Assembly (NCBI GenBank): GCA_965243215.1
Contig: CBDEUJ010000005.1
Coordinates: forward strand, 936,546 to 1,000,545
Origin: Paracoccaceae bacterium
GTDB lineage: Bacteria; Pseudomonadota; Alphaproteobacteria; Rhodobacterales; Rhodobacteraceae
Reading direction: 5' to 3'
DNA: 64,000 bases
Shown here: piece after piece, positions 1 through 64,000 of the stretch
Layout: each line of letters begins with the position of its first letter
Position numbering within the stretch: the first letter of the stretch is position 1
Made by a program: the position numbers and the translations under genes
Notes under the pieces: model-generated
Databases searched by the model: none
What the model was told of the DNA's origin: nothing
What the model saw: the letters and a program-made list of their open reading frames with translations, nothing else

Positions 1-1090
1 AGACCGGTGCATTCGGATCATGCCCGAAGACGCCGATGGGCGTGTAGTGCGGATTGAACGCACCGTAGCCTGCCAGCGGGCCATTGAGGAACGCCTCGTA
101 GTCGAACGCATGGTTGAATGCCTGGCGAATGCGCGGGTCATGGAAGAAATCGACAGGGATCGTATCGTCCGAAGGCAAGGAGCCTTCGGGGATGTTGAGG
201 TTGAAGCCGATATGGAGCGGTTCAAGAAGCAGCCCGCCCGTAAAGATGGTCACGCCATCCGCGCCTTCGAGATCGGCGATGAAGGAGGGATCGGTCTCGA
301 TGGTGTCGAACTCGCCTGCGCGCAGCCCCAGCACCCGGACATCCGGGTCGCCGCCGATCTCGATCCGGACATCAAGCTTGGCGCTTTCGCCCCAGTAGTC
401 ATCGTTGACCTCAAGCTGGATGTTCTCGTTCCTGTTCCAGGCCACGAACTTGTACGGCCCGGTCCCGACCATGTTGCCCGCCATGAATGCGTTCGGCGCG
501 CCAGCCTCGACCCCGCCATTGGCTTCCACGGCGTCCTGGCTGACGATCGACGCCACCATGGCGACGACGGTCGAATTGAGGAAGCTTGCCGACGGTTCGG
601 AAAGCGTCGCGCGGAAAGTCATTTCGTCGATCACCTCGGTCGACACGACCACGTCGGACAGTGCGCCGGCATTGCCCTCTGGCAGGTCCATGGTCATGGC
701 CCGGTCCCAGGAGTATTTCACGTCGTCAGCGGTGAATGCCGTGCCGTCGTGGAACGTCACGCCTCCGCGCAGCTTGAAGGTGTAGATCATCCCGTCACCC
801 GAGATGCCGCCGTTCTCCAGGCTGGGCACCTCGACCGCCAGTGACGGGATCAGGTCAGGACTCGCAGGCCCGGTATCCAGAAGCCGGTCATAAACCTGCA
901 GAATCACCGTTTCGCCCCCTTCGCCCGGCTCCACCTGCGCGGGGTCAAGCGTTGTCGGCTCGTCATCGGCTGCGTGAACCAGCAGCCCCGGGTTCTTCAC
1001 CTGGGCGGTGGCCGCGAGCGGTCCGGCAAGTGCAATTGCCAAAGCTGCAAACCCGGCCTGAAGGCCGCTGCGCCATCTGAATGTCGTCAT
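1..1090 (-). CDS. ABC transporter substrate-binding protein, family 5 (peptide/nickel/opine type); C-terminus lies beyond the window
   Basis: Own translation of the minus strand from the ATG at complement 1088-1090. It reads MTTFRWRSGLQAGFAALAIALAGPLAATAQ (signal peptide), then LDPAQVEPGEGGETVILQVYDRLLD...TFKLRGGVTFHDGTAFTADDVKYSWDRA. The frame stays open to the window edge, so it is absent from the track; 20..844 + is its antisense shadow. Confidence 0.8.
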   Translation of the reverse strand, partial: MTTFRWRSGLQAGFAALAIALAGPLAATAQVKNPGLLVHAADDEPTTLDPAQVEPGEGGETVILQVYDRLLDTGPASPDLIPSLAVEVPSLENGGISGDGMIYTFKLRGGVTFHDGTAFTADDVKYSWDRAMTMDLPEGNAGALSDVVVSTEVIDEMTFRATLSEPSASFLNSTVVAMVASIVSQDAVEANGGVEAGAPNAFMAGNMVGTGPYKFVAWNRNENIQLEVNDDYWGESAKLDVRIEIGGDPDVRVLGLRAGEFDTIETDPSFIADLEGADGVTIFTGGLLLEPLHIGFNLNIPEGSLPSDDTIPVDFFHDPRIRQAFNHAFDYEAFLNGPLAGYGAFNPHYTPIGVFGHDPNAPV

Positions 1091-1259
1091 GTCTTCCTCC
1101 CGACTGTCATTGCGACTGGATTCCGTCCACATCCCGGATCCTTGGAGACTGCTGCAAATCCAGGTTGTGCAATCGTTTGCGGAAAAAAGTAGCGTGGCGC
1201 GAGCTTTCTGTCTACAATCTTTTCACTTGAACGCCCGGCGACATAACGGACTGATCCCA

Positions 1260-2414
1260 ATGGCAAAATCCATGAGTGACCTTGAGCGCCTGCCCGGAGA
1301 GGATCCCTTCATCGTGGCTCGTGGGGGATTCTACCGCCGTTGGCTGTCAATGATTGACGACATCGAGGAACTCGAGGGCATCGTCGCCACGCTCGGGGGA
1401 ACGACCGAGGACAAGTGGGTTCCGGTCTGGCGCGAGGCCGGTGCAAGGCACGAGGCCGCGGGTGATCGCCTGGAAGCCCAGGGTGCGGTCGAAGCCGCCA
1501 AGCATCAGTTTCTGTTGGCAAAAACCTACTACGCCATCGGCCGCTTCCCGGCCGAGATTTCACCCCTCAAGGCCGAAATCAGCGCTGATTGCGCACGTGC
1601 CTATCGCAAGGCCAGCTCCCATCTGGACCCGCCAATGGAATCCTTGGATATCGTTTGCGAAGGAAAGGGCTTCCGCGCCCATTTTCGGGCGCCAAGTTCT
1701 GATTCGCCCGCGCCCGCCGTACTGATCATGTGCGGTGCGGACGTCTTCAAGGAAGACCGTGGATGGGCGGCGGAACTGGCGCTGGAAGCCGGCCTCGCGT
1801 CCCTGGTGATGGACGCGCCCGGCACAGGGGAGAATCCCTTTCCATGGGAGCCTGGTTCGGTCAAGGCCTGGGTCGCAGCCATTGATGCGCTGATGGCGCG
1901 CCCTGAAGTCGACCAGACCCGCATCGGGGCCTTCGGGATCAGCCGAGGCGGCTATTCCGTCATGCAGCTTGCAGGCACGGTGCCGGAAAGAGTCAAGGCA
2001 GTGGTCGCCATAGCCGGTCACCCGTTCGGCTACGAAATGTCCGAGCATGAGATGGCCACGATTGCCGCCGCACGAAACCGTCGCTCGAACCATCGCTTCG
2101 GCCCGCCCGACGGCCCGCCTTCCTTCCCGACATGGTCGGTCGAAAAGGAAAGGGAAATCTTCGCCGGCTGGTCCTTGTCCTCTCTGGGTCTCGTCGAGAG
2201 GATCAACATGCCGGTCCTGATGATCAATGGCGACAACGATCATCTCGCGCCCGTCGGCAATATCCACTACATGCTCGAAAGCGGACCCGTGGGCACACGC
2301 AGCGCCAAGGTCTACAAGGGTTCAGGCCACTGTGCGTTCGAACACCAGCCGGAATGGGGACCAGCCGCCTTCCGGTGGCTCGAACGCAAGCTGTCGACCG
2401 ACCAGGCGCATTGA
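1260..2414 (+). CDS. alpha/beta hydrolase (FrsA/DUF1100-like esterase)
   Basis: Track ORF 1089..2414 trimmed to the internal ATG at 1260 (MAKSMSDLERL). It has a GISRGG nucleophile elbow, an alpha/beta-fold layout and a late GSGHCAFEH histidine region. Confidence 0.7.
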   Translation: MAKSMSDLERLPGEDPFIVARGGFYRRWLSMIDDIEELEGIVATLGGTTEDKWVPVWREAGARHEAAGDRLEAQGAVEAAKHQFLLAKTYYAIGRFPAEISPLKAEISADCARAYRKASSHLDPPMESLDIVCEGKGFRAHFRAPSSDSPAPAVLIMCGADVFKEDRGWAAELALEAGLASLVMDAPGTGENPFPWEPGSVKAWVAAIDALMARPEVDQTRIGAFGISRGGYSVMQLAGTVPERVKAVVAIAGHPFGYEMSEHEMATIAAARNRRSNHRFGPPDGPPSFPTWSVEKEREIFAGWSLSSLGLVERINMPVLMINGDNDHLAPVGNIHYMLESGPVGTRSAKVYKGSGHCAFEHQPEWGPAAFRWLERKLSTDQAH

Positions 2415-2486
2415 GCGTGCCCGCGATTCGGTTCCGAAGGGGCCGACCCCGCGCCTGCCCGCGGCCAGGCGGGGGGAACGCACGCT

Positions 2487-4067
2487 TCAGGCTTCCATGA
2501 TCCCGGACAGGTCCTCGCCGAGGTCCTGCAGCACAACCATTGCTGCATTCCGCCCTGGATAGCCGGTGATCGAGCCTCCCGGATGGGTCGTTCCACCGGT
2601 CTGGTACAGCCCTGGTATCGGCATTCGGTGCTGTGCCCATCCCGGGGCGGGGCGCTGCTCTCCGGCAAAGCTGACAGACCGGTCACCGCCATGGGGCGCT
2701 CCCTTAATCATGTGCGGATTCGACGCCTCGATGTCCACGGGCGACTTGGTCACTCGGGCAAGAATCGCGTCGTCGGTGAACCCTGGGCAAAACCGCCGTA
2801 CCGTTTCGATCAGGCGTCCGGCGAAAGCCTCCTTGCATGCCTCCCAGCCGGACGGTCCAATGTCCGGAAGGTCATGGACCACGTGCGTGAGCAGCTTGAC
2901 GGTATGATGCCCGTCCGGCGCACGGCCTGGATCCACGAGCGTCGGCGTCGCCACCAGCAGCCAAGCAACCTTGTCAGATAACCTGCCGTCATAGATGTCG
3001 CGGCCGGACTGCACGAGATCCTCGATCCAGCCGGCATAGCCGGCCGAAACGGCGCTGCGCGGCCCGCGCCGGGTTTCAAAGACCGGTGGCGCAGAAGTGG
3101 CAAGATAGGTAGCGAAGAACGGCACGCCGACATTGTAGGTTTCGACGCCAAAGAGGAAGTCCTCGCCCCAAGCGTCCTCGTGCGCCATTTCGACGAGATG
3201 CTTGACATGGATCGTGGATACCACCCCCCTGCGTCCCCGAAACTCCCGCCCGTCTCGCGTCCGAACCCCGACGCATCGGTTTCCTTCCAAGATCAAGCTC
3301 TCGACCCGAGCTTCGTAGTGAAACTCGGCCCCCCGGTTGGCGAGGAACCCGACCAGCGCATCGGTCAGACGGCCTGATCCCCCTTTTGGAATCGACCAGC
3401 TCCTTGCCTGTCGGGGCGCCGTGATCTGATACGGCAGGAACCCGGTGCCCGCCTGGTCGATCGGCACCGCCGTCTGAAACGCCATCCAGCCCATGAAGGC
3501 CCGCACGTGCGGACTTGTGAATTCGTGCAGAATCACGTCTCGCGCGCTCATGGCCATGCGCCGCGCCCAGATGCCGCCGCGTGGATGGTCTCGCAGGAGA
3601 TCCCTCATCGATGGAGCCATGCCGACGGGCCCGGACCGTGCGTCGCCGAGGAGCGGACGAAGCTCGTCGAACTCGCTGATCAACCGCGCGTAGCTTTCCG
3701 CGTCTTGCTGCGAATACCTTGCGAACTCTGCAACGGTCGCATCCAGATCGAGCGACATCGTGATCTGCTCGCCATCGGGCAACGCGACATGGGCCACGGG
3801 ATCAGGGTGCAGATAGGAAAGCCCGTACTCTTCGACCAGCCCGAGCTCATCGAGACGGATGAGCGGGTTCTGCAAGATCAACGTATGTCCGGTCGAACAG
3901 GTGTCGATCCCGTAACCCGGTCCCAGGATCTCTTCGGTGGCGCAGCCCCCTCCTGGAACCGGACGCGCATCCAGTATCGTGCATGAATAGCCTGCCTTTG
4001 CCAGATAGCACGCGGTCACCAAGCTGTTGTGGCCTGCACCCGCAATCACGAAGTCCACTGCAGCCAT
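2487..4067 (-). CDS. NAD(P)/FAD-dependent oxidoreductase, phytoene desaturase (CrtI)-like family
   Basis: Track ORF 2487..4520 trimmed to MAAVDFVIAGAGHNSLVTACYLAKAGYSCTILDARPVPGGG (GxGxxG dinucleotide fold right at the N-terminus; cat at 4065-4067). The C-terminal GLYQTGGTTHPGG motif is typical of the CrtI family. Confidence 0.8.
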   Translation of the reverse strand: MAAVDFVIAGAGHNSLVTACYLAKAGYSCTILDARPVPGGGCATEEILGPGYGIDTCSTGHTLILQNPLIRLDELGLVEEYGLSYLHPDPVAHVALPDGEQITMSLDLDATVAEFARYSQQDAESYARLISEFDELRPLLGDARSGPVGMAPSMRDLLRDHPRGGIWARRMAMSARDVILHEFTSPHVRAFMGWMAFQTAVPIDQAGTGFLPYQITAPRQARSWSIPKGGSGRLTDALVGFLANRGAEFHYEARVESLILEGNRCVGVRTRDGREFRGRRGVVSTIHVKHLVEMAHEDAWGEDFLFGVETYNVGVPFFATYLATSAPPVFETRRGPRSAVSAGYAGWIEDLVQSGRDIYDGRLSDKVAWLLVATPTLVDPGRAPDGHHTVKLLTHVVHDLPDIGPSGWEACKEAFAGRLIETVRRFCPGFTDDAILARVTKSPVDIEASNPHMIKGAPHGGDRSVSFAGEQRPAPGWAQHRMPIPGLYQTGGTTHPGGSITGYPGRNAAMVVLQDLGEDLSGIMEA

Positions 4068-4629
4068 GCCTCGTCGTCCCAAGCTTGCATCCATGCGCCC
4101 AGCGCGTGCACGCGAAGGTAGATTTGATGCCTTGCAAAGGGAAGCCACGACGGCCGGCTTCCGGAAACTGCACCGGTGCCATGGAAAAGAGGGCCAATGG
4201 TGCCTTCGTGCCCTCCCAGTCTGGCCATGTGCGTGATCTGCACTTTCTTCCCGCTGGAGCGCGTCTGCAGATTCCTTGCGGACAACGAGTCCGGTGTCGC
4301 AATGTTCGTCAAAGGACCTTCCGCCATCGGCGCTACAGGAGGATTCCAAACTGGCGTCAAGTTTCTCACGGCGAGCTTGGGATCTGGCGGCATGCCAACC
4401 GCCCCGTTGCAACTCATTCGGAACCGGTGGCTCGCTTTCCCTCGTGAACACTTTCAGAATTGACAATTGCGGAACCGTTCTGTCCCGACTTTCGACAGAA
4501 ATTGAGCAGGTCAGATTCACCGGCTTGTCGCTCGTGGCGCGGAGTCCAGTTGATCTGAGACATGTCCTACAGCCTTGAAGAGGCTTCCGAATGCAGGCAC
4601 ACAGGCCCTGAAGTCAAGGGAGCAAGAGA

Positions 4630-5625
4630 ATGGGGTTGCTGCAGGACGGAAAGTGGGTCGATCAGTGGCACGACACCAAGTCAAGTGAGGGCCGGTTCGT
4701 TCGAAAGGACTCGCAATTTCGCAACTGGATCACGGCGGACGGGGCCGCAGGCCCCAGCGGCGATGGTGGGTTCAAGGCCGCGTCCGGGCGCTATCATCTC
4801 TACGTGTCGCTTGCCTGCCCCTGGGCGCATCGAACGCTGATCTTCCGGGCATTGAAAGGTCTCGAGGACATGATCCCTGTCTCGGTCGTGCACTGGTTCA
4901 TGGGCGACCAGGGCTGGACCTTCACGCCCGAGGACCGTTCGACCCGCGATGCCGCCAACGGCGCCGACTTCCTGCATGAAATCTACACGACGGCAGACCC
5001 CGGCTATTCGGGACGCGTGACCGTGCCGGCGCTTTGGGACAAGGAGTCGAAGACCATCGTTTCAAACGAGTCCTCGGAAATCATCCGGATGTTCAACTCG
5101 GCCTTCGACGATCTGGGCGCAAGACCCGGCGACTACTGTCCGGACTCCCTCACGCCGGAGATCGACGCGATCAACGACCGAATCTACAGCACGGTCAACA
5201 ATGGCGTCTACAAGGCCGGTTTCGCGTCGACGCAGGACGCCTACGAGGAGGCGATCGTTCCTCTCTTCGAAACGCTGGACTGGCTGGAAGACCGGCTCGA
5301 CTCGCGAAGATACCTCATGGGCGCGGCTACGACTGAAGCGGACTGGCGTCTGTTCCCCACGCTTGTCCGTTTCGATGCAGTCTATTTCGGACACTTCAAG
5401 TGCAATCTTCGCAGGATCGCGGACTACCCCAATCTTTCCGGCTTTGTCCGGGACCTCTACCAGCATCCGGGCGTCGCGGAGACGGTGGATTTCCTGCACA
5501 TCAAGAAACACTATTACGGCAGCCACGCGGCGATAAATCCGACCCGGATCGTCCCGATGGGGCCGGAGTTCGACTACACCGCGCCGCATGACCGCGCCCG
5601 CTTCAGCCAAGGGACCTTGCACTGA
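4630..5625 (+). CDS. yqjG: glutathionyl-hydroquinone reductase / Xi-class glutathione S-transferase
   Basis: GRFVR..S.FRNWIT.DG...F.AE.GRYHLYVSLACPWAHRTLI is the characteristic YqjG/ECM4 N-terminus with the CPWA active site. Confidence 0.85.
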   Translation: MGLLQDGKWVDQWHDTKSSEGRFVRKDSQFRNWITADGAAGPSGDGGFKAASGRYHLYVSLACPWAHRTLIFRALKGLEDMIPVSVVHWFMGDQGWTFTPEDRSTRDAANGADFLHEIYTTADPGYSGRVTVPALWDKESKTIVSNESSEIIRMFNSAFDDLGARPGDYCPDSLTPEIDAINDRIYSTVNNGVYKAGFASTQDAYEEAIVPLFETLDWLEDRLDSRRYLMGAATTEADWRLFPTLVRFDAVYFGHFKCNLRRIADYPNLSGFVRDLYQHPGVAETVDFLHIKKHYYGSHAAINPTRIVPMGPEFDYTAPHDRARFSQGTLH

Positions 5626-6240
5626 CCGAAGAGACCTTTGCGGTCATGCTGCATGACTGGCCGGAAAGCCGGACATGACGGCGAAGCAGTTGTCCTGCCC
5701 AAGAAGGGAGCCGAGAACAAAGGGCCTTATGTTCCTGACTAAATCGCCCTTCAGGCCGGCTCCTCCAGCACCGGCCCGGTTCATCGATCGATGCGCGTGT
5801 GCAAGCGACGCCGGCCTGGCAAGTGACAGCGGGCCTTGACCAGAGCCGCAAGTGGGCCTGAGATACGTGCAGGGGGCCGCCAAATCCGTGTGGCCATCCG
5901 ACTGATTGGTCTCGTCTCCGTTCTGCCTTTTTCAAGTTCGAACTGCCGAAATCGGCTTTAGTTTCGAATCGTTCATGCCAATTGAACCCGCGGAGTTTGG
6001 TGGTTCCCATTCAATATCGGCTGCCTTTCGCGAGAGCGGGAATTCGGCGGCAAACCGCGCCGTTGGGCATTGTTCCGGCCTGGTCAAGCCAACAATCGCC
6101 GCGCTCAAGGCAATGGCGACTTGAGGAGCACGACGGTCCCTTGGCCAGGAACTACTTCACTCGCCATCGATCGAAGAGCGGAACTCAGCGCCGACAGACC
6201 GCCCGTCTGCCTGTGAACGCGCGCAAGGCAGTGGCTTCGC

Positions 6241-7419
6241 TCAGGCCGGCCCGGCCCGCTGCCGCCGCAGATGGTCAGCAAAGAGCGGCACCGTGAAATC
6301 CAGGACGCCGTGGCCGGAGCTGTAGATCATCCCCTTGGCGATGATGTTTGCGCGTGTGGGTCCCAACGATCCCAGGGACTTGCCCAGCGCCGCAGCAACT
6401 TCCGCAATTGGGTACGGGCCGTCGCCCAGGTCGGCCATGGCGCGCACAAACGCCATCTCGGTCGGCGTCAGGCGATCCGTCCGGACCTTGAAGAAACCGT
6501 CGTCGAGCGCCTCGAGCGCGCGCCGCTGCGCGTTCAACGCGTCGCTCATGTCCACGGACGGGCCCTCCGCCTGATCCCAAACCTCTGACCCCCAGGCCTG
6601 GAGGTAGAAGGGGTACCCTTGGGTGCCTTTTGCGATCGCATCGAGCGCGGCGGCGCCAATGGAAGCACCCTCGTCCTCGATGGGCTTGCGGATGGCCAGA
6701 CGTGCGGCGTCCGGGTCCAAGGCACCGATTTCGGGGTACGCGAACAACCGCTCCGCGTAGGATTTTGCGTCGCCGGCCAGTCTGGCAACTTGCGGCAGGC
6801 CCGCGCCTACAAACACGACCGGCGCCTGAACTTGGTTCATCCGGTGCAGCGCGACGATCAACGCCGACAGGTCCGCCCTTTCCAGGTACTGAACTTCATC
6901 AATCAGGAGCGTCCACCCTTTGCCAGCGGCCGCGGCGGCGCGCCCGACGGCGGCGAAGGCGTCGGGCAGGTCGTTTTCAAGATCGCCGCTGTCGGCTTCG
7001 CCGGGAACCGCGTCCACCTCAATCGACGCGCCAAAGGCCGACAGCTTCTTGACCGTGGACGCCAGACTCTTCAGCACCCCAAGGCCCTGGGCGGCAAGAT
7101 CCTTGGCGGCCTCCACTGTTGAAAGGCTGCGCAGAACCTTGCGGATGCCGGTCGCCAGCATTTCGGCCAAGGGCTTTCCTTCCGGGGCTTCCAGACGCGT
7201 GACCAAGTGCCTTTCTTCGAGCGCCACGCGTTCGATCGCGTTGAGAAGCGCCGTTTTGCCCGTGCCCCGCAACCCCAGCAGCATCATGTGCCGCGCGTTC
7301 TTCCCGACCACTGCGCGGCGCAACGACACGCGCGCGCTGTCCAATACGTCCTGGCGGCCAGCCAGCTCCGGGGGCGTGGTGCCCGCGCCGGGAGTGAAGG
7401 GATTTGCAAAGGGATCCAT
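6241..7419 (-). CDS. stand-alone AAA+ ATPase, ORC/Cdc6- or archaeal-ATPase-like, with a C-terminal winged-helix-like region
   Basis: FTPGAGTTPPELAGRQ...LLGLRGTGKTALLN is a Walker A and WTLLIDEVQYL a Walker B. The C-terminal part (LTPTEMAFVRAMADLG...IAEVAAALG) looks like a wHTH. Start moved from the TTG at 7443 to the ATG at 7419 (MDPFANPF). Confidence 0.7.
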   Translation of the reverse strand: MDPFANPFTPGAGTTPPELAGRQDVLDSARVSLRRAVVGKNARHMMLLGLRGTGKTALLNAIERVALEERHLVTRLEAPEGKPLAEMLATGIRKVLRSLSTVEAAKDLAAQGLGVLKSLASTVKKLSAFGASIEVDAVPGEADSGDLENDLPDAFAAVGRAAAAAGKGWTLLIDEVQYLERADLSALIVALHRMNQVQAPVVFVGAGLPQVARLAGDAKSYAERLFAYPEIGALDPDAARLAIRKPIEDEGASIGAAALDAIAKGTQGYPFYLQAWGSEVWDQAEGPSVDMSDALNAQRRALEALDDGFFKVRTDRLTPTEMAFVRAMADLGDGPYPIAEVAAALGKSLGSLGPTRANIIAKGMIYSSGHGVLDFTVPLFADHLRRQRAGPA

Positions 7420-7429
7420 AGGGTCTCTG

Positions 7430-7475
7430 CCAATCTGTAACAATGTATAGCATTTTTTGATATACTATCCTAGAA
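7430..7475 (-). promoter_or_regulatory. AT-rich promoter-like segment upstream of the ATPase gene
   Basis: ccaatctgtaacaatgtatagcattttttgatatactatcctagaattc is a sharp GC trough in otherwise >60% GC DNA. The minus strand offers TATACA/TATCAA -10-like hexamers. Confidence 0.3.
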
Positions 7476-7652
7476 TTCGGTAAACAAGGCCGGCGCGCCG
7501 GGAAGATGGCCGTGAACGTCATCAACGCCGTTGCCATTCGGCGCGAAGATGGTGGTGCAATTGGCCCAGGACGTAACGGCAACCTTTTCCGGCCATTCGT
7601 GATCGCCCAGGTTTCCCGACAGGATGGAGACGGGAACCGAAACCGTACTCAT
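7470..7652 (-). CDS. hypothetical small protein (60 aa), possibly a gene fragment
   Basis: Internal ATG of track ORF 7470..7727 (MSTVSVPVSILSGNLGDHEWPEKVAVTSWANCTTIFAPNGNGVDDV). Third-position GC is moderately high, and no family was recognised. Confidence 0.2.
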   Translation of the reverse strand: MSTVSVPVSILSGNLGDHEWPEKVAVTSWANCTTIFAPNGNGVDDVHGHLPGAPALFTEF

Positions 7653-7799
7653 GCGCCCGGCGGGTCGCGCGGATGCCTTGCCAAACATCGACAGCGGGCC
7701 GGTGCAGCGGAAAGGTACACCGTCCAATTGCTATCGGCGGAAACCAAGTGTTCAATTCCAGAACATCCGGGGCTCTTTCAGGCGTTCCGTCGAAAATCA

Positions 7800-8183
7800 A
7801 TGAGGGGGCATTCCAGCGTGAAAAACGACGACGAATTCATTCTCCATGACCTGAAGGTCGAGGTCGTTCTGGATGGCCGGCAGCCGGTCTGCCGACACAT
7901 CGAGGGCGAGTGCTTCACCGTCGAGGGAGAGAACCTTGTCTTCGCCAAGGGGCAGAGAATATCGATGTATGCGCTCGCCGCGGTTCTGCCGCTTTTGCCT
8001 GCCAAGCAGCGCGACACCGACCCGAACGACTGGATGTCGACGGACGCCGAAGTCGCCTGCCCGGATCCGCATTGCGGCGGGCGGTTCCGGATCACTAGGA
8101 TCGGCACGCGGCGGTTCTCCCATGCAGAGACGACGGGACTGCCCGACGCGCGCTCGACGCCATATTGGGAGAAGGAGCGCTAG
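7800..8183 (+). CDS. TIGR04076-like family protein (Cys-rich small protein)
   Basis: Track ORF 7506..8183 trimmed to the ATG at 7800 (MRGHSSVKNDDEF). The pattern C.H.EGECF.V.G....S.YAL.A.LP.L.A......W......V.CPDP....RF.I.R recalls the TIGR04076 family, from memory only. Confidence 0.5.
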   Translation: MRGHSSVKNDDEFILHDLKVEVVLDGRQPVCRHIEGECFTVEGENLVFAKGQRISMYALAAVLPLLPAKQRDTDPNDWMSTDAEVACPDPHCGGRFRITRIGTRRFSHAETTGLPDARSTPYWEKER

Positions 8184-9637
8184 GCGCTGACGATCGCCTC
8201 GGCCTCGATTTCGACCAGGTAGTCGCCGGCCAGATCGTTGACCGCGACCAATGTATTGGCGGGCTTCAAGGCCCCGAAAACGCGGCCGTGGGCTGCGCTG
8301 ACGGCTTCGGTGTCGGCGATGTCTGTCAGGTAGATGCGGGTGCGCACGACATCTTCAGCCGTTCCGCCAAGGACGCGGACGGCACCGATGATCTTGTCGA
8401 TGACGTAGGTCGTCTGTGCGGCCGCGTCGCCCGGCGCGACGACGCGGTCGGCCCCCGCCGTCGCCGTGGTCCCTGAGACCAGGATGCGTTCTCCCACGCG
8501 CCGGGCCCGGCAATAGCCCGCAATGGTCTCCCATTTGCTGCCCGACATCGCGCGACGCACCTCGGGACGTCCCGGCATCTTGTCGGTGTCGTAGGCGGGA
8601 GGGACAGTGCCCAGGTGGTGGCTCAGGTCGCCGCCGGCCGTAAGGAACGGCGGCGTTCGGTATTCGTCGCCGCAGTCGCCGGGAATCGATGCGGTGCCGG
8701 CGAATGCCCTGGCCAGGACCGCGCGGTCCCCGTCATCGAGGGAAAAGCCGAAGAGCTGGGCGTTGTCGGCGCGATGATCGCTTTCGCCAGGCCGGACGCC
8801 TATGATGACGCCAGCGACATGGGACTGTTCCAGGACCCAGCGCGTCGCGACGTTTGTCACCGAGACACCGTGCTTCGCTGCAACCTCGGCGGCGGCGGAG
8901 AGAACCGCCTGATAGGCCTCCCAGCCGCCGGCGGCCTCGATGAAGCGGCGGTATTTCATCTTGCTCCAGTCCGGAACGTCCTCCGGCTCTGGCCGACCCA
9001 GCCATCTCTCGGACAGAAAGCCGCCACAGACGGTGCCATAGGCAAGCAGGTGCACGCCATGGCGCAAGCAGGTCTCAGCCAGCGGCCCGGTGAAACGACG
9101 GTCCAGCAGCGAGCAGACGACCTGGTTGGTCCGGACGGGAACGCCGTCGGCCAGCGCCAGATGCAGATGAGCGGCGTCAAAATTGGTCACGCCGATCTCG
9201 CGGATCAATCCCTCCTCGCGCAGCGTCACGAGCTCATGCAATGCGTCGAGCCAGGCGGGGTGCTCGAAGCTCCACCAGTGGAATTGCAGGAGATCCACAC
9301 GCGCGATCCCGAGCCGGTCCAGCCTCTCCTGCACGCCGGCGCGCACGACTGCCGGCGTCATCGGACCAGGCGGCGGGCACCACTTGGTGAAGGCCAGCGC
9401 ATCGGGAAAGCGCTGCAGGAGACGCGAGGCGATGATCTCGGCGCTGCCGTAGTGATCCGCCATGTCGAACGTGTCAAAACCGCTCTCGGCATAGCGGGCA
9501 AGGTGATCGGCGGCCTTGTCAGGGGCCAGGTCCGTGCCACGGCGCTCCATGTCCGCGACTTGCCAAAGGCCGGTCAGGATGCGGCTGATGGCCAATTCGC
9601 TGGTCAGGCGGAACCTGTCAGGCGTTGCGATGGTCAT
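8180..9637 (-). CDS. aldo/keto reductase fused to a C-terminal RidA/YjgF domain
   Basis: The N-terminal ~330 aa is AKR-like (GFDTFDMADHYGSAE, VDLLQFHWW, IGVTNF). The C-terminal ~125 aa (ILVSGTTA...TTYVIDKI...VVRTRIYLTD...TLVAV..L....LVEIEAEAI) is a RidA fold. It is one uninterrupted ORF. Confidence 0.8.
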   Translation of the reverse strand: MTIATPDRFRLTSELAISRILTGLWQVADMERRGTDLAPDKAADHLARYAESGFDTFDMADHYGSAEIIASRLLQRFPDALAFTKWCPPPGPMTPAVVRAGVQERLDRLGIARVDLLQFHWWSFEHPAWLDALHELVTLREEGLIREIGVTNFDAAHLHLALADGVPVRTNQVVCSLLDRRFTGPLAETCLRHGVHLLAYGTVCGGFLSERWLGRPEPEDVPDWSKMKYRRFIEAAGGWEAYQAVLSAAAEVAAKHGVSVTNVATRWVLEQSHVAGVIIGVRPGESDHRADNAQLFGFSLDDGDRAVLARAFAGTASIPGDCGDEYRTPPFLTAGGDLSHHLGTVPPAYDTDKMPGRPEVRRAMSGSKWETIAGYCRARRVGERILVSGTTATAGADRVVAPGDAAAQTTYVIDKIIGAVRVLGGTAEDVVRTRIYLTDIADTEAVSAAHGRVFGALKPANTLVAVNDLAGDYLVEIEAEAIVSA

Positions 9638-10052
9638 GGCCGGTCTCCAGCGCCGACTTGACGATGTCCAGCTCGACCCGATGGGCGGCGATCAGGCTTT
9701 CCCATCGCGCGTCGTCCATTTCGGCGGTGCGAAAGACCGTCAATGCCAGCCCGGTGCCCAGGCCGTCGCCGAAGACGGCCTCGGGCGTCACCCGCCCGAA
9801 GATGCGTGGAGACAGGCTGCCGGGCGTGGTGCCGACATGGTAGTCGATCAGCCGCTGTTCAGGATGAGCCTCGACCCGCACATAGGTCTCTGCACCGTCC
9901 TTTATGGAGGTTCCGCGCACCAGCCCGGCGCTGTCGATCTCGGTGCGCCACGTACCGAACGACCAGAGGCTCATGTTCGCCGGATCTGCCATGAAGGCGA
10001 AGACCTCGTCCGCGGAACGCCTGACGCGAATGAAGGCCGTGTCACAGCTCAT
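9618..10052 (-). CDS. SRPBCC (START/polyketide-cyclase-like) family protein
   Basis: Trimmed to MSCDTAFIRVRRSADEVFAFMADPANMSLWS, a typical SRPBCC N-terminus. The ATGA overlap with the upstream RidA stop at 10049 supports this start. Confidence 0.6.
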   Translation of the reverse strand: MSCDTAFIRVRRSADEVFAFMADPANMSLWSFGTWRTEIDSAGLVRGTSIKDGAETYVRVEAHPEQRLIDYHVGTTPGSLSPRIFGRVTPEAVFGDGLGTGLALTVFRTAEMDDARWESLIAAHRVELDIVKSALETGHDHRNA

Positions 10053-10453
10053 GCAGGCGTGCCAGAGCCGCGGATCGCCTCGACCTCGATCTCCACCCGC
10101 GCGCCGGGCACGACGAGCGGCGCGCAAACCGTGGTGTTTGCCGGGCGGGCAAAGCCGATGCGTCCCTTCAGGACGGCCGCGATCGCCGTCACGTCGTCTG
10201 CGTCCGTCAGGTAGACGCGCACCCGGACAATGTCATGCAGGCCGGAGCCTGCCTCGACCAGCGCGGCCTCGATGGTGTCGAGCGCCGTGGCGGCCTGCGC
10301 CTCCGCTCCCTCGGGCATCTCGCCGGTCGCGAATTCGACGCCAACGGTGCCTGATACGAAAATCCGGTCATCCACGACGACGGCACGGGCATACCCGGCC
10401 ATCTCTTCATAGACCGACCCGCTGAACACATGGCTGCGCTTGCCGGCCATCGC
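10049..10453 (-). CDS. RidA family protein (reactive enamine/imine deaminase)
   Basis: Trimmed to MAGKRSHVFSG; IFVSGTVG...DIVRVRVYLTD...VEIEVEAI are RidA hallmarks. Confidence 0.8.
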   Translation of the reverse strand, partial: AMAGKRSHVFSGSVYEEMAGYARAVVVDDRIFVSGTVGVEFATGEMPEGAEAQAATALDTIEAALVEAGSGLHDIVRVRVYLTDADDVTAIAAVLKGRIGFARPANTTVCAPLVVPGARVEIEVEAIRGSGTPA

Positions 10454-10510
10454 GACCTCCCAGTGCAGGAAAGGGGGGACGCCGCGACGCCCCCGGAACA
10501 TGCCAGCCGA

Positions 10511-11773
10511 CTATTCGTCGAGCATCTTGATCAGTTCGGCGACCTCCGCGGTGCTCAAGTATCCGGTCTCGACATTCTCGTCGCCGTCGAGCTTCCACGT
10601 CATCTTCGGCGCCTGCACGTCGCCATTCCTGTCGAATGACAAGGCACCTGTGGCGCCGACGTAACGGATCGTCTTGCCTTCGGCCAAAAGCTCCTTGGCG
10701 CGCGCGATGCCTTCAGGACCAGGATAGACCTCGGTCCCGTCCGGCGAAGTGACAAGGCGGATATGGTCGCGAATGTTGTCGCCGGTGATGTCGCCGGACG
10801 CCTCCATTGCCAGGAGAACCACCGTCACCGCATCATAGACAGAGTGCAGGCCAGGACCGTTCGGCGGACTGTCGAACCGCGCCTGGAACATCTCGTTGAA
10901 CGAGTCGACCGAAGGCAGGCGCGGCTGGGCGCTGTCGTAGCCCTGCAGGTTCTGCAGGAACTGCGGACCCACGGCCTGAAAGTAGTCATCCGACCGCAGC
11001 GAGTTGTTCACGATCAGGTTGTCGGTGCCGCCCAGCGCCAGCCATTCACGGGTGATCGTGGCGCCGTCCACCGGGAAGGCAACGAGGTAGAGCGAATCCG
11101 GATTGCCCTCCAGCGCCTTCGTGACCTCGGCACGATAGCTTTGCTGGCTCTCGTTATAGGCCACCATCGAGGTGATCGAACCGCCAAGCTTGGCGATGTC
11201 CTGCTCGAATCGCTTGGCCAGACCGACGCCGAAGTCGGTGTTGACGTAGATGACTGCGGTGTTCTTGAAACCGCTGTCGACGGTCAGCTTTGCGCCAATG
11301 GCGGACTGGCTGCGGTTTGTGGCGTAGGTGCGGAACCAGTAGCCCTCGGTCTTGCCCTCCTCGGCGAGCGCCGTGAAGCTCTCGGACGACGAGCAGCAGG
11401 AAACCTGCACGACCCTGGACGGCACGGCGACCGACGTCAGGACCGGCAGGCTGACGCCCGATGACACGGCACCGATCAGCGCCTGCACGCCGTCGAGGTC
11501 GACGAGGCTCTTCGCGGCGTCCACGCCGACCGCCGACTGGCCCTGCGTGTCGCGCAGCACGTACTCAACCGGACAGCCAAGAACGCCGCCGGCGTCGTTG
11601 AATTGCTCGACCGCAAAAAGACCGGTCTCGGCGATCCGCTCGCCCACCTGCCCCATCGGTCCGCTGACAGGCAAGATCGCGCCAAGCTTGACCGGGCAGT
11701 CCACGGCGTGGGCCGAAGAACCAATCCCGATGAGTGCGGCGGCCACGGCCGCCAATCCAAATTTGTGCAACAT
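10511..11773 (-). CDS. ABC transporter substrate-binding protein, Liv (branched-chain/aromatic amino acid) type
   Basis: Trimmed to MLHKFGLAAVAAALIGIGSSAHA (signal peptide; cat at 11771-11773). KLGAILPVSGPMGQVGE is typical of type I periplasmic binding proteins. Confidence 0.85.
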   Translation of the reverse strand: MLHKFGLAAVAAALIGIGSSAHAVDCPVKLGAILPVSGPMGQVGERIAETGLFAVEQFNDAGGVLGCPVEYVLRDTQGQSAVGVDAAKSLVDLDGVQALIGAVSSGVSLPVLTSVAVPSRVVQVSCCSSSESFTALAEEGKTEGYWFRTYATNRSQSAIGAKLTVDSGFKNTAVIYVNTDFGVGLAKRFEQDIAKLGGSITSMVAYNESQQSYRAEVTKALEGNPDSLYLVAFPVDGATITREWLALGGTDNLIVNNSLRSDDYFQAVGPQFLQNLQGYDSAQPRLPSVDSFNEMFQARFDSPPNGPGLHSVYDAVTVVLLAMEASGDITGDNIRDHIRLVTSPDGTEVYPGPEGIARAKELLAEGKTIRYVGATGALSFDRNGDVQAPKMTWKLDGDENVETGYLSTAEVAELIKMLDE

Positions 11774-11887
11774 GCGCACCTCCATGCATATGAACCGGGC
11801 TTTCGCGCCGGCCCGAAGCGTCGCCTTGGGCGACCCCATTTTCGCTGTACCGCAAATCAAAGCCCGTCTTCGCGGCTTTGTCCACCA

Positions 11888-12835
11888 TTACGACCTTGCG
11901 TGGGGCGAAACTTGCAGTTCCTCCCCGATCAGGCCGCGCGGGCGGATCAGCAGCGTAACGACCAGGATCAGGCCGATCAGCACGGCTTGCATCGCGCCGC
12001 CCTGAGCCTGGATCTCCGAAGGGACCACGCGCGAAATGACGAATCCGCTCATGGTCCAGACGCCCCAGACGATCAGCGCGCCAAGAAGCGCTCCACGGTT
12101 GTTGGCGCTGCCGCCGACAATCAGCATGGTCCAGATCTGAAACGTCACGATCGGCAGGAAGTCCCAAGGGCTGACATAGCCGATGAAGGAGACATAGAGA
12201 GCGCCCGAGAGCCCCATGATCATGCAGCCGAGCACGAAGGCCTCAAGGCGCACCCGCTCCGGCGACTTGCCAAGGCTGGCGGCGGCGACATCGTCCTCGC
12301 GGATCGCCTTCAGCATCCGGCCCCATGGCGATTTCACGATCCGCTCAAGGGCGGCGAAGGTCAGCCCGACCACGACCAGGACCACGAGCAGGTAGAGCGC
12401 GTTCTGTGCCAGCGGCCCGTCGGCCCAGGCCTTGGACGGGTTCGGAATGCCAATCAGGCCGAGCGTGCCGCCGGTCAGGTACTCCCAGTTCAGGCAGACG
12501 AGCTGGATGGTCACCGCGATCCCGAAAGTGGCCACCGCCAGGTATTCGTGCCGGAGCTTCAACGTAGCGAGGCCGACGACGACAGCCCCTATGCCGGAAG
12601 CTATCATCGCGCCGATCAGCCCGACGGCAAAGGGCAGTTCGAATCCGCCGAAGACCGCGTCCCGGGCCGGGCCGGTCAGGATAGCCATCGTGTAGGCGCC
12701 GATCGCGGTGAACCCCGCGACACCGGCGTTGAAGAGTCCGGTGTAGCCCCATTGCAGGTTGAGCCCGAGCACGGCGACCCCGAAGATCAGCGACAGGATC
12801 AGGAAGAAGACGATGTAGGAGACCAGCCCGATCAT
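11888..12835 (-). CDS. branched-chain amino acid ABC transporter permease (LivM-like)
   Basis: The track's 658-aa ORF is an Arg/Pro-rich over-extension. The real start is MIGLVSYIVFFLILSLIFGVAVLGLNLQWGYTGLFNAG (cat at 12833-12835), with a 4-nt overlap onto the upstream permease stop. Confidence 0.85.
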   Translation of the reverse strand: MIGLVSYIVFFLILSLIFGVAVLGLNLQWGYTGLFNAGVAGFTAIGAYTMAILTGPARDAVFGGFELPFAVGLIGAMIASGIGAVVVGLATLKLRHEYLAVATFGIAVTIQLVCLNWEYLTGGTLGLIGIPNPSKAWADGPLAQNALYLLVVLVVVGLTFAALERIVKSPWGRMLKAIREDDVAAASLGKSPERVRLEAFVLGCMIMGLSGALYVSFIGYVSPWDFLPIVTFQIWTMLIVGGSANNRGALLGALIVWGVWTMSGFVISRVVPSEIQAQGGAMQAVLIGLILVVTLLIRPRGLIGEELQVSPHARS

Positions 12836-13743
12836 GTGGAACGCTCCCCGAAAATGCCCTCGGGCCGGAAATAGAGGATCGCGAGGATCAGCAGGAACGG
12901 AACCGCGGGCTTGTAGGTCGTGGGGATGACCATCACCGAAAGGTTTTCCGACAGTCCCACGATCAACCCGCCCAGGACGGCGCCGTACAGGCTGCCCGTG
13001 CCGCCAAGGATCGCGGCGGCGAAGAGTGGCAGTATCAGGCTGAATCCAAGCTCCGGCCGCAGCTGCACGGTCATGCCGTAGAGCACGCCGCCGATCGCCG
13101 CGCCGGAAGCGCCGATCACCCAGACCCACGTGATGATCCGGTCGACATTGACGCCGCTTGCCCGGGCGAGGTCGGGACTTTCGGCAACGCCGCGCATGGC
13201 GATGCCGGTCCGCGAGCGGGACATGAAGAGATGCAGCGCGATGACCACGACCACGGTCAGGCCCAGCAGGAACACCTGGTCGGGCATCACGCGGACGTTG
13301 CCGGGCAGGAGAATGGCGAACTGCAGCTCCCTGGAGTAGTAGATCGGGTCGGAACCCCAGATCAGCACGACCAGGTGCCTGAGGGTCAGCGCCACGCCGA
13401 AGCTGGCAAAGACCATGGTCATGTGCCCTGCCATGCGGCTGAGCCGATCGAACACGAAGCGATGCAGCAGGAGCGCGATGATCGAGGTGGCGACGCAGGC
13501 GCACAGCATCGCGAGCAAAAGGCCCGCACCGAAGGAGAAGGGACCGACGGTCTGGTCGAAGAACCCGCCGAAGCTCGAAAAGAACGCCAGGAAGACAAGT
13601 GCGCTGTAAGCGCCCCAGGTGAGCAGTTCGGAATGCGAGAAATTGGCGAAGCGCAGCATCTTCATGGTGAAGCTCAAGCCGATCGCGCCCAGCGCGACGA
13701 CGGCGCCGCTCAGAATGCCGTCCGCAACGTGCTGCAGGATCAT
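12832..13743 (-). CDS. branched-chain amino acid ABC transporter permease (LivH-like)
   Basis: MILQHVADGILSGAVVALGAIGLSFT... is a polytopic membrane protein of the LivH pattern. Confidence 0.85.
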   Translation of the reverse strand: MILQHVADGILSGAVVALGAIGLSFTMKMLRFANFSHSELLTWGAYSALVFLAFFSSFGGFFDQTVGPFSFGAGLLLAMLCACVATSIIALLLHRFVFDRLSRMAGHMTMVFASFGVALTLRHLVVLIWGSDPIYYSRELQFAILLPGNVRVMPDQVFLLGLTVVVVIALHLFMSRSRTGIAMRGVAESPDLARASGVNVDRIITWVWVIGASGAAIGGVLYGMTVQLRPELGFSLILPLFAAAILGGTGSLYGAVLGGLIVGLSENLSVMVIPTTYKPAVPFLLILAILYFRPEGIFGERST

Positions 13744-14492
13744 CCCGGGCCCTCCGTCGTCGCCGCGTCGCGCCTGAAGCCGAGAAAGATCTCGCCGATC
13801 CCCTCGTCCGCAAGCAGGCCGGCGGCCGGCCCGTCGACCCGGTTCCGCCCCTCCGCCAGAACATAGCCCCGATCCGACACGCGCAACGCCGCCTTGGCGT
13901 TCTGCTCGACCATCAGCACCGCGGCCCCGCCCTCCGCAAGGCCACGCACCGCTTCGAAGAGCTCGCCTGCCGCCATTGGCGAGAGGCTCGCGGTCGGCTC
14001 GTCCAGGAGCATCAGCCTCGGCTTGGTCAGCAACGCGCGGGCGACGGCGAGGATCTGCCGCTGGCCTCCCGAAAGCGAGCCTGCCTTGTCATGCATCCGC
14101 TCCTTCAGGATCGGATAGACGGTGCAGATCTCCCCGATCCGCGCCAGCGCCGCGGCCTTGGCCAGCGGCGCGCCGCCGATCACGAGATTCTCGCGGACGG
14201 TCAGCGTTGCAAAGACGTTCCCGGTCTGGGGCACGTAGCCCACGCCCTCGGCGGCCAGCTCGTGCGCCGCGACGCCGGTCACGTCGCGCCCGTCGAGCCG
14301 AACCTCGCCGGCCGATACGCGTACCAGTCCCGCGATCGCCTTGACCAGGGTCGACTTCCCGGAACCGTTCGGGCCGATGATCGACACGACTTCGCCCGCA
14401 TCCACATGGACGGATACCCCCTGCAGGATCGGCAGGTCCGGCGCGTAGCCGGCGATCACGTCCCGGACCTCCAGCACGTACGGCGCGCTCAT
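13740..14492 (-). CDS. ABC transporter ATP-binding protein (LivF-like)
   Basis: Walker A GPNGSGKST, signature LSGGQRQ, Walker B LMLLDEP; 4-nt overlaps with both neighbours. Confidence 0.9.
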   Translation of the reverse strand: MSAPYVLEVRDVIAGYAPDLPILQGVSVHVDAGEVVSIIGPNGSGKSTLVKAIAGLVRVSAGEVRLDGRDVTGVAAHELAAEGVGYVPQTGNVFATLTVRENLVIGGAPLAKAAALARIGEICTVYPILKERMHDKAGSLSGGQRQILAVARALLTKPRLMLLDEPTASLSPMAAGELFEAVRGLAEGGAAVLMVEQNAKAALRVSDRGYVLAEGRNRVDGPAAGLLADEGIGEIFLGFRRDAATTEGPG

Positions 14493-15259
14493 GGCAAGTC
14501 TCCCAGGTAGGCGTCCAGCACGGCAGGGTCGCGGCGCGCGCCTGCGGCATCGCCTTCGTAGAGCAGGCCGCCCTGCGCCATGACGAAGATCGGATCGCAG
14601 ATCGACATGACCACGTCCATGTTGTGCTCGATGATCAGGAAGGTGTGGCCGCGCCGGTTCAGCGCCTTGATCTGGTCGACCAGCGTCAACATCAGCGACG
14701 GGTTCACCCCGGCTGCAGGCTCGTCGAGAAGGATGATCTTCGGGTCGGCCATGAGAACGCGCGCAAGCTCCAGCAGTTTCAGCTGGCCGCCGGACAACGT
14801 GCCCGCCTGATCGTGACGCACGTCGGCCAATCGGCAGAAATCGATGATCTCGTCCGCCCTTGCGCGCGCCGCGCGCTCTTCCTGCGCCACCGTTCCGGAC
14901 CGCAGCCAGTTGTTCCAGAACCGCTCGCCCGATTGCCCGCGCGGGACGAGCATGACGTTCTCGAGAACCGACATTTCGGGGAACGGGCGCGGGATCTGGA
15001 ACGTCCGGGACAGGCCTTCGGCAAAAATCCGGTGCGGCGGGCGGTTCTGGATCGGCACGGCATCCAGAAACACCTCGCCTGCATCCAGCCTCGTCAGGCC
15101 AGCGACGGCGTTGAAGAGCGTTGTCTTGCCTGCGCCGTTCGGCCCGATCAGCCCGCCGATCACGCCGCGCGGCAGGTCGAAGGAGATCGCGTCCACTGCC
15201 GTGAAGCCCCCGAATCGCTTGGTGACGCCCCGAAGCTGCAAGAGCGCGTCCTCGGCCAC
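14489..15259 (-). CDS. ABC transporter ATP-binding protein (LivG-like)
   Basis: Walker A GPNGAGKTT, signature LSGGQLK, Walker B ILLDEP. Confidence 0.9.
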   Translation of the reverse strand: MAEDALLQLRGVTKRFGGFTAVDAISFDLPRGVIGGLIGPNGAGKTTLFNAVAGLTRLDAGEVFLDAVPIQNRPPHRIFAEGLSRTFQIPRPFPEMSVLENVMLVPRGQSGERFWNNWLRSGTVAQEERAARARADEIIDFCRLADVRHDQAGTLSGGQLKLLELARVLMADPKIILLDEPAAGVNPSLMLTLVDQIKALNRRGHTFLIIEHNMDVVMSICDPIFVMAQGGLLYEGDAAGARRDPAVLDAYLGDLP

Positions 15260-15261
15260 GG

Positions 15262-16392
15262 TCAGGCGACCTCGCCCTGAAGCGTCACGCTGCCCAGCCG
15301 GTCGTCACCCTTGTTGAGATTGTACTTCATGATCCGCCCATGCCGCCCGGCAACGTCACGCTCCAGCCCGTAGACCGGGCCCTGCGGGCCGGTCGAACGG
15401 CCGCGGACCGTCTCGATCTCGCGGCGATCCCCGTCCGTCAACTCGACTTCGAAGGCACGGAGAGTCTGCGGCAGCCGGTCGGCATAGCGCGCGCCGACGA
15501 TCGTCGCCGCGACGTCAGGGCTGTCAAGAGTGGCGCGAAGCGCGATGGCGGAGATGTAGCATCCATGCCGGTCGGCCACGGCCCGGAGCGTCGCCAGCAG
15601 GTCCTGGAACAGAACCCAGCCGCCGAACTCCTCGATGACCAGGCGATACTTGACAAGGCTGCGGTTCCCGAAGTCGAACCCGGGATCGGGCCTGCCGAGC
15701 CAGACGTCTGTCAGGAACCCGCCGGCGAGGACGCCATAGGCGAAGAGGCTGACCCCTTTGCGTCTTGCGAGCGCGGCGAAGTCTCCCGAGGCACGGCGGT
15801 CGAGCAGGGAATACTGCACCTGGGCCGACGCGACATCGGTCGTGTCACACAGCTCCGCCAGATGTTCGGCGTCGAAATTGGTCACCCCGATCAGGTCGAT
15901 CTTGCCCTTGTCGCGCAGAGTGCAAAGGTGCGCCACCGCTTCGACATGACCCGGCACGGCATAGTCCCACCAATGGAACTGCACAAGATCCAGCCGATCC
16001 ATCCCCAGCCGCATCAGCGAGCGGTCGATTCCGGCCTCGACATCACGAAGCGTGAGCCTCGCCAGGCTGTCCCGGTCAGGCACGTATTTTGTGTGGATCC
16101 TGACGCCGTCCAGCACATCCGACCCAAGGGTTCGGGCGAGATTGGCGCGGAACCGGCCGATCTTGTCCTCGACGCCGGCATAGATGTCGGCGCAATCGAA
16201 GGCAGTGACGCCGGCATCGACAAATCGGACCATGTCGGCAATCGCCTGATCCGCGTTCACCGCGCCATGGTCGCCGGCAAGCTGCCAGCCACCCTTGATG
16301 ATCCTCGAAACGGAATAGGCAGGCCGAACCGTGACTTTGGGGATCTCCGTCGCGCGGTCCGGTCTTGCGCCGTTCTCAAGATCGCCTCCCAT
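15262..16392 (-). CDS. aldo/keto reductase (paralogue of the AKR domain at 8180..9637)
   Basis: Trimmed to MGGDLENGARP. GVTAFDCADIYAGVE, LDLVQFHWWDY and IGVTNFDAEHL run parallel to the other AKR. Confidence 0.8.
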   Translation of the reverse strand: MGGDLENGARPDRATEIPKVTVRPAYSVSRIIKGGWQLAGDHGAVNADQAIADMVRFVDAGVTAFDCADIYAGVEDKIGRFRANLARTLGSDVLDGVRIHTKYVPDRDSLARLTLRDVEAGIDRSLMRLGMDRLDLVQFHWWDYAVPGHVEAVAHLCTLRDKGKIDLIGVTNFDAEHLAELCDTTDVASAQVQYSLLDRRASGDFAALARRKGVSLFAYGVLAGGFLTDVWLGRPDPGFDFGNRSLVKYRLVIEEFGGWVLFQDLLATLRAVADRHGCYISAIALRATLDSPDVAATIVGARYADRLPQTLRAFEVELTDGDRREIETVRGRSTGPQGPVYGLERDVAGRHGRIMKYNLNKGDDRLGSVTLQGEVA

Positions 16393-16439
16393 GTCCCGGT
16401 CCCGCTGCTTTCCGTCACGAAACCTATAGACAACTCGGC

Positions 16440-16463
16440 GCGATTTAGAAGGGACTAAATCGC
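16440..16463. promoter_or_regulatory. perfect 9-6-9 palindrome (candidate operator) in the divergent promoter region
   Basis: GCGATTTAG-aaggga-CTAAATCGC read directly. It lies between the AKR start (16392, minus) and the fusion-gene start (16520, plus). Confidence 0.45.
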
Positions 16464-16519
16464 AAACGCGAAAGTGGACCGTCGTCAGGCATTCGACTAA
16501 CCTGCCCTGCGACACGCCC

Positions 16520-18520
16520 ATGCGGAACCGCAACATGCTCACCAACACCAGGCACGCCGGGTATTTTCTTTACCACTCGATTGGCATGTACCCGGGCAAG
16601 GAGCAGGAGCTCGCCGAGGCCGCCGCCGAGTTCGCCGGGATCTGGGCCGCGCCGAATGACAAGCAATGGGGCTACGTGCTGCTGCGTCGGCAGGACTTCA
16701 TTGACTACTGGCGGCGCATCATAAACGTTCCCAAGGGCTCGACGACCACCTGCGAGAGCGTAACCGACGGCATGCACAAGCTGGTGCGGTCCCTCCCCGA
16801 GGGAATGCTGCGCGGCAAGCGCGTGCTGGTGGCCGCGGATTGCTTTCCATCGATCCATTTCCTGCTGGCCGGGCTGGCGCCGAAAATGGGGTTCACGCTC
16901 GACACGGTGCCGCTGAGCGAGGGCAGGGCCTGGGTCGAGGCGGAGGACTTCGCCGCCCGCTGGGGCCACGATGTCGGGCTGGCGCTCCTCACCTGGGTCA
17001 CCTCGACCGCCTCGGCACGGGTCGATCTGGCGCCGCTGGTGGCGCACGGGCGCGGGATGGGCAGCATGATCGGCGTCGACATCACCCAGGCTGCGGGGCT
17101 CATCCCCTTTGACGCGACGGACCCCAAGGTCGATTTCGTCGTTTCGACCAGCCTGAAATGGATGTGCGGCACGCCCGGCGCCGGCATCCTCTACGTCGAA
17201 AAGTCGCTGGCACTGGAGCTGGAGCCCGACGGCCGCGGCTGGTTTTCGCAGAACAACCCGTTTTCCTGGAATCTCGACAAGTTCGAGTACGCCCCCGACA
17301 TCCGCCGCTTCGACGGCGGCACCCCGGGATCGATGGCGGCGGTCGCGTCACTGCCTGCCCTCAAGTGGCACGCGAGCCAGGACCACGCCGAAATGGCGGC
17401 CTGGAACCGGCGCCTCGTCGACAGGATCGTCGCGCGTGCAGATGATCTCGACCTGCCGCTGCATTCGCCGCGCGAAGCCGACAGGCGCGGCGGATCGGTG
17501 ATGCTGCGGTTTCCGAACAAGCCGGAGGCCGCCGCCGTCGTCGGCGCGCTGGGGGTCGAGGGCTATTCGGTGGACTTCCGCGGACCGCTCGTACGCCTTT
17601 CGCCGGGCAACATGACCGCGGCCGAGACCATCGACACCGTCTTCGACATCACCGAAGCGGTGCTGACCCGCCGCAAGGCCCGCTTTGCAGCGAAAGGCCC
17701 GCAGACAGGAGCAGACATGAACCCCGCAGATCTCTTGGGCCAGCTCGGCGCAATGCTGATGGCCGGCCAGGTGAGGATCGTCGACTGCACCGCCACCCTC
17801 GGTCCCGACACGCCGATCCTGCGTCTGCCGAAGGACTTCGCAAGGAACACGCCCAAGGTCGAAATCCACAAGATCAGCGAATATGACGCCGACGGGCCGT
17901 TCTTTGCCTGGAACTGGATGACGCTGGGCGAACATTCCGGCACCCATTTCGATGCGCCGCATCACTGGATTTCGGGCAAGGACTTCGAGGACGGCTATAC
18001 CGACACGCTCGACGTCCAGCGCCTTGTCGCGCCGGTCAACGTGATCGACTGCTCGAGGGAGGCCGCCGGAGACCCCGACTTTCTGCTCACTGCCGAACAC
18101 GTCAAGGCCTGGGAGGCGAAGCATGGAGAGATCAATCCGGGCGAGTGGGTCGTGATGCGCACGGACTGGGACAAGCGGTCCCATGACGAGGAGCTCTTCC
18201 TGAACGAGGATCCCGATCCGCATGAAGACGGATCGCACAGCCCCGGCCCGACGACGGAATGCATCGACTACCTGCTTTCCAAGGGCATCGTCGGGTGGGG
18301 CGCGCAGTGCGTCGGCACAGATGCCGGCATGGCGGGCAAGTTCTCGCCCCCCTATCCGGCGCACAACTTCCTGCACCGCGACAACTGTTTCGGCCTCGCG
18401 TCGCTCGCGAATCTTGACCAGTTGCCGGCCAAGGGCGCGATCCTGATGGCGGCGCCATTGAAGATCGAGCACGGCACCGGATCGCCCATCCGCGCCCTGG
18501 CGCTCGTGCCGCAGGCCTGA
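16520..18520 (+). CDS. fusion protein: class-V aminotransferase-fold PLP enzyme (kynureninase-like) + cyclase-family (kynurenine formamidase-like) domain
   Basis: The N-terminal ~390 aa has STSLKWMCGTPGAGILYV (PLP-lysine context as in kynureninase/class V). The C-terminal ~270 aa has EHSGTHFDAPHHW (the HxGTHxDxPxH cyclase/KynB motif). There is no stop between the domains. Confidence 0.75.
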   Translation: MRNRNMLTNTRHAGYFLYHSIGMYPGKEQELAEAAAEFAGIWAAPNDKQWGYVLLRRQDFIDYWRRIINVPKGSTTTCESVTDGMHKLVRSLPEGMLRGKRVLVAADCFPSIHFLLAGLAPKMGFTLDTVPLSEGRAWVEAEDFAARWGHDVGLALLTWVTSTASARVDLAPLVAHGRGMGSMIGVDITQAAGLIPFDATDPKVDFVVSTSLKWMCGTPGAGILYVEKSLALELEPDGRGWFSQNNPFSWNLDKFEYAPDIRRFDGGTPGSMAAVASLPALKWHASQDHAEMAAWNRRLVDRIVARADDLDLPLHSPREADRRGGSVMLRFPNKPEAAAVVGALGVEGYSVDFRGPLVRLSPGNMTAAETIDTVFDITEAVLTRRKARFAAKGPQTGADMNPADLLGQLGAMLMAGQVRIVDCTATLGPDTPILRLPKDFARNTPKVEIHKISEYDADGPFFAWNWMTLGEHSGTHFDAPHHWISGKDFEDGYTDTLDVQRLVAPVNVIDCSREAAGDPDFLLTAEHVKAWEAKHGEINPGEWVVMRTDWDKRSHDEELFLNEDPDPHEDGSHSPGPTTECIDYLLSKGIVGWGAQCVGTDAGMAGKFSPPYPAHNFLHRDNCFGLASLANLDQLPAKGAILMAAPLKIEHGTGSPIRALALVPQA

Positions 18521-18526
18521 CTGCGC

Positions 18527-20674
18527 ATGGCCGAGCGCTCGTTCAAGTCAGAAGTCGAGCACCTGCGCCTCGGTGCCGGCGAGACCTTCACGGGTGAGGG
18601 CATTCTGGCAATCACCAAGGCGCTGCTGGAATCCGGCGTGGGCTATGTCGGCGGCTATCAGGGCGCACCGATCTCTCACCTGATGGACGTCCTGACCGAC
18701 GCGCAGGATCTCCTTGCCGAGCTCGGCGTCCGGTTCGAATCCAATGCATCCGAGGCCGCGGCAACGGCAATGCTGGCAGCTTCGGTCCACTATCCGATTC
18801 GTGGCGCCGTGACCTACAAGGGCCCTGTCGGCGTCAACGTCGCGTCGGACGCCTTGGCGAACCTGTCGTCCTCGGGCGTGCACGGCGGTGCGCTGATCGT
18901 TCTCGGCGAGGACTACGGCGAAGGTTCCTCGATCATGCAGGAACGCAGCCACGCCTTTGCGATGAAGTCGCAGTTCTGGCTCCTGGACCCGCGCCCGAAC
19001 CTGCCCTCGATCGTGCGGGCGGTGAAACTGGGCTTCGAGCTCTCCGAGGCGTCCTGCACGCCAGTGATGCTGATGGTGCGGATCCGGTCCTGCCATGTCA
19101 CGGGCCAGTTCGAGACTGCAGACAACATGCCGCCACCGCTGACCGTCCGCGATGCGCTGGCAGAACCGCGAAAGGACTTCCGGCGCGTGGTTCTTCCGCC
19201 CATGTCCTACGCACATGAGAAAGACAAGATCGAAAGCCGCTGGCCCGCCGCCGAGGCCTTCATTGCCGAACAGGCATTGAACGAGCGCTTCGGCCCCCAG
19301 CTGGGCAGGGTCGGCATCGTTCTTCAGGGCGGCATGTACAACGGCGTGATGCGGGCACTGCAGCGGCTGGGGCTTGCCGACCTCTACGGCAACACGGAGG
19401 TGCCGCTCCATGTCCTGAATGTCACCTACCCGTTGGTGCGAGCCGAGATGCTGGACTTTGCGCACGGCAAGGACGCGCTTCTGGTCGTCGAGGAGGGCCA
19501 GCCCGAATTCATCGAGCATTCCATTGGCTCCATGCTGTTCAGGGAAGGCGTCCAAACCCGCCTGATGGGCAAGGACGTTTTGCCGATGGCCGGCGAATAC
19601 ACCGGCGAGGTGCTGCTTGACGGCATGTCCGCCTTCCTTCGAAAGGCCGCGCCCGACCTGCTGCCCGGGCAGGTCCGCGCGCCCAACCGTGATGCGCCCG
19701 AGATTCCGGACCTTTCGGGGACGGTGCCGGTCCGCCCGCCCGGTTTCTGCACCGGCTGCCCCGAACGCCCGATCTTCGCTGCACTGAAGATCGTCCAGCA
19801 GGAACTTGGTGAACACCAGGTCACCGGAGACATTGGCTGCCATCTCTTCGCTGCGCTCCCGCCCTTCGAGATCGGCGGCTCGACCATGGGCTACGGCCTC
19901 GGGCCCGCGTCGAATTCCGCGTTCGACGCCGGTGGAGAACGGCGGGCGATCTCGATCATCGGTGATGGCGGGTTCTGGCACAACGGCCTCGCCACTTCGA
20001 TCGGCAACATGGTGTTCAACCGCTCCGACAGCGTTGCGGTGATCGTAGACAACTACTATTCGGCCGCCACCGGCGGACAGGACGTGCCGTCGAGCCGCGC
20101 CGGCAACCCGACCAGGGCCACGAACAACCCGATCAGCGCCGCCGTCCGGGGAGTTGGCGTGAAGTGGGTCCGCGAGATCGACCGCACCTACGACGTGCCT
20201 CGGATGTGCGAGGTCTTTCGTGAAGCGCTGACCACGGACTACGGCGGCCCCAAGGTCATCATCGCATCCTCCGAATGCATGCTGAACCGCCAGCGCCGCG
20301 AAAAGCCGCTCCGGCAAGAGGCCATCGATGCCGGGACGCGCGTCGAGGTGCCCCGTTTCGGCGTCGACGAGGACATCTGCACCGGCGATCATGCCTGCAT
20401 CCGGCTCTCGGGCTGTCCGTCGCTGTCGCTCAGGAATCTCGACGATCCGCTCCGCGACGATCCGGTGGCGCATATCGACCAGACATGCGTCGGCTGCGGG
20501 AATTGCGGCGAGGTGGCGGAGGCTGCCGCACTCTGCCCAAGCTTCTACCGCGCCGACATCGTCCACAACCCGACCGGGTTCGAACGCTGGCGCGCGGGCA
20601 TCGCCTCGCGGCTCATAGGCCATCTTCAAGGCCGTCGGGAACGCAAGTCGCTTTCTTTTGGACGCGCAGAATGA
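18527..20674 (+). CDS. iorA: indolepyruvate:ferredoxin oxidoreductase subunit alpha (TPP and 4Fe-4S binding)
   Basis: It has 2-oxoacid:ferredoxin oxidoreductase architecture, a GDGGFWHNG TPP motif, and C-terminal CTGDHACIRLSGCPS / CVGCGNCGEVAEAAALCP ferredoxin-type clusters. Confidence 0.85.
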   Translation: MAERSFKSEVEHLRLGAGETFTGEGILAITKALLESGVGYVGGYQGAPISHLMDVLTDAQDLLAELGVRFESNASEAAATAMLAASVHYPIRGAVTYKGPVGVNVASDALANLSSSGVHGGALIVLGEDYGEGSSIMQERSHAFAMKSQFWLLDPRPNLPSIVRAVKLGFELSEASCTPVMLMVRIRSCHVTGQFETADNMPPPLTVRDALAEPRKDFRRVVLPPMSYAHEKDKIESRWPAAEAFIAEQALNERFGPQLGRVGIVLQGGMYNGVMRALQRLGLADLYGNTEVPLHVLNVTYPLVRAEMLDFAHGKDALLVVEEGQPEFIEHSIGSMLFREGVQTRLMGKDVLPMAGEYTGEVLLDGMSAFLRKAAPDLLPGQVRAPNRDAPEIPDLSGTVPVRPPGFCTGCPERPIFAALKIVQQELGEHQVTGDIGCHLFAALPPFEIGGSTMGYGLGPASNSAFDAGGERRAISIIGDGGFWHNGLATSIGNMVFNRSDSVAVIVDNYYSAATGGQDVPSSRAGNPTRATNNPISAAVRGVGVKWVREIDRTYDVPRMCEVFREALTTDYGGPKVIIASSECMLNRQRREKPLRQEAIDAGTRVEVPRFGVDEDICTGDHACIRLSGCPSLSLRNLDDPLRDDPVAHIDQTCVGCGNCGEVAEAAALCPSFYRADIVHNPTGFERWRAGIASRLIGHLQGRRERKSLSFGRAE

Positions 20675-22212
20675 CAGTGCACCAGCCATTCCCCACAGAG
20701 AAGGCCAGTCGGAGCCCCGACGGCGTCATCAAGCTTGCGATCATGGCGGTGGGCGGCCAGGGCGGCGGGGTCCTGACCAGGTGGATCGAAACCCTTGCCA
20801 GGTCGCAAGGCTATGCCTGTCAGGCAACCTCGGTCGCTGGCGTGGCGCAGCGTACCGGCGCGACGATCTACTATGTCGAGATGGTCGGAACCGAAACCGG
20901 GCAGCCGGTGCTCGCCCTCGCTCCCGCCGCGGGCGATGTCGACATACTGATCGCTGCGGAACTGATGGAAGCAGGACGCGCCATCGCGCGCGGCTTCGTG
21001 ACCCCGGACAGAACGACACTCATCGCATCGTCCCACCGGGAGCTTGCCGTCTCGGAAAAGACCGTGCCCGGCGACGGGGCCGCCGACGCGGCCGAGGTTC
21101 GCGCCGCAGCCGAAATCGCCGCAGCCCGGTTGATCTGCTTCGACATGGAAAGACTGGCCGTCGAAAGCGGATCCGTCATTTCTGCCACGCTGTTCGGCAC
21201 TCTGGCGGCTTCCGAGTGCCTGCCCTTCGAAAAGGGCGATTTCGAGGACGCCATCCGAACCGGCAAGCGGGAAGTCGACGCCAGCCTGCGCGCCTTCAAC
21301 GCCGGTTTCCACGCTTGCCTCAAGGGTGTGCCGTCAGACGACGCGCAGGAACGATCACCACCCGCCCAAAGTGCCACTGGTCCCGCGCATCTGCTCGACA
21401 GGTGGCAGAGCTTGGCCAGGCGCGTGTCCGATCTGCCAACGCCTGTCCGGCCAATTGCGATGGCAGGGCTGCGCAAGGTCGTCGACTTCATGGATGCGGA
21501 CTACGGACAGGAGTACCTTGATCGAGTGGCGCCTTTCGTCGGTGCCGACGGAGTCGGCGAGGGCCACGCGTTGACCAAGGCCGCGGCAAAGTACATTGCC
21601 AACGCCATGGCCTACGACGACGTGATCCGTGTGGCGGATCTCAAGACCCGCGCCGCACGCAACGACCGAATCGTTGCCGAGATGGGAACCGAACCGCAAC
21701 AGTTGCTGCATTTGACCGAATACATGCATCCCCGGGCCGAAGAGATCGTCGGACTGCTGCCCGCCGGGCTGGGTGCCCGAATCGCGGCCAGTCCTCGCGC
21801 ACTGGCACGCATCGACCGCTGGTTTGCCAGAGGCAGGCGGCTGCGGTCTGACCGTTTGGGGCCGTTCCTTCTTCTCTACGCGCTCGGTGGCCTGAAACGG
21901 TATCGACGCAGGACGCGACGCCACGCGATCGAGCAGGCGCTTCTTGACGGATGGCTGTCGTGCGCGGCCCGAGTCGCTGTCAACGACCCCGCGCTCGCCA
22001 CCGAAGTCCTCGGCTGCGGTCGACTGATCAAGGGCTATTCCGACACTCACGCACGCGGCCTGTCGAAATTCGACAGGGTTCTTGGCATCGTGGATCAGGT
22101 CACAGGTCGCCCAGATGCAGCCACCTGCACAAGGCGCCTTCGCGAAGCTGCGCTCCTGGACGAGGACGGCAAGGCGCTCACCGAAGCGATCAAAGCCATC
22201 GAGAGGTTGTAG
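20671..22212 (+). CDS. iorB: indolepyruvate:ferredoxin oxidoreductase subunit beta
   Basis: Track ORF 20275..22212 trimmed to the ATG at 20671 (MTVHQPF...IKLAIMAVGGQGGGVLTRWI), which overlaps the iorA stop as ATGA. Confidence 0.8.
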   Translation: MTVHQPFPTEKASRSPDGVIKLAIMAVGGQGGGVLTRWIETLARSQGYACQATSVAGVAQRTGATIYYVEMVGTETGQPVLALAPAAGDVDILIAAELMEAGRAIARGFVTPDRTTLIASSHRELAVSEKTVPGDGAADAAEVRAAAEIAAARLICFDMERLAVESGSVISATLFGTLAASECLPFEKGDFEDAIRTGKREVDASLRAFNAGFHACLKGVPSDDAQERSPPAQSATGPAHLLDRWQSLARRVSDLPTPVRPIAMAGLRKVVDFMDADYGQEYLDRVAPFVGADGVGEGHALTKAAAKYIANAMAYDDVIRVADLKTRAARNDRIVAEMGTEPQQLLHLTEYMHPRAEEIVGLLPAGLGARIAASPRALARIDRWFARGRRLRSDRLGPFLLLYALGGLKRYRRRTRRHAIEQALLDGWLSCAARVAVNDPALATEVLGCGRLIKGYSDTHARGLSKFDRVLGIVDQVTGRPDAATCTRRLREAALLDEDGKALTEAIKAIERL

Positions 22213-22299
22213 CGCACGACCCGAACCCTCAAGCGCCGGCAATGTGGCAGGCGGCCCGTCACCACGTATGAGGCCTGCACCAGCAGGACGCGCTCCAGG

Positions 22300-22559
22300 G
22301 ACGGCTTGGCGGACCAGCACCTCGACGGCGCAAGATCCTGGCTTCGCGTCGTTGCGACGCCTGCGGCAGCCTTCTCGACCGTGCGCGTTGGCACGGCAAA
22401 GATGGGCTTGCGCCGATTCAGTCGCCCTGTCGGTTTCTCGAGAGCGACCAATCGGGCAACGGCATGCCCATCCATGGCCAAAGCGACTTCTTTCCCCGCC
22501 TTTGCGCGCCGGACCAGATCTGCACGTCGTGCCTTGGCATCTGCGACCGACATCTGCAT
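22300..22559 (-). pseudogene. Phd/YefM-type antitoxin remnant (no cognate toxin; reading frame runs on into the iorB 3' end)
   Basis: MQMSVADAKARRADLVRRAKAGKEVALAMDGHAVARLVALEKP...RRKP matches the prevent-host-death antitoxin N-terminal pattern. The ORF then continues 118 nt into convergent iorB without a plausible C-terminus. Confidence 0.4.
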
Positions 22560-22775
22560 GGCTGCATCATTGACTGGTTTCGGAAATTGAACGCGGACGT
22601 GGCCGCATGGCCGAGCGCTTTGGCTGCTTGGGAAATTGAGTGAAAGCCGCGAAACTGCCTTTGTTCAAGTCTTCGGTACAGGCGTGGCCATGAGCGGATG
22701 AAGCGTCAGCAGGCCGAAACAGTTGAGGCAGTGGAGCAACTGGAAACCGAGGGGTTGAATCCAAGTCCGCACTGA

Positions 22776-22787
22776 GTTGCATGTAAC
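22776..22787. promoter_or_regulatory. near-palindrome upstream of the antitoxin gene (possible TA operator)
   Basis: GTTGCATGTAAC (10/12 symmetric) is directly followed by the RBS-like gaaagggg and the ATG at 22801. Confidence 0.25.
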
Positions 22788-22800
22788 GAAAGGGGCCGTC

Positions 22801-22919
22801 ATGCCAGTTCCAGTTTCAGAGCATGTCCGGAAGCGCGGGGCTGCGCCCTGTCCAAATCTGGGTGCCCGACACGCGCCGTCCCGGCTTCGCCGCGGAGTGT
22901 CGTCGTCAGGCGCGGCTAG
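22801..22919 (+). pseudogene. 5' part of a DUF3018/MazE-like antitoxin gene, truncated by IS insertion
   Basis: The frame from the ATG at 22823 gives MSGSAGLRPVQIWVPDTRRPGFAAECRRQARL, the hallmark GLRPVQIWVPD motif. The RBS-preceded ATG at 22801 is in another frame (EHVRKRG) and joins only if one G of the GGGG run at 22837-22840 is removed. Confidence 0.7.
22916..22919. repeat. CTAG, left copy of the putative target-site duplication of the outer IS
   Basis: Direct reading; the partner copy is at 29961-29964. Confidence 0.6.
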
Positions 22920-23031
22920 CCCGACTTCCGCAACTCGAGGGTTTCGAGGTCCGTAACCCATTGATATTCCTGAATCCGACCCCCAAAGGTCGGCACTACA
23001 CGGCGGCCGACGGACAGCGGGTTGCACGCCG

Positions 23032-23373
23032 TCACGAAGAGAGTCGTGGCGCACCTTGTGCCGGCAGGGTCATGCCGAGCTGGTGCAGCAGAAGCTCGTG
23101 CTCCTTCCTTGGCTGGGTGTAGCGCGGCAGGACGAGATGCCGGCCGTCGGTTGTGGGCAGATGCACGTCCACCATCTGGATCGTGCCGAATGCCTCGATG
23201 ATGGCGCGCGGGGTCAGCCCGCCGGCACGCGGGCGGGCGATGTTCTTCAGCGTCACCAGCAGGCAGTACGCGATGAACGAGACGAAGATGTGCGCTTCGA
23301 TCCGTTCCTCGACCTGGTGGAAGACGGGACGGACCGCGAGGTCGTGCTTCAATTCCTTGAACGCCTGCTCGAT
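23032..23373 (-). pseudogene. C-terminal fragment (~113 aa) of the IS4/IS1634-like DDE transposase
   Basis: IEQAFKELKHDLAVRPVFHQVEERIEAHIFVSFIAYCLLVTLK...LTPRAIIEAFGTIQMVDVHLPTTDG is the conserved C-terminal block of this transposase type. It is in frame with the N-terminal fragment once 23374..28402 is removed. Confidence 0.8.
23368..23373. repeat. CTCGAT, left junction copy flanking the serine-recombinase element
   Basis: Direct reading; an identical hexamer lies at 28397-28402. Confidence 0.6.
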
Positions 23374-23400
23374 ATAGCAAACAAAATGCCTACAAAACGT

Positions 23401-23428
23401 TTACAGGGACGTTGCAGCCCCATATACT
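23401..23428 (+). promoter_or_regulatory. sigma70-like promoter TTACAG-N16-TATACT in the left arm of the recombinase element
   Basis: Direct reading. It is oriented toward the recombinase gene but is now separated from it by the IS1595 element. Confidence 0.35.
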
Positions 23429-23439
23429 GGCCCACGAAA

Positions 23440-23447
23440 CCTTGGTT
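23440..23447. repeat. CCTTGGTT(G), left copy of the IS1595 target-site duplication
   Basis: The identical 8-9 nt string is at 26116-26123(4), immediately outside both IRs. Confidence 0.8.
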
Positions 23448-23473
23448 GGGGAATTATATACTTGCCTAACCAT
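23448..23473. repeat. IS1595 left inverted repeat
   Basis: GGGGAATTATATACTTGCCTAACCAT. Its complement matches ATGGTTAGGCAAGTATATAAGCCC(C) at 26092-26115, with a 20-nt perfect core and one indel. Confidence 0.85.
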
Positions 23474-23512
23474 GCGTAGTTGGCTAGAGTGATTCGTGAA
23501 GGGAGAATCGCA

Positions 23513-24478
23513 ATGCAGAAAGCGCCGGGAAAATCGCATCGCGAAGGCATCAGCCTCATCGAGCTTTTCGATATGTTCCCAGACGAGGAAACCGCCGCAA
23601 GGTGGTTCGAGGACGTGCGTTGGCCGGATGAGAAGAAACGCACCTGCCCGCATTGCGGCAGCTTCAACACCATGCGCAAGGAGAACCGCAAGCCCATGCC
23701 GTTCCGTTGCCGAGACTGCCGGGCGTTCTTCTCGGTCCGCCAAGGTTCCGTCATGGAACATTCGCGCATTCCCCTGCGCAAGTGGGCAATCGCGATCTAC
23801 TTGAACGCAACGAGCCTGAAAGGCGTCAGCAGCATGAAATTGCACCGCGACTTGAAGATCACGCAAAAGTCGGCTTGGTTCATGGCGCATCGCCTGCGAG
23901 AAGCCTTCGGCAGCGAAGAAGGATTGTTCGTCGGCCCAGTGGAAGCGGACGAAACCTACATCGGCGGGAAGCGAAAAAACATGAGTCTGTCAAAGCGGAA
24001 GGAAATGAAGGATTCAGGACGCGGGCCTGTCGGGAAAGAAGCCGTGGTAGGCGTCAAGGATCGCGACACCGGCAAGGTCCGGGCCAAGGTTGTCCCCGCA
24101 ACAGACGCGCCGCATGTTGCGGGCTTTGTGGCTTCGCAGACGAAGGACGGCGCGAAGGTCTACACTGACGAGGCGAAAGCCTACAACGCGCTCAAGCCGT
24201 TTTACGACCACGAAAGCGTCAATCACTCGGTTTCCGAATACGTGCGGGAACAAGCGCACACAAACGGAATCGAGTCGTTTTGGGCCATGCTCAAGCGCGG
24301 GTATCAGGGCACTTTTCATCACATGAGCCCGCAGCACCTGCACCGCTACGTCAACGAGTTTGCCGGACGGCACAACATCCGAAACGCTGACACCATCAAA
24401 CAGATGCAGGACATCGTTGCCGGAATGATCGGCAAGCGGCTGATGTATAGCGACCTTGTTGCAGGGTCGGAAAAATGA
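23513..24478 (+). CDS. IS1595-family transposase
   Basis: Trimmed to the ATG at 23513, preceded by gaagggag. CPHCGS...FRCRDCRAFF is the Zn ribbon, and the DDE region includes VEADETYIGG, VYTDEAKAY and HTNGIESFWAMLKRG, typical of the IS1595/ISXO2 domain. Confidence 0.85.
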   Translation: MQKAPGKSHREGISLIELFDMFPDEETAARWFEDVRWPDEKKRTCPHCGSFNTMRKENRKPMPFRCRDCRAFFSVRQGSVMEHSRIPLRKWAIAIYLNATSLKGVSSMKLHRDLKITQKSAWFMAHRLREAFGSEEGLFVGPVEADETYIGGKRKNMSLSKRKEMKDSGRGPVGKEAVVGVKDRDTGKVRAKVVPATDAPHVAGFVASQTKDGAKVYTDEAKAYNALKPFYDHESVNHSVSEYVREQAHTNGIESFWAMLKRGYQGTFHHMSPQHLHRYVNEFAGRHNIRNADTIKQMQDIVAGMIGKRLMYSDLVAGSEK

Positions 24479-24687
24479 CTAGAAAGGCCATGATTCCCCC
24501 GGTGGTCAATGATCCGGTTGCCCTAGCCAGATCATTGTTCCCGAAAGAGGTTGACACGGATGTTAAGCTAGAAAAGGGACAGCCCGACAGCCCGACAGCC
24601 CGACAGCCCGACAGCCCGACAGCCCGACAGCCCGACAGCCCGACAGCCCGACAGCCCGACAGCCCGGGAAGAAGCGCAGAGGCGTAA
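24475..24687 (+). CDS. upstream reading frame through the octanucleotide repeat; probable N-terminal segment of the methyltransferase, currently out of frame
   Basis: Its ATG overlaps the transposase stop (ATGA). It reads MTRKAMIPPVV...KLEKG(QPDSPTAR)3QPDSP and stops at the TAA at 24685-24687, 27 nt before the methylase ATG. Confidence 0.5.
   Translation: MTRKAMIPPVVNDPVALARSLFPKEVDTDVKLEKGQPDSPTARQPDSPTARQPDSPTARQPDSPGRSAEA
24578..24665. repeat. perfect tandem repeat (GACAGCCC)x11
   Basis: Counted base by base: eleven exact 8-nt units, 88 nt. The unit length is not a multiple of 3. Confidence 0.95.
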
Positions 24688-24713
24688 TTCACGAAGGTGA
24701 CTGTCTCGAAAAG

Positions 24714-25397
24714 ATGCGGGAAATGCCGGATGGATTGATTCGTCTGGTAGTCACGTCCCCGCCTTACAACATCAAGAACAGCAGCGGCAACGGCCTCAAG
24801 AACGGCAACGGCGGCAAGTGGCCGAAAGCCGCATTGCAAGGCGGCTATTCCGACCATGACGACTGCATGCCGCATGATGAATACGTGCAATGGCAACGCG
24901 ATTGCCTGCAGGAAATGGTGCGCCTTCTCCGACCTGACGGAGCCATTTTCTACAATCACAAGTGGCGGGTTCAGCGTGGTCTCTTGCAGGACCGTTCGGA
25001 CATAGTTGACGGCTTTCCAGTCCGGCAAATTTTGATCTGGGAGCGGGCTGGAGGAATCAACTTCAATCCCGGCTATTTTCTCCCGAACTATGAGGTCATC
25101 TACCTGATTGCGAAGCCTGACTTCAAACTCGCACCCAAGGCGAATGCGCTTGGATGCGTATGGCGCATCAATCAGGAAAGCAACAATCCGCACCCCGCCC
25201 CATTCCCCGTCGAACTCGCCGCGCGATGCATTGATTCTGTCGGCGGCGGCCCTGTGTTGGACCCGTTCATGGGATCCGGCACAACGGCAATTGCGGCCGA
25301 GAATGCTGGCATTGATTGGATCGGCATAGAAAAGTCTCCCGCCTATATTGCGATGGCAAACAAGCGCATAGGCCGTGTGTTGGGTCGTGCACTGTGA
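24714..25397 (+). CDS. beta-class DNA methyltransferase (SPPY motif IV; N4-cytosine or N6-adenine), 5'-truncated as annotated from the first in-frame ATG
   Basis: LIRLVVTSPPYNI is motif IV and VLDPFMGSGTTAIAAENAG motif I, in the beta-class order. The same frame is open upstream of the ATG and encodes GKKRRGVIHEGDCLEK, the conserved GDCLE N-terminal block, but has no start codon before the stops at 24552/24564. Confidence 0.8.
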   Translation: MREMPDGLIRLVVTSPPYNIKNSSGNGLKNGNGGKWPKAALQGGYSDHDDCMPHDEYVQWQRDCLQEMVRLLRPDGAIFYNHKWRVQRGLLQDRSDIVDGFPVRQILIWERAGGINFNPGYFLPNYEVIYLIAKPDFKLAPKANALGCVWRINQESNNPHPAPFPVELAARCIDSVGGGPVLDPFMGSGTTAIAAENAGIDWIGIEKSPAYIAMANKRIGRVLGRAL

Positions 25398-25402
25398 TTG
25401 CC

Positions 25403-26086
25403 ATGACAGACGCAGAATTGCACGAGCGTCTCCGCCGTGTCCTAAAGCGGGGATGGCTGAACATTCCAGACTTCCCCGGTTATGGCGGAACAGGTGCGCC
25501 TGGCAAGATTCTCGAAGAGCTGCTGGGGGTGGATGGCGGGAACCTGGACACTCCAGACGCCGGACGATGGGAAATCAAGTTTCATTCTCAGAACTCCTTG
25601 CTGACGCTGTTCCATCTGGAAGGCGAGCCGAAGGGCCACATGCATCACATGGTGCGAGAGTTTGGCTGGCCTGACAGCAAGGGACGGACCAGTTTTCGGC
25701 ACACCATTCATCAAGGTAATTCGAGCATAGGATTCTACGTAGCCAACGAGAGCGGCAGAATCACCGTCCGGCATCCCGACGTTGCCGACATGGTGTGGCC
25801 ATACTGGACGCATGACAAACTGATCAACGCCTTTGCTTCCAAGTTTCGTCGGCTGATTGTCGTGAAAGGCCGCAGGAAAGGCGACCATGTACGTTATGAT
25901 CTTGCGCACCTGTATTGGGAACCAAAGATCACGATGTTCATTGAAGCTGTCCAGCGCGGGATCATTGCCATTGACTTCGATGCCCGAACGAACAATGGGC
26001 GCGGTCTGCGAAATCACGGAACCAAGTTTCGCGTCAAGTATGACGACCTGCGCCATCTCTACGGAAATCGGAAGCGATTTGACTAG
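25403..26086 (+). CDS. Type II restriction endonuclease, MvaI/BcnI-like (MutH-related PD-ExK)
   Basis: Trimmed to the ATG at 25403 (MTDAELHERL). KRGWLNIP...GAPGKILEELLGV...TPDAGRWEIKF...SLLTLFH and the C-terminal GIIAIDFDAR...GLRNHGTKFRV..DDLRHLY align by eye with the BcnI sequence as recalled (GYLSVP..GQILERQFGV..LGDLGEFELKG..NLTLFH..GVLVMDL..GPHDRGPHLRI..LDKLY). Confidence 0.65.
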   Translation: MTDAELHERLRRVLKRGWLNIPDFPGYGGTGAPGKILEELLGVDGGNLDTPDAGRWEIKFHSQNSLLTLFHLEGEPKGHMHHMVREFGWPDSKGRTSFRHTIHQGNSSIGFYVANESGRITVRHPDVADMVWPYWTHDKLINAFASKFRRLIVVKGRRKGDHVRYDLAHLYWEPKITMFIEAVQRGIIAIDFDARTNNGRGLRNHGTKFRVKYDDLRHLYGNRKRFD

Positions 26087-26091
26087 ACCCA

Positions 26092-26115
26092 ATGGTTAGG
26101 CAAGTATATAAGCCC
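26092..26115. repeat. IS1595 right inverted repeat
   Basis: ATGGTTAGGCAAGTATATAAGCCC; see the left IR. Confidence 0.85.
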
Positions 26116-26123
26116 CCTTGGTT
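26116..26123. repeat. CCTTGGTT(G), right copy of the IS1595 target-site duplication
   Basis: The identical string is at 23440-23447(8). Confidence 0.8.
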
Positions 26124-26257
26124 GCCCTCAATCGGTGGTTTCGGAACCATGAACGAGCAGAACCCCTTCCTGACCCAACCTGCCCCGCATCGCGATCGGG
26201 TGGTGCGGCGGCTGACCCAGATCATTCTGAGGCATCTTCAGATACAGGATCGCGGCG

Positions 26258-28366
26258 ATGACACCCGGCCTGACAGGGACCGGCCTTTGCGAAGGCCGGG
26301 TTCAAAGCAGCCACGTCCGTCGCAAGGCGATTGTCTACGTCCGACAGTCGACCCCCGGACAGGTTGAGCGCAACTGCGAGTCAACCTTGCTGCAATACGG
26401 TCTGACGGACCGCGCGCGCCAGCTCGGCTGGGCCGAGGCAAGCACCGAGGTCATCGACGACGATCTTGGCTGTTCCGCCCGCCGCTCGGGAACCCGGAAG
26501 GGGTTCATGACCCTTGCTGCCGAGGTCGGCCTGGGCCTTGTCGGGATCGTCATCAGCAGCGAGGTCAGCCGCCTGGCCCGGAACCTGTCCGAGTGGGGCC
26601 GCCTGTTGGAACTTTGCGATCTCACTGATACGCTGATCGCCGACACCGAGTCCCTTTACGACCTGCGGCGTCCGAACGACCGTTTCCTGCTGGGGATCCG
26701 TGGAACCGTGAGCGAGGCCGAGATCCATACCCTGCGCCTGCGCATGCACGCCGGCCGCGAGGCGAAGGCGGCGCGAGGCGAACTGGCGGTTGCGCTTCCG
26801 CGTGGCTACGTGCGCGACGCCTCGGGGCGCACGGTGCTTGATCCCGATGTCAGCGTGCAGGCGCGGATCCGCGGCATCTTCCGGACGTTTGCCCGCCACG
26901 GCAGCCTGAGCGCGACGCTGCGTGCGCTCGCCGCGGACGGCCAGGGGGTGCCCGTGCGGCGAGCGAATGGGCCTCGGCGGGGCGAGCTCGAGTGGTCGCC
27001 GCCGAGCTCTGCGGCGCTTCATGGCATGCTGACCAGCCCGGTCTACGCGGGCGCCTTCGTCTGGGGCCGTGCCGCCGGCGGCGCCAGTGCGGGACTGCCG
27101 GTCGAGAAGCGCTGGCGCCACCTGCTGAAGGACCAGCATCCGGCGTACATCACCTGGGAGGAATTCGAGCTCACCCAGCGTCAGCTTGCGAACAACCGCT
27201 GGCCGACCCGGGGCCTGGGAGGCGGGCTCCTGTCGGGCCTGCTGTTTTGCGGCCGCTGCGGCCAGGGCATGACGGTGAGCTACCGCGATGGCGGCGGCGA
27301 AGGGTTGCGCTACAGTTGCCGCGGCAAGAGGGACTACGGCGGCTCGACCTGCCAGTCCCTTTCCAGTCCCGGCCTGGAGCGCTTTGCCTCGGAGGCCGTT
27401 GTCAACGCGTTGTCGCCGGCATCGGTGGCGCTTTCGGTGGCGGCGCTGCAACAGGCGGAGGCGGACCGGACGGCGGAGCATGGCGAGTGGCACCTGCGGA
27501 TTGCGCGGGCCGAACGGGATGCCGCCGATGCGCATCGGGCCTACCGTGCGGTGGATCCCGCCAACCGCCTGGTCGCGCAGACGCTCGAGGACGACTGGGA
27601 AGCGGCCCTGGCGGAATGCAGGCAGCTGAAGGACGCCTACCAGCGGCATTGCGGCCGTGCTCCGGTTGCATTGTCGGCGCAGGAACGCAGGGCCATCGAG
27701 GACGCGACGTCGGGGATCGCGGCCCTTTGGAACGATGGCGTCCTGACGAAATCCGAGAGGGCGGAGCTCATGCGGCTCATGATCGAGCGCGTGACGGTCG
27801 AGGTGGTCGGCGACAGCGAGCGGGTCAAGGTTGACATGCAGTGGTACGGCGGCGCGCGCAGCCGTGCCGAAATCCGCCGTCCTGTTCGTTACGTGGAGCA
27901 GCTGAGTTACTATCACGACCTCTGTGCCCGGATCGCCGCGCTGAAGACGGACGGCAGGAGCTACGGCGAGATCGCGGACGTCCTGAACGAGACGGGCTGG
28001 GAGCCCGCGCGCAAGGACGCCTTCACCGAAGCGTCCGTCGCGAACATTGCCCGAAAGTCCGGGCTCGGCATGACGGGAAGGCGCAGGCGTCCGCCGCCGG
28101 CACGCCGGGGGCGTGACGAATGGCTGATCGACGACCTGGCCAGGAAGACGGCCGTCCCGAAGTCGACGCTCCATGTCTGGATACGCAAGGGCAAGCTCGA
28201 GGCGCGCAAGGAGGAGCAGCGCGGAGAGGGCGGCGCAAGAAGGCGCTGGCTCGTCCGTGCGGACCAGGCCACGCGCGACGCCATTCGCGCGTGGCGCGAA
28301 AGGCCGGCACGGTTCAGGTCAAGGCAGGGGATACCGGTCTTTCCATCCCGTCCGGTTCAACATTGA
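26258..28366 (+). CDS. large serine recombinase (resolvase catalytic domain + recombinase domain + Zn ribbon + C-terminal HTH-like extension)
   Basis: RKAIVYVRQSTPGQV holds the catalytic serine context and SEVSRLARN the resolvase motif. FCGRCGQGMTV...YSCRG is the Zn ribbon, followed by a coiled-coil segment and C-terminal SYGEIADVLNETGW and LARKTAVPKSTLHVWIRKGKL. Confidence 0.85.
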   Translation: MTPGLTGTGLCEGRVQSSHVRRKAIVYVRQSTPGQVERNCESTLLQYGLTDRARQLGWAEASTEVIDDDLGCSARRSGTRKGFMTLAAEVGLGLVGIVISSEVSRLARNLSEWGRLLELCDLTDTLIADTESLYDLRRPNDRFLLGIRGTVSEAEIHTLRLRMHAGREAKAARGELAVALPRGYVRDASGRTVLDPDVSVQARIRGIFRTFARHGSLSATLRALAADGQGVPVRRANGPRRGELEWSPPSSAALHGMLTSPVYAGAFVWGRAAGGASAGLPVEKRWRHLLKDQHPAYITWEEFELTQRQLANNRWPTRGLGGGLLSGLLFCGRCGQGMTVSYRDGGGEGLRYSCRGKRDYGGSTCQSLSSPGLERFASEAVVNALSPASVALSVAALQQAEADRTAEHGEWHLRIARAERDAADAHRAYRAVDPANRLVAQTLEDDWEAALAECRQLKDAYQRHCGRAPVALSAQERRAIEDATSGIAALWNDGVLTKSERAELMRLMIERVTVEVVGDSERVKVDMQWYGGARSRAEIRRPVRYVEQLSYYHDLCARIAALKTDGRSYGEIADVLNETGWEPARKDAFTEASVANIARKSGLGMTGRRRRPPPARRGRDEWLIDDLARKTAVPKSTLHVWIRKGKLEARKEEQRGEGGARRRWLVRADQATRDAIRAWRERPARFRSRQGIPVFPSRPVQH

Positions 28367-28396
28367 CACACTTTGGGGGTAGCATGTCTGGCAGTT

Positions 28397-28402
28397 CTCG
28401 AT
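28397..28402. repeat. CTCGAT, right junction copy flanking the serine-recombinase element
   Basis: Direct reading; an identical hexamer lies at 23368-23373. Confidence 0.6.
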
Positions 28403-29809
28403 TTCGACGAGCCGCATGTACAGGCGCCAGAGCTCGGCCGGGTCCTCGGCCACCATGTTGGACCGCAGCAGGTAGCGGCCCTCGCGCCGCCGGACCTCTC
28501 GCAGCCGTTCGCGGCGAAGGCGGAACGAGAACCCGTGCGCGGCGAGCTCCTCCGCGGTCGCCGGCACGCGGATGTCGACCAGGCCCCAGGCCCGGCCCGC
28601 GTCCTTCCTGGCAGCGCCGAGCTTGAGCATCAGCTGGTCGCGGCCGTTGGACTGGCCCTGCAGCTCGCCGAGCCGCCGCCAGAGCCTCTTCAGGCGGCGC
28701 CGGCGCATCGCGCGTTCCTTGTGCAGCCGCCCCTCCGAGCGCACCAGCACGTACAGCTCCCCGTCCTCGACGAGAAGCTTGACGCCCACGCTCTCGCGCA
28801 CCTCCTGCCAGGGCCGGTCAAGGAACGCCTTCTCGAACTTCGTCAGCCGGCCCTTGGGCGTGCCGACGAGATAGCGCACCGGCGCATCGCCCTCGCGCAT
28901 CTGCTGCAGGGTCTCCTCCGTCGGGATGCCGCGGTCCATGATCCAGATCCGGTCGGAGCGGCCGTACTGCCGCTCGATCCGCTCGAGGAAGCCGGCCAGC
29001 GTGCTCTGGTCGGAGGTGTTGCCCGGCATCACCTCGTAGGCCAGCGGAAAGCCGTCCGGCGTGACGACCAGCGCGATCACCACCTGCACGCAGTCCGGGC
29101 GGCTGTCGCGGCTGTAGCCGAACTGGCGCTTGTCGTCGAACGGAGGATCGCTCTCGAAACAGGTCGAGGTCAGGTCGTACACCAGGATGTCGAACCGCGC
29201 GTCGAACAGCGTCGCCCATCGCTCGCGCAGGAAGGAGAAGAACGCCTCCCTGTGCACGAGCAGCCTGTCGAGGCAGCGGTACAGCGTGTCCGCGGGGATC
29301 GCCCGGTCGCAGCCGAGCAGGTCGCGCAGGGCGCTGTGCTCGAACCAGTGGCGGTGCAGGCGCCACTCGCTGCCCGGATCGACCAGCCGGTAGCAGGCCA
29401 GGATCTTCAGCACGTCGAGCCAGCGCGTGCCCTGCCGGCTCGGAGGCAGGCGCGGCGCCCAGAACCGGTCCAGCTCCAGCCGGTCCCACAGGGTCAGGGC
29501 CAGCCAGCAGGCCCCCCACTGGCGAGGGTCGTGCAGCGACACCTCCGCGACGTTGATCTTCACCACCTCGCAGTCCAGCTCGGGCGACTCCCGGTCCTCG
29601 GGAAACAGCGCCACCTGACGCGATCCCGACCGGCCTTCCAGCACCTCGATCGCGCGGCACCATGCCGCGCGCTGGCTGTCGTTGATCTCGCCGAGATACA
29701 GGACCTGACGCTGGACGACCCGGCCGCCGCGCACGCGGCAGTTCTCCACCACGCTCCAGTAGCGGTGTTCCTTGCCGTCCTTGAATCGCTTCTTGCAGCG
29801 CACGAACAT
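28397..29809 (-). pseudogene. N-terminal fragment (471 aa) of the IS4/IS1634-like DDE transposase
   Basis: MFVRCKKRFKDGKEHRYWSVVENCRVRGGRVVQRQVLYLGEINDSQRAAW... is followed to ...AELWRLYMRLVEIE. The sequence then becomes unrelated (NCQTCYPQ...) after the CTCGAT junction. Confidence 0.8.
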
Positions 29810-29960
29810 GGGCGGAGACTCCGCCGTCGCGACCCCCAGATCAAGGGGGCAGGTCGGCACTACACGCGACTTCTGGGGGTCGGGTCCTTGAAAACAAGGC
29901 GCTTCCAGCGCCGAAACCAGGCAAATTCGTCAAAACACGCGTCGAGTTTCTGAAGTCGGG

Positions 29961-29964
29961 CTAG
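29961..29964. repeat. CTAG, right copy of the putative target-site duplication of the outer IS
   Basis: Direct reading; the partner copy is at 22916-22919. Confidence 0.6.
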
Positions 29965-30044
29965 TCGCCGGGGCGGATGAGCGTGACACGGATCCGGCGA
30001 CATTGATGGACTCTGCCCTGAACGACCTGGATGAATGGCGGTGA
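29961..30044 (+). pseudogene. 3' part of the DUF3018/MazE-like antitoxin gene
   Basis: cta gtc gcc ggg gcg gat gag ... gaa tgg cgg tga gives LVAGADERDTDPATLMDSALNDLDEWR*. It is in frame with 22823..22915 after IS excision, and its stop overlaps the toxin start by 10 nt. Confidence 0.7.
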
Positions 30045-30367
30045 GGAGCGGCGAACTGGTGACCGTCGCCCAGCCGGGCGACTTCGGCAAGCCGCGCCCT
30101 GCACTGATCATTCAGGCGGACCAGTTTGCTGATCTTGGCGCCGTGGCAATTCTGCCAATCACGTCCACGATGGTTGATGCGCCACTCCTGCGCTTGACAG
30201 TTGCGCCCTCTGCCGAAAACGGACTGCGCATGGCCTCGCAGATCATGCTGGACAAGCCCATGACCGTGAGGACCGACAGGACCGGGCCAACCATTGGTCA
30301 GATTGACGACACCGCCATGATCAGCGTGAGCCGTTCGTTGGCGATTTTTCCAGGTTTGGCTGGATGA
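30035..30367 (+). CDS. type II toxin, PemK/MazF family (appears full length)
   Basis: MAVRSGELVTVAQPGDFGKPRPALIIQAD......VAILPITST....PLLRL.V.PS..NGL...SQIMLDKPMTV....G..IGQIDD..M..V.R.L fits the MazF/PemK pattern. Confidence 0.75.
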   Translation: MAVRSGELVTVAQPGDFGKPRPALIIQADQFADLGAVAILPITSTMVDAPLLRLTVAPSAENGLRMASQIMLDKPMTVRTDRTGPTIGQIDDTAMISVSRSLAIFPGLAG

Positions 30368-30704
30368 AACAACGCCCACCAATCACGGAAGATTTGGCGA
30401 AATTGAACTCGTTGACGGGGCGAAGGCAACAGAAGCCTCCCAGAAGTCCAGATGCTTGGCATCTACTTCGAGAACAGGTCCGCCGCCGGCACATGCTTGA
30501 GCGCAACAGGTCACTGGCGCACGGACAAAGGTGCGAAGGGCACGATCCCGTGGTTTGACCGACTCGCCTGCATCCCAAGGCCAAGTGGAACCCGGGCGCA
30601 CTGTCTGCCCTTCGCGACGGCACTCGTGGTCGAAAAGGGGGTTCATGCGCACAGTGTCAGCCTTTCCGCTTCCCCCGTTGCAACAGGGACTTGCGGTAGA
30701 ATCG

Positions 30705-30794
30705 TGGCGGAGGAGGTGGGATTCGAACCCACGGTACGCTTTCACGCACGCCGGTTTTCAAGACCGGTGCATTCGACCACTCTGCCACTCCTCC
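30705..30794 (-). tRNA. tRNA-Ser (anticodon UGA), type II with long variable arm, CCA encoded
   Basis: The minus strand reads GGAGGAG-TG-GCAGAGTGGTCGAATGC-A-CCGGT-CTTGAAA-ACCGG-CGTGCGTGAAAGCGTACCG-TGGGTTCGAATCCCA-CTCCTCC-G-CCA. All four stems pair. Confidence 0.9.
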
Positions 30795-31209
30795 GACCGG
30801 GGCTTGGTATCGGTCGCCGCGTGATTCTGAAAGCCCCCGGTGCAATTCTGCCCGGACCTCGGGAAAGCCCCTTTTCTTGCAGAAGCGCAAGAGCTAAGCA
30901 TTTCAGCCAATGCAGGCAGGAGTCAGCCCAGGACGGATCGGGCTGAGCGGGCCGCATGAGCCAAGGACGACATGAATGACGCGGACGCCAGCCAGCCTTT
31001 CATCCAGTTTTCCATGCGGGACTGCGGGCCTGAACCGTGCAAGGCTCCTTCGCTTGCGGACTGCGCATGTCGAAAACGCATCCAGGGCCAAAAGTTGCGG
31101 ATCTCGTGTCTTGCATTCGCCAAGCGCCAATGATCAAGAACCTGGATTTGCCTTGAGCCAGACCGAAGACGCCCGACAGGGCGATTGCCTCGCAGAGTTG
31201 CCATCAAGG

Positions 31210-32397
31210 GTGACTCGTGCCCTGATTGGGCGGATCGCGGCCGTTTCGCTCGTCCTTGCAATGTCCGTCTTTGTCGCTGCTGCGGTTGCTGCGCAACCCG
31301 TATACGAAACCCCCGCGAAGGCCGCGCTCATCTATGACTTCGAGACCGACACGGTACTCTTCGAAAGGGACGCGGACAAGCCGAAGCCGCCTGCGTCGAT
31401 GTCAAAGCTGATGACGCTCTACATGGTCTTCGAGGCACTTAAGGAAGGCCACATCGACCTGGACACGACCTTCACCGTCTCGACCAAGGCGCGCAACATG
31501 GGCGGCTCGACCATGTTCCTTGATGAAACCGACCGACCCACGACCGAGGAGCTGATCAAGGGGATCGTCGTCCAGTCCGGCAACGACGCATGCGTGGTCG
31601 TGGCGGAAGGGCTGGCCGGAACGGAAGAGGCATTTGCACAGCGGATGACCCTGCGGGGACGCGAAATCGGGCTCAAGGACTCGACCTTTGCCAATGCCAG
31701 CGGCTGGCCCCATCCACAGCATCGGATGAGCCTCCGCGACCTGGTGAAGCTGGCGGCGCTGCTGATCAAGGATTTTCCCGAGCATTACGGGTATTTCGCG
31801 ATGGAGGAATTCGACTATGACGGCCGCTCGCCAGCCAACAGGTTCAACCGCAATCCGGTGCTGGGAACCGGTCTCGGAGCGGACGGGCTGAAGACCGGGC
31901 ACACCGAGGAAACCGGCTACAGTCTTGTGGGATCCGCCGTCCAATCCGGGCGGCGCCTGATCTTTGCCTTCACCGGTCTCGAAAGTGCGGCAGCACGCCG
32001 CCGTGAAGCCGAGGCGATGATAGTTTGGGGCCTTCGCCAGTTCACCATCAAGGAGGTTGCTTCCAAGGGTGACGTCATCGGCGAGATTCCAGTCTGGATG
32101 GGAAGTCAGTCCAGCGTCAACGCGGTTGCAGGCGATGACTTCCGCATGCCTTTCCCGACCGTTGGACAGGACAGCGTCACAATACGCTTCGAATACCTCT
32201 CGCCGCTCGACGCTCCGATCGCCGAGGGCGCGCAGGTGGCCGAGCTTGTTGTTTCGGTCCCGAGCATCCCAGAAAGGCGATTCCCGCTTGTCTCGGACCG
32301 CGAAGCGACCCGTGGCGGCTTTGTGCCACGCGTGCGCGCTTCGTCCTCCCTTCTGTTTGACATGGCCATCGGGCAGGTGCAAAGCCTGCTGGAATGA
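31210..32397 (+). CDS. D-alanyl-D-alanine carboxypeptidase (serine peptidase S11, PBP5/6-like)
   Basis: A signal-like IAAVSLVLAMSVFVAAAVAAQ is followed by PASMSKLMT (SxxK), QSGND (SxN) and LKTGHT (KTG). The start is uncertain (GTG 31210 / TTG 31198); the track start at 30976 is probably an over-extension. Confidence 0.8.
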   Translation: MTRALIGRIAAVSLVLAMSVFVAAAVAAQPVYETPAKAALIYDFETDTVLFERDADKPKPPASMSKLMTLYMVFEALKEGHIDLDTTFTVSTKARNMGGSTMFLDETDRPTTEELIKGIVVQSGNDACVVVAEGLAGTEEAFAQRMTLRGREIGLKDSTFANASGWPHPQHRMSLRDLVKLAALLIKDFPEHYGYFAMEEFDYDGRSPANRFNRNPVLGTGLGADGLKTGHTEETGYSLVGSAVQSGRRLIFAFTGLESAAARRREAEAMIVWGLRQFTIKEVASKGDVIGEIPVWMGSQSSVNAVAGDDFRMPFPTVGQDSVTIRFEYLSPLDAPIAEGAQVAELVVSVPSIPERRFPLVSDREATRGGFVPRVRASSSLLFDMAIGQVQSLLE

Positions 32398-33014
32398 ACG
32401 CAGGACGCCTTATCACGTTTGAGGGCATGGACGGGTGCGGAAAGTCCACGCAAGCCAGGCTCCTTGCCGAAAGCCTGGATTCCAAGGGTCTTGACGTCGT
32501 CCTGACACGTGAACCGGGTGGCTCGCCCGGCGCCGAGGAAATCCGTCGGCTTCTGGTCGAAGGCTCTCCCGAACGCTGGTCAGCCGAAACCGAGATCCTG
32601 CTCTTCACGGCGGCAAGGCGCGATCATCTGGAGAAGACCATTCGCCCGGCGCTTGAACGGGGCGCCACCGTCATCTCGGACCGGTTTGCGGATTCGACGC
32701 GCGTGTATCAAGGCGCAGCCCGTCGGGAACTGCGTGCGCTCGTGGACCGGTTCCACGACGCGGTGATAGGCAAGGATCCTGACCTGACATTCATAATCGA
32801 CATGGATCCGTCCGAAGCTCTCAGGCGCGGCCTGGAACGCAATTCAGGCGAACACAGGTTCGAGGAGATGGGGCAAGGCTTTCAGGATCGCGTGCGCGAG
32901 GGATTTCGCGCGCTCGCAGGCGACAATCCCGACCGATGCCACTTGATCGACGGAAATCGCGGCGTCAATGCCATCGCACGCGACATCTCCCGGATTGCGG
33001 GCCGGAACCCATGA
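32394..33014 (+). CDS. tmk: dTMP (thymidylate) kinase
   Basis: ITFEGMDGCGKSTQ P-loop, REPGG, and a DRF.DS lid region. Confidence 0.9.
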   Translation: MNAGRLITFEGMDGCGKSTQARLLAESLDSKGLDVVLTREPGGSPGAEEIRRLLVEGSPERWSAETEILLFTAARRDHLEKTIRPALERGATVISDRFADSTRVYQGAARRELRALVDRFHDAVIGKDPDLTFIIDMDPSEALRRGLERNSGEHRFEEMGQGFQDRVREGFRALAGDNPDRCHLIDGNRGVNAIARDISRIAGRNP

Positions 33015-34117
33015 ATGATGAAAGCCCCCCCGAAGCCGACCGTGCCGAGGGTGCGCCGCATCCGCGCGAGACCCTCCGGCTGTTTGGTCACAAGGATGCC
33101 GTGGCCGAGATCCTCGCGTCGCTTGGCAATGACAGAATGCATCATGCCTGGCTTCTGACCGGACCACGCGGCGTAGGAAAGGCAACCTTGGCCTGGTCAA
33201 TGGCGCGGAATCTGCTGGCACGAACTGGCGGCGAGGCCGGGAAGAACGGTTCCGCTCCGACGGGCCTGGACATGTCCGCAGATCATCCCGTTGCCCGCCG
33301 TGTCGCCGCATTGTCAGATCCCGGCTGCCTCCTGATCCGGCGTGAATGGGACGCTGACCGCAAGCGCCTGAAGAACTGGATCACGGTAGACGAGATCCGG
33401 AGGCTCAACCGGTTTCTTGGCCTGACCGCCACCGATGGAGGATGCCGAGTCGTCATCCTGGATGCCGCTGACGACATGAACCTTTCCGCCGCAAACGCCC
33501 TCCTCAAGCTGCTGGAAGAACCGCCTGGAAACACCGTTCTCATCTTGGTCAGCCACCAGCCGGCGCGACTTCTTCCCACGATCCGGTCGCGATGCCGGAT
33601 CATGAGGCTGCGGGAGCTGGACAATGCCGAAATGGATCTCGCCCTGTCGGAAGCCGGCATCACTGCAGAAAGCGTCGGCGGACTTCACGCCCTTGCACAC
33701 GGCTCGGTCGGCGAAGCTGTCCGGCTGGTGAACGAAGGCGGCCTTGAACTCTACGGAGAGGTCATGGACGTGATCGCCACGGCGCCATCAATGGACCGGG
33801 CCAAGTTGCTGAAGTTCGCCGAAAAGGCGTCGGCACGCGGAGCCGAACGGCGATTCGATCTGGCCGCAAGGTTGCTGGATCGGGCGCTGGCCCGCCTCGC
33901 GCGAACCGCCGCAGGAATGCCCCCCGATTCCGAGGTGACGTCGGGCGAGATCGAAACGCTCAGGCGGCTCGGCGCGAGCACCGGTCGTGCGCACGCATGG
34001 GCGGAACTGCAGCAGGAACTGTCGACGCGATTGACGCATGGCCGGGAAGTCAACATTGATCCGGCCAGCCTGCTCACGGACGCATTCCTCCGGATCGAGG
34101 CAACGGCCGCCCTCTGA
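33011..34117 (+). CDS. holB: DNA polymerase III subunit delta prime
   Basis: Trimmed to the ATG at 33011 (ATGA overlap with the tmk stop). HHAWLLTGPRGVGKATLA, NALLKLLEEPP and SRCR are present. Confidence 0.85.
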   Translation: MNDESPPEADRAEGAPHPRETLRLFGHKDAVAEILASLGNDRMHHAWLLTGPRGVGKATLAWSMARNLLARTGGEAGKNGSAPTGLDMSADHPVARRVAALSDPGCLLIRREWDADRKRLKNWITVDEIRRLNRFLGLTATDGGCRVVILDAADDMNLSAANALLKLLEEPPGNTVLILVSHQPARLLPTIRSRCRIMRLRELDNAEMDLALSEAGITAESVGGLHALAHGSVGEAVRLVNEGGLELYGEVMDVIATAPSMDRAKLLKFAEKASARGAERRFDLAARLLDRALARLARTAAGMPPDSEVTSGEIETLRRLGASTGRAHAWAELQQELSTRLTHGREVNIDPASLLTDAFLRIEATAAL

Positions 34118-34198
34118 CGTCGGGACCACGGCGGGATCCCGAGCCGACGACGGTGCCCCCGGGTTGACGCCCTACCAGAACCTACCCATACGGAACCA

Positions 34199-34999
34199 AT
34201 GTCAATTCCGGCCAGGATCACGGACAGCCATTGCCATCTTGATTTTCCCGAGTTCGATGGCGAGCTTGGCAACGTCGTCGCTCGCGCTGCCGACCGAGGC
34301 GTTCATCGCATGGTGACAATCTGCACACGGCTTGCCGCCGAACCTGCGATACGCGCTATCGCCGAGACCCATCCGCCTGTATTCTACGCCGTCGGCATAC
34401 ATCCGATGTCAGTGGCGAAAGAGCCCACGGTGGATGCCGAGACCTTGGTCTCCCTGTCCGCTCATCCGAAATTCGTCGGCATCGGCGAATCCGGCCTCGA
34501 CTACCATTACACGCGGGACAGCATCGCCGTGCAGCAAGAGAGCCTCCGCATTCATGTCGAGGCGGCGCGCCGGACCGGACTTCCGCTCGTGATACATGCC
34601 CGTGACGCAGACGAGGACATGGCGCGGATCCTGACCGAGGAACATCAGGCGGGCGCGTTTTCCTGCGTGATGCACTGCTTTTCCTCCGGACCATCGCTCG
34701 CCGAGAGAGCCCTCGAGCTCGGATTCTATCTTTCGATGTCCGGCATTGCCGCCTTCCCCGGAAGTGCCGCTCTCCGCCAGATTTTCGCTGCGGCGCCGAT
34801 TGACCGGATTCTGCTGGAAACCGACGCGCCCTATCTTGCCCCGCCGCCCAATCGAGGCAAAAGGAACGAACCGGCCTTCGTTGCCGACACGGCACGGGTC
34901 GGAGCCGAGGTCTTTGGAATGGACTACAAGGAGTTCGCAGATCGAACGGAGGAGAACTTCGAGCGACTCTTTGCGAAAGCTGCCGCATGGCAGAGTTGA
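34199..34999 (+). CDS. TatD family metal-dependent hydrolase
   Basis: ITDSHCHLDF, GIGESGLDY, VIHARDA, HCFSG-like HCFSS and ETDAPYL. Confidence 0.85.
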   Translation: MSIPARITDSHCHLDFPEFDGELGNVVARAADRGVHRMVTICTRLAAEPAIRAIAETHPPVFYAVGIHPMSVAKEPTVDAETLVSLSAHPKFVGIGESGLDYHYTRDSIAVQQESLRIHVEAARRTGLPLVIHARDADEDMARILTEEHQAGAFSCVMHCFSSGPSLAERALELGFYLSMSGIAAFPGSAALRQIFAAAPIDRILLETDAPYLAPPPNRGKRNEPAFVADTARVGAEVFGMDYKEFADRTEENFERLFAKAAAWQS

Positions 35000-35784
35000 C
35001 CTTCACCATTCTCGGGTGCGGCTCGTCAGGCGGCGTGCCCCGGATCGGGGGACGCTGGGGCGACTGCGATCCCGCGAACCCCAGAAACCGGCGCCGGCGG
35101 TGCTCGCTTCTGGTCGAGCGGTTAGAAGGCAATGCAAGGACAACAGTGCTGATCGACACGTCTCCCGACCTGCGCCAGCAACTGCTGGACGCCAACGTCG
35201 GCGATCTCGATGCGGTGATCTATACTCATGGCCATGCCGATCACGTGCACGGAATCGACGACCTGCGGCCAATCGTCTATGCCCGGCGCTCGCGAATGCC
35301 CGTATGGGCGGACGGGCCAACGCAGGAACGGCTGTATTCGGGCTTCGGCTACGCCTTCACGCAACCGGAAGGTTCGCCATACCCGCCAATTCTCGAGATG
35401 CACACGATCAAGGGCAACGTGAACGTCGACGGCGAAGGCGGCAGGATCACGTTTCAGCCTATCCGCGTGAGCCACGGCTCGATCGACGCGCTCGGGTTCA
35501 GGATTGGCGAATTTGCCTACTTGCCCGACGTGGCCGAGATAAATGACGACGCCTGGGCGAATCTCGAAGGTCTGGACATCTGGGTTGTCGATGCGCTCCG
35601 CCGCGACCCGCACCCGACCCACGCACATCTCGAGCGCACGCTTGGCTGGATCGAACGCGCGGCGCCCAAGCGTGCCATCCTCACCAACATGCACATTGAC
35701 CTCGACTACGACACGCTGACTGCCGAGACACCGGACAACGTCGAGCCGGCCTATGACGGCATGCGCCTTACAATTTCCGGCTGA
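34987..35784 (+). CDS. MBL-fold metallo-hydrolase (PhnP/GPMBL-like)
   Basis: FTILGCGSSGGVPR and YTHGHADHVHGIDDLR (HxHxDH). Confidence 0.8.
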   Translation: MAELTFTILGCGSSGGVPRIGGRWGDCDPANPRNRRRRCSLLVERLEGNARTTVLIDTSPDLRQQLLDANVGDLDAVIYTHGHADHVHGIDDLRPIVYARRSRMPVWADGPTQERLYSGFGYAFTQPEGSPYPPILEMHTIKGNVNVDGEGGRITFQPIRVSHGSIDALGFRIGEFAYLPDVAEINDDAWANLEGLDIWVVDALRRDPHPTHAHLERTLGWIERAAPKRAILTNMHIDLDYDTLTAETPDNVEPAYDGMRLTISG

Positions 35785-35787
35785 GCG

Positions 35788-36717
35788 GTGCAGGCGCTTC
35801 TGGACGTTGTGGTACCCGTCTTCCTGGTCATAGGGGCCGGGTACTTTGCGGTCTGGAAAGGCTTCTTCAGCGACGGCGGTGTCGACGCCCTCATGAAGTT
35901 CACGCAGAACTTCGCGATCCCGTGCCTCCTCTTCAACGCGTTGTCCTCGATTGATCTCGACAAGGGCTTCGACATCCCCCTGCTCCTCAGCTTCTACACG
36001 GGCGCAGCGTCAGGATTCCTGCTCGGGCTTGTTCTTGGCCGCCTGCTCATCGGACGCCCTTGGCCAGATGCGGTCGCGATCGGCTTCTGTTGCATGTTCT
36101 CGAACTCGGTCCTGCTTGGCCTGCCCATCACCGAACTCGCCTATGGGGCCGACGCACTTGTCGGCAACTACGCAATCGTCGCCCTTCACGCTCCTTTCTG
36201 CTACTTGGTCGGTGTCACCGCGATGGAAATCGTCCGCGGTGCCGGAATGTCGCCAATGAGCACTGCCCTTCATGTCGGCAAGGCGATGTTCAACAACGCG
36301 CTGATCGTCGGCATTGTCCTGGGCCTCCTGGTCAACATGTTCGGAATCGGTGTTCCGGGCGTTCTGTCAGACGCCATCAATCTCCTGTCCGCGGCTGCAC
36401 TGCCTGCAGCCTTGTTCGGACTTGGCGGGGTCCTGGTGCGCTACAAGCCGGAAGGCGACCTGAAGGCCATCGCCCTGATCTGCATCGTGTCCCTGCTTGT
36501 CCATCCGGTGATCTCCTGGAGCACTGCATCCGCGATGGCGATTGACCGGGACGCGTTTCGTTCCGTCGTGCTGACCGCCACGATGGCACCGGGGGCAAAC
36601 ACGTACATTTTCGCGAACATGTACGGTACGGCAAAGCGCGCTGCCGCTTCTTCGGTCCTGTTCGGGACGGCCCTGTCAGTCTTTACCGTCTGGCTCTGGC
36701 TTCTCGTGTTGCCGTAG
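35788..36717 (+). CDS. AEC (auxin efflux carrier) family transporter
   Basis: GTG start. It is a polytopic membrane protein with VVPVFLVIGAGY and internal repeat halves typical of AEC permeases. Confidence 0.75.
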   Translation: MQALLDVVVPVFLVIGAGYFAVWKGFFSDGGVDALMKFTQNFAIPCLLFNALSSIDLDKGFDIPLLLSFYTGAASGFLLGLVLGRLLIGRPWPDAVAIGFCCMFSNSVLLGLPITELAYGADALVGNYAIVALHAPFCYLVGVTAMEIVRGAGMSPMSTALHVGKAMFNNALIVGIVLGLLVNMFGIGVPGVLSDAINLLSAAALPAALFGLGGVLVRYKPEGDLKAIALICIVSLLVHPVISWSTASAMAIDRDAFRSVVLTATMAPGANTYIFANMYGTAKRAAASSVLFGTALSVFTVWLWLLVLP

Positions 36718-36889
36718 CGGTCGCGGTGCGGCCGGCACGGGCGCGCGCCTTTCCGAAGCCTTGGAGCTTGGCGCAGGAACTGAACGGCTTGCATGAATGC
36801 GGCACTTTCCGCTCCAAGCGGGCACAAGACGGAAAATCCCACAAGGAACGGGAGGAAACCGCCCGGGAACGGTACTGGCGACCGTCGGA

Positions 36890-37080
36890 CATGCATCAAG
36901 TCAAGTTGACGGACACGCAATGGTCGGCGATCAAGATCCTGAATCCGCCTTTTCCTGGACCAAGACCACTTCTGCCACAGACGCTGCCCAAGGACTCGAG
37001 AGGTTGGTTGACTGGCTCGGGACCGTTCGCAACATCATCGCGCGGGCATCGATGCAAGCATCATCGGAACAAGCAGGGAG
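36890..37080 (+). pseudogene. relic of an IS5-family (IS427/IS1031-type, DUF4096) transposase N-terminus
   Basis: MHQVKLTDTQWSAIKILNPPFPGPRP...KDSRGWLTG resembles LTD..W..I.PLLP......GRP..DDR.VL.GI of IS5 orfA products. The frame decays after ~45 aa. Confidence 0.35.
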
Positions 37081-37086
37081 TTCACA

Positions 37087-38037
37087 GTGCGCAATCCCAA
37101 AGGCACAGCGGCCTCAACAGCGCATGGATGCATCGCCGTCGACAAACTCGGCTGCCAGATCCTGTTTCTCGACGTGGAAACAGGTGAAATCGAGACTGTC
37201 CTGGACGGCTTTCCGAAGACCGTTCACGAACTGCTGGTCCGCCCGGAAACATCGCGCGCCTATGTACCGATTTTCGGTGACGGCATACACGGAAACAACC
37301 CCAATCCGGGCCATCAGATCGTCGTGATTGATGTCCACGCCCGAAGCCACTTCGCGGACATCGACGTCAGCCCGCTTGCAGCCCCTCACACCATGCGCTT
37401 TGGACCGGACGGACTGATCTGCGTCACTTGCGAAGACAGTGGCGTCGTCGCGATCATCGATCCGGACGAAAATGCGCTCATCGACACGATTGACGCCGGA
37501 TCCTGCAAATGCCATCGGCTTGAGATTTCCCCGGACGGAACGCGCATTTACACCGAGAACGAAGAGGATTGCTCCGTCTCCGTGCTTGACTTGAAGGCCC
37601 GGAAGCTGCTGGATCAGATCAAGACTCCACATGCGCTTGGCGGGCTGGCGGTCTCGGCTGACGGCAAGACGGTCATTGCCGTTGATGATGAGGCGCCCGC
37701 ACTGTTTCTGATTGACGCGGAACTTGGGGAGGTTTCGGAGAGCCTGCCCTTGGAGGGATTGGAAGAGCCCGCACAAATCGCGCGCTATTCTCCGGACTTC
37801 AATTTGCTCGCACTTACCAGCATGACCGGAGACCGTGCGCTCCTGATCGACGCGGACTTCCAATGCCAGACTGCCATTCCGGTCGGGCGCCAACCAATGG
37901 ACATGGCCTTTCGCGGCAACGAACTGTTCATTGCCTGCCAGGGCGACGGCACCATCCATGTGCTCGATCTTGAGAATCGGCAGACCAGCAGAAAGCTCAT
38001 GGCCGGCGTGGGATGTGAATCGGTAGGTTTCTTCTGA
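37087..38037 (+). CDS. YncE/YVTN-type beta-propeller repeat protein
   Basis: GTG start. Repeated ~40-aa units carry .SPDG...Y..N......V.V.D motifs (ISPDGTRIYTENEEDCSVSVLD, VSADGKTVIAVDD). Confidence 0.55.
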   Translation: MRNPKGTAASTAHGCIAVDKLGCQILFLDVETGEIETVLDGFPKTVHELLVRPETSRAYVPIFGDGIHGNNPNPGHQIVVIDVHARSHFADIDVSPLAAPHTMRFGPDGLICVTCEDSGVVAIIDPDENALIDTIDAGSCKCHRLEISPDGTRIYTENEEDCSVSVLDLKARKLLDQIKTPHALGGLAVSADGKTVIAVDDEAPALFLIDAELGEVSESLPLEGLEEPAQIARYSPDFNLLALTSMTGDRALLIDADFQCQTAIPVGRQPMDMAFRGNELFIACQGDGTIHVLDLENRQTSRKLMAGVGCESVGFF

Positions 38038-38053
38038 ATTCGGTTCCCCGGCT

Positions 38054-38730
38054 TCAGGTCACGTCCGCGATCATCCCGTCGCGACCAACAGTCCCAATCT
38101 TGGCCGTGCCATCGCTGTCCGCGGCGCCGAGCCCGTTCAACTGGAATCTTGGCATGAAGCCCACGTCTCCCCGGATCGGCATCTCGGAAGCGCGCCGTCG
38201 GCACTGTTGTCCGTGCGCGAGCACTTCCAGGAGACGTAGACCAATGGGTGTGCAACGGTGATCAAGAACCTGGCTTGGCAACGGAGGAGTCTCTCAAGTG
38301 GAGCGCCGATCATGGACATGCGAACCGTTGGCAATCGCGAGAAGGCTGATCCTGGCACCTGTCGGGGAGCCGCAACGGTTTTGGCACGTGGTCGTCTCGA
38401 CGGTGCGCGTCCGGTACGAAGCATGAAAGCCGACCTCTTCATCGCCCGCCCGGATTGCCTCTTCCGCGTGCGGAGTGACGTCGGGAAAGGCGCCGGTCGT
38501 GCGGTGCACGCATTGGCGCTGACCTTCTGGCCGCCAGTCTGCAAGCCATTGCCGCAAAGGACCAAGCCGCATGGCGCACGACAATCGACGATGCAATCGA
38601 CGACACTGCCAAAATCGGGATCAAGGCGGGCAATGCTCTCCGCCGACCGAAAGTCATCCGGGAAGCGCGCGGCGCGGTCGTGCAAGTGGCTCGCCGAAGA
38701 AACTTCGAAACAGGCTGGCATGCGACTCCG
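38054..38730 (-). pseudogene. decayed gene: coding signal hops between all three minus-strand frames
   Basis: High third-position GC is seen successively in the frames of track ORFs 38137..38742 (N-part), 38294..38596 (TGAFPDVTPHAEEAIRAGDEEVGFH...ISLLAIANGSHVHD) and 38054..38281 (EMPIRGDVGFMPRFQLNGLGAADSDGTAKIGTVGRDGMIADVT). No family was recognised. Confidence 0.3.
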
Positions 38731-38791
38731 TATCAGGGCCACCGCGGGATGATCTCCTTGCCGGAATCGCGCCTACGCACAAACCGTCAAG

Positions 38792-39790
38792 TCAAGCGCC
38801 TCTCTGGAGATTTGCCAGAACGTCGGCACCCTGATCCTTCAGGAAATGCAGCATGTCGATGAAGATCCAGTTTTCGGCCAGTTTGTCGCCGTCGCGGCGA
38901 TAGACATCGACGACGCGCATCTCGGCCACGGAGTCATTGGCAGGCACGCCCATGTAGTCACCGGTGTTGCGCATTCTGAGACAGGGCCACCACATGACGG
39001 CGCTGAAATTGCCTTCGGCAACGGTCACCTCTTCATGCAGGATGTCGACCGTGTCGAGCTTGCGCTCAAACGGCCCCGTATGGCCGCGCCGGTAGCCGGC
39101 AAAGCCCAGGGAGGCCCCGATACCGGTCGGGCCGAACCAGTTCATTTCGTCGTGCCAGTACCTTTTCATGTGCTCGGCAGGAGAGGTATAGGACTTCGCC
39201 AGGTCCGCCAACATCTCATGCGTAAGCGCGAATGTTCTTTCGGTCGCCGCAGCATCCTGCTGGCCGTCAAGCAGCCCGTCATGGGTGCGCGGCCCCGGCG
39301 ACATCATGAAGCCCCCTGTGTGATCTTGCAGCCAAGGGTTCAGCCCGGCTTGGGTCAATGCGGCGAGGACGTCCAGGAACTCGACCATCTCGACGATCCT
39401 GTCGTCCTCGATTCGGTAGAATGACACGTAAGGAATGTATGTGGCTTTGCCTGTTGCCGGGATGCCCAGCCAGTCTCGCGTGAAGTCGCCCAGCAGGTTG
39501 CCCATTTCGACAACCCAGAGTCCCGATCGCCCCGGCAGGTTGTTGTGACCGCAGAGACAGATGTCCTTGCGCCTTTGCAAGAGCGGCATGGCCGCCTTCA
39601 AAGGTGACCAGACATGGTCTGCCACGCTGTCAGGACCCGTCTGAATGTTGAAAGGGTGAACCCCGCGGTAGGCAAGCCCGTCCGCGGAGAATTCGCGAAA
39701 GACCACCCTCGCCTCTTCGCCCGGTGCCGCAGCATCCAGGCCGACGGCAAACGCCCTGATCAGGGACTTGGCACTTTGTATCTCGCTCAT
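38792..39790 (-). CDS. SnoaL-like / NTF2-fold ester cyclase family protein (two tandem domains)
   Basis: The track's 545-aa ORF is trimmed to MSEIQSAKSLIRAF (cat at 39788-39790). Each half shows the ester-cyclase pattern (G...G.PATGK......V.FYRIEDDRIVE; GD.MGVPANDS......VDVYRRDGDKLAENW). Confidence 0.55.
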   Translation of the reverse strand: MSEIQSAKSLIRAFAVGLDAAAPGEEARVVFREFSADGLAYRGVHPFNIQTGPDSVADHVWSPLKAAMPLLQRRKDICLCGHNNLPGRSGLWVVEMGNLLGDFTRDWLGIPATGKATYIPYVSFYRIEDDRIVEMVEFLDVLAALTQAGLNPWLQDHTGGFMMSPGPRTHDGLLDGQQDAAATERTFALTHEMLADLAKSYTSPAEHMKRYWHDEMNWFGPTGIGASLGFAGYRRGHTGPFERKLDTVDILHEEVTVAEGNFSAVMWWPCLRMRNTGDYMGVPANDSVAEMRVVDVYRRDGDKLAENWIFIDMLHFLKDQGADVLANLQRGA

Positions 39791-39999
39791 CTGTCCACCA
39801 CGCAGGATGCCCTCTCCTGAGGGAAGGGAAGGATTGCCGGGTTTTCTGTTCCATGCATCTCGCTGTCTCCGGTTTCCACAACGCGGCGAGGTGGCATCCG
39901 CACCCTCAGTCGCGCGATGAACAAGTCGAATGGCTGAACGGACTTGTTCTTTGGCGCGGCTCTTGGTTCTTTCGCGCTGTATCTGCTTGAGAGCGGCCA

Positions 40000-40572
40000 A
40001 TGAACCAGAAAATTCTCGAAGCGGTGGATTGGCGAGCGATCCCCGCTCCAGTCGATGACGGATCGGCCAGCCACCTGGAGGGTATGTCCATGCCAAGCGT
40101 GCCTCTGCCCTCGACACGTGGCGGCCAGGTGAATCCGGGACGTCTGCGTGGCTGGAGCGTTCTCTATTTCTATCCGATGACCGGTCGACCGGACGTGCCA
40201 CTGCCTGACGGTTGGGATGACATCCCCGGCGCAAGGGGCTGCACGCCGCAATCCTGCGCGTTCCGTGATCTGTCCCAAGAACTTGCCGACAAGGGTGTGT
40301 CAGCTGTTTTCGGAATTTCGACGCAGAGCACCGAATACCAAAGGGAAGCGGCGGACCGGCTGCATCTTCCATTCGCGTTGTTGTCGGACGCAGGGCTGCA
40401 ACTGACGGCCGCGCTTCGCCTTCCGACAATGGAAGTTGATGGCTCGTTGCTCCTGAAAAGGCTGACTCTTGTCCTGCACGGCACGCAGGTCAAGCGGGTG
40501 TTCTTTCCGGTATTTCCGCCTGACAGGAATGCAGCAGATGTTCTGAAGTTCATGGAATCCAGCCTGCCATAG
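40000..40572 (+). CDS. peroxiredoxin (BCP/PrxQ-like redoxin)
   Basis: VLYFYP......GCTPQSCAFRD is the CxxxxC peroxidatic region, with AVFGIS.QS and LPF.LLSD also present. Confidence 0.75.
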   Translation: MNQKILEAVDWRAIPAPVDDGSASHLEGMSMPSVPLPSTRGGQVNPGRLRGWSVLYFYPMTGRPDVPLPDGWDDIPGARGCTPQSCAFRDLSQELADKGVSAVFGISTQSTEYQREAADRLHLPFALLSDAGLQLTAALRLPTMEVDGSLLLKRLTLVLHGTQVKRVFFPVFPPDRNAADVLKFMESSLP

Positions 40573-40883
40573 ATCATCGGCACTGAAACGTCGCTGCCAT
40601 GTTCAACCAACTTCTCGGTGCTTGCGTTGAGTGGCGATCATTCGTTTGCGCGCCTGCGATCAGGAATGCCTTCGAGACCACGATGAGCTTGCGCAAGACT
40701 GCGGTCGTTGCGGCAGTGGTGCGAAATGCAAATGTTCCCATTTGTAGTGCAGGCCGCGCACCGTCAGTCGGATGGCAAAGGTCCGCATGGCGGGATTGAC
40801 TTTCAACGCAGCCAGCGCCGCCATGAACGGGCTTGCCCGAACCGTCAGGCTCATGCCTGATCCGGAGTCGTTCGGGAAATCGC

Positions 40884-42059
40884 TCATGCAGCGAAAGACA
40901 CCCAAGCGGCGTTTCGGCTGGAAGACCTGACGCAGGCATCGACGAAGGCCACGCCCGCAAGACCGTCATGAACATCCGGATACATCACCTCCTTCGGAAC
41001 GGAAGCGCCACTCGCGGCAGCCCGGATGGCGATCGCAGCCTCCGAGTAGATGTTCGCAAACCCTTCCAGATACCCCTCGGGATGGCCGGGCGGAATTCGG
41101 GAGACGCGCGCAGCTTCAGGCCCCGTACCGGCCCCGTTTCGACTCAGCAATCGCTTGGGTTCTCCCAATGGCGCACTCCAGAGATGGTTCGGATGTTCCT
41201 GCGCCCACTCGAGCCCGCCCTTGGTGCCAAACACTCTCAGGCGCAAGCCGTTTTCATTGCCCGGTGCAACCTGGCTGCACCAAAGCATGCCGCGCGCGCC
41301 ACCCTCGAAACGCAGAAGGACATGCCCGTTGTCATCCAGGCGTCGGCCTTCGACGAAGGCATGAAGGTCTGCCGAAAGCGCTTCGAGTTTCAACCCGGTC
41401 ACGAACTGAACGAGGTTGAAGGCGTGGGTTCCAATGTCTCCGGTCGAGCCGCCCGCCCCGCTCCGGGCCGGATCGGTACGCCAGCCCGCCTGCTTCTGGC
41501 CACTTGATTCCAGATCCTCGCTCAACCAGTCCTGCGCGTATTCGACCTGCACCACGCGAATGTCACCGAGTTCGCCATTTTCGACCATGGCACGCGCCTG
41601 CCGCACCATCGGATAACCGGTGTAGTTGTGGGTCAGGATGAACTTCACGCCCGCCGTCTCCACGAGCTTTACCAGCTTCCTTGCGTCCTGCAGCGTCGCG
41701 GTCAGCGGCTTGTCGCAAATGACGTGAATGCCGCGTTTCAGGAATTCACGTGCGACCGGATAGTGCATGTGGTTCGGCGTGACGATCGCGACAGCCTCGA
41801 CCCCAGCCTTGAGACGGGCTTCCCGTTTCGCCATCGAGAGGAAGTCGTCGTACACCCGTTTGCGGTCCAGACCAAGATCGGCACCCGATGCCTGACTCTT
41901 CTCGGCGGTGGAACTGAAGCAACCCGCCACCAGTTCGTAATTGTCGTCGATTCGGCTGGCGACCCGGTGCACGGCTCCAATGAAGGCGTCGCGCCCACCG
42001 CCGACCATTCCAAGCCGGATTCGCCGAAGACCGGTTTCCGAGGTTCCGTTGATCGGCAT
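40884..42059 (-). CDS. Gfo/Idh/MocA family oxidoreductase
   Basis: Trimmed to MPINGTSE...IRLGMVGGGRDAFIGAVH (Rossmann fold; cat at 42057-42059); EKPL-like CDKPL motif. Confidence 0.8.
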   Translation of the reverse strand: MPINGTSETGLRRIRLGMVGGGRDAFIGAVHRVASRIDDNYELVAGCFSSTAEKSQASGADLGLDRKRVYDDFLSMAKREARLKAGVEAVAIVTPNHMHYPVAREFLKRGIHVICDKPLTATLQDARKLVKLVETAGVKFILTHNYTGYPMVRQARAMVENGELGDIRVVQVEYAQDWLSEDLESSGQKQAGWRTDPARSGAGGSTGDIGTHAFNLVQFVTGLKLEALSADLHAFVEGRRLDDNGHVLLRFEGGARGMLWCSQVAPGNENGLRLRVFGTKGGLEWAQEHPNHLWSAPLGEPKRLLSRNGAGTGPEAARVSRIPPGHPEGYLEGFANIYSEAAIAIRAAASGASVPKEVMYPDVHDGLAGVAFVDACVRSSSRNAAWVSFAA

Positions 42060-42310
42060 GTTCCTCTCCCTTTCCTGAGCAGCCCACTGCGGGACGTTAG
42101 CGCACAGAAGCCGGAACAGCGTCAATCTGATTCAATGCGCGCGGACGCGAAGAACCCCGCCCGCCCTCTCATCCGCCCGCATGCGCAATACGCATCACCC
42201 ATGGTCCGCAGCGGCGCAGGATCTCGGCTCCAACGGCAAGCGTCGCCCGGCCCGCTGCCGCAACGGGAGCGCGAGTTGCGTTTTTGTCCAGCGCTGTCTA
42301 TGGCCAAGGC

Positions 42311-43075
42311 ATGCCGCGATACGCGCTTAAAATCGAGTATGACGGACGCGCGTTTTCGGGCTGGCAACGGCAAGCGACAGCGCCGTCGGTTCAGCAAGCT
42401 GTCGAACGCGCAATTTCGGAGCTCGAACCTGAATCCCCGCCGGTGGTGGCCGCGGGACGGACTGACGCCGGCGTTCACGCCTTGGGACAGGTCGCCCACT
42501 GCGACACGGCTAGAAGCTGGGATCCGTTCCGACTGTCCGCGGCACTGAACCACCACCTGAAGCCGAACCCGATCGCCATCCTGGCATGCAAGCAGGTCGA
42601 GGATGACTGGCATGCCCGATATTCCGCCGTCGAACGGCGCTATGTCTATCGCATTGTCATCCGCCGTGCGCCGCTGGCGCACCATGCCGGCAAGGCGTGG
42701 CGCGTGACGCATCCGCTGGACATGGATGCCATGCGCAAAGGGGCCGGACATCTCCTTGGCACGCACGACTTCACGACTTTCCGCTCGACCATGTGCCAGG
42801 CAAAGAGCCCGGTGAAGACCTTGGACGAGATCTGCTTCGAGACACGCCCCTACCCGGGCGGACTTGAGCTGCGTACAACCTTCCGGGCCCGGAGCTTCCT
42901 GCACAACCAGGTCCGCTCGATCATCGGGACCCTGGAGCGGGTGGGCGCCGGAGCCTGGACTAGCGGCGACGTCAAGACGGCACTCGAGTCAAGGAACCGC
43001 ACCTCCTGCGGTCCGGTGGCACCGCCCGACGGCCTCTATCTTGACCACGTCTCATACGACCCGGCGGTCTTCTGA
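42311..43075 (+). CDS. truA: tRNA pseudouridine(38-40) synthase
   Basis: [36 protein letters not shown] (catalytic Asp), and HDFTTFRS. Confidence 0.9.
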
Positions 43076-43296
43076 ATCCTTTTCCGAGGGCATCATTTCC
43101 GGCCCGGGTTCGACTTAAATCAAGTCCACATCGCATTGCCAAAACGCCCGGTCGGCGGTGAGAATTGTCAAGTTGCAGAAGCGTTCAGTGAGCCGCGCTT
43201 GATCTGTTCCGAAATGAGCGCAACTTCCGCGCACGCCGCCCGAAAACGGCCCAATTTGCCGCAGGGCGCATGAAGCATGCTGCCCCGCCGCCGGGC

Positions 43297-44193
43297 TCAG
43301 TCCCACTTTGCAACAGGCGGAAGGCTCATAAGGACCGCATTCGCGTCATGGCCGGTTTCCAGGCCGAACTTCGTGCCCCGGTCATAGACGAGGTTGTACT
43401 CGACATAGAGGCCACGATGCCGAAGCTGAACGTCCTTTTCCTGTTCGGACCACCGGGTCAGGCGGCGACGCTCGAGGATCGGCAGATATGCCTTGAGAAA
43501 GGCGCGGCCAACATCCTGCGTGAAGGCGAAGTCCGCCTCCCAGTCACCGGTGTTCCAGTCGTCAAAGAAGATTCCGCCGACTCCCCTCGGCCGCCCCCGA
43601 TGCTTCACAAAGAAATACTCGTCCGCCCAGGCCTTCAGGCGTGGATGGATGTCGGCGCCGTGCGGATCGCAATGGGCCTTCTGCACGGCGTGGAAGTCAG
43701 CCGTGTCCTCTTCGTGCTCGATGCACGGGTTCAGGTCGGATCCACCTCCGAACCACCAAGCGCCGGGCGTCCAGAACATGCGCGTGTTCATGTGAACGGA
43801 CGGCACATGGGGATTCTGCATGTGCGCAACAAGCGAAACGCCGGATGCCCAGAAGCGCGGGTCCGCGTCCATTCCCGGCACGCCGCGCGCCGCCATGGCC
43901 GCTTGCGCGCGTGCACCGAGCGTGCCGTAGACTGTCGAGACGTTCACGCCGACCTTTTCGAAGACCCGTCCGCCACGCAACACGCTCATGAGACCGCCGC
44001 CCGCATCAGAGCCGTCATCCGACGCGCGCCTGGTTTCGGTGATCTCGAACCGGCCCGCCGAACGGTCCGACTCCGGGCCGTTCACGTGAGTATCCTCGAC
44101 ACCCTCGAAGGCGGCCACGATTTCGTCGCGCAGGCTCCTGAACCATGAACCGGCGCGCGCCTTCCTGTCTTCAAGGCATTCTGTCATCTGCAT
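43297..44193 (-). CDS. hemF: oxygen-dependent coproporphyrinogen III oxidase
   Basis: FEKVGVNVS.V.G, GVSLV.H..NP..P..H.N.R, WFGGG.DL.P and RGRPRGVGGIFFD. The start is chosen at 44193; 44223 and 44187 are also possible. Confidence 0.85.
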   Translation of the reverse strand: MQMTECLEDRKARAGSWFRSLRDEIVAAFEGVEDTHVNGPESDRSAGRFEITETRRASDDGSDAGGGLMSVLRGGRVFEKVGVNVSTVYGTLGARAQAAMAARGVPGMDADPRFWASGVSLVAHMQNPHVPSVHMNTRMFWTPGAWWFGGGSDLNPCIEHEEDTADFHAVQKAHCDPHGADIHPRLKAWADEYFFVKHRGRPRGVGGIFFDDWNTGDWEADFAFTQDVGRAFLKAYLPILERRRLTRWSEQEKDVQLRHRGLYVEYNLVYDRGTKFGLETGHDANAVLMSLPPVAKWD

Positions 44194-44506
44194 GTCCGTT
44201 CTCAGCCCGTGCGGCCCGGTCACGAATCCGGTAAAGCACCTGGTTCATGACTTGGCCATACGGATTTACGCAAATGGCCGCGCCGCCGACGTGACCGTCC
44301 GGCCTCGTCAGCGGTTGCGACAGGACATGCAATCTCCGGCTCAAGCCGCCTTGTCCTGACCGGTTTCGCTGCCTATAGAACGCTTCGTGACCTGCAAGGC
44401 GATCATAATTCGAATTACGTGCCCGGCGCTCTGACAGGCGAGCCGCCGGGTATAGCGTGCCGAGACTCTCCTTCGCTCGAAAATCCACCCTTCAAGGACA
44501 CTGACA

Positions 44507-47473
44507 ATGTGTGCCGACACACCCGACTACAAGGATACGCTGCACCTTCCCGACACGAAATTCCCGATGCGCGCGGGACTGCCCGGGCGCGAGCCTGGCT
44601 GGCTGGAGAGATGGGAACGGATCGGTGTCTATGACCGGCTGCGCGGCAAGCAAGGACGCGCGCAGTTCACGCTTCACGACGGCCCGCCTTACGCGAACGG
44701 ACACCTGCATATCGGGCACGCGTTGAACAAGATCCTGAAGGACATGGTGGTCCGCTCCCAGCAGATGATGGGCAAGGATGCGCGCTATGTCCCCGGCTGG
44801 GATTGTCATGGCCTGCCGATCGAGTGGAAGATCGAGGAGCAGTACCGCAAGAACGGACGCGACAAGGACGCGGTCGACGTGGTCGAGTTTCGCCAGGAAT
44901 GCCGGCGCTTCGCCGAAAGCTGGATCGACATCCAGCGAGACGAGTTCAAGCGTCTCGGCGTGACCGGCAACTGGGCCGATCCGTATCTGACCATGGACCA
45001 TCACGCCGAACGCGTCATCGCCGAGGAATTCCAGAAATTCCTCATGAACGGAACGCTTTACCGAGGGTCCAAGCCCGTGATGTGGTCGCCTGTCGAGAAG
45101 ACGGCGCTGGCGGAAGCGGAGGTCGAGTACCATGACCACCATAGCCACACCGTCTGGGTGAAATTCCCCGTCGTGGCCCTTGATCGCGGCGCGGCGGCTG
45201 CAGGCGGAGATTCAAGGTCGAAGCAGGCCACGGGCAAGGATGGGGAATTGCGGTCATCGCGCCTGGAAAGCGCGAAGGTCGTCATCTGGACGACGACGCC
45301 ATGGACCATCCCGCAGAACCGGGCCATCTGCTTCGGACCCGACATCAGCTACGGGCTCTACGAAGTCACGGGACGTCCGGAGGAGTGCTGGGCGAAAATC
45401 GGCGACCTGTATCTCATCGCCGACGACCTGGCCGAGGCGACGCTCTCGCAGGCTCGGCTGGACACCACGATGTACCGGCGTCTCACGGATGTCGATGTCG
45501 CGGAACTCGCCGCCATCACCTGTGCGCATCCCCTCAGGGGCCATGCAGACAACGGGGAATGGGACTTTGACGTACCGCTCCTGAATGGCGACCACGTAAC
45601 GGCGGAGGCTGGCACCGGGTTTGTGCACACCGCGCCGTCTCATGGCGATGACGACTACCAGATCGGGCTGAAGCATGGCCTGCCGATGACATACAACGTG
45701 CTTGAAGACGGCTCGTTCCGCGAGGATCTCCCGTTCTTCGGCGGCGCCGTCATCGTCAAGCCGAACGGCAAGGAAGGCGACGCGAACAGGCGCATCATCG
45801 ACAAGCTTGCCGAAGTGGGTGCGCTGATCGCGCGCGGTCGCCTTGTCCACAGCTATCCGCACTCCTGGCGATCGAAGGCGCCGCTCATCTTTCGCAACAC
45901 GCCTCAGTGGTTTGCGGCCATCGACCGCCCCGTGGGTGACGGACAGGACGAGCATGGCAAGACCATACGCGAACGCGCGCTGACGGAGATCGACAATGTC
46001 CGCTGGACGCCGCCGTCGGGTCGCAACCGTCTCCATTCAATGATGGAAGCCCGTCCCGACTGGGTTCTCTCGCGCCAGCGCGCCTGGGGCGTGCCGCTGA
46101 CCTGTTTCGTCAGGATCGGCGCCAAGCCGGAAGATCCCGACTTCCTGTTGCGCAACGACGCCGTGAATGCCCGGATTCTCGACGCGTTCGAGAAGGAGGG
46201 CGCGGATTCCTGGTACAGGCCAGGCGCAAAGGAACGCTTTCTCGGCAATGATGCCAACGCGGACGACTACGAGCAGGTTTTCGACATCCTCGACGTCTGG
46301 TTCGACTCCGGATCAACCCACGCCTTCGCGCTTCGCGACCGTTTCGACGGCACGGAGGACGGCATCGCCGACCTGTATCTCGAAGGCACGGACCAGCATC
46401 GAGGCTGGTTCCACTCGTCCTTGCTGCAGAGCTGCGGCACGCAGGGTCGGGCGCCCTACCGTGGCGTGCTGACCCACGGCTTCACGCTGGACGAGAGAGG
46501 CAACAAGATGTCCAAGTCACTCGGAAACACGATCGTGCCCGACGAGGTGGTCAAGCAATATGGAGCCGACATCCTGCGTCTCTGGGTTGCCCAGACGGAC
46601 TACACGGGCGACCAGCGCATAGGGCCGGAGATCCTGAAGGGTGTCGCAGACAGCTATCGGCGCCTCAGGAACACGATGCGCTTCATGCTCGGCAATCTTG
46701 CGGGATTCTCGGAGGACGAACGCGTTGCGCCAGCTGACATGCCCGAGCTGGAAGCCTGGATCCTGCATCGCATGGCGGAACTCGATCACAAGCTGCGCAC
46801 GCGATATGCAGCATATGATTTCCAGGGAGTCTTCCGGGCCGTTTTCGAGTTCGCGACTTCCGATCTCTCGTCCTTCTACTTCGACATCCGGAAGGACGCG
46901 CTCTACTGCGACGCCCGCGACGGCCTGACCCGCAGGGCGGCACGAACCGTGCTCGACCTGCTGTTTCACAGGCTGACGACCTGGCTTGCTCCCGTTCTCG
47001 TCTTCACGACAGAGGAAGTGTGGCTGGAGAGATTCCCCGGCGACGACTCTTCCGTGCATCTCGCCGACATTCCCGAGACCCCAAAGGACTGGCTGAACGA
47101 GCCGCTTGCCCAGAAGTGGGCAGGCATCCGGCATGTTCGCCGGGTCGTGACGGCCGCGCTTGAAATCCAGCGGCGGGAAAAGCGGATCGGCGCTTCCCTC
47201 GAAGCCGCACCCATCGTTTGTGTCGAGGATAGGGACGTTCGCGATGCGCTGAAGACCGTGGATTTCGCGGATGTCTGCATCACGTCATCCATTTCCGTCA
47301 CGGGAGATCCCGCGCCGGCAGAGGCATTCCGGCTGCCAGAGGCGAATGGGGTCGCCGTGCTCTTCGAGAAGGCCGAGGGAAGCAAGTGCGAACGCTGCTG
47401 GAAGATCCTGCCGGACGTGGGCACGCATGCGCATCCAGGAACCTGCGCCCGTTGCAATGCCGTGCTCGGATGA
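44507..47473 (+). CDS. ileS: isoleucine--tRNA ligase
   Basis: DYKDTL.LP.T.FPMRAGL, PYANGHLHIGHALN (HIGH), KMSKSLGN (KMSKS), and a C-terminal Zn finger CERCW...CARC. Confidence 0.95.
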   Translation: MCADTPDYKDTLHLPDTKFPMRAGLPGREPGWLERWERIGVYDRLRGKQGRAQFTLHDGPPYANGHLHIGHALNKILKDMVVRSQQMMGKDARYVPGWDCHGLPIEWKIEEQYRKNGRDKDAVDVVEFRQECRRFAESWIDIQRDEFKRLGVTGNWADPYLTMDHHAERVIAEEFQKFLMNGTLYRGSKPVMWSPVEKTALAEAEVEYHDHHSHTVWVKFPVVALDRGAAAAGGDSRSKQATGKDGELRSSRLESAKVVIWTTTPWTIPQNRAICFGPDISYGLYEVTGRPEECWAKIGDLYLIADDLAEATLSQARLDTTMYRRLTDVDVAELAAITCAHPLRGHADNGEWDFDVPLLNGDHVTAEAGTGFVHTAPSHGDDDYQIGLKHGLPMTYNVLEDGSFREDLPFFGGAVIVKPNGKEGDANRRIIDKLAEVGALIARGRLVHSYPHSWRSKAPLIFRNTPQWFAAIDRPVGDGQDEHGKTIRERALTEIDNVRWTPPSGRNRLHSMMEARPDWVLSRQRAWGVPLTCFVRIGAKPEDPDFLLRNDAVNARILDAFEKEGADSWYRPGAKERFLGNDANADDYEQVFDILDVWFDSGSTHAFALRDRFDGTEDGIADLYLEGTDQHRGWFHSSLLQSCGTQGRAPYRGVLTHGFTLDERGNKMSKSLGNTIVPDEVVKQYGADILRLWVAQTDYTGDQRIGPEILKGVADSYRRLRNTMRFMLGNLAGFSEDERVAPADMPELEAWILHRMAELDHKLRTRYAAYDFQGVFRAVFEFATSDLSSFYFDIRKDALYCDARDGLTRRAARTVLDLLFHRLTTWLAPVLVFTTEEVWLERFPGDDSSVHLADIPETPKDWLNEPLAQKWAGIRHVRRVVTAALEIQRREKRIGASLEAAPIVCVEDRDVRDALKTVDFADVCITSSISVTGDPAPAEAFRLPEANGVAVLFEKAEGSKCERCWKILPDVGTHAHPGTCARCNAVLG

Positions 47474-47504
47474 GTCCGGACGCGCCTGAACGGGTCGACC
47501 CTGC

Positions 47505-47969
47505 ATGGATAGGCCAATGCCGACCCTGACCTGCAAGAGCCCGATCGGACCGCTGACCCTGACCGACGAGAATTGCGCGATCACGCGTCTCGACTGGGGC
47601 GGCGGCGCCAACGATTCCACGCCGATGCTGCTTGAAGCGGAACGCCAGCTCGCCCTCTACTTTGACGGCGAGCTGACCGAGTTCGACCTGCCGCTGGCGC
47701 CCAGGGCGTCGCCAAGACAGCTTCGGTTCCTCGATGCGCTGCGCGAGATTCCCTACGGCGAAACGCGAACCTACGGGCAGATGGCCAAGGCGCTCGGCAT
47801 CTCCGCCCAGGCCGCCGGCCAGGCCTGTGGCGCCAATCCCATCGCGATCCTGATTCCATGCCATAGGGTCACGGGAACCGGCAGCCTTGGCGGATTTTCG
47901 GCACCGGACGGAATCGAGAAGAAAATCGCGCTCCTGAAGCTCGAGGGGGCGGCTTCACTCCTCCTTTAG
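47505..47969 (+). CDS. ogt: methylated-DNA--protein-cysteine methyltransferase
   Basis: GETRTYGQMA, NPIAILIPCHRV (PCHR active site), and GGF......K..LL..EG. Confidence 0.85.
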   Translation: MDRPMPTLTCKSPIGPLTLTDENCAITRLDWGGGANDSTPMLLEAERQLALYFDGELTEFDLPLAPRASPRQLRFLDALREIPYGETRTYGQMAKALGISAQAAGQACGANPIAILIPCHRVTGTGSLGGFSAPDGIEKKIALLKLEGAASLLL

Positions 47970-48374
47970 GATCATCGTCGTAAGCTTGGGGTCCCGGCCC
48001 TCCGCCCTTGGCAGTCCATCGGCAATCTCGTAGTAGTCGCCCTTGTCCGCGCAATAGATGTGCCCGGCAAGTCCGAGACCGGTCGGCTTGTCAAGCGTCC
48101 CCGCAAAGATCGACAGGTTCTCGCCGGGACCGTCCCAAAACAGGTTCGAGCCGCAGGTGCCGCAGAATCCGCGCCGCGCGACTTCGGAGGATTCGTACCA
48201 GCGCGGCTTGCCGGAAATCTCCACGGCACCTCGAGGCGCGGATGTCGCCGCCACATGATGCCCGCTCGTCTTTCGGCACTGACCGCAGTGACACGCAATG
48301 ACCGGGCGCAGCGGTCCCCTCACGGAATAGGCAACCTGCCCGCAAAGGCAGGATCCTCTGTGAACTTCCGGCAT
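47955..48374 (-). CDS. GFA family protein (glutathione-dependent formaldehyde-activating/CENP-V fold)
   Basis: GSCLCGQVAY......VIACHCGQCRK.SG and FCGTCGSNLFW. Confidence 0.8.
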   Translation of the reverse strand: MPEVHRGSCLCGQVAYSVRGPLRPVIACHCGQCRKTSGHHVAATSAPRGAVEISGKPRWYESSEVARRGFCGTCGSNLFWDGPGENLSIFAGTLDKPTGLGLAGHIYCADKGDYYEIADGLPRAEGRDPKLTTMILKEE

Positions 48375-48588
48375 TGGGCCCTCCCTTCAGGCATCCGTTG
48401 CCAGCCAAGCATGCCGGCGACCCCCCCGGCATGACTTTCCGTGCCGGGCGGATGCGGCCAGTTGCACGCATGTCCGCGAAAGGCAAGTCCGTCTGTCGGG
48501 TCCGCCCTTGATCAAATGACGCTCCACATCCGGACCAAGACATCGTATTCTGGCTGGGAGGCAGGAAACAAGACGGGCACCGAGCAAA

Positions 48589-50709
48589 GTGAGCGGGCCG
48601 AACAAGATGCGCCGGGCGCGTGCTGCCGGCCGACGTCGAGCAGCACGGCCAAGTGCGAAGCCGCGGAGAAGGCCGGGTCTGGGCAGGCTCCTTCTGGTCG
48701 CTCCGGTCGCCTGGCTGCTGCGAACGCTTGCGCGGATCACGTGGAGCATCGGCTGGCGCGTTTCCCTGGTCGTCACAATTGCCGTTGCATGCGCGGTTCT
48801 TCTATTCGCGGCCACGCTTCCGCCCCTGCCGGAAATCGTGGATGCCCGTTCCCGCGGATCGGTCACGCTCCTCGACCGCGACGGTGCCGTCTTCGCGTGG
48901 CGTGGCGAACAGTTCGGAGGCACGATCACGCCGGACAGTGTTTCGCCGCATCTCAAGAACGCTGTCATCGCGACAGAAGACAAGCGCTACTATCGGCATT
49001 TCGGCATTTCGCTCAGGGGCATTGCCAGCGCGATCCGCATCAATCTCCAGGAAGGCCGCGGCCCCTTTCAGGGTCACGGCGGTTCGACGATCACGCAGCA
49101 AACGGCAAAGCTGCTGTGCGTCGGCAAACGCTACAGGCCGGAGACAGGCATGTCCGAGTCGGAATTCGAGGCGGACTGTCGCCGCACGACCCTGGGCCGC
49201 AAGGTCTGGGAAGCCGTCTACGCCTTGGCGATGGAAGCCCGATACTCCAAGGACGAGATCCTCACCATCTACCTGAACCGGTCCTATCTCGGTGCCGGCA
49301 CACGCGGATTCGAGGCCGCAGCGCAGCGTTACTTCGGGATTTCGGCCAGAGATGTCGGACCGGCGGAAGCGGCCATGCTTGCCGGCCTTCTGAAAGCCCC
49401 CAGCCGCTACGCGCCAACCGCCAACCTGCAACGCAGCAGGGACCGCGCGGCGACGATCGTTCGGCTGATGGAAGAGCAAGGATACCTCTCTGCAAGCGAG
49501 GCTGCGCATGCCCGCGAGCGCCCTGCCCGACTGTCGGCCGCCGCTGCCGCCCGCGCCGGCGGCTATTTTGCGGACTGGGTCATGGATCTTGGCCCGCAAT
49601 TCCTCACCCGGGACACGACCGAAGATGTCGTGATCCGCACGACACTCGACCGGGGCGTTCAGGCGGCCGCGGACAAGGCGCTGCAATTCGTCTTCGACAC
49701 CAAGGTCCGAGAAGGCTCCAAGGCACAAGCCGCCATCGTCGTCATGGGCGCAGACGGCGCGGTCCGTGCCATGGTGGGCGGCAGAAAGGTCAAGGGCGTC
49801 GCAGGCCAGTTCAATCGGGCGGTTCAGGCCAAGCGGCAAACAGGGTCGGCCTTCAAGCCCTTCGTCTACGGCGCTGCCATGGACCTTGGCTTCAGGCCAC
49901 ACATGCAAGTCCGGGATGAACCGCTCTGCCTTGACGTCCGCGGCTCAGGCACATGGTGCCCCGAAAACTATGCCCGCGAGTACAAGGGTGTCGTTACGCT
50001 TGAGGAGGCCTTGGCCGAGTCGCTGAACATACCGGCCGTCAAGGTGTACGAACGCATCGGACGGGACGCGGTCGTGCGCGTCGCGTCGGGATTCGGGATC
50101 AATGCCGATGCAGCTGCCGGACCGGCAATGGCGCTCGGCACCGTGGAATCGACGCTTCTCGACATGACCGGGGCCTATGCCGGCATTCTGAACGGCGGCT
50201 CGTCGGTGGTGCCCTACGGCTTGGTGGACTTGCGCATCAAGGGCGACGATGCGCCACTTCTCGAGCAGACCGGCGGAGCGAGCGAACGCGTGATCAGCGA
50301 ACCGGCTGCCCGGCAACTCGTCTACATGATGAACCGGGTCATCGAGGTCGGAACCGGTACGCGCGCGCGCCTTCCCGATCGTCCTGCCGCAGGAAAGACC
50401 GGCACCACGCAGGCGGCAAGGGACGCATGGTTCATCGGTTTCACGGCGGACTACGTCGCCGGAGTCTGGATGGGCTACGACGACAACACTCCGCTCGTCG
50501 GAGTGACCGGAGGCGGCCTGCCGGCCGAGATATGGAAGGAAACGATGATTGGCGCCCACGAAGGCCTGCCGGTCCGCAGGCTTCCAATGCCGGATCGAGA
50601 CGCCATTGCAAGCGCCGTCCCCGAACGACAGGCCCCGGGCCGGGCGCCGCAAGGCAACTTTGCCGAGCGCATGATCATCGGCATCCTGAACGGAATCTTC
50701 GGACGGTAA
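48589..50709 (+). CDS. class A penicillin-binding protein (glycosyltransferase + transpeptidase)
   Basis: GTG start. The GT51 motifs are ATEDKRYYRHFGIS, GGSTITQQTAK and RKVWEAVYALAMEARYSKDEILTIYLN. The TP motifs are SAFKPFVY (SxxK) and KTGTT. Confidence 0.9.
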   Translation: MSGPNKMRRARAAGRRRAARPSAKPRRRPGLGRLLLVAPVAWLLRTLARITWSIGWRVSLVVTIAVACAVLLFAATLPPLPEIVDARSRGSVTLLDRDGAVFAWRGEQFGGTITPDSVSPHLKNAVIATEDKRYYRHFGISLRGIASAIRINLQEGRGPFQGHGGSTITQQTAKLLCVGKRYRPETGMSESEFEADCRRTTLGRKVWEAVYALAMEARYSKDEILTIYLNRSYLGAGTRGFEAAAQRYFGISARDVGPAEAAMLAGLLKAPSRYAPTANLQRSRDRAATIVRLMEEQGYLSASEAAHARERPARLSAAAAARAGGYFADWVMDLGPQFLTRDTTEDVVIRTTLDRGVQAAADKALQFVFDTKVREGSKAQAAIVVMGADGAVRAMVGGRKVKGVAGQFNRAVQAKRQTGSAFKPFVYGAAMDLGFRPHMQVRDEPLCLDVRGSGTWCPENYAREYKGVVTLEEALAESLNIPAVKVYERIGRDAVVRVASGFGINADAAAGPAMALGTVESTLLDMTGAYAGILNGGSSVVPYGLVDLRIKGDDAPLLEQTGGASERVISEPAARQLVYMMNRVIEVGTGTRARLPDRPAAGKTGTTQAARDAWFIGFTADYVAGVWMGYDDNTPLVGVTGGGLPAEIWKETMIGAHEGLPVRRLPMPDRDAIASAVPERQAPGRAPQGNFAERMIIGILNGIFGR

Positions 50710-50789
50710 CGGCCCGAGGCGCCTCTGCAGTCAAGGCAGTTGGTTCGAACCGATGAGCCCCTGCCACGGCGCGTCCCCCGGAGCGGTGG

Positions 50790-51431
50790 CTAGGGAACCG
50801 CATCCAGAAACCGCCGTACGAGATCTGCATCCTTGACGCCCGGAGCACTCTCCACGCCCGAGGACACGTCGACCTGCCGGGCGCCGGTCAGGGCAACCGC
50901 CTCCGCCACGTTTTCGTGGGTGAGACCGCCCGCGAGCATCCAGGGAACGATCCACCGACGGTCTGCAATCAGGGTCCAGTCAAACGAAAGCCCGTTGCCG
51001 CCCGGCAGCTTGCCGTCTTTCGGCGGGCGGGCATCGACCAGGATCTGGTCCACGGCCTTCTCATACTGGTCGATTCTCGCGACGTCGTCCGCGTCGGAGA
51101 TGCCAATCGCCTTCATGACGGGCAGCCGCACGCGGTCCCGGATCTCGCGAGCGCGCTGAGGCGTCTCCGAACCGTGAAGCTGCAGCATGTCCAGCGGAAC
51201 CTCTGCCGTGAGAGAGTCGATGAACGCGTCGTCGGCATCAACCGTCAAGGCAACCTTGGCCACGCCAGGCGGCACGTCCAGCGCCAGCGTGCGTGCCACG
51301 GAGGGCTTCAGGTTCCGCGGAGACGACGGGAAGAAAACGAAACCGACATAGGCGGCGCCGGAGTCAACTGCCGCCGCCAGCGTGTCCGCGGTCGACAGCC
51401 CGCAGATCTTCACTCGTGTCCCGGACTTCAT
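50790..51431 (-). CDS. trpF: phosphoribosylanthranilate isomerase
   Basis: VKICGL......[22 protein letters not shown] and GG.G..FDW. Confidence 0.85.
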
Positions 51432-51452
51432 GGGGCGGGTCTACCGCCGCCG

Positions 51453-51800
51453 TCAGCGGCCCTCAAGGATTTCAATGACTTCGTCCTGCGATGCGGAAGA
51501 GTTTCCGGTCTTGCTGAATTCCTGCTCAAGCCTTTGCCGCTCCTTGCGTTCGCTCGCGGCCCTTGCGCGGTGCTTGTGCTCGCGCAACCATTCCCACAGG
51601 AAACCGAGCGCCAGTCCGATCACGCCGGCGGCAAAGAGAACGACGAAGGTTGGCAAGGTTATCTCCCAGTCGAATCCGACCAGGCGCGAAACTTCGGCAG
51701 GCAGCAAGCGCACGCTCAGCGGGCCGCGATTCGCCATCGCGACCGTAATCAGGGCAACTGCCAGAACTCCAAGAAAGAGGACGCGGATGACGCGCATCAT
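51453..51800 (-). CDS. lapA: LapA family protein (DUF1049 inner-membrane protein)
   Basis: It has two TM segments followed by a charged C-terminus, and the conserved ihfB-lapA-trpF neighbourhood. Confidence 0.7.
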
Positions 51801-52081
51801 GCCTTTCCGTTCAGGCGATCCCTCAACAGCTTTCCGGTCTTGAAGAACGGTACATGCTTTTCGTCGACGCTGACGCTTTCGCCAGTCCGGGGGTTGCGCC
51901 CGATTCGGGACTCCCGCTTCTTCACGGAAAACGCGCCAAATCCCCTGAGTTCAACCCGGTTGCCCCGTGACATCGCATCAATGATCGAATCGAATATGGT
52001 ACTGACGATACGTTCGACATCTCGCTGGTACAGGTGTGGGTTCTCTTCGGCAATCTTTTGCACCAGCTCCGATCGTATCAT
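51797..52081 (-). CDS. ihfB: integration host factor subunit beta
   Basis: Trimmed to [26 protein letters not shown]...[32 protein letters not shown] (cat at 52079-52081). Confidence 0.9.
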
Positions 52082-52637
52082 CTTCCCCCCCAGTGTGCTT
52101 TGTGGGTCGTCCTGAAGTCCGCGACCGTGGCGGACTATAAGCAGAAAGGCCCGGTTGCGAAACATCCTAACATCCCAAAGTCAGGAATTTCGCGGAATCC
52201 CGCCACATGTTCGATGATTTCAGGCATGAAATCGACCGAGTCATGCCGCAATCGCTTTCTCTGCCACCATCCGAACGGTTGCACAGCGATCTGACATCGG
52301 AGCGATTCGCGGAGTTTCAGAATGTCCCGCGCGCCTGCCCGCCCGGATTCCACGCACATCGCGAACACGGCCGGGCCGGCGCCTCTTGTCCAGCGGACGC
52401 ACGTCTCCCTTGAACGGCACTCTGCTGCTTCGGCCCATCGACAGCAGACAGGCGGGCGCCGCGCAGCGCGAGGGTCGAGCAGGCAGCGGGAATTCGAGGT
52501 TTCTCACGCCCGTCGATATGGTCTACAAGCGTGCCCGTGCACGGGTCGCCGCTCGGCGGCCGGAAATCCAGAACGATGGAAGGCAGGCTGCAGGAGACGC
52601 CTGGACGAAAGGCCGCCAGCTCTGACTGAGGAAACCG

Positions 52638-53012
52638 ATGACCTACGACTACGACGAACAGAACATCTTCGCGAAAATCCTCCGAGGCGAGATTCCCAGC
52701 ACGACGGTCAAGGAAACCGAGCATGCGCTTGCCTTCAAGGACATCGCGCCACAGGCGCCGCACCACGTCGTCGTCATCCCCAAGGGCCCGTACGTGACCG
52801 CGGATCATTTCGCCACTGAGGCGAGCGATGACGAGATCGCCGACTTCTGGCGCACGTTTGGCAGCATCTGCCGCGAGCTCGGCGTGACGCCGGACCAGGG
52901 CGCCGGCTACCGGTTGATCGCGAATGCCGGTTCGGACAGCGGACAGGAAGTCCCGCACTTTCACATGCACATACTTGCCGGCCGGCCCCTCGGCCCGATG
53001 TTGAATTCCTGA
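52638..53012 (+). CDS. HIT family protein (histidine triad nucleotide-binding)
   Basis: IFAKILRGEIP, AFKDI.PQAP.H.VVIPK and QEVPHFHMHILAG (HxHxHxx). Confidence 0.9.
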   Translation: MTYDYDEQNIFAKILRGEIPSTTVKETEHALAFKDIAPQAPHHVVVIPKGPYVTADHFATEASDDEIADFWRTFGSICRELGVTPDQGAGYRLIANAGSDSGQEVPHFHMHILAGRPLGPMLNS

Positions 53013-53072
53013 TATGCTGCGGCTACCGCTTGTCCGCCACGTTTCCAGCACGCAACCGAGGCCCGAGCCAGC

Positions 53073-53264
53073 ATGACCAAAGACACTCAGCGCCAGAAAG
53101 GCCCGCCCCCGCCCGAGTGCGAGACGGTTTCGACATTGCGGGTCGCCTGCGACGGCGGCGAGGGCGCGCTCGGCCATCCGCGTGTCTGGCTTTCGATCGA
53201 CCCGCAGGTCGGGTGGGTGGAATGCGGGTATTGCGACAAGCGCTACGTCTATTCAGGAGATTAG
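53073..53264 (+). CDS. zinc-finger (zf-CHCC) domain protein, NDUFS6-like
   Basis: [15 protein letters not shown]......V.C.YC..RY. Confidence 0.7.
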
Positions 53265-53393
53265 CGGCCAGAACGCCTGGCCGGATTCCGGCGGCAGGCC
53301 TTTGGCCGCCACCAAGGCGCCCTTCGTATCCATGCTTTCCGTGGCGGAGACCATGCGCATCGCCGCCAATGGTTCCGGAACCGCGTTCGGAGC

Positions 53394-55118
53394 CTACAGA
53401 TCGGCGTAGACGTGCGCCTCGCTCTTGGCGCCGGGATGGGTCACGGCGCCAAGCCGTGTCGATCCGACGAGCTGCGCATACTTCCAGAGCGCGCCGCTGG
53501 TGTAGATCGTTTCCCGCGGCGTGTAGGTCCGGGCCTCAAGTTCCTCGTCGCTCAGATCAACGCTGAGTTCACCCTTGATCGCATCAATGGTGATCATGTC
53601 TCCATCCCGAAGCTTTCCGATCGCCCCCCCCCGCGCGCTCTCCGGGCCGACATGCCCGATGCAGAAACCTCGCGTCGCGCCAGAGAACCGGCCGTCCGTG
53701 ATCAGTGCCACCTTCTTGCCCACGCCCTGTCCTGACAGCGCGGCGGTCGTTGCCAGCATCTCGCGCATTCCAGGACCGCTTGCAGGACCTTCGTTGCGGA
53801 TGACGATGACCTCGCCTTCCTTGTAGGTGCGCGCCTTGACGGCCGCGAAGGCGTCCTCCTCGCACTCGAAAACCCGCGCCGGGCCGGTGAAGACCTGTTC
53901 CTCCTCGCTCATGCCGGCGACCTTCACGATTGCGCCTTCCGGGGCGAGATTGCCCTTCAGCCCCACGACGCCGCCCGTCTTCGTGATCGGATTCTCGACG
54001 GGATGGATCACGCGACCATCGGCTCCGCCATCGATCCTGTCGAGCGCCTCGCCAATGGCTTCGCCGGATGCAGTGATGCATTCTTCGTGGATCAGGCCCG
54101 CCTTTCGCAGTTCCTTCATCACGACCGGTACGCCGCCGACCTCATACAGGTCCTTGGCCACGAACTGACCACCCGGCTTCAAATCGACGAAATACGGCGT
54201 GTCGCGGAATATCTCGCAGACATCGTCGAGGTCGAAGTCGATTCCGGCCTCGTGGGCGATTGCCGGCAGATGCAGCCCTGCATTGGTGGATCCGCCGGTG
54301 CAGGCAACAATGCGAGCCGCGTTCTCGAGGCTCTTGCGGGTGACCACATCCCGGGCGCGAATGTTCCTTTCCAGGAGGTGCATCACGGCAAGACCGGATG
54401 CCGTGGCGAACGCGTCGCGGCTCTCGTAGGGCGCGGGCGCGCCCGAGGAGCTCAGGAGCGCAAGGCCGATCGCCTCAGATACGCAAGCCATCGTGTTGGC
54501 CGTGAACTGGCCGCCGCAGGCCCCGGCCGACGGACAGGCGACCCTTTCGAGGGCACGAAGCTCCTCGTCCGAGTTCTGGCCCGCCTGATGGCGGCCCACC
54601 GCCTCGAAGACATCCTGCACCGTCACGTCCCTGCCCTCGAAGCGGCCCGGCATGATCGATCCGCCATAGATGAAGACCGACGGCACGTTCAGCCGCACCA
54701 TCGCCATCATCATGCCGGGCAAGGACTTGTCGCAGCCAGCCAGGCCGACGAGGGCGTCGTAGCAGTGCCCGCGCATCGTGAGTTCAACCGTGTCCGCAAT
54801 GGCCTCGCGAGATGCAAGCGAGGAACGCATTCCCTCGTGGCCCATTGCGATCCCGTCGGTCACTGTAATGGTCGTGAACTCCCGCGGCGTGCCAAACCCT
54901 TCCTTGACGCCGAGCTTCACGGCTTGCGCCTGGCGATCAAGGGCGATGTTGCAGGGTGCCGCCTCGTTCCAGCAGGTCGCCACGCCCACGAAAGGCTGAG
55001 CGATCTCCTCTTCCGAGATTCCCATTGCATAGTAGTATGACCGATGCGGCGCTCGGGCCGGACCTTCGGTCACGTGACGGCTGGGCAGGCCGGACTTGTC
55101 GAATCTCTTCTTCAGCAT
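53394..55118 (-). CDS. ilvD: dihydroxy-acid dehydratase (IlvD/Edd family)
   Basis: [28 protein letters not shown], and overall IlvD length and organisation. Confidence 0.9.
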
Positions 55119-55250
55119 GGCGGGCTCCCGGGATTTCAGCGGCTAGAGGCATAGACGTCGCCACGCGGATCGACAAGCGAAGAAGCGATGACCGCATGAT
55201 TGCAATTCCTGTCCTTCCTGCTTAACTGTGAGCGAAAATCGGGCAGGCTC

Positions 55251-56168
55251 ATGAACTGGATATCGAACTACGTCCGACCCAAGATCAACTCGCTGTTTTC
55301 CAGGCGGGAGACACCCGAGAATCTCTGGTCGAAATGCCCGGAATGCGGAACGATGCTGTTTCACCGGGAGTTGACCGAGAACCTGGGCGTCTGCACAAGC
55401 TGCGATCATCACATGGCGATCTCTGCACGCGACCGGCTGACCGCGCTCTTCGATGACGGCGTGTTCACCGAAGTGGACGTGCCGCTGCCCAAGCCCGACC
55501 CGTTGTCGTTCCGTGACCAGAAAAGGTACCCGGATCGTCTCAAGGCCGCTCAGCGCGAGACCGAGGAAAGGGAGGCCATGCTCGTTGCTGAAGGGATGAT
55601 CGAGCGAACGCCCATTGTGGCAGCCTGCCAGGACTTCAGCTTCATGGGTGGCTCGATGGGCATGTATGTAGGCAACGCCGTCATCGCTGCGGCGAGTCGT
55701 GCCGTTGAACTGAAGCGTCCCCTGATCCTCTTTTCGGCCGCCGGCGGCGCCCGCATGCAGGAAGGGATCCTGTCCCTCATGCAGATGCCGCGCACCACGG
55801 TTGCGGTCGAACTGGTTCGCGATGCCGGCCTCCCCTACATCGTCGTTCTCACGAACCCGACGACAGGCGGCGTCACGGCGTCATACGCCATGCTTGGCGA
55901 CGTTCACATTGCGGAACCCAATGCGCTCATCTGCTTCGCTGGTCCGAGGGTCATTGAGCAGACGATTCGCGAAACGCTTCCCGAAGGCTTTCAGCGCGCC
56001 GAGTATCTCCTGGACCACGGCATGCTTGACCGCGTGACTCATCGCCGTGAAATGAAGGGCGAGCTTTCACGCATCACGCGCATGCTCCTCAACATGCCCC
56101 CTCCCGTGAAGGGCGACCTTCCCCCTCCGAACGACGCCAGGTCGGAGCCTGCGACGGCGTCCGGATAG
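55251..56168 (+). CDS. accD: acetyl-CoA carboxylase carboxyltransferase subunit beta
   Basis: Trimmed to [12 protein letters not shown]. The Zn ribbon is CPECG....H..L......C..C.HH, followed by GGSMG and SGGARMQEG. Confidence 0.9.
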
Positions 56169-56172
56169 CCGA

Positions 56173-57486
56173 ATGCGCGCAATGCCGGACCTTGGCGACG
56201 AAACCGCCTTGATGCGATTCACGTCCACTGACGCAGTGCTCGAAAGGATGCAGCGCCTGCATCCAAAGGTCATCGACCTGACCCTGGACCGAATGGGCCG
56301 CTGCCTGTCGTCGGTCGGAAACCCGCATGTCAGGTTGCCTCCGGTGATCCACGTCGCCGGCACCAACGGCAAGGGTTCGACCCAGGCAATGATCCGCGCC
56401 GGGATCGAAGCCGAAGGCTTGACGGTCCACGCCTACACATCGCCGCATCTAGCCCGATTCCATGAGCGAATCCGCGTGGCGGGAAAGATCATTTCGGAGC
56501 CAGGCCTGCTGGAACTGCTCGAAAGGGTCTACGTGGCCAACGGTGGCGAAACGATCACGTATTTCGAGATCACGACCGTGGCGGCCTTTCTGGCATTTGC
56601 GGAAACCCCCGCTGACTGGACATTGCTGGAAGTCGGCCTTGGCGGGCGTCACGACGCCACCAACGTGGTGGACAATCCCGTTCTGACCATCGTCACGAAA
56701 GTCGATCTCGACCATCAGCAGTTTCTGGGCGAGACGATCACGGAAATTGCTGGACAGAAGGCCGGCATCATCAAGCGTGGCATGCCGGTGATCATAGGGC
56801 CTCAGCACGAAGACGGGCTGGAAGTCATCGAGGCCGAGGCTGCACGCCTCGACGCTCCGACAATTTCCTTTGGACAGCATTGGCACGTTCGGGAAGAGCA
56901 TGGCCGAATGGTGTTCGAGGATGAATCCGGCCTCCTCGACCTGCCGGTGCCAAATCTTCGAGGACCGCATCAGTTGGCCAACGCGGGCATGGCCATCGCA
57001 GCACTCAGGCACTTGGGCCTGGGTGAAGTCGCGGCCCAAGGCGCCGTTACCAACGCATACTGGCCGGCCAGAATGCAGCGGCTGAAGACAGGCCCGCTGG
57101 TCGAGGCTGCGCCAACGGCAGAACTCTGGCTTGACGGCGGTCACAATCCGGCCGCCGGCGAGGCACTGGCGGAAACGCTCAAGACCCTGCCGGAACGGCC
57201 GACACGCCTTATCTGCGGGATGCTCGCGACCAAGGACGTCGCGGGTTACCTCCTGCCGCTGGCAAGCGTGGCGGAGAGTCTCCACGCCGTCGCGATACCG
57301 GGCGAGGCCGCAACGCTTCCAGCAGAGGATACCGCCGAGGCATCCACTTCCGTGGGCCTGCCGACTGCGATCGCCCGGTCAGTTCAGGATGCACTGGCCG
57401 AGATCGTCAAGTCCGATCCGGCAGCTCGCGTGCTCATCTGTGGCTCGCTCTATCTTGCGGGAGCAGTCTTGAGAGAGAACGGATGA
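56173..57486 (+). CDS. folC: bifunctional folylpolyglutamate synthase / dihydrofolate synthase
   Basis: IHVAGTNGKGST P-loop, EVGLGGRHDATNV, and a Mur-ligase fold; it lies directly after accD as in many proteobacteria. Confidence 0.85.
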   Translation: MRAMPDLGDETALMRFTSTDAVLERMQRLHPKVIDLTLDRMGRCLSSVGNPHVRLPPVIHVAGTNGKGSTQAMIRAGIEAEGLTVHAYTSPHLARFHERIRVAGKIISEPGLLELLERVYVANGGETITYFEITTVAAFLAFAETPADWTLLEVGLGGRHDATNVVDNPVLTIVTKVDLDHQQFLGETITEIAGQKAGIIKRGMPVIIGPQHEDGLEVIEAEAARLDAPTISFGQHWHVREEHGRMVFEDESGLLDLPVPNLRGPHQLANAGMAIAALRHLGLGEVAAQGAVTNAYWPARMQRLKTGPLVEAAPTAELWLDGGHNPAAGEALAETLKTLPERPTRLICGMLATKDVAGYLLPLASVAESLHAVAIPGEAATLPAEDTAEASTSVGLPTAIARSVQDALAEIVKSDPAARVLICGSLYLAGAVLRENG

Positions 57487-57632
57487 GCCGCGCCATCGCC
57501 AAGCCAACCCCGCGGTCCAGAACAGTCGGATCAACGCAAGTGACGTCAGCGGAATGGCGGTGCCCGCGAAATGATCATGTCGTTTGTCGCCGACGCGTGC
57601 TGGAGTTGCCGAAGTCCTGCTGAGAGGTCGTG

Positions 57633-58373
57633 ATGAAACTGAACGGAAAGACGGCACTGGTCACCGGCGCGTCGTCCGGCCTTGGGGCCCATTTCACGCG
57701 GGTTCTGGCCAAGCAAGGGGCCGAGGTCACTGCGGCGGCAAGACGTGAGGACCGGCTGCAGAGCCTTTGCGCGGAGATCGAATGCGACGGCGGAAGGGCG
57801 CAGGCAGCGGCTCTGGACGTGACTGATCCCGCCAGTGTGGCCGCGGTCTTCGAGGGCCGCACTTTCGACATCGTGGTCAACAATGCCGGTGTCACCATCG
57901 ACGGCCCGGCGTTGAAGACCTCAGAGGACGACTGGGCGCGCGTCATCGACACAGATCTCACCGGCGTGTTCCGCGTAGCCAAGGCCGGAGGGCAACGACT
58001 GGTGAAGGCCGGCAAGGGCGGCAGCATAGTCAATGTCGCATCGATCCTCGGGCTCCGCGTTGCCGGAAACCTGTCGGCCTACGCCACGGCCAAGTCCGGT
58101 GTTGTGCAGATGTCAAAATGCCTCGCGCTGGAATGGGCACGCTACGGCATTCGCGTCAATGCGCTTTGCCCGGGCTATATCAAGACCGATCTGAACCGCG
58201 AATTCTTCGCTTCCGACGCAGGCAAGGCGCTGATCAAACGCGTGCCGCAGCGGCGCCTTGGCAGCATGCCCGATCTCGACGGCCCGCTCCTGCTGCTGGC
58301 CTCAGACGACAGCGCCTTCATGACCGGCACCGAAATCGTGGTCGATGGCGGCCACCTCGTCTCTTCGCTCTGA
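57633..58373 (+). CDS. SDR family oxidoreductase
   Basis: TALVTGASSGLG (TGxxxGxG), NNAG, and YATAKSG (YxxxK). Confidence 0.85.
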   Translation: MKLNGKTALVTGASSGLGAHFTRVLAKQGAEVTAAARREDRLQSLCAEIECDGGRAQAAALDVTDPASVAAVFEGRTFDIVVNNAGVTIDGPALKTSEDDWARVIDTDLTGVFRVAKAGGQRLVKAGKGGSIVNVASILGLRVAGNLSAYATAKSGVVQMSKCLALEWARYGIRVNALCPGYIKTDLNREFFASDAGKALIKRVPQRRLGSMPDLDGPLLLLASDDSAFMTGTEIVVDGGHLVSSL

Positions 58374-58384
58374 AAGAAGAAACC

Positions 58385-59593
58385 ATGGACTTCACCATTT
58401 CCGACCGCATCGAGGACTTCCGCGCCCGTATCGAACGCTTCGTCGAAGATGAGATCATGCCGCTGGAAGACGATCGCGCGAATTACGATGCGCACGAGAA
58501 CATCCGCCTCGATGTACTGGAGCACCTCCGTGAGAAGGCAAAGGCCGAGGGGCTGTGGTGCCTCCAGTTGAAGAAGGAATCCGGCGGGCAGGACCTTGGC
58601 AAGGTTGGCATGGCTGTCTGCTATGAAGAGATGAACCGCTCGATCTTCGGACCGTGCGTGTTCAACTCGGCGGCTCCAGACGACGGCAACATGATGGTGC
58701 TGGAAAAGGTCGCGACTGATGCGCAGAAAGAACGCTGGTTGCAGCCAATCGTGCAGGGAAAGGCCCGTTCCGCATTCGCGATGACAGAACCGCATCCCGG
58801 CTCTGGCTCCGACCCAGGCGGCATGATGATCACGACCGCGGAGAGGGCCAGCGACGGCTACGTCATCCGTGGCCGCAAGTGGTTCATAACCGGTGCCGAA
58901 GCGTCCGAGCATTTCATCCTCATCGCGCGCACCTCGAACGACCCGCGCAAGGGCCTCTCGGCCTTCCTGCATCACAAGGACACGCCCGGTTTCCGCATCG
59001 ACCGCCGCATCCCGGTCATGGGTCCCGAGGAGCATGGAGGCCATTGCGAGGTCATCTACGAGGGCATGGAGATTCCTGCCGAGAACCTGTTGATGGAAGA
59101 GGGCGACGGGCTGAAACTTGCCCAGATCCGCCTTGGCCCGGCGCGGCTGACCCATTGCATGCGCTGGCTGGGCCTCTCGAAACGTTGCGTCGAGATCGCC
59201 AACAGCTATGCCCGCCAACGATTTGCCTTTGGCGAGCGACTCTCGAATCGGGAGAGCATCCAAATGATGCTGGGCGATCTGGCCATGCAAATCGAGGTCG
59301 GGCGACTGCTGGTGATGAAAGCGGCGTGGGAGCTGGCCCAAGGCAGCTTCGCCCGGAAGGAGGTGTCGATGGCCAAAGTCCATGTCGCGAACCTGCTGCA
59401 CCAAGCCGCCGACACCGCGATCCAGATCAACGGCGCCCGCGGCTACTCCAAGGACACGGTGCTTGAATGGATCTACCGCTATGCCCGGCAGGCACGGCTG
59501 GTCGACGGGGCCGACGAGGTGCACAGGATGGTGCTGCACCGCAATGTCGAGAAGGAAGGCCGCGGGTTCTGGAAGTGGGGCGCAGATGGATGA
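58385..59593 (+). CDS. acyl-CoA dehydrogenase family protein
   Basis: Track ORF trimmed to the ATG at 58385 (MDFTISDRIEDFRARI). AFAMTEP..GSD and QINGARGYS...LEW.YR.AR...I..G..EV are present. Confidence 0.85.
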   Translation: MDFTISDRIEDFRARIERFVEDEIMPLEDDRANYDAHENIRLDVLEHLREKAKAEGLWCLQLKKESGGQDLGKVGMAVCYEEMNRSIFGPCVFNSAAPDDGNMMVLEKVATDAQKERWLQPIVQGKARSAFAMTEPHPGSGSDPGGMMITTAERASDGYVIRGRKWFITGAEASEHFILIARTSNDPRKGLSAFLHHKDTPGFRIDRRIPVMGPEEHGGHCEVIYEGMEIPAENLLMEEGDGLKLAQIRLGPARLTHCMRWLGLSKRCVEIANSYARQRFAFGERLSNRESIQMMLGDLAMQIEVGRLLVMKAAWELAQGSFARKEVSMAKVHVANLLHQAADTAIQINGARGYSKDTVLEWIYRYARQARLVDGADEVHRMVLHRNVEKEGRGFWKWGADG

Positions 59594-60609
59594 CCGCCAA
59601 GGCTGACTTCGATTCGGTCCGGCTCGAAGGATTTCTCGCGAAGCACTTCGGCGAGGCGGACCGTTTGGAGCTTCGGCGGATCGTCGGCGGCCAGTCCAAC
59701 CCGACCTATTTCGTGACCTACGGGCCGCACCGCATGGTCCTGCGCAAGCAGCCCGATGGCCCGATCCTGCGCGGCGCTCACGCCGTCGACCGCGAGTTCC
59801 GGGTCATGTCAGCGCTGCACCCTGCCGGAGTTCCCGTGCCTCGCCCCATACTCTACCACGACGGCCCGGAGCTACTCGGCACGCCCTTCTACCTTATGGA
59901 ACGCGTCGAGGGCCGCGTCTTCCTCGACGGCGCACTTGCAGACGCGGACCACACCGAGCGCCGAGCGCTCTGGATGGGACTGGCGGACGCAATGGCGGCG
60001 ATGCATGCGGTCCGTCCTGAAGAGGTCGGGCTCGCAGATTACGGAAAGCCTGGCAATTACTTCGAGCGCCAGATCGCGCGTTGGTCACGGCAATGGCAGG
60101 AAAGTCAGAGCGACCCGATCCCCGAACTTGACCGGCTTGCCGCCTGGTTGACCGCGAACCAACCGGCGGACGACGCCCGGATCAGCCTTGCGCATGGCGA
60201 CTATCGCATGGGCAACGTGATCTTCCACCCGACCGAGCCACGCGTGGCCGCAATCCTTGACTGGGAGCTCTCGACCTTGGGCCATCCGCTGGCCGATCTC
60301 GGGTTCTGCTGCATGGCATGGCACACGTCGCCCGAGGAATACGGTGGGCTCATTGGCCTGAACCTGGCGGCTCTGGGCCTGCCGACAGAAACGGAATTCA
60401 TCAATCGCTACATGGCCGGCAACCCCGACATTGAGCCGTTGACGACTTTTCACAAGGCCTTCGCGCTTTTCCGGTTTTCGGTGATTTGGGTGGGCATTGC
60501 CGACCGGGTCCGCGTCGGCAGTGCAGCCGCCGCTGATGCCTGGAAACATGGGGATATGGCCAAGCGCCTCGCCATTCGCGGCATCGACGTAATCGACGGC
60601 GCATACTAG
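59590..60609 (+). CDS. phosphotransferase (APH/ChoK-like kinase) family protein, ACAD-associated
   Basis: Trimmed to the ATG at 59590 (ATGA overlap with the ACAD stop). GGQSNPTY is present, and LAHGDYRMGNVIF / ILDWELS are the Brenner and DxD motifs. Confidence 0.8.
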   Translation: MTAKADFDSVRLEGFLAKHFGEADRLELRRIVGGQSNPTYFVTYGPHRMVLRKQPDGPILRGAHAVDREFRVMSALHPAGVPVPRPILYHDGPELLGTPFYLMERVEGRVFLDGALADADHTERRALWMGLADAMAAMHAVRPEEVGLADYGKPGNYFERQIARWSRQWQESQSDPIPELDRLAAWLTANQPADDARISLAHGDYRMGNVIFHPTEPRVAAILDWELSTLGHPLADLGFCCMAWHTSPEEYGGLIGLNLAALGLPTETEFINRYMAGNPDIEPLTTFHKAFALFRFSVIWVGIADRVRVGSAAAADAWKHGDMAKRLAIRGIDVIDGAY

Positions 60610-60649
60610 AGGCCCTTGAAAATCGGGTTGCCGTTCGGGCCCGGATCGG

Positions 60650-60798
60650 GACGAGAGATGCAAGGGCGGTGGCATCGGATTGAGAGCCTGTTCTCGAAAA
60701 CAAATGGGTTCCGGGCGGTGGCGACGTGCGGCGACAAGACGGGCGAGAGCTTCGCGGCGGCGGTTCATCTCGTTGCCGGCTTGGTCGCGACAACCTGA
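60650..60798 (+). pseudogene. C-terminal relic of an IS5-family transposase
   Basis: RWHRIESLFSKTNGFRAVATCGDKTGESFAAAVHLVAGLV resembles R..IE..F.K.K.FRRIATRYDK....F.A...LAA of IS5/IS427 transposase C-termini. There is no upstream DDE region. Confidence 0.4.
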
Positions 60799-61011
60799 TC
60801 GTCAACGGGATCCAGCTCAGCCGTTCGGAACCCGAGGTCCGGCCATAGATTGAACCAAGGCGCCGCTTTGCCTCCTCTTGATGGGGAAGCAAGGGCCCCT
60901 ATCCATGCTGCAATCTTCGATCCGACAACTAGCGTCGCGAATGCTGTGCGGAAATTCGGCTTCAGCGCCTATCTGGTTGCACCAAAGCTGTGCACCAAAG
61001 GCTGGTTCGAC

Positions 61012-62196
61012 CTAAATTCCGACGTCAATGATGGCCTGCGCCAACATCGGCACCGTGTCGGAATTCAATCCGGCCACGTTTATGCGGCTGTCTCCCACCA
61101 TGTAGACTCCATGCGTATCACGAAGCTCCAGAACCTGCTCGGGAGTTGCGCCAATGCGCGAGAACATCCCCCGATGCCGCGTAATGAAATCGAACCGCCC
61201 CGAATTCGACCGCATGCGAAGCTCACTGGCCAAATGCTCGCGAAGCCCCAGCATTCCGTTGCGCACGTCCTCAAGCTCAGCCTGCCAGTCGGCACGCAGA
61301 TCGGATTCGTCGAGGACCATCTGAACCACTCGCGCCCCGTGATCCGGCGGGAAGGAGAAGTTCTGCCGGTTCAGGAATGCCAGTGTATCCTGAACCCGCG
61401 GCTTCGAACCCGCATCGGGAGCGATCGCGACCAGGACGCCCGTTCGCTCTCGGTACACTCCGAAATTCTTCGAGCAACTCGCCGCGATCAGCATCTCGGG
61501 CATCCGCGATGCCAGCAGGCGCGTGCCGAACGCGTCCTCGTCCAGCCCGTCGCCGAATCCCTGATACGCAATGTCGATGAACGGAATGGCTCCCGTCTTG
61601 GCCAAGAGTCCGGTCAGGGTCTCCCATTGATCGGCTGTCAGATTTGCCCCGGTCGGATTGTGGCAGCAGCCGTGCAACAGCACGAGGTCGCCATTCCCGG
61701 CGCCCTTCAGGTCCTCGATCATCCCCGCAAAGTCGACATCGCGCGTGGCATTGTCGAAATAGCGATACTCGCGCATCGGGACGCCCAGGTATTTCGCGAT
61801 CGTCAGGTGGTTGGGCCATGTCGGCGAGGAGAACCATGCCGTCGCGGTGCGATCCGCATACCGCATCAGTTCGATCCCCTGCCGGATCGCGCCCGTGCCA
61901 CCGGGCGCCGCCGCAATGGCAACTCGGTCCGCGTCAACGCTGTCCTTCAAGAGAAGATCGCGCATTGCGCAGCAAAAGGCGGGATCGCCGCTGAGACTCG
62001 TGTACGACTTGGTTTCCTGCGTCTCGATCAAACGGCGCTCCGCCGCCTTAACGGCCCGCATGACCGGGGTCACGCCTGCCGCATTCTTGTAAACGCCGAC
62101 ACCCAGATCGATCTTGTCGGGCCGCGGGTCGTCGGCGAACATCTGCATGAGCCTGAGAATCTTGTCGGGCGGCTGCGGAGTCAGATCGGTCAGCAT
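61012..62196 (-). CDS. aromatic/aspartate aminotransferase (class I, TyrB/AspC-like)
   Basis: DKI.LGVGVYK...G..PV..AV..AE, the SCSKNFG.YRERTG PLP-lysine context, and GVYM..DSRINVAGL. Confidence 0.85.
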   Translation of the reverse strand: MLTDLTPQPPDKILRLMQMFADDPRPDKIDLGVGVYKNAAGVTPVMRAVKAAERRLIETQETKSYTSLSGDPAFCCAMRDLLLKDSVDADRVAIAAAPGGTGAIRQGIELMRYADRTATAWFSSPTWPNHLTIAKYLGVPMREYRYFDNATRDVDFAGMIEDLKGAGNGDLVLLHGCCHNPTGANLTADQWETLTGLLAKTGAIPFIDIAYQGFGDGLDEDAFGTRLLASRMPEMLIAASCSKNFGVYRERTGVLVAIAPDAGSKPRVQDTLAFLNRQNFSFPPDHGARVVQMVLDESDLRADWQAELEDVRNGMLGLREHLASELRMRSNSGRFDFITRHRGMFSRIGATPEQVLELRDTHGVYMVGDSRINVAGLNSDTVPMLAQAIIDVGI

Positions 62197-62205
62197 GGCA
62201 TGTCC

Positions 62206-62775
62206 TCAGCTTGGAATCCGCGAGAGATCCCGGTCACGGGTCAGGCGACGGCTGCGCGTTTCCCGGCGTACCGGCGCGAATCCGTGCTTCTGATATAGGG
62301 CAAGTGCGCGGGGATGGTCGAGCGTGCAGGTCTGCACCGTGAGCTTCGCGACGCCTTCGCGCTCCCAGGCCGTGAGAACGGCCGTCCGGAGAAGCCAGGT
62401 CCCCAGGCCCTTTCCCACGGCTTCCGGCACGATTCCGAAATAAGCCAGATCGCAAACGCCCTTCCCCTTCTCCTCGAGCAGGAAGAATCCTTGGGGCCAG
62501 CCGTTCTCGAGCAGGGTGTAGAGTGACATCCTGTCCGCGGAAAGCCACTCGGCGATCCGTTCGTGTTCCCAAGCGTGGATGTCCTCCCACGCATAGTCCC
62601 GTCCGACTGCATCATAGAGCGTCAGAAACCACCAGACGGGCGGATCCTCCGACTTCAGAAGCGCGGCTGATGAAGACGTTGGCGGCAGACGCGGCCAGTC
62701 ATGGTCCGGCCGAGTCTCCATCTCGAGATAGGTAACCGTATAGACAATCCTGGTACCGGCCTTCTGGACGCTCAT
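62206..62775 (-). CDS. GNAT family N-acetyltransferase
   Basis: Trimmed to MSVQKAGTRIV (ATGA overlap with the sseA stop). FGI.PE..GKGLG..LL matches the acetyl-CoA motif A. Confidence 0.7.
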   Translation of the reverse strand: MSVQKAGTRIVYTVTYLEMETRPDHDWPRLPPTSSSAALLKSEDPPVWWFLTLYDAVGRDYAWEDIHAWEHERIAEWLSADRMSLYTLLENGWPQGFFLLEEKGKGVCDLAYFGIVPEAVGKGLGTWLLRTAVLTAWEREGVAKLTVQTCTLDHPRALALYQKHGFAPVRRETRSRRLTRDRDLSRIPS

Positions 62776-63617
62776 CCCGTGGCCACCTTCAGGTCGCCGT
62801 ACATGCCCCATTCGGCCCAGGAGCCATCGTAGAGCGCATGATGCCTGTGTCCGATCCGCTCAAGCGCGAGATTCAGGATTGCGGCCGTCACGCCGGATCC
62901 GCAGGTGGTGATGACGGGCCTGGACAGGTCCGCACCTGCGCCCTCGAACACGGCTCTCAGCTCCGATTCGGGCTTCATCGTTCCGTCGTCGAGCAGGGCC
63001 CGGTAATGAACGCAGGTCGAGCCGGGAATGTGTCCGGAACGCAGACCTTCGCGCGGCTCAGGCTCTTCGCCCCGGAACCGTCCAGGCGAGCGGGCATCTA
63101 GAATCTCGTGATCTTCCAGCTTGGATGCCGCAGCGACCTGGGTGACGTCCTTCACGAGCTGGTTCTGGCGGCTGACCGTGATATGCCTGTCACGCATGAC
63201 CGGCCGCGCATCCTCGACTTGCCGGCCTTCCGCCTTCCACTTGGGAAACCCGCCGTCCAGGACGGCGATGTCCGACTTGCCCATGAGACGGAACAGCCAC
63301 CACACGCGCGCCGCCGAAAACAGCCCCGCGCCGTCATAGACAACGACCTGGTGCCCGTCGCCGACACCCATCGCGCGCATCCTGCTGACGAACTTCTCCG
63401 TCGGCGGAGCCATGTGCGGCAACCCCGACCGGTGATCGCTGACTTCGTCGATGTCAAAGAAGCGCGCGCCCGGAACATGGCCTTGATCGTATTCGGCACG
63501 TGCATCGCGCTTCGTGTCGGGCAGATACCATGAAGCATCAAGAATCCTGATGTCTGGATCATCAAGATGCAGGGCCAGCCAGCCCGTCGAGACAAGGGTT
63601 CTGGGGTCGTCATTCAT
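62772..63617 (-). CDS. sseA: 3-mercaptopyruvate sulfurtransferase (tandem rhodanese)
   Basis: LVST.WL...L.D......DASW......R....Y...H.PGA.FFDID and the active-site CGSGVTA. Confidence 0.85.
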   Translation of the reverse strand: MNDDPRTLVSTGWLALHLDDPDIRILDASWYLPDTKRDARAEYDQGHVPGARFFDIDEVSDHRSGLPHMAPPTEKFVSRMRAMGVGDGHQVVVYDGAGLFSAARVWWLFRLMGKSDIAVLDGGFPKWKAEGRQVEDARPVMRDRHITVSRQNQLVKDVTQVAAASKLEDHEILDARSPGRFRGEEPEPREGLRSGHIPGSTCVHYRALLDDGTMKPESELRAVFEGAGADLSRPVITTCGSGVTAAILNLALERIGHRHHALYDGSWAEWGMYGDLKVATG

Positions 63618-63746
63618 TGCTTGGCACACTCTCGATGCTCGCCCGTGCTAAGCCCTCACGTCCTTCAAGGCAAGCACGGACGAGATTGAGACGCGCGCAT
63701 TGCATCGCTATGGTGCGCGGAAACGGGCAGCAAGGGCGGCGGGAAC

Positions 63747-64000
63747 GTGACCGTATTGGCGAAGTACCAACGGCTTGAGGCGGAAGGCATCTGGCGCCGC
63801 GGTCCGGACGTGCGGCGCCGGGACGTCATCGTGTCCGTCGGCAAGACGACCATCACGATCTCGACCCCGACTGAAATCACCCTGACGCATTGGTCGCTGC
63901 CAGCGATGGAACGCATGAATCCAGGCCAGATGCCCGCGCTCTACTGTCCGGAAGGAGATGCCAGCGAAACGCTTGAACTCGCCGAGGACACCTTCGTCGA
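63747..64000 (+). CDS. conserved hypothetical protein, N-terminal part (continues beyond the window)
   Basis: Own translation: VTVLAKYQRLEAEGIWRRGPDVRRRDVIVSVGKTTITISTPTEITLTHWSLPAMERMNPGQMPALYCPEGDASETLELAEDTFV. Third-position GC is high and the frame is open to the window edge. An in-frame ATG at 63699 is an alternative start. Confidence 0.5.
   Translation, partial: MTVLAKYQRLEAEGIWRRGPDVRRRDVIVSVGKTTITISTPTEITLTHWSLPAMERMNPGQMPALYCPEGDASETLELAEDTFV

Follow-up and report, generated by a model that had tools for sequence, protein, structure and literature searches.

A compact IS-like element with a large serine recombinase as its putative transposase, inserted at the catalytic glutamate codon of an IS1634-family transposase gene

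The window, meaning the whole 64 kb stretch of DNA that was analysed, contains one copy of a compact mobile element inserted in an IS1634-family insertion sequence (IS), and that copy is itself interrupted by a further, independent IS. The host and the nested element comprise the following features:

22916..22938, no strand assigned: terminal inverted repeat at the left end of the host IS, pairing with 29942-29964 at 21/23 positions
23035..23373, reverse strand: C-terminal part of the host transposase, with the catalytic Glu as its first residue, (E)QAFKELKHDLAVRPVFHQ... (tblastn, residues 510-622)
23449..26116, forward strand: independent IS1595-family element of 2,668 bp, with inverted repeats and an 8-bp duplication
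28397..29860, reverse strand: N-terminal fragment of the host transposase, ending ...LWRLYMRLVEI(E) (tblastn, residues 1-512; Pfam, NCBIfam)
29942..29964, no strand assigned: terminal inverted repeat at the right end of the host IS, partner of 22916..22938

Without the insertion, the native host IS is ~2.02 kb long and spans 22916-29964. Its two reverse-strand fragments are consecutive pieces of one transposase (...YMRLVEI(E)QAFKELKHDL), and excising 23374-28396 restores a full-length ORF of 622 aa, as anticipated by the original prediction of an insertion inside a transposase gene at CTCGAT. The insertion (5,023 bp interior) is precise, with CTCGAT at 23368-23373 and 28397-28402, and an alignment of the rejoined gene to L050, a homologue without an interruption, shows 0 gaps across 230 nt. 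The DDE_Tnp_1 match of the rejoined gene reaches the end of the profile, and the ORF scores 292.5 bits (cut-off 100) against NCBIfam transpos_IS1634, covering positions 3-481 of the 483 in that profile. Aligned to Tn5, the junction residue falls on E326 (YTHRWRI-E-EFHKAWK) and is thus the equivalent of the catalytic Glu; the target is the DNA that codes for the Y-R-E-K signature of IS4-superfamily DDE transposases, with the crossover in the GA of the catalytic-Glu codon. The break comes immediately ahead of the third catalytic residue and inactivates the host transposase.

The neighbourhood of the insertion is rich in DDE elements. The nested IS1595-family element has inverted repeats at 23448-73 and 26092-117 and an 8-bp duplication (CTTGGTTG at 23441-48 and 26117-24), and it encodes an ISXO2-like transposase, an N4/N6 DNA methyltransferase and an MvaI/BcnI-type endonuclease and contains an 8-bp tandem repeat; its G+C content is 52-60%, versus 64-75% for the recombinase gene described below. 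Once this passenger is subtracted, 2,347 bp of unique interior are left (2,353 bp with one core copy), matching both the ~2.35 kb originally claimed and the 2,350-2,353 bp of relatives; the clade to which the window copy belongs is hereafter the window clade. The coding and promoter features of this remaining sequence are:

23400..23428, forward strand: sigma-70-type promoter, TTTACA-17-TATACT (scan, 10/12 match), pointing at the small ORF and the recombinase gene
26149..26367, forward strand: small ORF of 72 codons, MNEQNPFLTQPAPHRDRVVRRLTQIILRHLQIQDRGDD..., overlapping the recombinase start codon in another frame
26258..28366, forward strand: large serine recombinase (LSR) gene, 702 aa (Pfam, catalytic motif, AlphaFold model, Foldseek)

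The native unit therefore reads left-end arm, promoter, small ORF, LSR gene and right-end arm, with no cargo; as the operational definition of an IS requires, it is compact (<~3 kb) and carries mobility functions only. As originally noted, 30 nt separate the LSR stop codon from the right junction. Pfam domains of the protein are Resolvase (residues 24-175), Recombinase and Zn_ribbon_recom, and within a YVRQS motif R29, Q30 and S31 are invariant in 36 homologues, Ser31 being the catalytic residue. An AlphaFold model (pLDDT 81) has long helices at 387-467 (a coiled coil with the zinc ribbon) and a C-terminus that adds a three-helix module and a winged helix-turn-helix, giving the order catalytic domain, recombinase domain, zinc ribbon, C-terminal HTH; the best Foldseek matches of this model are full-length serine integrases (PhiC31, Bxb1, LI integrase). 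Domains, catalytic serine, model and fold matches agree that this is a genuine LSR. A Boseongicola sp. MAG encodes the identical protein (100%; 'recombinase family protein' at NCBI), and the best NCBIfam match of the LSR is XisF, at 97 bits far below the 375-bit cut-off. DUF4368 is absent from the 702-aa protein (Pfam scan) and from 120 homologues (precomputed Pfam annotation).

The original prediction of 'just a 702-aa' LSR holds for the recombinase and not for the single-gene content, having missed the 72-codon ORF upstream. This small ORF is present in 9/9 window-clade copies examined, the window included, always at a spacing of 1 mod 3 from the LSR ATG, and synonymous to nonsynonymous codon differences number 148:136 in its frame versus 57:228 and 11:236 in the other two. 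It has no Pfam match; counterparts exist in every clade, and we regard it as a candidate accessory or directionality factor. The promoter-like sequence noted near the left junction is also there: the scan found 1 site versus 0.2 expected, and its position and sequence are conserved in seven relatives (L001, L007, L080, L083, L002, L005, L008). Insertion of the IS1595-family element has parted this promoter from the small ORF and LSR gene, which counts against the explanation we favour; the window copy may for this reason be silent, though both of its ends and the LSR ORF are intact.

The ends of the element and the two crossover positions are laid out as follows:

23369..23370, forward strand: attL crossover TC, within a CTCGAT copy; on the gene strand, the GA of a GAG Glu codon
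23371..23393, forward strand: left (P') arm, an 11-nt spacer GATATAGCAAA followed by the outer motif CAAAATGCCTAC at 23382-23393
28375..28397, forward strand: right (P) arm, the outer motif GGGGGTAGCATG at 28375-28386 followed by an 11-nt spacer TCTGGCAGTTC
28398..28399, forward strand: attR crossover TC, within the CTCGAT copy at 28397-28402

CTCGAT does occur at both junctions, as originally noted, but comparison with relatives removes its significance as a hexameric repeat and leaves TC as the invariant part. Depending on the copy, attL and attR agree over 2 to 11 bp (2 in L007 and CBDATU, 6 in the window, 11 in L001), unlike a target duplication of constant size. In L007 the two junctions have TC alone in common, and across copies TC is the sole dinucleotide common to attL and attR; the TC/GA core recurs in three clades (window, L002 and CBDATU/L005). 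The most direct view comes from CBDATU, an uncultured Rhodobacter sp. MAG (loci L008-L010, L012, L013), where an uninterrupted copy of the host IS provides the empty site with a single TC (attB ...TATTCC-TC-GATGCG...), to be set beside the filled junctions (attL ...TATTCC-TC-AAAAAA..., attR ...GAGTTG-TC-GATGCG...). Exceptions are some soil-clade copies (L031, L035) with TC at attL but TG at attR, which a strict identical-core rule does not predict and which count against the explanation we favour. Judged from these alignments, the crossover is the 2 bp TC (GA on the gene strand) rather than the hexamer, a position that we infer for the window copy from its relatives; its CTCGAT repeat arises because 4 further bases happen to match beyond TC.

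TC lies 11 nt from conserved end motifs. The core of the left outer motif, AAAT[G/A]CC[T/C]AC, is kept in the close relatives examined, its layout recurring in distant clades, and the right-end form [G..AG(T/C)ATG]-N11-core is kept across LSR identities of 30% to 100%. Joined in silico, the two ends make a 48-bp imperfect palindrome, GGGGGTAGCATG-N11-TC-N11-CAAAATGCCTAC, and this motif-N11-core-N11-motif geometry persists in clades that are as little as 30% identical to the window clade. Serine integrases characteristically use an attP of ~50 bp that is imperfectly dyad-symmetric about its core, and the joined ends have that form. The weak ATGCCTAC / ATGCTAC match noticed earlier turns out to be the outer inverted motif pair of this attP-like site. 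No DDE-type terminal inverted repeats were found at the element ends, in agreement with their claimed absence. Two scans of assembled metagenome contigs, from which transient circles may escape, yielded no joined-end (attP) or circle sequence, nor did the short, element-size contigs examined; this too counts against the explanation we favour.

Target choice is narrow within the window clade, where 9/9 other independent insertions fall in IS1380-family transposases, at the equivalent Glu codon (census loci L001, L007, L080-86, L087-90). Their layout is constant (IS1380 C-fragment, LSR, IS1380 N-fragment; site RGD(M/A)[E]NRIK), and the IS1634 site in the window is 62% identical to the clade's usual attB. 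IS1380 is thus what the clade normally targets; the window copy went into a similar-looking site in an IS1634-family gene, at the corresponding position. More distant relatives (30-62% identity) are found in IS4, IS701, IS1634, IS21/rve and IS91 transposases, in box II of tyrosine recombinases and in group II intron reverse transcriptases. Rejoined targets exceed curated cut-offs for IS4, IS701, IS1634, IS91 and group II RT; for IS21 an uninterrupted N-terminal fragment (L047) passes the curated cut-off, and tyrosine-recombinase genes are restored by rejoining. Relatives accordingly use the same strategy on the enzymes of other mobile elements, at active-site codons. This picture must be tempered by a few copies (L011, L025, L055) with one flank lacking the continuation of the target gene, and by attB sequences that diverge greatly among clades and also within the TC clades; both count against it. 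A preference for a transposase coding motif, as was suspected, is nonetheless real, given the nine clade insertions at the Glu codon and the distant relatives, and copies do not have unrelated flanks devoid of a common core, the finding named in advance as fatal: both the core and the kind of target are held in common. Cataloguing the flanks, for which the original question was whether they are always IS4/IS1634-like and always at CTCGAT, upheld mobile elements as targets, with IS1380 the usual one for the window clade and TC, not CTCGAT, the invariant.

Elements within single genomes can be far more alike than the genes that contain them. In one genome, two copies (L031/L032) are 99.9% identical while their host genes, from different integrase subfamilies, have no similarity; L003 and L004, also from a single genome, are 99.7% identical versus about 70-78% for their flanks, and in four same-genome pairs element identity lies far above host-gene identity. 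The relatives thereby show what operationally defines an IS, namely several copies in one genome that are nearly identical, share their ends and occupy different places. Genomes contain several copies each, 467 plasmids have 902 places between them (up to 9 on one plasmid), and the spread covers many phyla; most metagenomic homologues sit on short contigs, of only 2.2-3.5 kb. The compact boundaries recur in more than 20 independent copies, at 2.35-2.96 kb by clade. These comparisons suggest that the element has been recently and independently mobile within single genomes.

Four other accounts of the locus were weighed. The insertion could be chiefly a reversible switch (an 'intervening element' of the sigK skin or fdxN/XisF type) rather than a freely transposing parasite, regulated precise excision restoring the host transposase gene. 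Conservative recombination would indeed restore the ORF exactly, XisF is the best NCBIfam match of the LSR (if far under the cut-off), and the conserved small ORF could serve as directionality factor. Near-identical copies in unrelated target genes of one genome speak against it, however, as do the occurrence of one clade in two IS families (the window versus L001 and others) and the plasmid and multi-phylum distribution, which fits a selfish mobile element, and we consider a mainly regulatory role unlikely; switch and selfish element are not mutually exclusive.

Passive spread is a further option: the LSR would no longer move the unit, and copies would travel only by transposition of the composite host IS (transposase in trans) or by homologous recombination between ISs. 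Each of the single MAGs CBDATU and CAWILG contains several copies that are alike through the whole host IS (98-99% identity), so that some may have multiplied along with their host, and in the window copy the promoter is no longer linked to the LSR gene. As the sole route this is very improbable in view of the four same-genome pairs with element identity far above that of the host genes, the same clade in non-homologous contexts (IS1634 versus IS1380; the two integrase subfamilies of L031/L032) and a sharp boundary exactly at the core.

Descent from a larger prophage or integrative element, with the integrase as sole survivor, would suit an enzyme class best known from phages and conjugative elements and an LSR whose fold matches are phage integrases. 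Decay would hardly produce the same compact boundaries in >20 independent copies or near-identical copies within a genome. Host transposase fragments directly abut both sides of the element, which is not the arrangement of a phage or conjugative integration module, and a collection of 50,697 phage records contained no close relative (best 24-30% identity over at most half of the protein). Homologues are not part of prophages or ICEs, contrary to the other outcome foreseen as damaging, and a decayed remnant has very little probability. Finally, a non-autonomous passenger moved in trans by a DDE transposase, with CTCGAT as a 6-bp target-site duplication, would account for the flanking direct repeat and sits well with the DDE-rich neighbourhood, but is almost certainly wrong given an element without terminal inverted repeats, a repeat that measures 2, 6 or 11 bp depending on the copy, ends that form an LSR-type site of conserved geometry and an empty site from which TC alone is duplicated.

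We therefore favour, with a probability of roughly 85%, an IS-like element of ~2.35 kb in which an LSR appears to act as the 'transposase' and which targets catalytic codons of other mobile elements. The att-site interpretation offered originally, conservative exchange at a short GA-containing core (TC on the forward strand), is supported by the comparative data. The LSR would bind the joined-end attP and the target attB, make 2-nt staggered cuts at the central TC of each and rejoin them conservatively, yielding attL and attR with one TC each and no true target duplication. Excision would proceed as a circle, with the small ORF product as a possible directionality factor, and the extra C-terminal DNA-binding modules may contribute to target choice. 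Such sites may be favoured for being harmless to the cell, multi-copy, horizontally travelling and hard to mutate away. We found no description of such an element in the open-access literature corpus searched.

Among known systems, the clostridial elements mobilized by TnpX (Tn4451/Tn4453) and TndX (Tn5397) likewise use an LSR as mobility enzyme, lack terminal inverted repeats, have GA (TC) at the ends and target, and place the recombinase gene at one end. In those elements one enzyme carries out excision and insertion through a circle, and the present element would need the same of its LSR. The TnpX/TndX-like behaviour originally proposed thus stands for the GA core and falls for DUF4368, relaxed targeting and cargo: those elements are 6-21 kb with resistance or conjugation cargo and choose targets loosely, whereas the present one is 2.35 kb without cargo, has a conserved small upstream ORF and uses one codon of one gene family. 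DUF4368, typical of the multi-targeting TndX-like clade (PMC10083194), is lacking in the present LSR.

The IS607 family is similar in being serine-recombinase ISs without inverted repeats or fixed target duplication. Its TnpA is a small recombinase whose MerR-like DNA-binding domain lies N-terminal to the catalytic domain, target specificity is minimal and a tnpB partner frequent (PMC4058570, PMC6188088). The 702-aa LSR, by contrast, has its catalytic domain first, followed by recombinase domain and zinc ribbon, and its target is highly specific; the element's ORF list contains no tnpB-like ORF, unlike many IS607 members.

The sigK skin (SpoIVCA) and fdxN (XisF) elements resemble ours as LSR-bounded elements within coding sequence whose conservative excision would restore the gene, and XisF is the named NCBIfam model nearest to the present LSR. 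They are single-copy, vertically inherited, developmentally regulated and located in host genes; the present element is multi-copy, recently mobile and located inside the genes of other mobile elements.

Homing elements offer precedents for the choice of site: inteins and homing endonucleases, the group II intron RmInt1 in the ISRm2011-2 transposase gene, and IS1111/IS110 elements in repeated sites all occupy conserved, multi-copy or mobile targets that are free of cost to the cell and hard to mutate away. The insertion logic of the present element is the same. Its interrupted gene is left unrepaired at the RNA or protein level, so that, unlike in these precedents, the host element is inactivated, and its route would be protein-guided serine recombination rather than splicing, retrohoming or an RNA-guided DEDD transposase.

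The 5,023 bp lying between two copies of CTCGAT (23368-23373 and 28397-28402) are unique within the window, and the minus-strand sequences flanking them are successive pieces of one gene: an N-terminal part ending ...LWRLYMRLVEI and a C-terminal part that continues [E]QAFKELKHDLAVRPVFHQ. When rejoined they form a 622 aa open reading frame in which a Pfam DDE_Tnp_1 match reaches the profile end and the NCBIfam IS1634 equivalog, with a cut-off of 100 bits, is matched at 292 bits from position 3 to 481 of its 483, and the rejoined DNA aligns with an uninterrupted homologue (locus L050) with no gaps over 230 nt. The interrupted host IS, of about 2.0 kb native length, also carries a perfect 16-bp direct repeat, AGGTCGGCACTACACG (22987-23002 and 29851-29866), lying 71 and 98 bp in from the ends of the IS; this may be a candidate subterminal transposase-binding site.

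Features of the insertion and its host, by window coordinates
22916-38 and 29942-64: inverted repeats of the host IS, matching at 21 of 23 positions
23035-23373, minus strand: C-terminal part of the host transposase
23400-23428: near-consensus promoter, TTTACA-17-TATACT, just inside the left end, found by sequence scan and kept in relatives
23449-26116: nested IS1595-family element
26149-26367: small ORF, 72 codons, between promoter and recombinase start
26258-28366: large serine recombinase (LSR), 702 aa
28397-29860, minus strand: N-terminal part of the host transposase
30705-30794, minus strand: tRNA-Ser (TGA) gene, about 740 bp beyond the right-hand end of the host IS

The IS1595-family element is an unrelated second insertion inside the first, with 26-nt inverted repeats, an 8-bp duplication (CTTGGTTG) and a G+C content below that of the LSR gene, and it landed between the promoter and the small ORF plus LSR gene. 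Subtracting it leaves a unit of 2,353 bp, where relatives measure 2,350-2,353 bp. The IS1595-family element encodes a restriction-modification pair of type II, which consists of an N4/N6 methyltransferase together with an MvaI/BcnI-like endonuclease. Ahead of the methyltransferase, about 11 tandem copies of the 8-bp repeat GACAGCCC occupy 24578-24666; the methyltransferase frame is open across them (...ARQPGKKRRGVIHEGDCLEKM...) without a start codon there, and an ORF starting at ATG 24475 runs through the repeats and terminates out of frame (region 24475-24770). Gain or loss of one repeat unit would fuse this ORF to the methyltransferase, which, judging by the reading frames, looks like a phase-variable enzyme carried on an IS.

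The 702 aa protein contains Pfam Resolvase, Recombinase and Zn_ribbon_recom domains and is a genuine large serine recombinase, with a YVRQS catalytic motif (S31) that is invariant across 36 homologues. In its AlphaFold model (pLDDT 81) the three domains usual for such enzymes are seen with a long coiled coil, and the C-terminus has two extra parts, a three-helix module and a winged helix-turn-helix (MerR and HTH_17 matches are weak); the structures closest to it are those of full-length serine integrases, PhiC31, Bxb1 and LI integrase among them. The protein belongs to no named NCBIfam equivalog: XisF, at 97 bits, falls well short of its cut-off of 375. The original prediction of a unit encoding just this enzyme was right about the recombinase but overlooked the conserved small ORF that overlaps its start. 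All nine copies of the window clade that were examined, counting the one in the window, have the ORF, and it begins 106, 109 or 112 nt before the LSR ATG, always 1 mod 3. Synonymous to nonsynonymous differences in its 18-codon core number 148:136, compared with 57:228 and 11:236 in the other two frames. Counterparts occupy the same place in every more distant clade, as a helix and then an acidic tail overlapping the recombinase start, and a Pfam search with the small ORF, taken up to E = 1, returned nothing.

Two close relatives (L001, L007; about 85% DNA identity) have the same ends and different flanks, and the sequence common to both junctions is 11 bp in L001, 6 bp in the window and only TC in L007. 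A Rhodobacter sp. metagenome-assembled genome (contig prefix CBDATU; LSR 49% identical) contains an intact copy of the host IS alongside interrupted ones, so that empty site and junctions can be read together:

attB (empty site): ...TATTCC-TC-GATGCG...
attL (left junction): ...TATTCC-TC-AAAAAA...
attR (right junction): ...GAGTTG-TC-GATGCG...

Duplication of TC alone is the mark of a serine-recombinase exchange with a 2-bp stagger and not of a transposase target duplication. A fixed 6-bp target duplication is ruled out by the common length, which ranges between 2 and 11 bp, and by the 2 bp of the empty site. Family-wide, the right end reads [G..AG(T/C)ATG]-N11-core and the left end core-N11-[CA.A.TGCC.AC], an inverted copy of the right-end motif. 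In the window these are GGGGGTAGCATG-TCTGGCAGTTC-TC on the right and TC-GATATAGCAAA-CAAAATGCCTAC on the left, which joined give a 48-bp attP-like site; the weak ATGCCTAC / ATGCTAC match noticed originally is its two outer motifs. The joined-end sequence is absent from seven element-size contigs (L080-86), which end in host-IS flank without terminal overlap, and JGI metagenome contigs, scanned twice with degenerate patterns (window clade and soil clade), returned no joined ends. In six loci from metagenome-assembled genomes of soil Alphaproteobacteria (L031, L035, L039, L062, L065, L072), whose sites are tyrosine-recombinase targets, attL shows TC where attR shows TG, and their target TTGTTGGGACAT lacks TC; the mismatch would imply either a TT core one base leftward or integration across a mismatched core.

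On the element strand, TC is the GA of a transposase glutamate codon. The junction residue of the IS4-type host in the CBDATU genome (YTHRWRI-E-EFHKAWK) aligns to Tn5 E326, the catalytic Glu in the DDE triad of that enzyme, within the Y-2-R-3-E-6-K signature, and the window site (LVEI-E-QAFKELK) retains the E-6-K spacing. The remaining independent insertions in the window clade (L001, L007, L080-86, L087-90; LSRs 71-85% identical to that of the window) all have the layout IS1380-family C-fragment, LSR, IS1380-family N-fragment, with the junction at RGD(M/A)-E-NRIK. The typical IS1380 attB is CCTTGATCCGGTTC-TC-CATnTCGCC, held intact by an uninterrupted IS1380 copy (L012), and the YREK-region form is CCTTGATCCGGTTC-TC-CATGTCGCCGCG. 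An invariable CTCGAT target, raised originally as a question, is not borne out, the usual site being GTTC-TC-CAT in IS1380. The window IS1634 site matches the IS1380 attB at 29 of 48 flanking positions (62% including the core, counted by eye), and is thus best seen, on this sequence comparison, as a look-alike that falls on the homologous codon in a related family of transposases.

Targets of the wider family were identified by reading the flanks of 79 genome loci, rejoining at the deduced cores and scanning with curated models; no rejoined junction was obtained for L092 (Leptolyngbya) or L093 (Rhizobium). Frames across rejoined junctions were picked by strand and motif, since a longest-open-frame rule gave spurious frames in high-G+C DNA. 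Of the 79 loci, roughly 45 have a mobile-element gene next to that of the LSR (local blastx; many of the others are short or truncated contigs).

Targets of more distant relatives, with the residue at the junction set off by hyphens
IS4 transposase: RWRI-E-EMYK (L002-4)
IS1634 transposase: ARV-E-RAFR (L005/6)
IS701 transposase: TRWTI-E-ECFE (L091, on a plasmid of a cultured isolate, Skermanella rosea)
IS21/rve transposases: Lys codon of PRDK-GKVE (L019, L026, L047, L064, L067)
IS91 transposase: LHTWGSALI-H-HPHAH (L034)
Tyrosine-recombinase box II: IQxLLGH, in many different integrase genes (L029-L065; once inverted, following the core, in L044)
Group II intron reverse transcriptase: RKLGI-P-T (L015-17)

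Rejoining yields a complete ORF for every target class except most IS21/rve copies, where the right junction alone was resolved: a left-junction motif search in their clade (L019, L047 and others) gave no result, and L064 alone was rejoined. The IS701 copy lies on plasmid pSR-1 of strain KEMB 2255-458 (NZ_CP086112, about 517.0-519.4 kb), with predicted joined ends ...TCTGGTCGATC-TC-AACCCGCCACT... and a predicted empty site ...GCACTCC-TC-GATGGTCC...; Rhizobium sp. T1470 and Microvirga lotononidis also carry the family in culture.

A two-ORF clade (L018-L022, L026, L027, L041, L047, L019/L064) encodes an additional protein of about 160 aa from a gene that precedes the LSR gene on the same strand; this protein matches the transposase-type helix-turn-helix models HTH_28, HTH_32 and HTH_23 and ends ...RFGV.IHPRS.ERALAR.KKK. 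The right end of the clade's unit adjoins IS21/rve transposases at the Lys codon preceding GKVE. On a Rhizobium sp. T1470 plasmid (L093, NZ_CP148093, ~2208-2765; LSR 45% identity) the left flank breaks off precisely at ...LPPYSPDLNPIE in a transposase of IS630 type. The right end there was lost to an IS21 insertion, and this left flank ('NPIE'), the one readable side, suggests IS630 as a further DDE family struck at the catalytic glutamate. The IS4-type host transposases of L002 and L008 carry an N-terminal DruA (Druantia protein, DUF4338) before their DNA-binding and DDE domains. At three loci one flank is not the continuation of the target gene that was expected (only the right side of L025 shows an IS1634-type gene, the left flank of L055 is not an integrase, and the left end of L011 lacks TC), which may reflect secondary rearrangements or deletions beside the element.

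Copies within single genomes are far more alike than the genes hosting them, which speaks for recent movement.

Identity of units and host flanks in pairs of copies
L031/L032: unit 99.9% over 2,555 bp; host flanks with no detectable similarity
L003/L004: unit 99.7%; host flanks about 70-78%
L002/L003: unit 96.6%; host flanks 66-68%
L088/L089: unit 87.5%; host flanks 68%

More than 7,400 LSR homologues were found at E < 1e-20, most known only from contigs of 2.2-3.5 kb, a pattern typical of assembly-breaking repeats. PLSDB holds 902 copies on 467 plasmids, mostly rhizobial, none with DNA near-identical to the unit, and phage genomes gave remote partial LSR matches only.

We consider it probable (roughly 0.6) that these units are a large, unnamed IS family with an LSR as transposase, parasitic on other mobile elements. 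The attB specificity of each clade would have evolved for the DNA of an active-site or highly conserved motif: the DDE glutamate of IS4, IS1380, IS1634, IS701, IS21 and possibly IS630, the IS91 HUH region, tyrosine-recombinase box II, or a group II intron reverse transcriptase motif. The target enzyme would be switched off, in principle restorably by precise excision, and the conserved micro-ORF linked to the start of the recombinase gene would act as a minimal directionality factor of a new kind. Neither LSR-only insertion elements nor a preference for the catalytic codons of other mobile elements turned up in the literature searched, which included PMC10083194 and PMC8989519; as that corpus is incomplete, an earlier description may exist.

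Such units would be a new class of insertion sequence and parasites of parasites, homing into catalytic codons and potentially curbing IS, integrase and intron activity. They could also confound annotation, interrupted genes appearing as transposase pseudogenes next to a generic 'recombinase family protein'. As an engineering resource they offer a natural series of related LSRs with attP and attB readable from genomes and specificities shifted among defined homologous targets, useful for learning how genome-engineering enzymes choose sites, and their compact two-ORF layout may reveal a minimal directionality factor.

The unit resembles TnpX/TndX in its large serine recombinase, GA core and lack of inverted repeats. 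DUF4368, the mark of the TndX-like multi-targeting LSR clade (PMC10083194), is however absent from the 702 aa protein in a Pfam scan. Lacking that domain and any cargo, and having a strict target, the unit falls outside the TnpX/TndX clade. To our knowledge, IS607 alone is recognised among serine-recombinase elements in IS classification today, and the unit differs from it in domain order and protein size and is therefore not IS607.

Follow-up and report, generated by a model that had tools for sequence, protein, structure and literature searches.

Positions 23449-26116 of the window, the stretch of 64,000 nucleotides analysed here, hold a 2,668-bp IS1595-family transporter insertion sequence (tIS). 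We consider it likely that this element carries a Type IIP restriction-modification (R-M) pair as cargo, with coupled genes, a repeat tract that works as a switch and a cassette that can be exchanged between backbones, although this reading was reached without expression, methylation or transposition data.

Ends and gene content of the element

The terminal inverted repeats (IRs), compared over 26 nt (23448-23473 and 26092-26117), are complementary at 24 of 26 positions and share, as the original prediction held, a perfect 20-nt core, TTATATACTTGCCTAACCAT, which occurs exactly twice in the 64 kb against zero occurrences expected from shuffles. The ends of the element (5'-GGGAATTATATAC...GTATATAAGCCCC-3') were set by comparison with other copies: at loci L007 and L003, perfect 8-bp duplications adjoin the same GGG... 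terminus as in the window, and the terminal motif GGGxxTTATATAC is kept across the IS family. A target-site duplication (TSD) had been proposed and is present as an 8-bp repeat, CTTGGTTG, but the 9-mer originally named, CCTTGGTTG, takes in the last C of the right repeat. The GC content of the element is 56%, against 65% in its flanks. Other mobile DNA lies close by in the window, namely an IS4-like remnant (23032-23352) and a serine recombinase (26258-28366). The features of the element and its borders are as follows.

23441..23448, unstranded: left TSD copy, 8 bp, CTTGGTTG (the sequence itself; boundary from L007 and L003)
23449..23473, + strand: left terminal inverted repeat (IRL), GGGAATTATATACTTGCCTAACCAT, 25 nt (IR comparison)
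23513..24478, + strand: IS1595-family transposase with N-terminal Zn ribbon and DDE domain, 321 aa from ATG (Pfam)
24475..24687, + strand: leader ORF of 70 codons, the true 5' end of the methylase gene (comparison with L008)
24567..25397, + strand: methyltransferase core frame, beta-class, N4-cytosine type (Pfam, PDB match)
24578..24666, + strand: perfect 8-nt tandem repeat, GACAGCCC x11.1, putative phase-variation tract (TRF)
25394..26086, + strand: MvaI/BcnI-family restriction endonuclease, probable start GTG 25394 (Pfam, PDB)
26092..26116, - strand: right terminal inverted repeat (IRR), reverse complement GGGGCTTATATACTTGCCTAACCAT (IR comparison)
26117..26124, unstranded: right TSD copy, CTTGGTTG (the sequence itself)

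The transposase, whose open frame begins upstream of the ATG at TTG 23480, matches DDE_Tnp_IS1595 (PF12762; 4e-41, profile positions 4-153 of 153) and Zn_ribbon_IS1595 (PF12760; 1e-7), and an identical protein is present on two other contigs. These domains, together with the short imperfect terminal IRs and the 8-bp TSD, meet the criteria for IS1595 and uphold the family identity first assigned, and the position of a methylase (M) and an endonuclease (R) between the transposase and the IRR of a single IS meets the criterion for a tIS. Judged from its sequence, the element is an autonomous IS1595-family tIS; its transposition activity is inferred from indirect evidence. The three co-oriented genes foreseen between the IRs, encoding a transposase, a beta-class SPPY methyltransferase and an MvaI/BcnI-family endonuclease, are all in place. 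A scan for promoters and terminators returned consensus-level matches only.

Searching the methylase ORF against the N6_N4_Mtase family, the check suggested originally, gave a match at 7e-36 (PF01555). The SPPY motif IV (TSPPY, at the N-terminus) precedes the FMGSG motif I (DPFMGSGTT, near the C-terminus), and the best PDB match is 8s9m/8s9n, 'DNA cytosine-N4 methyltransferase' (1e-33). By these similarities the methyltransferase is of the beta-class N4-cytosine type; the m4C product itself is inferred. The corresponding search with the endonuclease (25403-26086) gave MvaI_BcnI at 6e-26 (92.4 bits against a cut-off of 25), and phmmer against the PDB aligned it over nearly its full length with R.MvaI (2oa9, 2e-11) and R.BcnI (2odh, 1e-6), so that a lack of similarity to any restriction enzyme family, which would have refuted the prediction, can be set aside. 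The PD...EIK catalytic motif is aligned in the PDB comparison (NLDTPDAGRWEIK to NLDAPDFHDIEIK); across 30 homologues there is no variation at E57 and K59, and conservation at D49 and D52 is at least 90%. The enzyme is, by homology, a clear member of the MvaI/BcnI family, and its monomeric type, with sequential nicking of a CCNGG-type pseudopalindrome, is inferred from that family alone. CCWGG and CCSGG occur 216 and 287 times in the window, counts that show no usable avoidance.

The starts first assigned to the two cargo genes were revised. No start codon stands at 24666: in the frame of the methylase core, TAA 24564 cuts off everything upstream, and the first start codon after it is ATG 24714. 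The ATG overlapping the stop codon of the transposase (ATGA, 24475-24478) was correctly recognised, but it opens the 70-codon leader ORF, out of frame with the methylase core. Likewise, the ATG 5 nt after the methylase stop (25403, giving 227 aa) is probably not the endonuclease start; by comparison with 230-aa homologues, that start is probably GTG 25394, which overlaps the methylase stop (GTGA).

Gene junctions with 4-nt overlaps (ATGA or GTGA) are found in most relatives. The M start and transposase stop overlap by 4 nt in most of those without the repeat, and the M/R overlap is 4 nt in 40 of 58 distinct junctions and 1 nt in five. No Shine-Dalgarno (SD)-like motif was found before R in the repeat-bearing clade. 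The overlaps suggest translational coupling. The three genes form one co-directional module in which the M and R starts overlap the preceding stops, and it is therefore inferred that M, and then R, is probably coupled in translation to the preceding gene. Programmed -1 frameshifting at GGAAAAATGA, which would yield a transposase-methylase fusion, was considered and rejected, as there is no canonical slippery heptamer.

The octanucleotide tract and its possible role

The 5' part of the methylase gene contains an 8-nt repeat, GACAGCCC x11, that was overlooked in the original prediction. The tract (TRF 100% matches, score 178) lies between start codon 24475 and the conserved methylase core, and puts the methylase in frame only when the number of units is 1 mod 3. 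In the window copy, with 11 units, the leader ORF crosses the repeat and stops at TAA 24685-24687, leaving the core out of frame with its start codon. Exact-match look-ups of the 70-aa leader and of protein P0003 gave no hit. At L008, with 4 units, the ATG equivalent to 24475 opens an uninterrupted 288-aa methylase. Elements that are otherwise 99-100% identical have 11, 8 and 4 units, of which only 4 is in frame, and the leader motif is retained in relatives. Six further lineages carry perfect 8-nt tracts of lineage-specific units, x3 to x26.6, at the same codon position, where L009, L010, L011, L087, L088 and L090 have their analogous tracts. Of the nine repeat-bearing copies that could be scored, eight have the methylase out of frame, yet all nine retain undamaged ORFs for the M core and R; in relatives without the repeat, the methylase is always in frame.

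A perfect in-gene repeat, a unit that is not a multiple of three, and in-frame and out-of-frame alleles among otherwise identical copies together satisfy the sequence criteria for simple sequence repeat (SSR) phase variation. The differences in tract length come from comparing assemblies rather than from a single population, and reversible switching, with a matching change in phenotype, is therefore an inference. The repeat seems to switch the R-M pair on and off, although neither expression nor methylation data are available. In this tract, taken to be hypermutable, slipped-strand mispairing would add or remove units and so bring the methylase core into or out of register with the one start codon upstream of it; the window copy is in the out-of-frame state and would be switched on by the loss of one unit or the gain of two. 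Since R has no ribosome-binding site of its own, the tract probably switches the whole pair, again by inference. The pair had been called complete, which is true in that both genes are encoded and untrue in the expressed sense, as the tract shifts the methylase out of frame. Cells with an out-of-frame methylase and an intact endonuclease would die unless R really is coupled to M or ATG 24714 provides sufficient active short methylase.

It is unlikely, but not without support, that the R-M-carrying IS is real and the tract is simply an unstable low-complexity linker, with no switch and with the out-of-frame copies becoming pseudogenes after insertion. The eight out-of-frame copies of nine do not differ significantly from the two-thirds expected for random tract lengths, as a mere linker would have it; the encoded repeat, (QPDSPTAR)n, is P/S/T-rich and linker-like, the leader is disordered in a structural model, and some repeat-bearing elements have damaged transposases (L090, 241 aa plus fragments; L009, 283 aa). 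Pseudogene decay is, however, hard to square with tract length being the sole M lesion in all nine copies, or with ORFs for the M core (224-227 aa) and for R (226-230 aa) that stay intact even between lineages 72-84% identical. The tracts are 98-100% homogeneous with lineage-specific units, indicating continuing expansion and contraction rather than decay, and at least seven lineages, with two different backbones among them, retain an 8-nt tract at one and the same position.

We regard as quite unlikely the proposal that out of frame does not mean 'off', with reinitiation at the conserved internal Met 24714 giving a 227-aa methylase, so that the repeat toggles a long and a short isoform and R-M is always active. 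Seven of the nine copies are in the one frame in which only 0-27 nt separate the leader stop from the internal Met downstream, and in L087 the TAA overlaps the ATG (TAATG); this 'off' frame may still allow low expression or a short isoform and need not be null. The methylase Pfam domain falls entirely inside the short form, and about 35 of the 120 best database homologues are called as 224-231-aa proteins from the internal Met, but gene callers faced with the same frameshift may have produced the 227-aa entries as artefacts. In an AlphaFold model of a long methylase homologue (P0121; 70 sequences, mean pLDDT 80), the VIHEGDC-equivalent segment, upstream of the internal Met and lost from the short form, is a high-confidence core beta-strand (pLDDT about 97). 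The segment is nearly invariant in the methylase family and is included in the solved m4C homologue 8s9m, where the alignment runs from query residue 6, and no SD-like motif is evident before 24714. The same P0121 model contains no folded domain in the leader, only a short low-confidence helix, leaving unsupported the idea that the leader is an N-terminal DNA-binding autoregulatory domain of the M.SsoII type.

Copies elsewhere and exchange of the cargo

Near-identical copies of the element (99-100%) occur in two other contexts, L007, with a perfect TSD (AAAATAAG), and L004/L008, which lacks a clean duplication and has solo IRs around it; what the three unrelated flanks have in common is the whole 2,668 bp and nothing beyond. 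At least 14 distinct transposase-M-R elements of 2.5-2.8 kb are bracketed by IRs and perfect 8-bp duplications. Perfect 8-mers flank L003, L007, L009, L010, L026, L046, L053, L057, L060, L083 and L087-L090. When the L087 element is removed in silico, a disrupted MmeI-family gene regains an open frame of 477 codons. The original prediction would have failed had the IR/TSD pair not recurred at other copies or had the passenger genes lain outside the mobile unit, and on both counts it stands. From the comparison of copies, the DDE transposase would move the whole 2.7-kb unit and make 8-bp target duplications. That an ordinary IS1595 merely sits beside a resident chromosomal R-M operon, the right 'IR' coming from a second, partial IS copy, is effectively refuted: the neighbouring IS4-like remnant and serine recombinase and the untidy L004/L008 copy would fit such chance adjacency, but the exact unit between three unrelated flanks, the many independent elements within perfect duplications, the single IR pair in the whole window and the gap of only 5 nt between the R stop codon and IRR do not.

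A single-IS vehicle for an R-M system was thought unusual, yet within this clade it is not rare and is the setting in which this R-M lineage mostly occurs among the loci sampled. Of the distinct metagenomic or viral loci that reach 2.3 kb or more upstream of a related endonuclease, 22 of 29 have an IS1595 transposase directly upstream on the same strand, as do four of four further genome loci. The transposase-M-R architecture is found in marine, soil, sludge, sponge-symbiont and viral-contig data. Megablast of the element found no match among PLSDB plasmids, and tblastn of the endonuclease against PLSDB found distant MvaI/BcnI genes only, at 25-31% identity and with no obvious IS context.

The two parts of the element have different relatives. 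The backbone (23449-24521) is 74-75% identical at the nucleotide level to L003 and L005, where the same IR core surrounds other cargo, while the cargo (24572-26070) is 72-76% identical to L009, L011, L087, L088 and L090, whose transposase proteins are only about 42% identical. The window backbone is common to elements carrying BglII-type or HNH/C5 R-M pairs, and BglII-type, HNH+C5 and NotI+D12 pairs are found as other cargo in the IS clade. On this pattern of identities, the repeat tract, M and R behave as a cassette exchangeable between deeply diverged IS1595 backbones. That the slot accepts different cargo is evident from its contents: MvaI/BcnI-, BglII-, NotI-, HaeIII- and HNH-type enzymes and toxin-antitoxin genes.

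Relation to known systems and significance

IS1595-family transporter ISs were reportedly defined by Siguier, Gagnevin and Chandler in 2009 (ISfinder/TnCentral). For IS1595, the idea of a tIS was in place before this analysis (bioRxiv 10.1101/2021.05.26.445724). Like such tISs, the element has one DDE transposase, which bears an N-terminal Zn ribbon, as well as short IRs, an 8-bp TSD and passengers inside the IRs. It differs in its complete Type II R-M cargo, apparently translationally chained to the transposase, in a cargo slot exchangeable between backbones and in a repeat tract that would gate the cargo. R-M genes between imperfect IRs with an 8-bp duplication were described as transposon-like units by Furuta, Abe and Kobayashi in 2010 (PMC2853133); their N. 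gonorrhoeae unit has 26-bp IRs, an 8-bp TSD and a COG3677 transposase-like gene, but is a single case with a truncated Type IIG gene and a probably inactive transposase, whereas the window element has an intact transposase, recurs at 99-100% in three contexts and shows its architecture across dozens of lineages.

With the MvaI (CCWGG) and BcnI (CCSGG) systems the element has in common the Pfam family and a PD...E-x-K region aligned to both crystal structures. M.MvaI and M.BcnIB are of the SPPY, N4-cytosine type, like the window methylase. Similarity is nevertheless low (2e-11 and 1e-6), and the window lineage is IS-borne, with a methylase that has an N-terminal leader of about 45 aa. With phasevarions (Type III mod, Type I hsd, Type IIG cj0031) it shares an SSR in the 5' coding region whose unit length is not divisible by three, a reading frame set by tract length, and copies that differ in tract length only. 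Known phasevarions mostly have 1-5-nt repeats, against 8 nt here, and mostly involve Type III, I or IIG genes of host-adapted pathogens, whereas the window system is on a transposable element, in environmental and symbiont genomes. In Type II systems, SSR phase variation has only 'limited representation' according to a 2026 review (PMC13076061). Here the tract is in the separate M of a classical M+R pair, and R must therefore be co-silenced. Our full-text searches found no description of an IS1595 with MvaI/BcnI cargo or of an 8-nt repeat in a Type II methylase; the R-M-carrying IS1595 group is widespread and apparently undescribed.

For a broader proposal the case is evenly balanced: a widespread IS1595 clade would be a dedicated shuttle for Type II R-M and other addiction or defence cassettes, with the methylase and endonuclease genes linked to the transposase gene by overlaps of stop and start codons, and in a subclade an octanucleotide repeat at the cassette junction would make the whole pair phase-variable. 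If true, a transposable element could bear a module that kills when unbalanced, keep it silent and turn it on at random. Post-segregational killing is known for Type II systems, and from this analogy alone, with no data here, it is plausible that the window pair stabilises its replicon.

The movement of Type II R-M systems has been argued mostly from context, that is, from plasmids, prophages, long target duplications and a few IR-flanked units. The window element is a compact autonomous R-M vehicle with clear ends and recent copies in different genomes, small enough for direct testing in E. coli. If the 8-nt repeat is a true switch, it would address both the establishment of a transposing R-M pair and the cost of restriction to its host, and would give SSR phase variation a place in classical two-gene Type II systems, in environmental bacteria and in the cargo of a transposable element.

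Ends, genes and surroundings of the element

The element has the organisation of an IS1595-family transporter IS (tIS) carrying a restriction-modification (R-M) pair, and we consider it highly probable that it moves as a unit. Its features and immediate neighbours are as follows.

23032-23352, minus strand: transposase-like C-terminal remnant (IS4/IS1634-like by eye; no Pfam match)
23441-23448 and 26117-26124: target duplication, the 8-mer CTTGGTTG
23448-23473 and 26092-26117: 26-nt terminal inverted repeat (IR)
23513-24478: transposase (Pfam DDE_Tnp_IS1595, 4e-41; Zn_ribbon_IS1595, 1e-7)
24578-24666: perfect octanucleotide tandem repeat, GACAGCCC x11.1 (TRF, 100% matches), within the 5' portion of the methylase gene, downstream of the transposase stop and ahead of the methylase core
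after the tract: methyltransferase core (Pfam N6_N4_Mtase, 7e-36)
25403-26086: endonuclease (Pfam MvaI_BcnI, 6e-26; 92 bits, cut-off 25)
26258-28366, plus strand: large serine recombinase, 702 aa (Resolvase + Recombinase + Zn_ribbon_recom)

The two predicted repeat arms are real. They form the longest inverted repeat of the region, with 24/26 bases complementary, and their perfect 20-nt core TTATATACTTGCCTAACCAT is present at exactly two places in the 64 kb of the window, as against none in 100 shuffles; the generic terminus GGGRNTTATATAC is found in the window at these two sites only. Comparison with other copies fixed the termini as 5'-GGGAATTATATAC...GTATATAAGCCCC-3', and the IS was therefore assigned to 23449-26116 (2,668 bp). 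The flanking duplication of the original prediction is present, but the 9-mer given there takes in the C with which the right repeat ends. The GC content of the element is 56%, compared with 65% for the window flanks.

The right repeat holds an outward-reading ATG (ATGGTTAGG...) that opens an ORF into the flank (window 26092-26367). At locus L004 (2887-4920), this ATG lengthens the annotated start of an adjoining 677-aa methylase/endonuclease fusion. It is probably spurious, and could create fusion starts. By consensus match only, a sigma-70-like site (TTTACA-17-TATACT, 10/12; window 23400-23428) lies just beyond the left repeat and is directed into the element, and the left repeat itself contains a TATA-rich, -10-like sequence.

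Pfam confirmed the transposase, methyltransferase and MvaI/BcnI-like endonuclease originally read from the sequence. The endonuclease also aligns over nearly its full length with the solved structures of R.MvaI (2oa9, 2e-11) and R.BcnI (2odh, 1e-6), and its NLDTPDAGRWEIK lines up with the MvaI catalytic NLDAPDFHDIEIK. Its start had been placed at ATG 25403. Judged from the sequence, GTG 25394 is the most likely start, since the GTGA at 25394-25397, where methylase stop and endonuclease start overlap, is typical of such junctions and fits the 230-aa homologues P0001-P0003. The partner methylases of MvaI and BcnI are of the m4C type; consistent with this and with its SPPY motif, the methylase core has a match among solved structures in a 'DNA cytosine-N4 methyltransferase' (8s9m/8s9n, 1e-33).

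The surrounding window genes are chromosomal housekeeping genes, among which the transposase-like remnant and the serine recombinase on either side of the element make up a small mobile-DNA patch. Related elements elsewhere adjoin another IS1595 transposase together with ParE and an N6_Mtase protein of 806 aa (L088, 4506-7681), PIN and RHH genes (L089, 4417-5059) or cas9-cas1 (L090, 4399-7693); these defence and addiction neighbours may reflect a preference for defence islands.

Copies in other genomes and the wider family

The IR core was sought in 185,579 species genomes and turned up at six loci, each of them in a MAG; an exact-protein look-up gave two contigs. The same element, with the same IR pair, was recovered at 99.1-100% identity in L007 (ENA ERZ26051807, a 926-kb contig) and in L004/L008 (CBDEUZ010000006), and the flanks of these copies and of the window are mutually unrelated. 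The L007 copy is bounded by a perfect duplication, AAAATAAG; the L008 copy is without one and is clustered together with related elements and solo IRs. There is thus evidence that the element has been mobile recently.

JGI metagenomes and IMG/VR were searched with an alignment built from 30 homologues of the endonuclease, giving 73 loci, and gene context was counted in the 29 distinct loci whose sequence extends 2.3 kb or more upstream from the endonuclease gene. An IS1595 transposase lies directly upstream on the same strand in 22 of these 29, down to 41% endonuclease identity, and two of the seven loci that lack this transposase have nevertheless retained the right IR. Four more genome loci, found via the homologues P0004, P0010, P0012 and P0016, have the same transposase-methylase-endonuclease arrangement. 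Termini of the form GGGxxTTATATAC enclose the three genes in units of 2.5-2.8 kb, and perfect 8-bp duplications, for the most part AT-rich, flank 9 of the 18 distinct elements having both ends, as they do L087, L088, L089, L090 and the window element. Across many elements, then, the passenger genes lie inside the mobile unit, as originally proposed, and the window element is a member of a family rather than a one-off.

The L087 element (1618-4210) disrupts an MmeI-family Type IIG gene. In-silico removal of the element and one copy of the duplication restores an open frame of 477 codons that spans the junction; one R-M system has therefore knocked out another.

Gene junctions, repeat tract and methylase reading frame

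In most repeat-free relatives the methylase start and the transposase stop share 4 nt (ATGA/GTGA), and the methylase opens with a conserved N-terminal leader of ~45 aa (...IPMxMDELLxAAVxxVP...WLNKVHCGDC). For 58 distinct methylase/endonuclease junctions, the overlap is 4 nt in 40 and 1 nt in five, and no SD-like motif was found upstream of the endonuclease gene in the repeat-bearing clade. From these junctions, and without experimental proof, we infer a translationally coupled chain running from transposase to methylase to endonuclease.

In the window this arrangement is altered by the GACAGCCC tract, which the original prediction overlooked and which moves the methylase core into a frame other than that of its start codon. 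The ORF from the ATG overlapping the transposase stop (ATGA, 24475-24478) crosses the tract and ends at a stop at 24685-24687. The core lies in a different frame, closed upstream by TAA 24564, with its first start codon at ATG 24714, downstream of the conserved VIHEGDC segment; the methylase is therefore cut off from its start codon. The start previously proposed at 24666 cannot be retained, as the codon there is GGG. The description of the R-M pair as 'complete' holds for the methylase core and endonuclease ORFs, which are intact, but not for the reading frame of the methylase.

The tract is also the sole substantive difference among the three copies of the element, with 11 units in the window, eight in L007 and four in L008. 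In the four-unit copy, an unbroken 288-aa methylase (MTRKAMIPPVVNDPVALARSLFPKEVDTDVKLEKGQPDSPTARQPGKKRRGVIHEGDCLEK...) is read from the ATG that overlaps the transposase stop. The frame is open only if the number of units is 1 mod 3, and the 11- and 8-unit copies are therefore in one and the same out-of-frame state. Diverged relatives carry tracts of 98-100% homogeneity at the corresponding place, in the linker that joins the leader to the GDC strand.

Octanucleotide tracts in related elements (locus, repeat unit, copies)
L009, GACAGTCC, 14.6
L010, GCCAGTCC, 3.1
L011, ACAGCCCA, 11.6
L016, CAAACCCA, at least 4.2 (contig end)
L087, GACACCCC, 5.8
L088, GACAACCC, 20.6
L090, GCAAGCCC, 26.6

The frame could be scored in nine repeat-bearing copies: one (L008) is in frame, seven are in the +1 frame and one (L010) is in the other frame. 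The methylase core and endonuclease ORFs are undamaged in all nine, and the methylase is in frame in the tract-free close relatives (L086, L089) and in the distant clade. Our somewhat favoured reading, held with moderate confidence, is of the tract as a functional phase-variation switch governing the R-M pair.

Reinitiation at a conserved internal Met, yielding a short methylase isoform in out-of-frame copies, remains a live alternative. In the seven +1-frame copies the leader ORF ends 0-27 nt ahead of this Met, and of the 120 nearest homologues of the methylase in the public protein collection, ~35 are called as 224-231 aa from the internal Met after GDCLE (P0125, P0142, P0145, P0153 and P0155 among them). 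At least in L009 and L010 these short calls result from out-of-frame tracts, and the frameshift may therefore be common in databases. When P0121, a long-form homologue, was modelled with AlphaFold (mean pLDDT 80), the IIHEGDC segment formed a core beta-strand (pLDDT ~97), and the leader was of low confidence with a single short helix. A product from the internal Met would therefore be without the core strand. Returning to the phase-variation reading, we take the out-of-frame state, as far as this model can indicate, to be off or strongly reduced.

Exchangeable cargo and relation to known systems

The element is a mosaic. Window 23449-24521, comprising the left IR, the transposase and the first ~15 leader codons, aligns at 74-75% nucleotide identity with L003 and L005, which have the same IR core and different cargo: a BglII-family endonuclease with a different N6_N4 methylase retaining the leader (L003), and an HNH endonuclease with a C5 methylase (L005). 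Window 24572-26070, comprising the tract and both cargo genes, aligns at 72-76% with the cargo of L009, L011, L087, L088 and L090, whose transposases are only ~41-45% identical to that of the window at the protein level and whose IRs differ. The ~20-aa leader IPPV(V/I)NDPVALARSLFPK is 86% identical between the window (24475-24545) and L003 (5650-5714), and the methylases themselves are unrelated (27% identical). This leader, modelled only as a short low-confidence helix, travels with the transposase backbone and not with the cargo. These alignments show cargo behaving as a cassette exchanged between backbones.

A second complete tIS in L008 (9015-11990) has identical 28-nt IRs, the duplication AAAATGAG, a D12-class methylase and a NotI-family endonuclease. 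It belongs to a pile-up of IS1595 transporter elements (6690-12100, on the contig shared with L004) with phage-like genes on either side, in which the window-type element has beside it a C5-methylase::BsuBI/PstI-endonuclease fusion gene, with a solo IR (8922) after that gene; a further solo IR lies at 12060.

A transposase-based scan of IMG/VR gave >560 IS1595 relatives in viral contigs. Cargo lies between the transposase and the right IR in ~30 of the best 80 of these (L091-L170), many with perfect duplications, and consists mostly of DNA methylases and nucleases: N6_N4_Mtase (six), C5 DNA_methylase (three), MvaI_BcnI (three), Methylase_S (two), and one each of D12 methylase, N6_Mtase, RE_HaeIII, Vsr and an HNH-fused methylase. 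The same best 80 also carry PemK and SocA toxin-antitoxin genes, and P63C, KilA-N, NADAR and PAPS-reductase genes.

As a category, transporter IS are already recognised, and they are stated to be confined to the IS1595 and IS66 families (bioRxiv 10.1101/2021.05.26.445724). Furuta et al. 2010 described R-M units flanked by IRs and 8-bp duplications, one of them, in N. gonorrhoeae, with a COG3677 transposase-like gene, and cite Siguier 2009 for R-M or solitary methylase genes flanked by IS elements (PMC2853133). SSRs that turn methylases on and off have been amply described in Type III, Type I and Type IIG genes, with 'limited representation' in Type II (PMC13076061). A full-text literature search, which did not reach Siguier 2009, found no description of IS1595 elements with MvaI/BcnI-type systems, of a conserved overlapping transposase-methylase-endonuclease chain, or of an octanucleotide tract in the methylase gene of a two-gene Type II system. 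The element is therefore not a new category but a variation on known kinds. With the duplication and both gene starts corrected, the original reading of an R-M system on an IS1595 element is supported, and to it our analysis adds evidence that the element moved recently, the wide spread and conservation of its architecture, cassette exchange between backbones, and a repeat tract that leaves the window methylase out of frame.

Follow-up and report, generated by a model that had tools for sequence, protein, structure and literature searches.

Whether a classical Type II restriction-modification (R-M) system can be placed under the control of a hypermutable repeat is the question raised by an octanucleotide array in a 64,000-nt stretch of DNA from a Paracoccaceae bacterium, which is called the window throughout. 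Phase variation of methylases through repeats is a familiar feature of Type III and Type I systems of pathogens; there, restriction needs the Mod or the HsdM/S subunit, so that loss of the methylase disables restriction and methylase-OFF is automatically restriction-OFF. R-M systems cause post-segregational killing, and the two-gene Type II system, whose endonuclease works independently, serves as the textbook example of an “addictive” module: it should not tolerate methylase loss, and turning it ON or OFF carries an intrinsic risk. We nonetheless consider it likely that the locus described here is a slippage-driven switch in the 5′ coding region of a methylase gene that belongs to a two-gene Type II R-M system, the cargo of an insertion sequence (IS) of the IS1595 family.

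The central part of the locus comprises the following features.

24475-24577, forward strand: leader encoding MTRKAMIPPVVNDPVALARSLFPKEVDTDVKLEKG, the putative native 5′ end of the methylase gene, based on homology to the N-termini of P0001 and P0144
24578-24665, forward strand: frame-setting simple-sequence array (GACAGCCC)x11, located by script as an exact match and by TRF
24666-24713, forward strand: first 16 codons of the methylase core, GKKRRGVIHEGDCLEK, unreached by any start codon at 11 units
24685-24687, forward strand: out-of-frame TAA within the G-V-I codons (GGC GTA ATT), which closes the leader ORF at 11 units
24714-25397, forward strand: ORF of the methylase core as called by gene-finding programs, 227 aa, with the SPPY motif (PF01555, 4e-36)
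25394-25397, forward strand: GTGA overlap of the methylase stop and the candidate endonuclease start, read from the sequence
25394-26086, forward strand: gene of an MvaI/BcnI-family restriction endonuclease, starting at GTG 25394 or ATG 25403 (PF15515)

The eleven perfect 8-nt units claimed in an earlier, sequence-only reading of this DNA were recovered both by exact matching and by TRF, which reports a single array at 24578-24666 (period 8, 11.1 copies, 100% matches, score 178), while the runner-up among its 23 rows in 64 kb scores 43. A perfect array of 88 nt cannot be chance, and the presence of equivalent arrays in independent assemblies excludes an assembly error. The array splits a 35-codon leader, starting at ATG 24475, from the methyltransferase core and puts the two out of frame at 11 units. 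The leader ATG overlaps the TGA of the transposase gene as ATGA, GGAG-type Shine-Dalgarno motifs precede it in relatives, and its ORF (24475-24687) encodes 70 aa, MTRK...GQPDSPTAR(x3)QPDSPGRSAEA, up to the TAA, which sits 26 nt before ATG 24714. The methylase frame has stops at 24552 and 24564 and none from there to its first start codon, ATG 24714. Translation agreed with the sequence-only reading on both frames: the methylase frame, with its GDCLE block, is open upstream of ATG 24714 and offers no start back to 24552/24564, and the other frame runs from the ATGA-coupled ATG through the repeat to 24685-24687. All three frames of the array encode one cyclic octapeptide, again as had been stated.

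When the locus was rebuilt in silico with 5 to 16 units, leader and core fused only at n = 7, 10, 13 and 16, giving products of 296, 304, 312 and 320 aa, respectively; all other n in that range gave products of 54-85 aa. This reproduces the proposed fusion at 10 or 13 copies, including the 304 aa at n = 10, and yields no fused product at n = 11, so that, judged by its reading frames, the window allele is frame-OFF for the full-length methylase. A promoter and terminator scan gave weak consensus matches alone and no usable signal near the array, and no Rfam family reached its gathering threshold within 23000-27000.

In the switch that we favour, the native methylase would consist of the leader, a short disordered linker and the catalytic core, and since the 8-nt array sits in the linker, any gain or loss of a unit would shift the frame of the core. 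A full-length enzyme with a (QPDSPTAR)n insert in its linker would be produced at n = 1 mod 3 (4, 7, 10, 13 and so on); at 11 units, ribosomes coming from the leader would halt at TAA 24685, and the core together with its first beta-strand would be left without a proper start. As the endonuclease start overlaps the methylase stop, restriction would be expected to fall along with methylation, and this joint loss would make switching off survivable. The locus combines the features of a contingency locus, namely an intragenic perfect repeat of a unit length not divisible by three, a variable copy number, and natural in- and out-of-frame alleles. Switching within a lineage may be frequent and reversible, and its benefit could lie in bet-hedging between phage defence and the costs of that defence.

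The most direct evidence comes from natural alleles, whose counts were drawn from genome contigs, encoding-contig look-ups and cluster look-ups. A second copy of the element (L092) aligns with window positions 23448-26116 over 2,669 nt with 0 mismatches and one 24-nt gap; it has 8 units where the window has 11, and this is the sole difference between the two copies. The window flanks rebuilt with n = 4 give exactly the 288-aa database protein P0141, which is in frame and whose N-terminus is identical to the leader, while P0121 corresponds to n = 8 and P0137 to n = 11. The same element thus occurs in nature with 4 (ON), 8 (OFF) and 11 (OFF, window) units. The ON allele P0141 probably also has its endonuclease, as the exact endonuclease sequence is present on three contigs. 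Copy number, which the sequence-only reading had proposed to compare, also varies among other relatives: L081 (14.6 units) and L002 (38.6 units) have flanks that are 99.6-99.8% identical, and within one 90%-identity cluster, 9, 14 and 27 units are OFF (L088-L090, from one metagenome) and 19 units are ON (P0157).

Altogether, 4 ON alleles (P0141 with 4 units, P0002 with about 4, P0157 with 19, and L019 with 57 units of 7 nt) stand against 16 OFF alleles, among which both alternative frames are represented, split 10 to 5. With one third ON expected, the tally shows no significant departure (binomial P about 0.15), and random phase can account for it once the OFF-biased sampling is allowed for. 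The three closest allele pairs (8/11, 14/38 and 9/27) all differ by multiples of three units, a pattern not predicted by free slippage of single units.

Beyond these close relatives, orthologous perfect arrays of 7- or 8-nt units, with diverged unit sequences and 3-57 copies, occupy this codon position in 10 or more lineages, counted as three phyla and mostly represented by sponge-symbiont MAGs; the hosts belong to Alphaproteobacteria, Gammaproteobacteria and Chloroflexota. Units at this site include GACAGTCC x14, GACAGACC x38, GCAAGTCC x12, GCAAGCCC x26, GACAACCC x20, GCCAGCCC x16, GCCAGTCC x3 and the 7-nt GCAGCCC x57. In the array-free or short-array homologues P0001, P0002 and P0144, a single ORF runs from leader to core; P0001 and P0144, which are array-free and full-length, have an N-terminus homologous to the leader. 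On a circular, phage-like contig of 46.6 kb from the same sample as L081, leader and methylase are present at 99.5% nucleotide identity, with the array collapsed to 1.6 units and in frame, and with the endonuclease deleted. The array was seen in 0 of 75 related methylase loci on viral contigs, a weak comparison as all of these loci are at most 71% identical.

The methylase matches PF01555 over the full profile (positions 1-221 of 221), SPPY is invariant among the homologues aligned, the top Foldseek matches are beta-class enzymes (probability 1.00), and the nearest solved structures are those of an N4-cytosine MTase (8s9m/8s9n); these results agree with the predicted assignment to the beta-class N4/N6 DNA methyltransferases, in which motif IV, (S/D)PPY, lies close to the N-terminus and the AdoMet-binding motif close to the C-terminus. 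If ATG 24714 were the native start, homologues should begin at its equivalent; instead, 82 of the 120 best homologues have the GxIHxGDCLE block and an N-terminal extension. About a quarter (33/120) are called, at 224-231 aa, from the invariant internal Met or from 3 residues after it, and as an out-of-frame array is present in 9 of the 12 Met-started homologues whose DNA was read, these calls of about 227 aa are mostly gene-caller truncations, a warning for annotation. For P0001, AlphaFold2 models the block upstream of the Met as strand 43-46 and helix 49-54 (pLDDT 97-98) and places the Met itself inside a core helix after this core beta-strand; the array site falls in a low-confidence linker modelled as disordered. 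A product begun at the invariant Met would, on this model, be deprived of strand 43-46 and half of helix 49-54, and looks incomplete.

These data bear on a first alternative, which we regard as rather unlikely: leader and array would act as an upstream ORF that ends just before ATG 24714, and reinitiation would provide a low, steady level of the 227-aa methylase and the coupled endonuclease, with length and frame of the array tuning expression without abolishing it. Both alternative frames are indeed closed between array and Met in 12 of 13 independent array lineages versus 21 of 62 array-free relatives, and such a stop arises from a rare NTA codon with A or G after it in 11/16 array loci versus 1/58 array-free ones, its first base varying (GTA, ATA, TTA, CTA), although these enrichment statistics are blind to phylogenetic relatedness. 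Because of this enrichment, termination-reinitiation also fits, and “OFF” would then not be fully off. The majority of out-of-frame alleles, the closest allele pairs that stay in one frame, and the invariance of the Met across the window protein and 29 close homologues point in the same direction. However, array-free homologues also have a nearly invariant Met, so that its conservation is structural; a Shine-Dalgarno motif is absent before it in most loci; and the truncated product would lack the high-confidence beta-strand. Moreover, selection at the protein level is visible upstream of the Met: in 12 array-bearing sequences, variability by codon position is 0.29/0.13/0.55 in the last 11 codons before the ATG and 0.23/0.16/0.52 downstream of it, so that the stretch of 11 codons between array and ATG is evolving like coding sequence read in the core frame, out-of-frame lineages included. 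Finally, the same elements have in-frame alleles (P0141, P0157), and the phage retains the full-length form. The related idea that the out-of-frame state itself is selected and functional, suggested by five species that share one frame, was dropped after the in-frame alleles of 4 and 19 units were found, and it survives as a minority rival.

A second alternative, which seems quite improbable to us, is one-way decay, in which expansion of the array silences a costly selfish R-M system, OFF alleles are short-lived dead ends derived from short-array ON ancestors, and any reversion is non-adaptive. Consistent with this, three of the four unit-countable 8-nt ON alleles have at most 4 units or are phage-collapsed (P0141, P0002 and P0001 at 1.6), OFF alleles span 3 to 38 units, degraded relatives exist (L086, with a frameshifted leader and without array, and P0154, a deletion fusion of transposase and methylase), and re-activation of a Type II R-M system in an unmethylated genome should be dangerous. 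Decay does not account for the long in-frame arrays of 19 x 8 nt (P0157) and 57 x 7 nt (L019), nor for the intact methylase and endonuclease ORFs at every array locus; perfect arrays of related units at one conserved codon position, with synonymous sites saturated, argue for maintenance rather than for a repeated accident. That the array is a mere low-complexity linker, (QPDSPTAR)n, of variable length, or else an artefact of assembly or sequencing, without any role for the frame, is scarcely credible: a hydrophilic, Pro/Ser/Thr-rich peptide is encoded in every frame and the region is modelled as disordered, but a linker under selection should change its length in multiples of 3 nt and accept synonymous change, while the arrays are perfect, of 7 or 8 nt and mostly out of frame, many independent assemblies show them, the flanks are error-free over 2.6 kb, and the 4/8/11 series on identical flanks contradicts both versions.

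The switch proposed here resides in a mobile element, the outer features of which are as follows.

23441-23448, no strand: left copy of the target-site duplication, CTTGGTTG, read from the sequence
23449-23473, forward strand: left terminal inverted repeat, GGGAATTATATACTTGCCTAACCAT, one of a repeat pair
23513-24478, forward strand: IS1595-family transposase gene, starting at ATG 23513, its ORF being open from TTG 23480
26092-26116, reverse strand: right terminal inverted repeat, the other of the pair; homology to L092 stops at 26116
26117-26124, no strand: right copy of the target-site duplication, CTTGGTTG, read from the sequence

The cassette is a 2,668-bp IS1595-family element (23449-26116) that comprises transposase, leader, array, methylase and the MvaI/BcnI-type endonuclease, bounded by 25-nt inverted repeats with an 8-bp target duplication outside; the repeat search pairs 26 nt at the left end with 26092-26117 at 92% complementarity. 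The transposase, whose ATG start was adopted from a 321-aa call in L092, matches PF12762 (4.6e-41), PF12760 as an N-terminal zinc ribbon (1.3e-7) and the NCBIfam model of the IS1595 transposase, NF033547, with 186.5 bits at a cut-off of 75. In L092, the element lies at another insertion site with unrelated flanks and its own duplication, AAAATAAG, on both sides; the claim that the methylase is transposon-borne is therefore well founded on inverted ends, target duplication and a copy at a second site that is identical outside the array. Similar terminal sequences border the cassette in L002, L081 and L084, and a PLSDB megablast with 23400-26100 returned no match.

In its DDE_Tnp_IS1595 domain with zinc ribbon, its inverted repeats, its 8-bp duplication and the position of its passenger genes before the right end, the element resembles other passenger-carrying members of the IS1595 family. 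IS-flanked R-M or solitary methylase genes, as well as the place of the IS1595 family at the frontier between IS and transposons, are on record (PMC2853133, citing Siguier et al. 2009). In contrast to other IS1595-family elements, this one has a complete R-M operon as its passenger, with a first gene that is joined to the transposase stop by ATGA and gated by an array; no description of the combination of IS1595 element, R-M operon, ATGA joint and hypermutable array was found in the literature searched.

The second gene of the operon matches PF15515 (5.7e-26, profile positions 3-227 of 227) as well as R.MvaI (2oa9, E 2e-11) and R.BcnI (2odh, 1.3e-6), with “TPD...EIK” aligned to “APD...EIK” of MvaI. 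An [A/G]TGA or TGATG overlap at the methylase stop is present in 12/12 array-bearing loci examined, and an endonuclease gene match lies downstream in all 16 array-bearing loci besides the window. Among the array lineages, pN is 0.14 versus a pS of 0.79 for the methylase and 0.18 versus 0.84 for the endonuclease, which shows that each gene is under purifying selection. It is the stop/start overlap that suggests co-switching of the endonuclease, and an intact, coupled endonuclease points to defence rather than to pure regulation by a phasevarion.

More tentatively, the array can be viewed as a “safety catch” that the IS evolved for a potentially lethal Type II R-M system. Placed in a disordered linker of a methylase that is joined to transposase and endonuclease by overlapping stop and start codons, it would possibly allow the element to travel and insert silently, a minority of cells to turn ON against phage, and the system to go OFF again; array and out-of-frame stops might have been selected during spread between phyla in sponge microbiomes, with phages capturing a locked-on methylase. 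This wider scenario is conceivable, but we would not yet rank it as probable.

The mechanism as such is known, and a repeat-gated classical two-gene Type II R-M system is a new form of it. Simple sequence repeats have been counted for 17.4% of Type III mod genes and for about 10% of Type I systems, and at least three octanucleotide units were counted as potentially phase-variable in these REBASE surveys (PMC5909438, PMC7383803). The locus shares with phase-variable Type III and Type I systems a tandem repeat of non-triplet unit length inside the methyltransferase ORF, the copy number of which would decide on enzyme production, but it differs in its separate, self-sufficient endonuclease of the MvaI/BcnI type, in its 8-nt unit with up to 38 copies in relatives versus the usual 1-5 nt, and in being IS-borne in environmental and sponge-associated hosts rather than in host-adapted pathogens. 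A closer precedent is hpyAVIBM of Helicobacter pylori, a Type II-class methylase gene with intragenic AG repeats that vary in number and frame among strains (PMC3411764); that enzyme is, however, a solitary methylase without endonuclease partner (PMC3411764) and its dinucleotide tract has 4-5 units, whereas here a long octanucleotide array is followed by an intact, overlapping endonuclease gene under purifying selection. The array loci would constitute a conserved counter-example to the addiction rule, a Type II R-M system under the control of a hypermutable repeat, of which both ON and OFF alleles exist in nature and for which operon order and overlapping stop and start codons suggest an escape from the addiction problem. 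They would also take contingency loci beyond pathogens, to mobile elements and to environmental bacteria, both free-living and symbiotic.

With MvaI (CCWGG) and BcnI (CCSGG), the system shares a full-length PF15515 endonuclease paired with a beta-class SPPY methylase; sequence identity to the solved MvaI/BcnI-type enzymes is low. To our knowledge, the characterised MvaI/BcnI systems have no repeat within a gene and are not associated with an IS. The labels “Type II with SPPY” and “CCNGG-like” of the sequence-only reading fit PF01555, PF15515 and the MvaI/BcnI matches, and a putative N4-cytosine modification of CCWGG or CCSGG is compatible with PF01555, SPPY and the nearest structures. Site counts in the window give no informative sign of avoidance, observed/expected ratios being 0.77 for CCWGG and 0.98 for CCSGG, with controls at 0.82 to 0.96.

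A single array was detected in the 64-kb window by Tandem Repeats Finder (24578-24666; period 8, 11.1 copies, 100% matches, score 178; runner-up score 43 among 23 rows), and a script check returned exactly GACAGCCC x11 at 24578-24665, the perfect array described in the sequence-only reading. The genes of the cassette containing it and the adjacent ORFs are as follows.

Features of the cassette and its surroundings (window coordinates)
23032-23352, minus strand: small ORF, 106 aa, left of the cassette
stop TGA 24476-24478, plus strand: transposase gene, IS1595 family (PF12762, 4.6e-41; NF033547, 186.5 bits, cut-off 75)
24475 to TAA 24685-24687, plus strand: leader ORF, 70 codons, with QPDSPTAR repeats across the array; its ATG overlaps the transposase stop (ATGA)
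from ATG 24714, plus strand: methylase core; PF01555 matched over the full length, SPPY motif
25394-25397, plus strand: GTGA, overlap of methylase stop and candidate endonuclease start
start candidate 25394, plus strand: downstream endonuclease gene; PF15515 (MvaI/BcnI) over the full length
26258-28366, plus strand: large serine recombinase, 702 aa, right of the cassette; Resolvase, Recombinase and zinc-ribbon domains
28319-29860, minus strand: DDE_Tnp_1 transposase ORF, 513 aa, right of the cassette

Past the stops at 24552 and 24564, the methylase frame stays open and encodes GKKRRGVIHEGDCLEK, its earliest start codon being at 24714. ORF listing and translation agree with every coordinate of the sequence-only reading, including the leader ATG at 24475 and its TAA. 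When the locus was rebuilt with 5 to 16 units, a fused protein resulted only for n = 7, 10, 13 and 16, so that the proposed dependence of the frame on unit number holds; the window allele is frame-OFF. On the minus strand the array is (GGGCTGTC)n, with GGG tracts at 5-nt spacing that fit the textbook G-quadruplex pattern, and GGG or GG with this spacing is also present in other lineages.

Repeat number, which could have been invariant in homologous elements, was found to be variable, with 4, 8 and 11 units on the window flanks. The second copy of the element, on contig L092, differs solely in having 8 instead of 11 units, and the rebuilt window flanks yield database proteins P0141 with n = 4 (288 aa, in frame, every residue identical), P0121 with n = 8 and P0137 with n = 11. 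For a sister element with unit GACAGACC, locus L081 carries 14.6 units versus 38.6 in L002 at 99.6-99.8% flank identity. In another lineage with unit GACAGCCC, an identical methylase protein is encoded on three contigs from a single metagenome, where the arrays have 9, 27 and 14 units and are all OFF; P0157 (334 aa), a member of its cluster, agrees at 333 of 334 residues with the in-frame product predicted for 19 units. Because of these differing unit numbers, close relatives include all three frames. Among arrays of at least three units with known phase, four are ON (P0141, P0002, P0157 and L019) and 16 OFF, of which 10 stop at TAA/TAG inside G-x-I-H, five in or after GDC, and one is unassigned; the ON share is not significantly different from one third (binomial P about 0.15), and truncated protein calls were the starting point for much of the sampling.

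As a minority alternative, leader and array could form a termination-reinitiation attenuator instead of a switch. The three closest allele pairs (8/11, 14/38 and 9/27) all differ by multiples of three units, both out-of-frame frames are closed between array and Met in 12 of 13 array lineages versus 21 of 62 array-free ones, and an NTA-R codon pair is found at 11 of 16 array loci versus 1 of 58 array-free loci, both sets of counts ignoring phylogeny. The attenuator stays alive because of these allele pairs and the enriched out-of-frame stops. The finding is real, and the earlier interpretation as a candidate phase-variable Type II R-M system is supported.

The native methylase start is the leader. 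Homologues starting at the equivalent of M24714 without GDCLE would have counted against a switch; instead, the N-terminal extension and the GDCLE block are present in 82 of the 120 best homologues. In P0001 and P0144, a leader homologous to that of the window is directly joined to the core without an array, and GGAG-type motifs precede the leader ATGs of relatives, being mostly absent before the internal ATG. Across 12 distinct array-bearing sequences, codon-position variability is 0.29/0.13/0.55 for the 11 codons between array and internal ATG and 0.23/0.16/0.52 for the 13 codons downstream, a resemblance which indicates that this block is selected as protein-coding sequence in the core frame, also where it is presently unreachable. 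In the AlphaFold2 model of P0001 (pTM 0.78), the leader is of low confidence with one short helix, followed by a beta-strand (43-46) and a helix (49-54) at pLDDT 97-98. Since the invariant Met is residue 53, within that helix, a 227-aa product starting there would lack one core strand; the array site lies in a floppy linker, which should accommodate inserts of differing length.

The nearest solved structures of the methylase are the N4-cytosine methyltransferase 8s9m/8s9n, followed by CcrM, M.BceJIV, M.PvuII and M.RsrI, and the endonuclease aligns with R.MvaI (E 2e-11) and R.BcnI (1.3e-6), including its PD...EIK segment. An endonuclease gene match lies downstream at every array locus. In 11 array lineages, median pN is 0.14 versus pS 0.79 for the methylase core and 0.18 versus 0.84 for the endonuclease, with synonymous sites saturated; both genes are kept functional. 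The methylase stop overlaps the endonuclease start in all 12 loci examined, as [A/G]TGA or TGATG, from which we infer translational coupling. If coupled, a methylase frameshift would also reduce restriction, and a Type II system could then be viable when OFF.

A natural "locked-on" orphan methylase is found on L082 (ENA ERZ25067590 ctg25856_80x_c), a 46.6-kb circular phage-like contig at 80x coverage from the same sample as L081, encoding a helicase, DnaN, a holin, a GH108 lysozyme and XhlA. At about 2828-3987 lie the last 55 transposase codons, the leader and the methylase, 99.5% identical in nucleotide sequence to the cellular cassette from that sample; the array has shrunk to 1.6 units and is in frame (P0001), whose endonuclease partner has been deleted. 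This copy argues for the full-length methylase as the active form; it looks like an anti-restriction orphan taken from the host's own system.

The transposon-borne nature of the methylase is borne out by the element's ends. A 26-nt inverted repeat (92% complementary; 23448-23473 and 26092-26117) encloses exactly transposase, leader, array, methylase and endonuclease, flanked by the 8-bp direct repeat CTTGGTTG (23441-23448 and 26117-26124); G+C is 53-60% in the interior versus 63-73% in the adjacent flanks. The L092 copy, on the contig encoding P0121, can be aligned with 23448-26116 across 2,669 columns (0 mismatches, 1 gap); it lies among unrelated neighbour genes and has its own 8-bp duplication AAAATAAG. 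Based on these repeats and the mismatch-free copy at another site, the element spans 23449-26116 (2,668 bp) and was recently moved by transposition. Of 92 loci in genomes or metagenome assemblies, 13 have an IS1595-type transposase immediately upstream. The cassette is surrounded by further mobile DNA, and the 106-aa ORF may, as a guess, be the detached C-terminus of the 513-aa DDE_Tnp_1 transposase.

Methylase relatives are encoded at 80 genome loci, and the closest have perfect arrays of differing units at the equivalent site, immediately upstream of the conserved ...RKPRG-x-IH-x-GDCLE block.

Arrays at loci of methylase relatives
L001, Thermohalobaculum: GACAGTCC x14
L002, Rhizobiaceae: GACAGACC x38
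L005, Arenicellales: GCAAGTCC x12
L007, Alphaproteobacteria: GCAAGCCC x26
L008, Alphaproteobacteria: GACAACCC x20
L029, Tepidiformaceae: GCCAGCCC x16
L019, Dehalococcoidia: 7-nt GCAGCCC x57
L015, Pseudohongiella: array runs into contig end

Further arrays occur at L083, L084 and L087, and many host records are, judging from their titles, MAGs of taxa known to occur in sponges. Rather than a one-off, the array is a feature conserved within a clade. In a neighbour-joining tree, array-bearing loci form one large clade with array-free relatives mixed in, a pattern that could be explained by repeated collapse or repeated expansion; as the units are related and the position is identical, we favour a common origin and concerted evolution of the arrays. 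Close methylase relatives (L001-L080; 67-87% amino-acid identity), mostly with endonuclease and many from sponge-associated MAGs, span Alpha- and Gammaproteobacteria, Chloroflexota, Acidobacteriota, Bacteroidota, Patescibacteria and Nitrosopumilaceae/Cenarchaeum archaea, a distribution implying extensive transfer between domains.

REBASE surveys, with octanucleotide tracts among their criteria, report repeats in Type III mod and Type I hsd genes (PMC5909438, PMC7383803). The Type II hpyAVIBM of H. pylori differs in being a solitary methylase without endonuclease (PMC3411764). Published examples include R-M genes that lie between IS elements or between inverted repeats resembling those of transposons, and the IS1595 family has been placed at the IS/transposon frontier (PMC2853133). 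Full-text literature searches turned up no account of a repeat-gated MvaI/BcnI-type system, an IS1595-family element carrying R-M cargo as here, or sponge symbionts with phase-variable methylases. Simple-sequence phase variation is thus the known mechanism; its putative use on a complete two-gene Type II R-M system, as IS1595-family cargo and conserved across phyla, is new.

P0154 (429 aa; P0033/L005 cluster) is a deletion variant without leader and array, in which an IS1595 transposase cut down to its N-terminal two thirds continues in frame into the methylase just before the GEIHQGDCLE block. L086 (ENA ERZ25072854) has no array upstream of 2001 and a leader out of frame with the core; unlike the array-bearing loci, it looks like a decaying copy. 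The QPDSPTAR-repeat peptide from (GACAGCCC)n also occurs in small ORFs on other metagenome contigs with unrelated flanks (P0122-P0124, P0127, P0129 and P0133), forming the C-terminus of P0133 (102 aa), and GACAGCCC arrays may mark additional loci within these communities.
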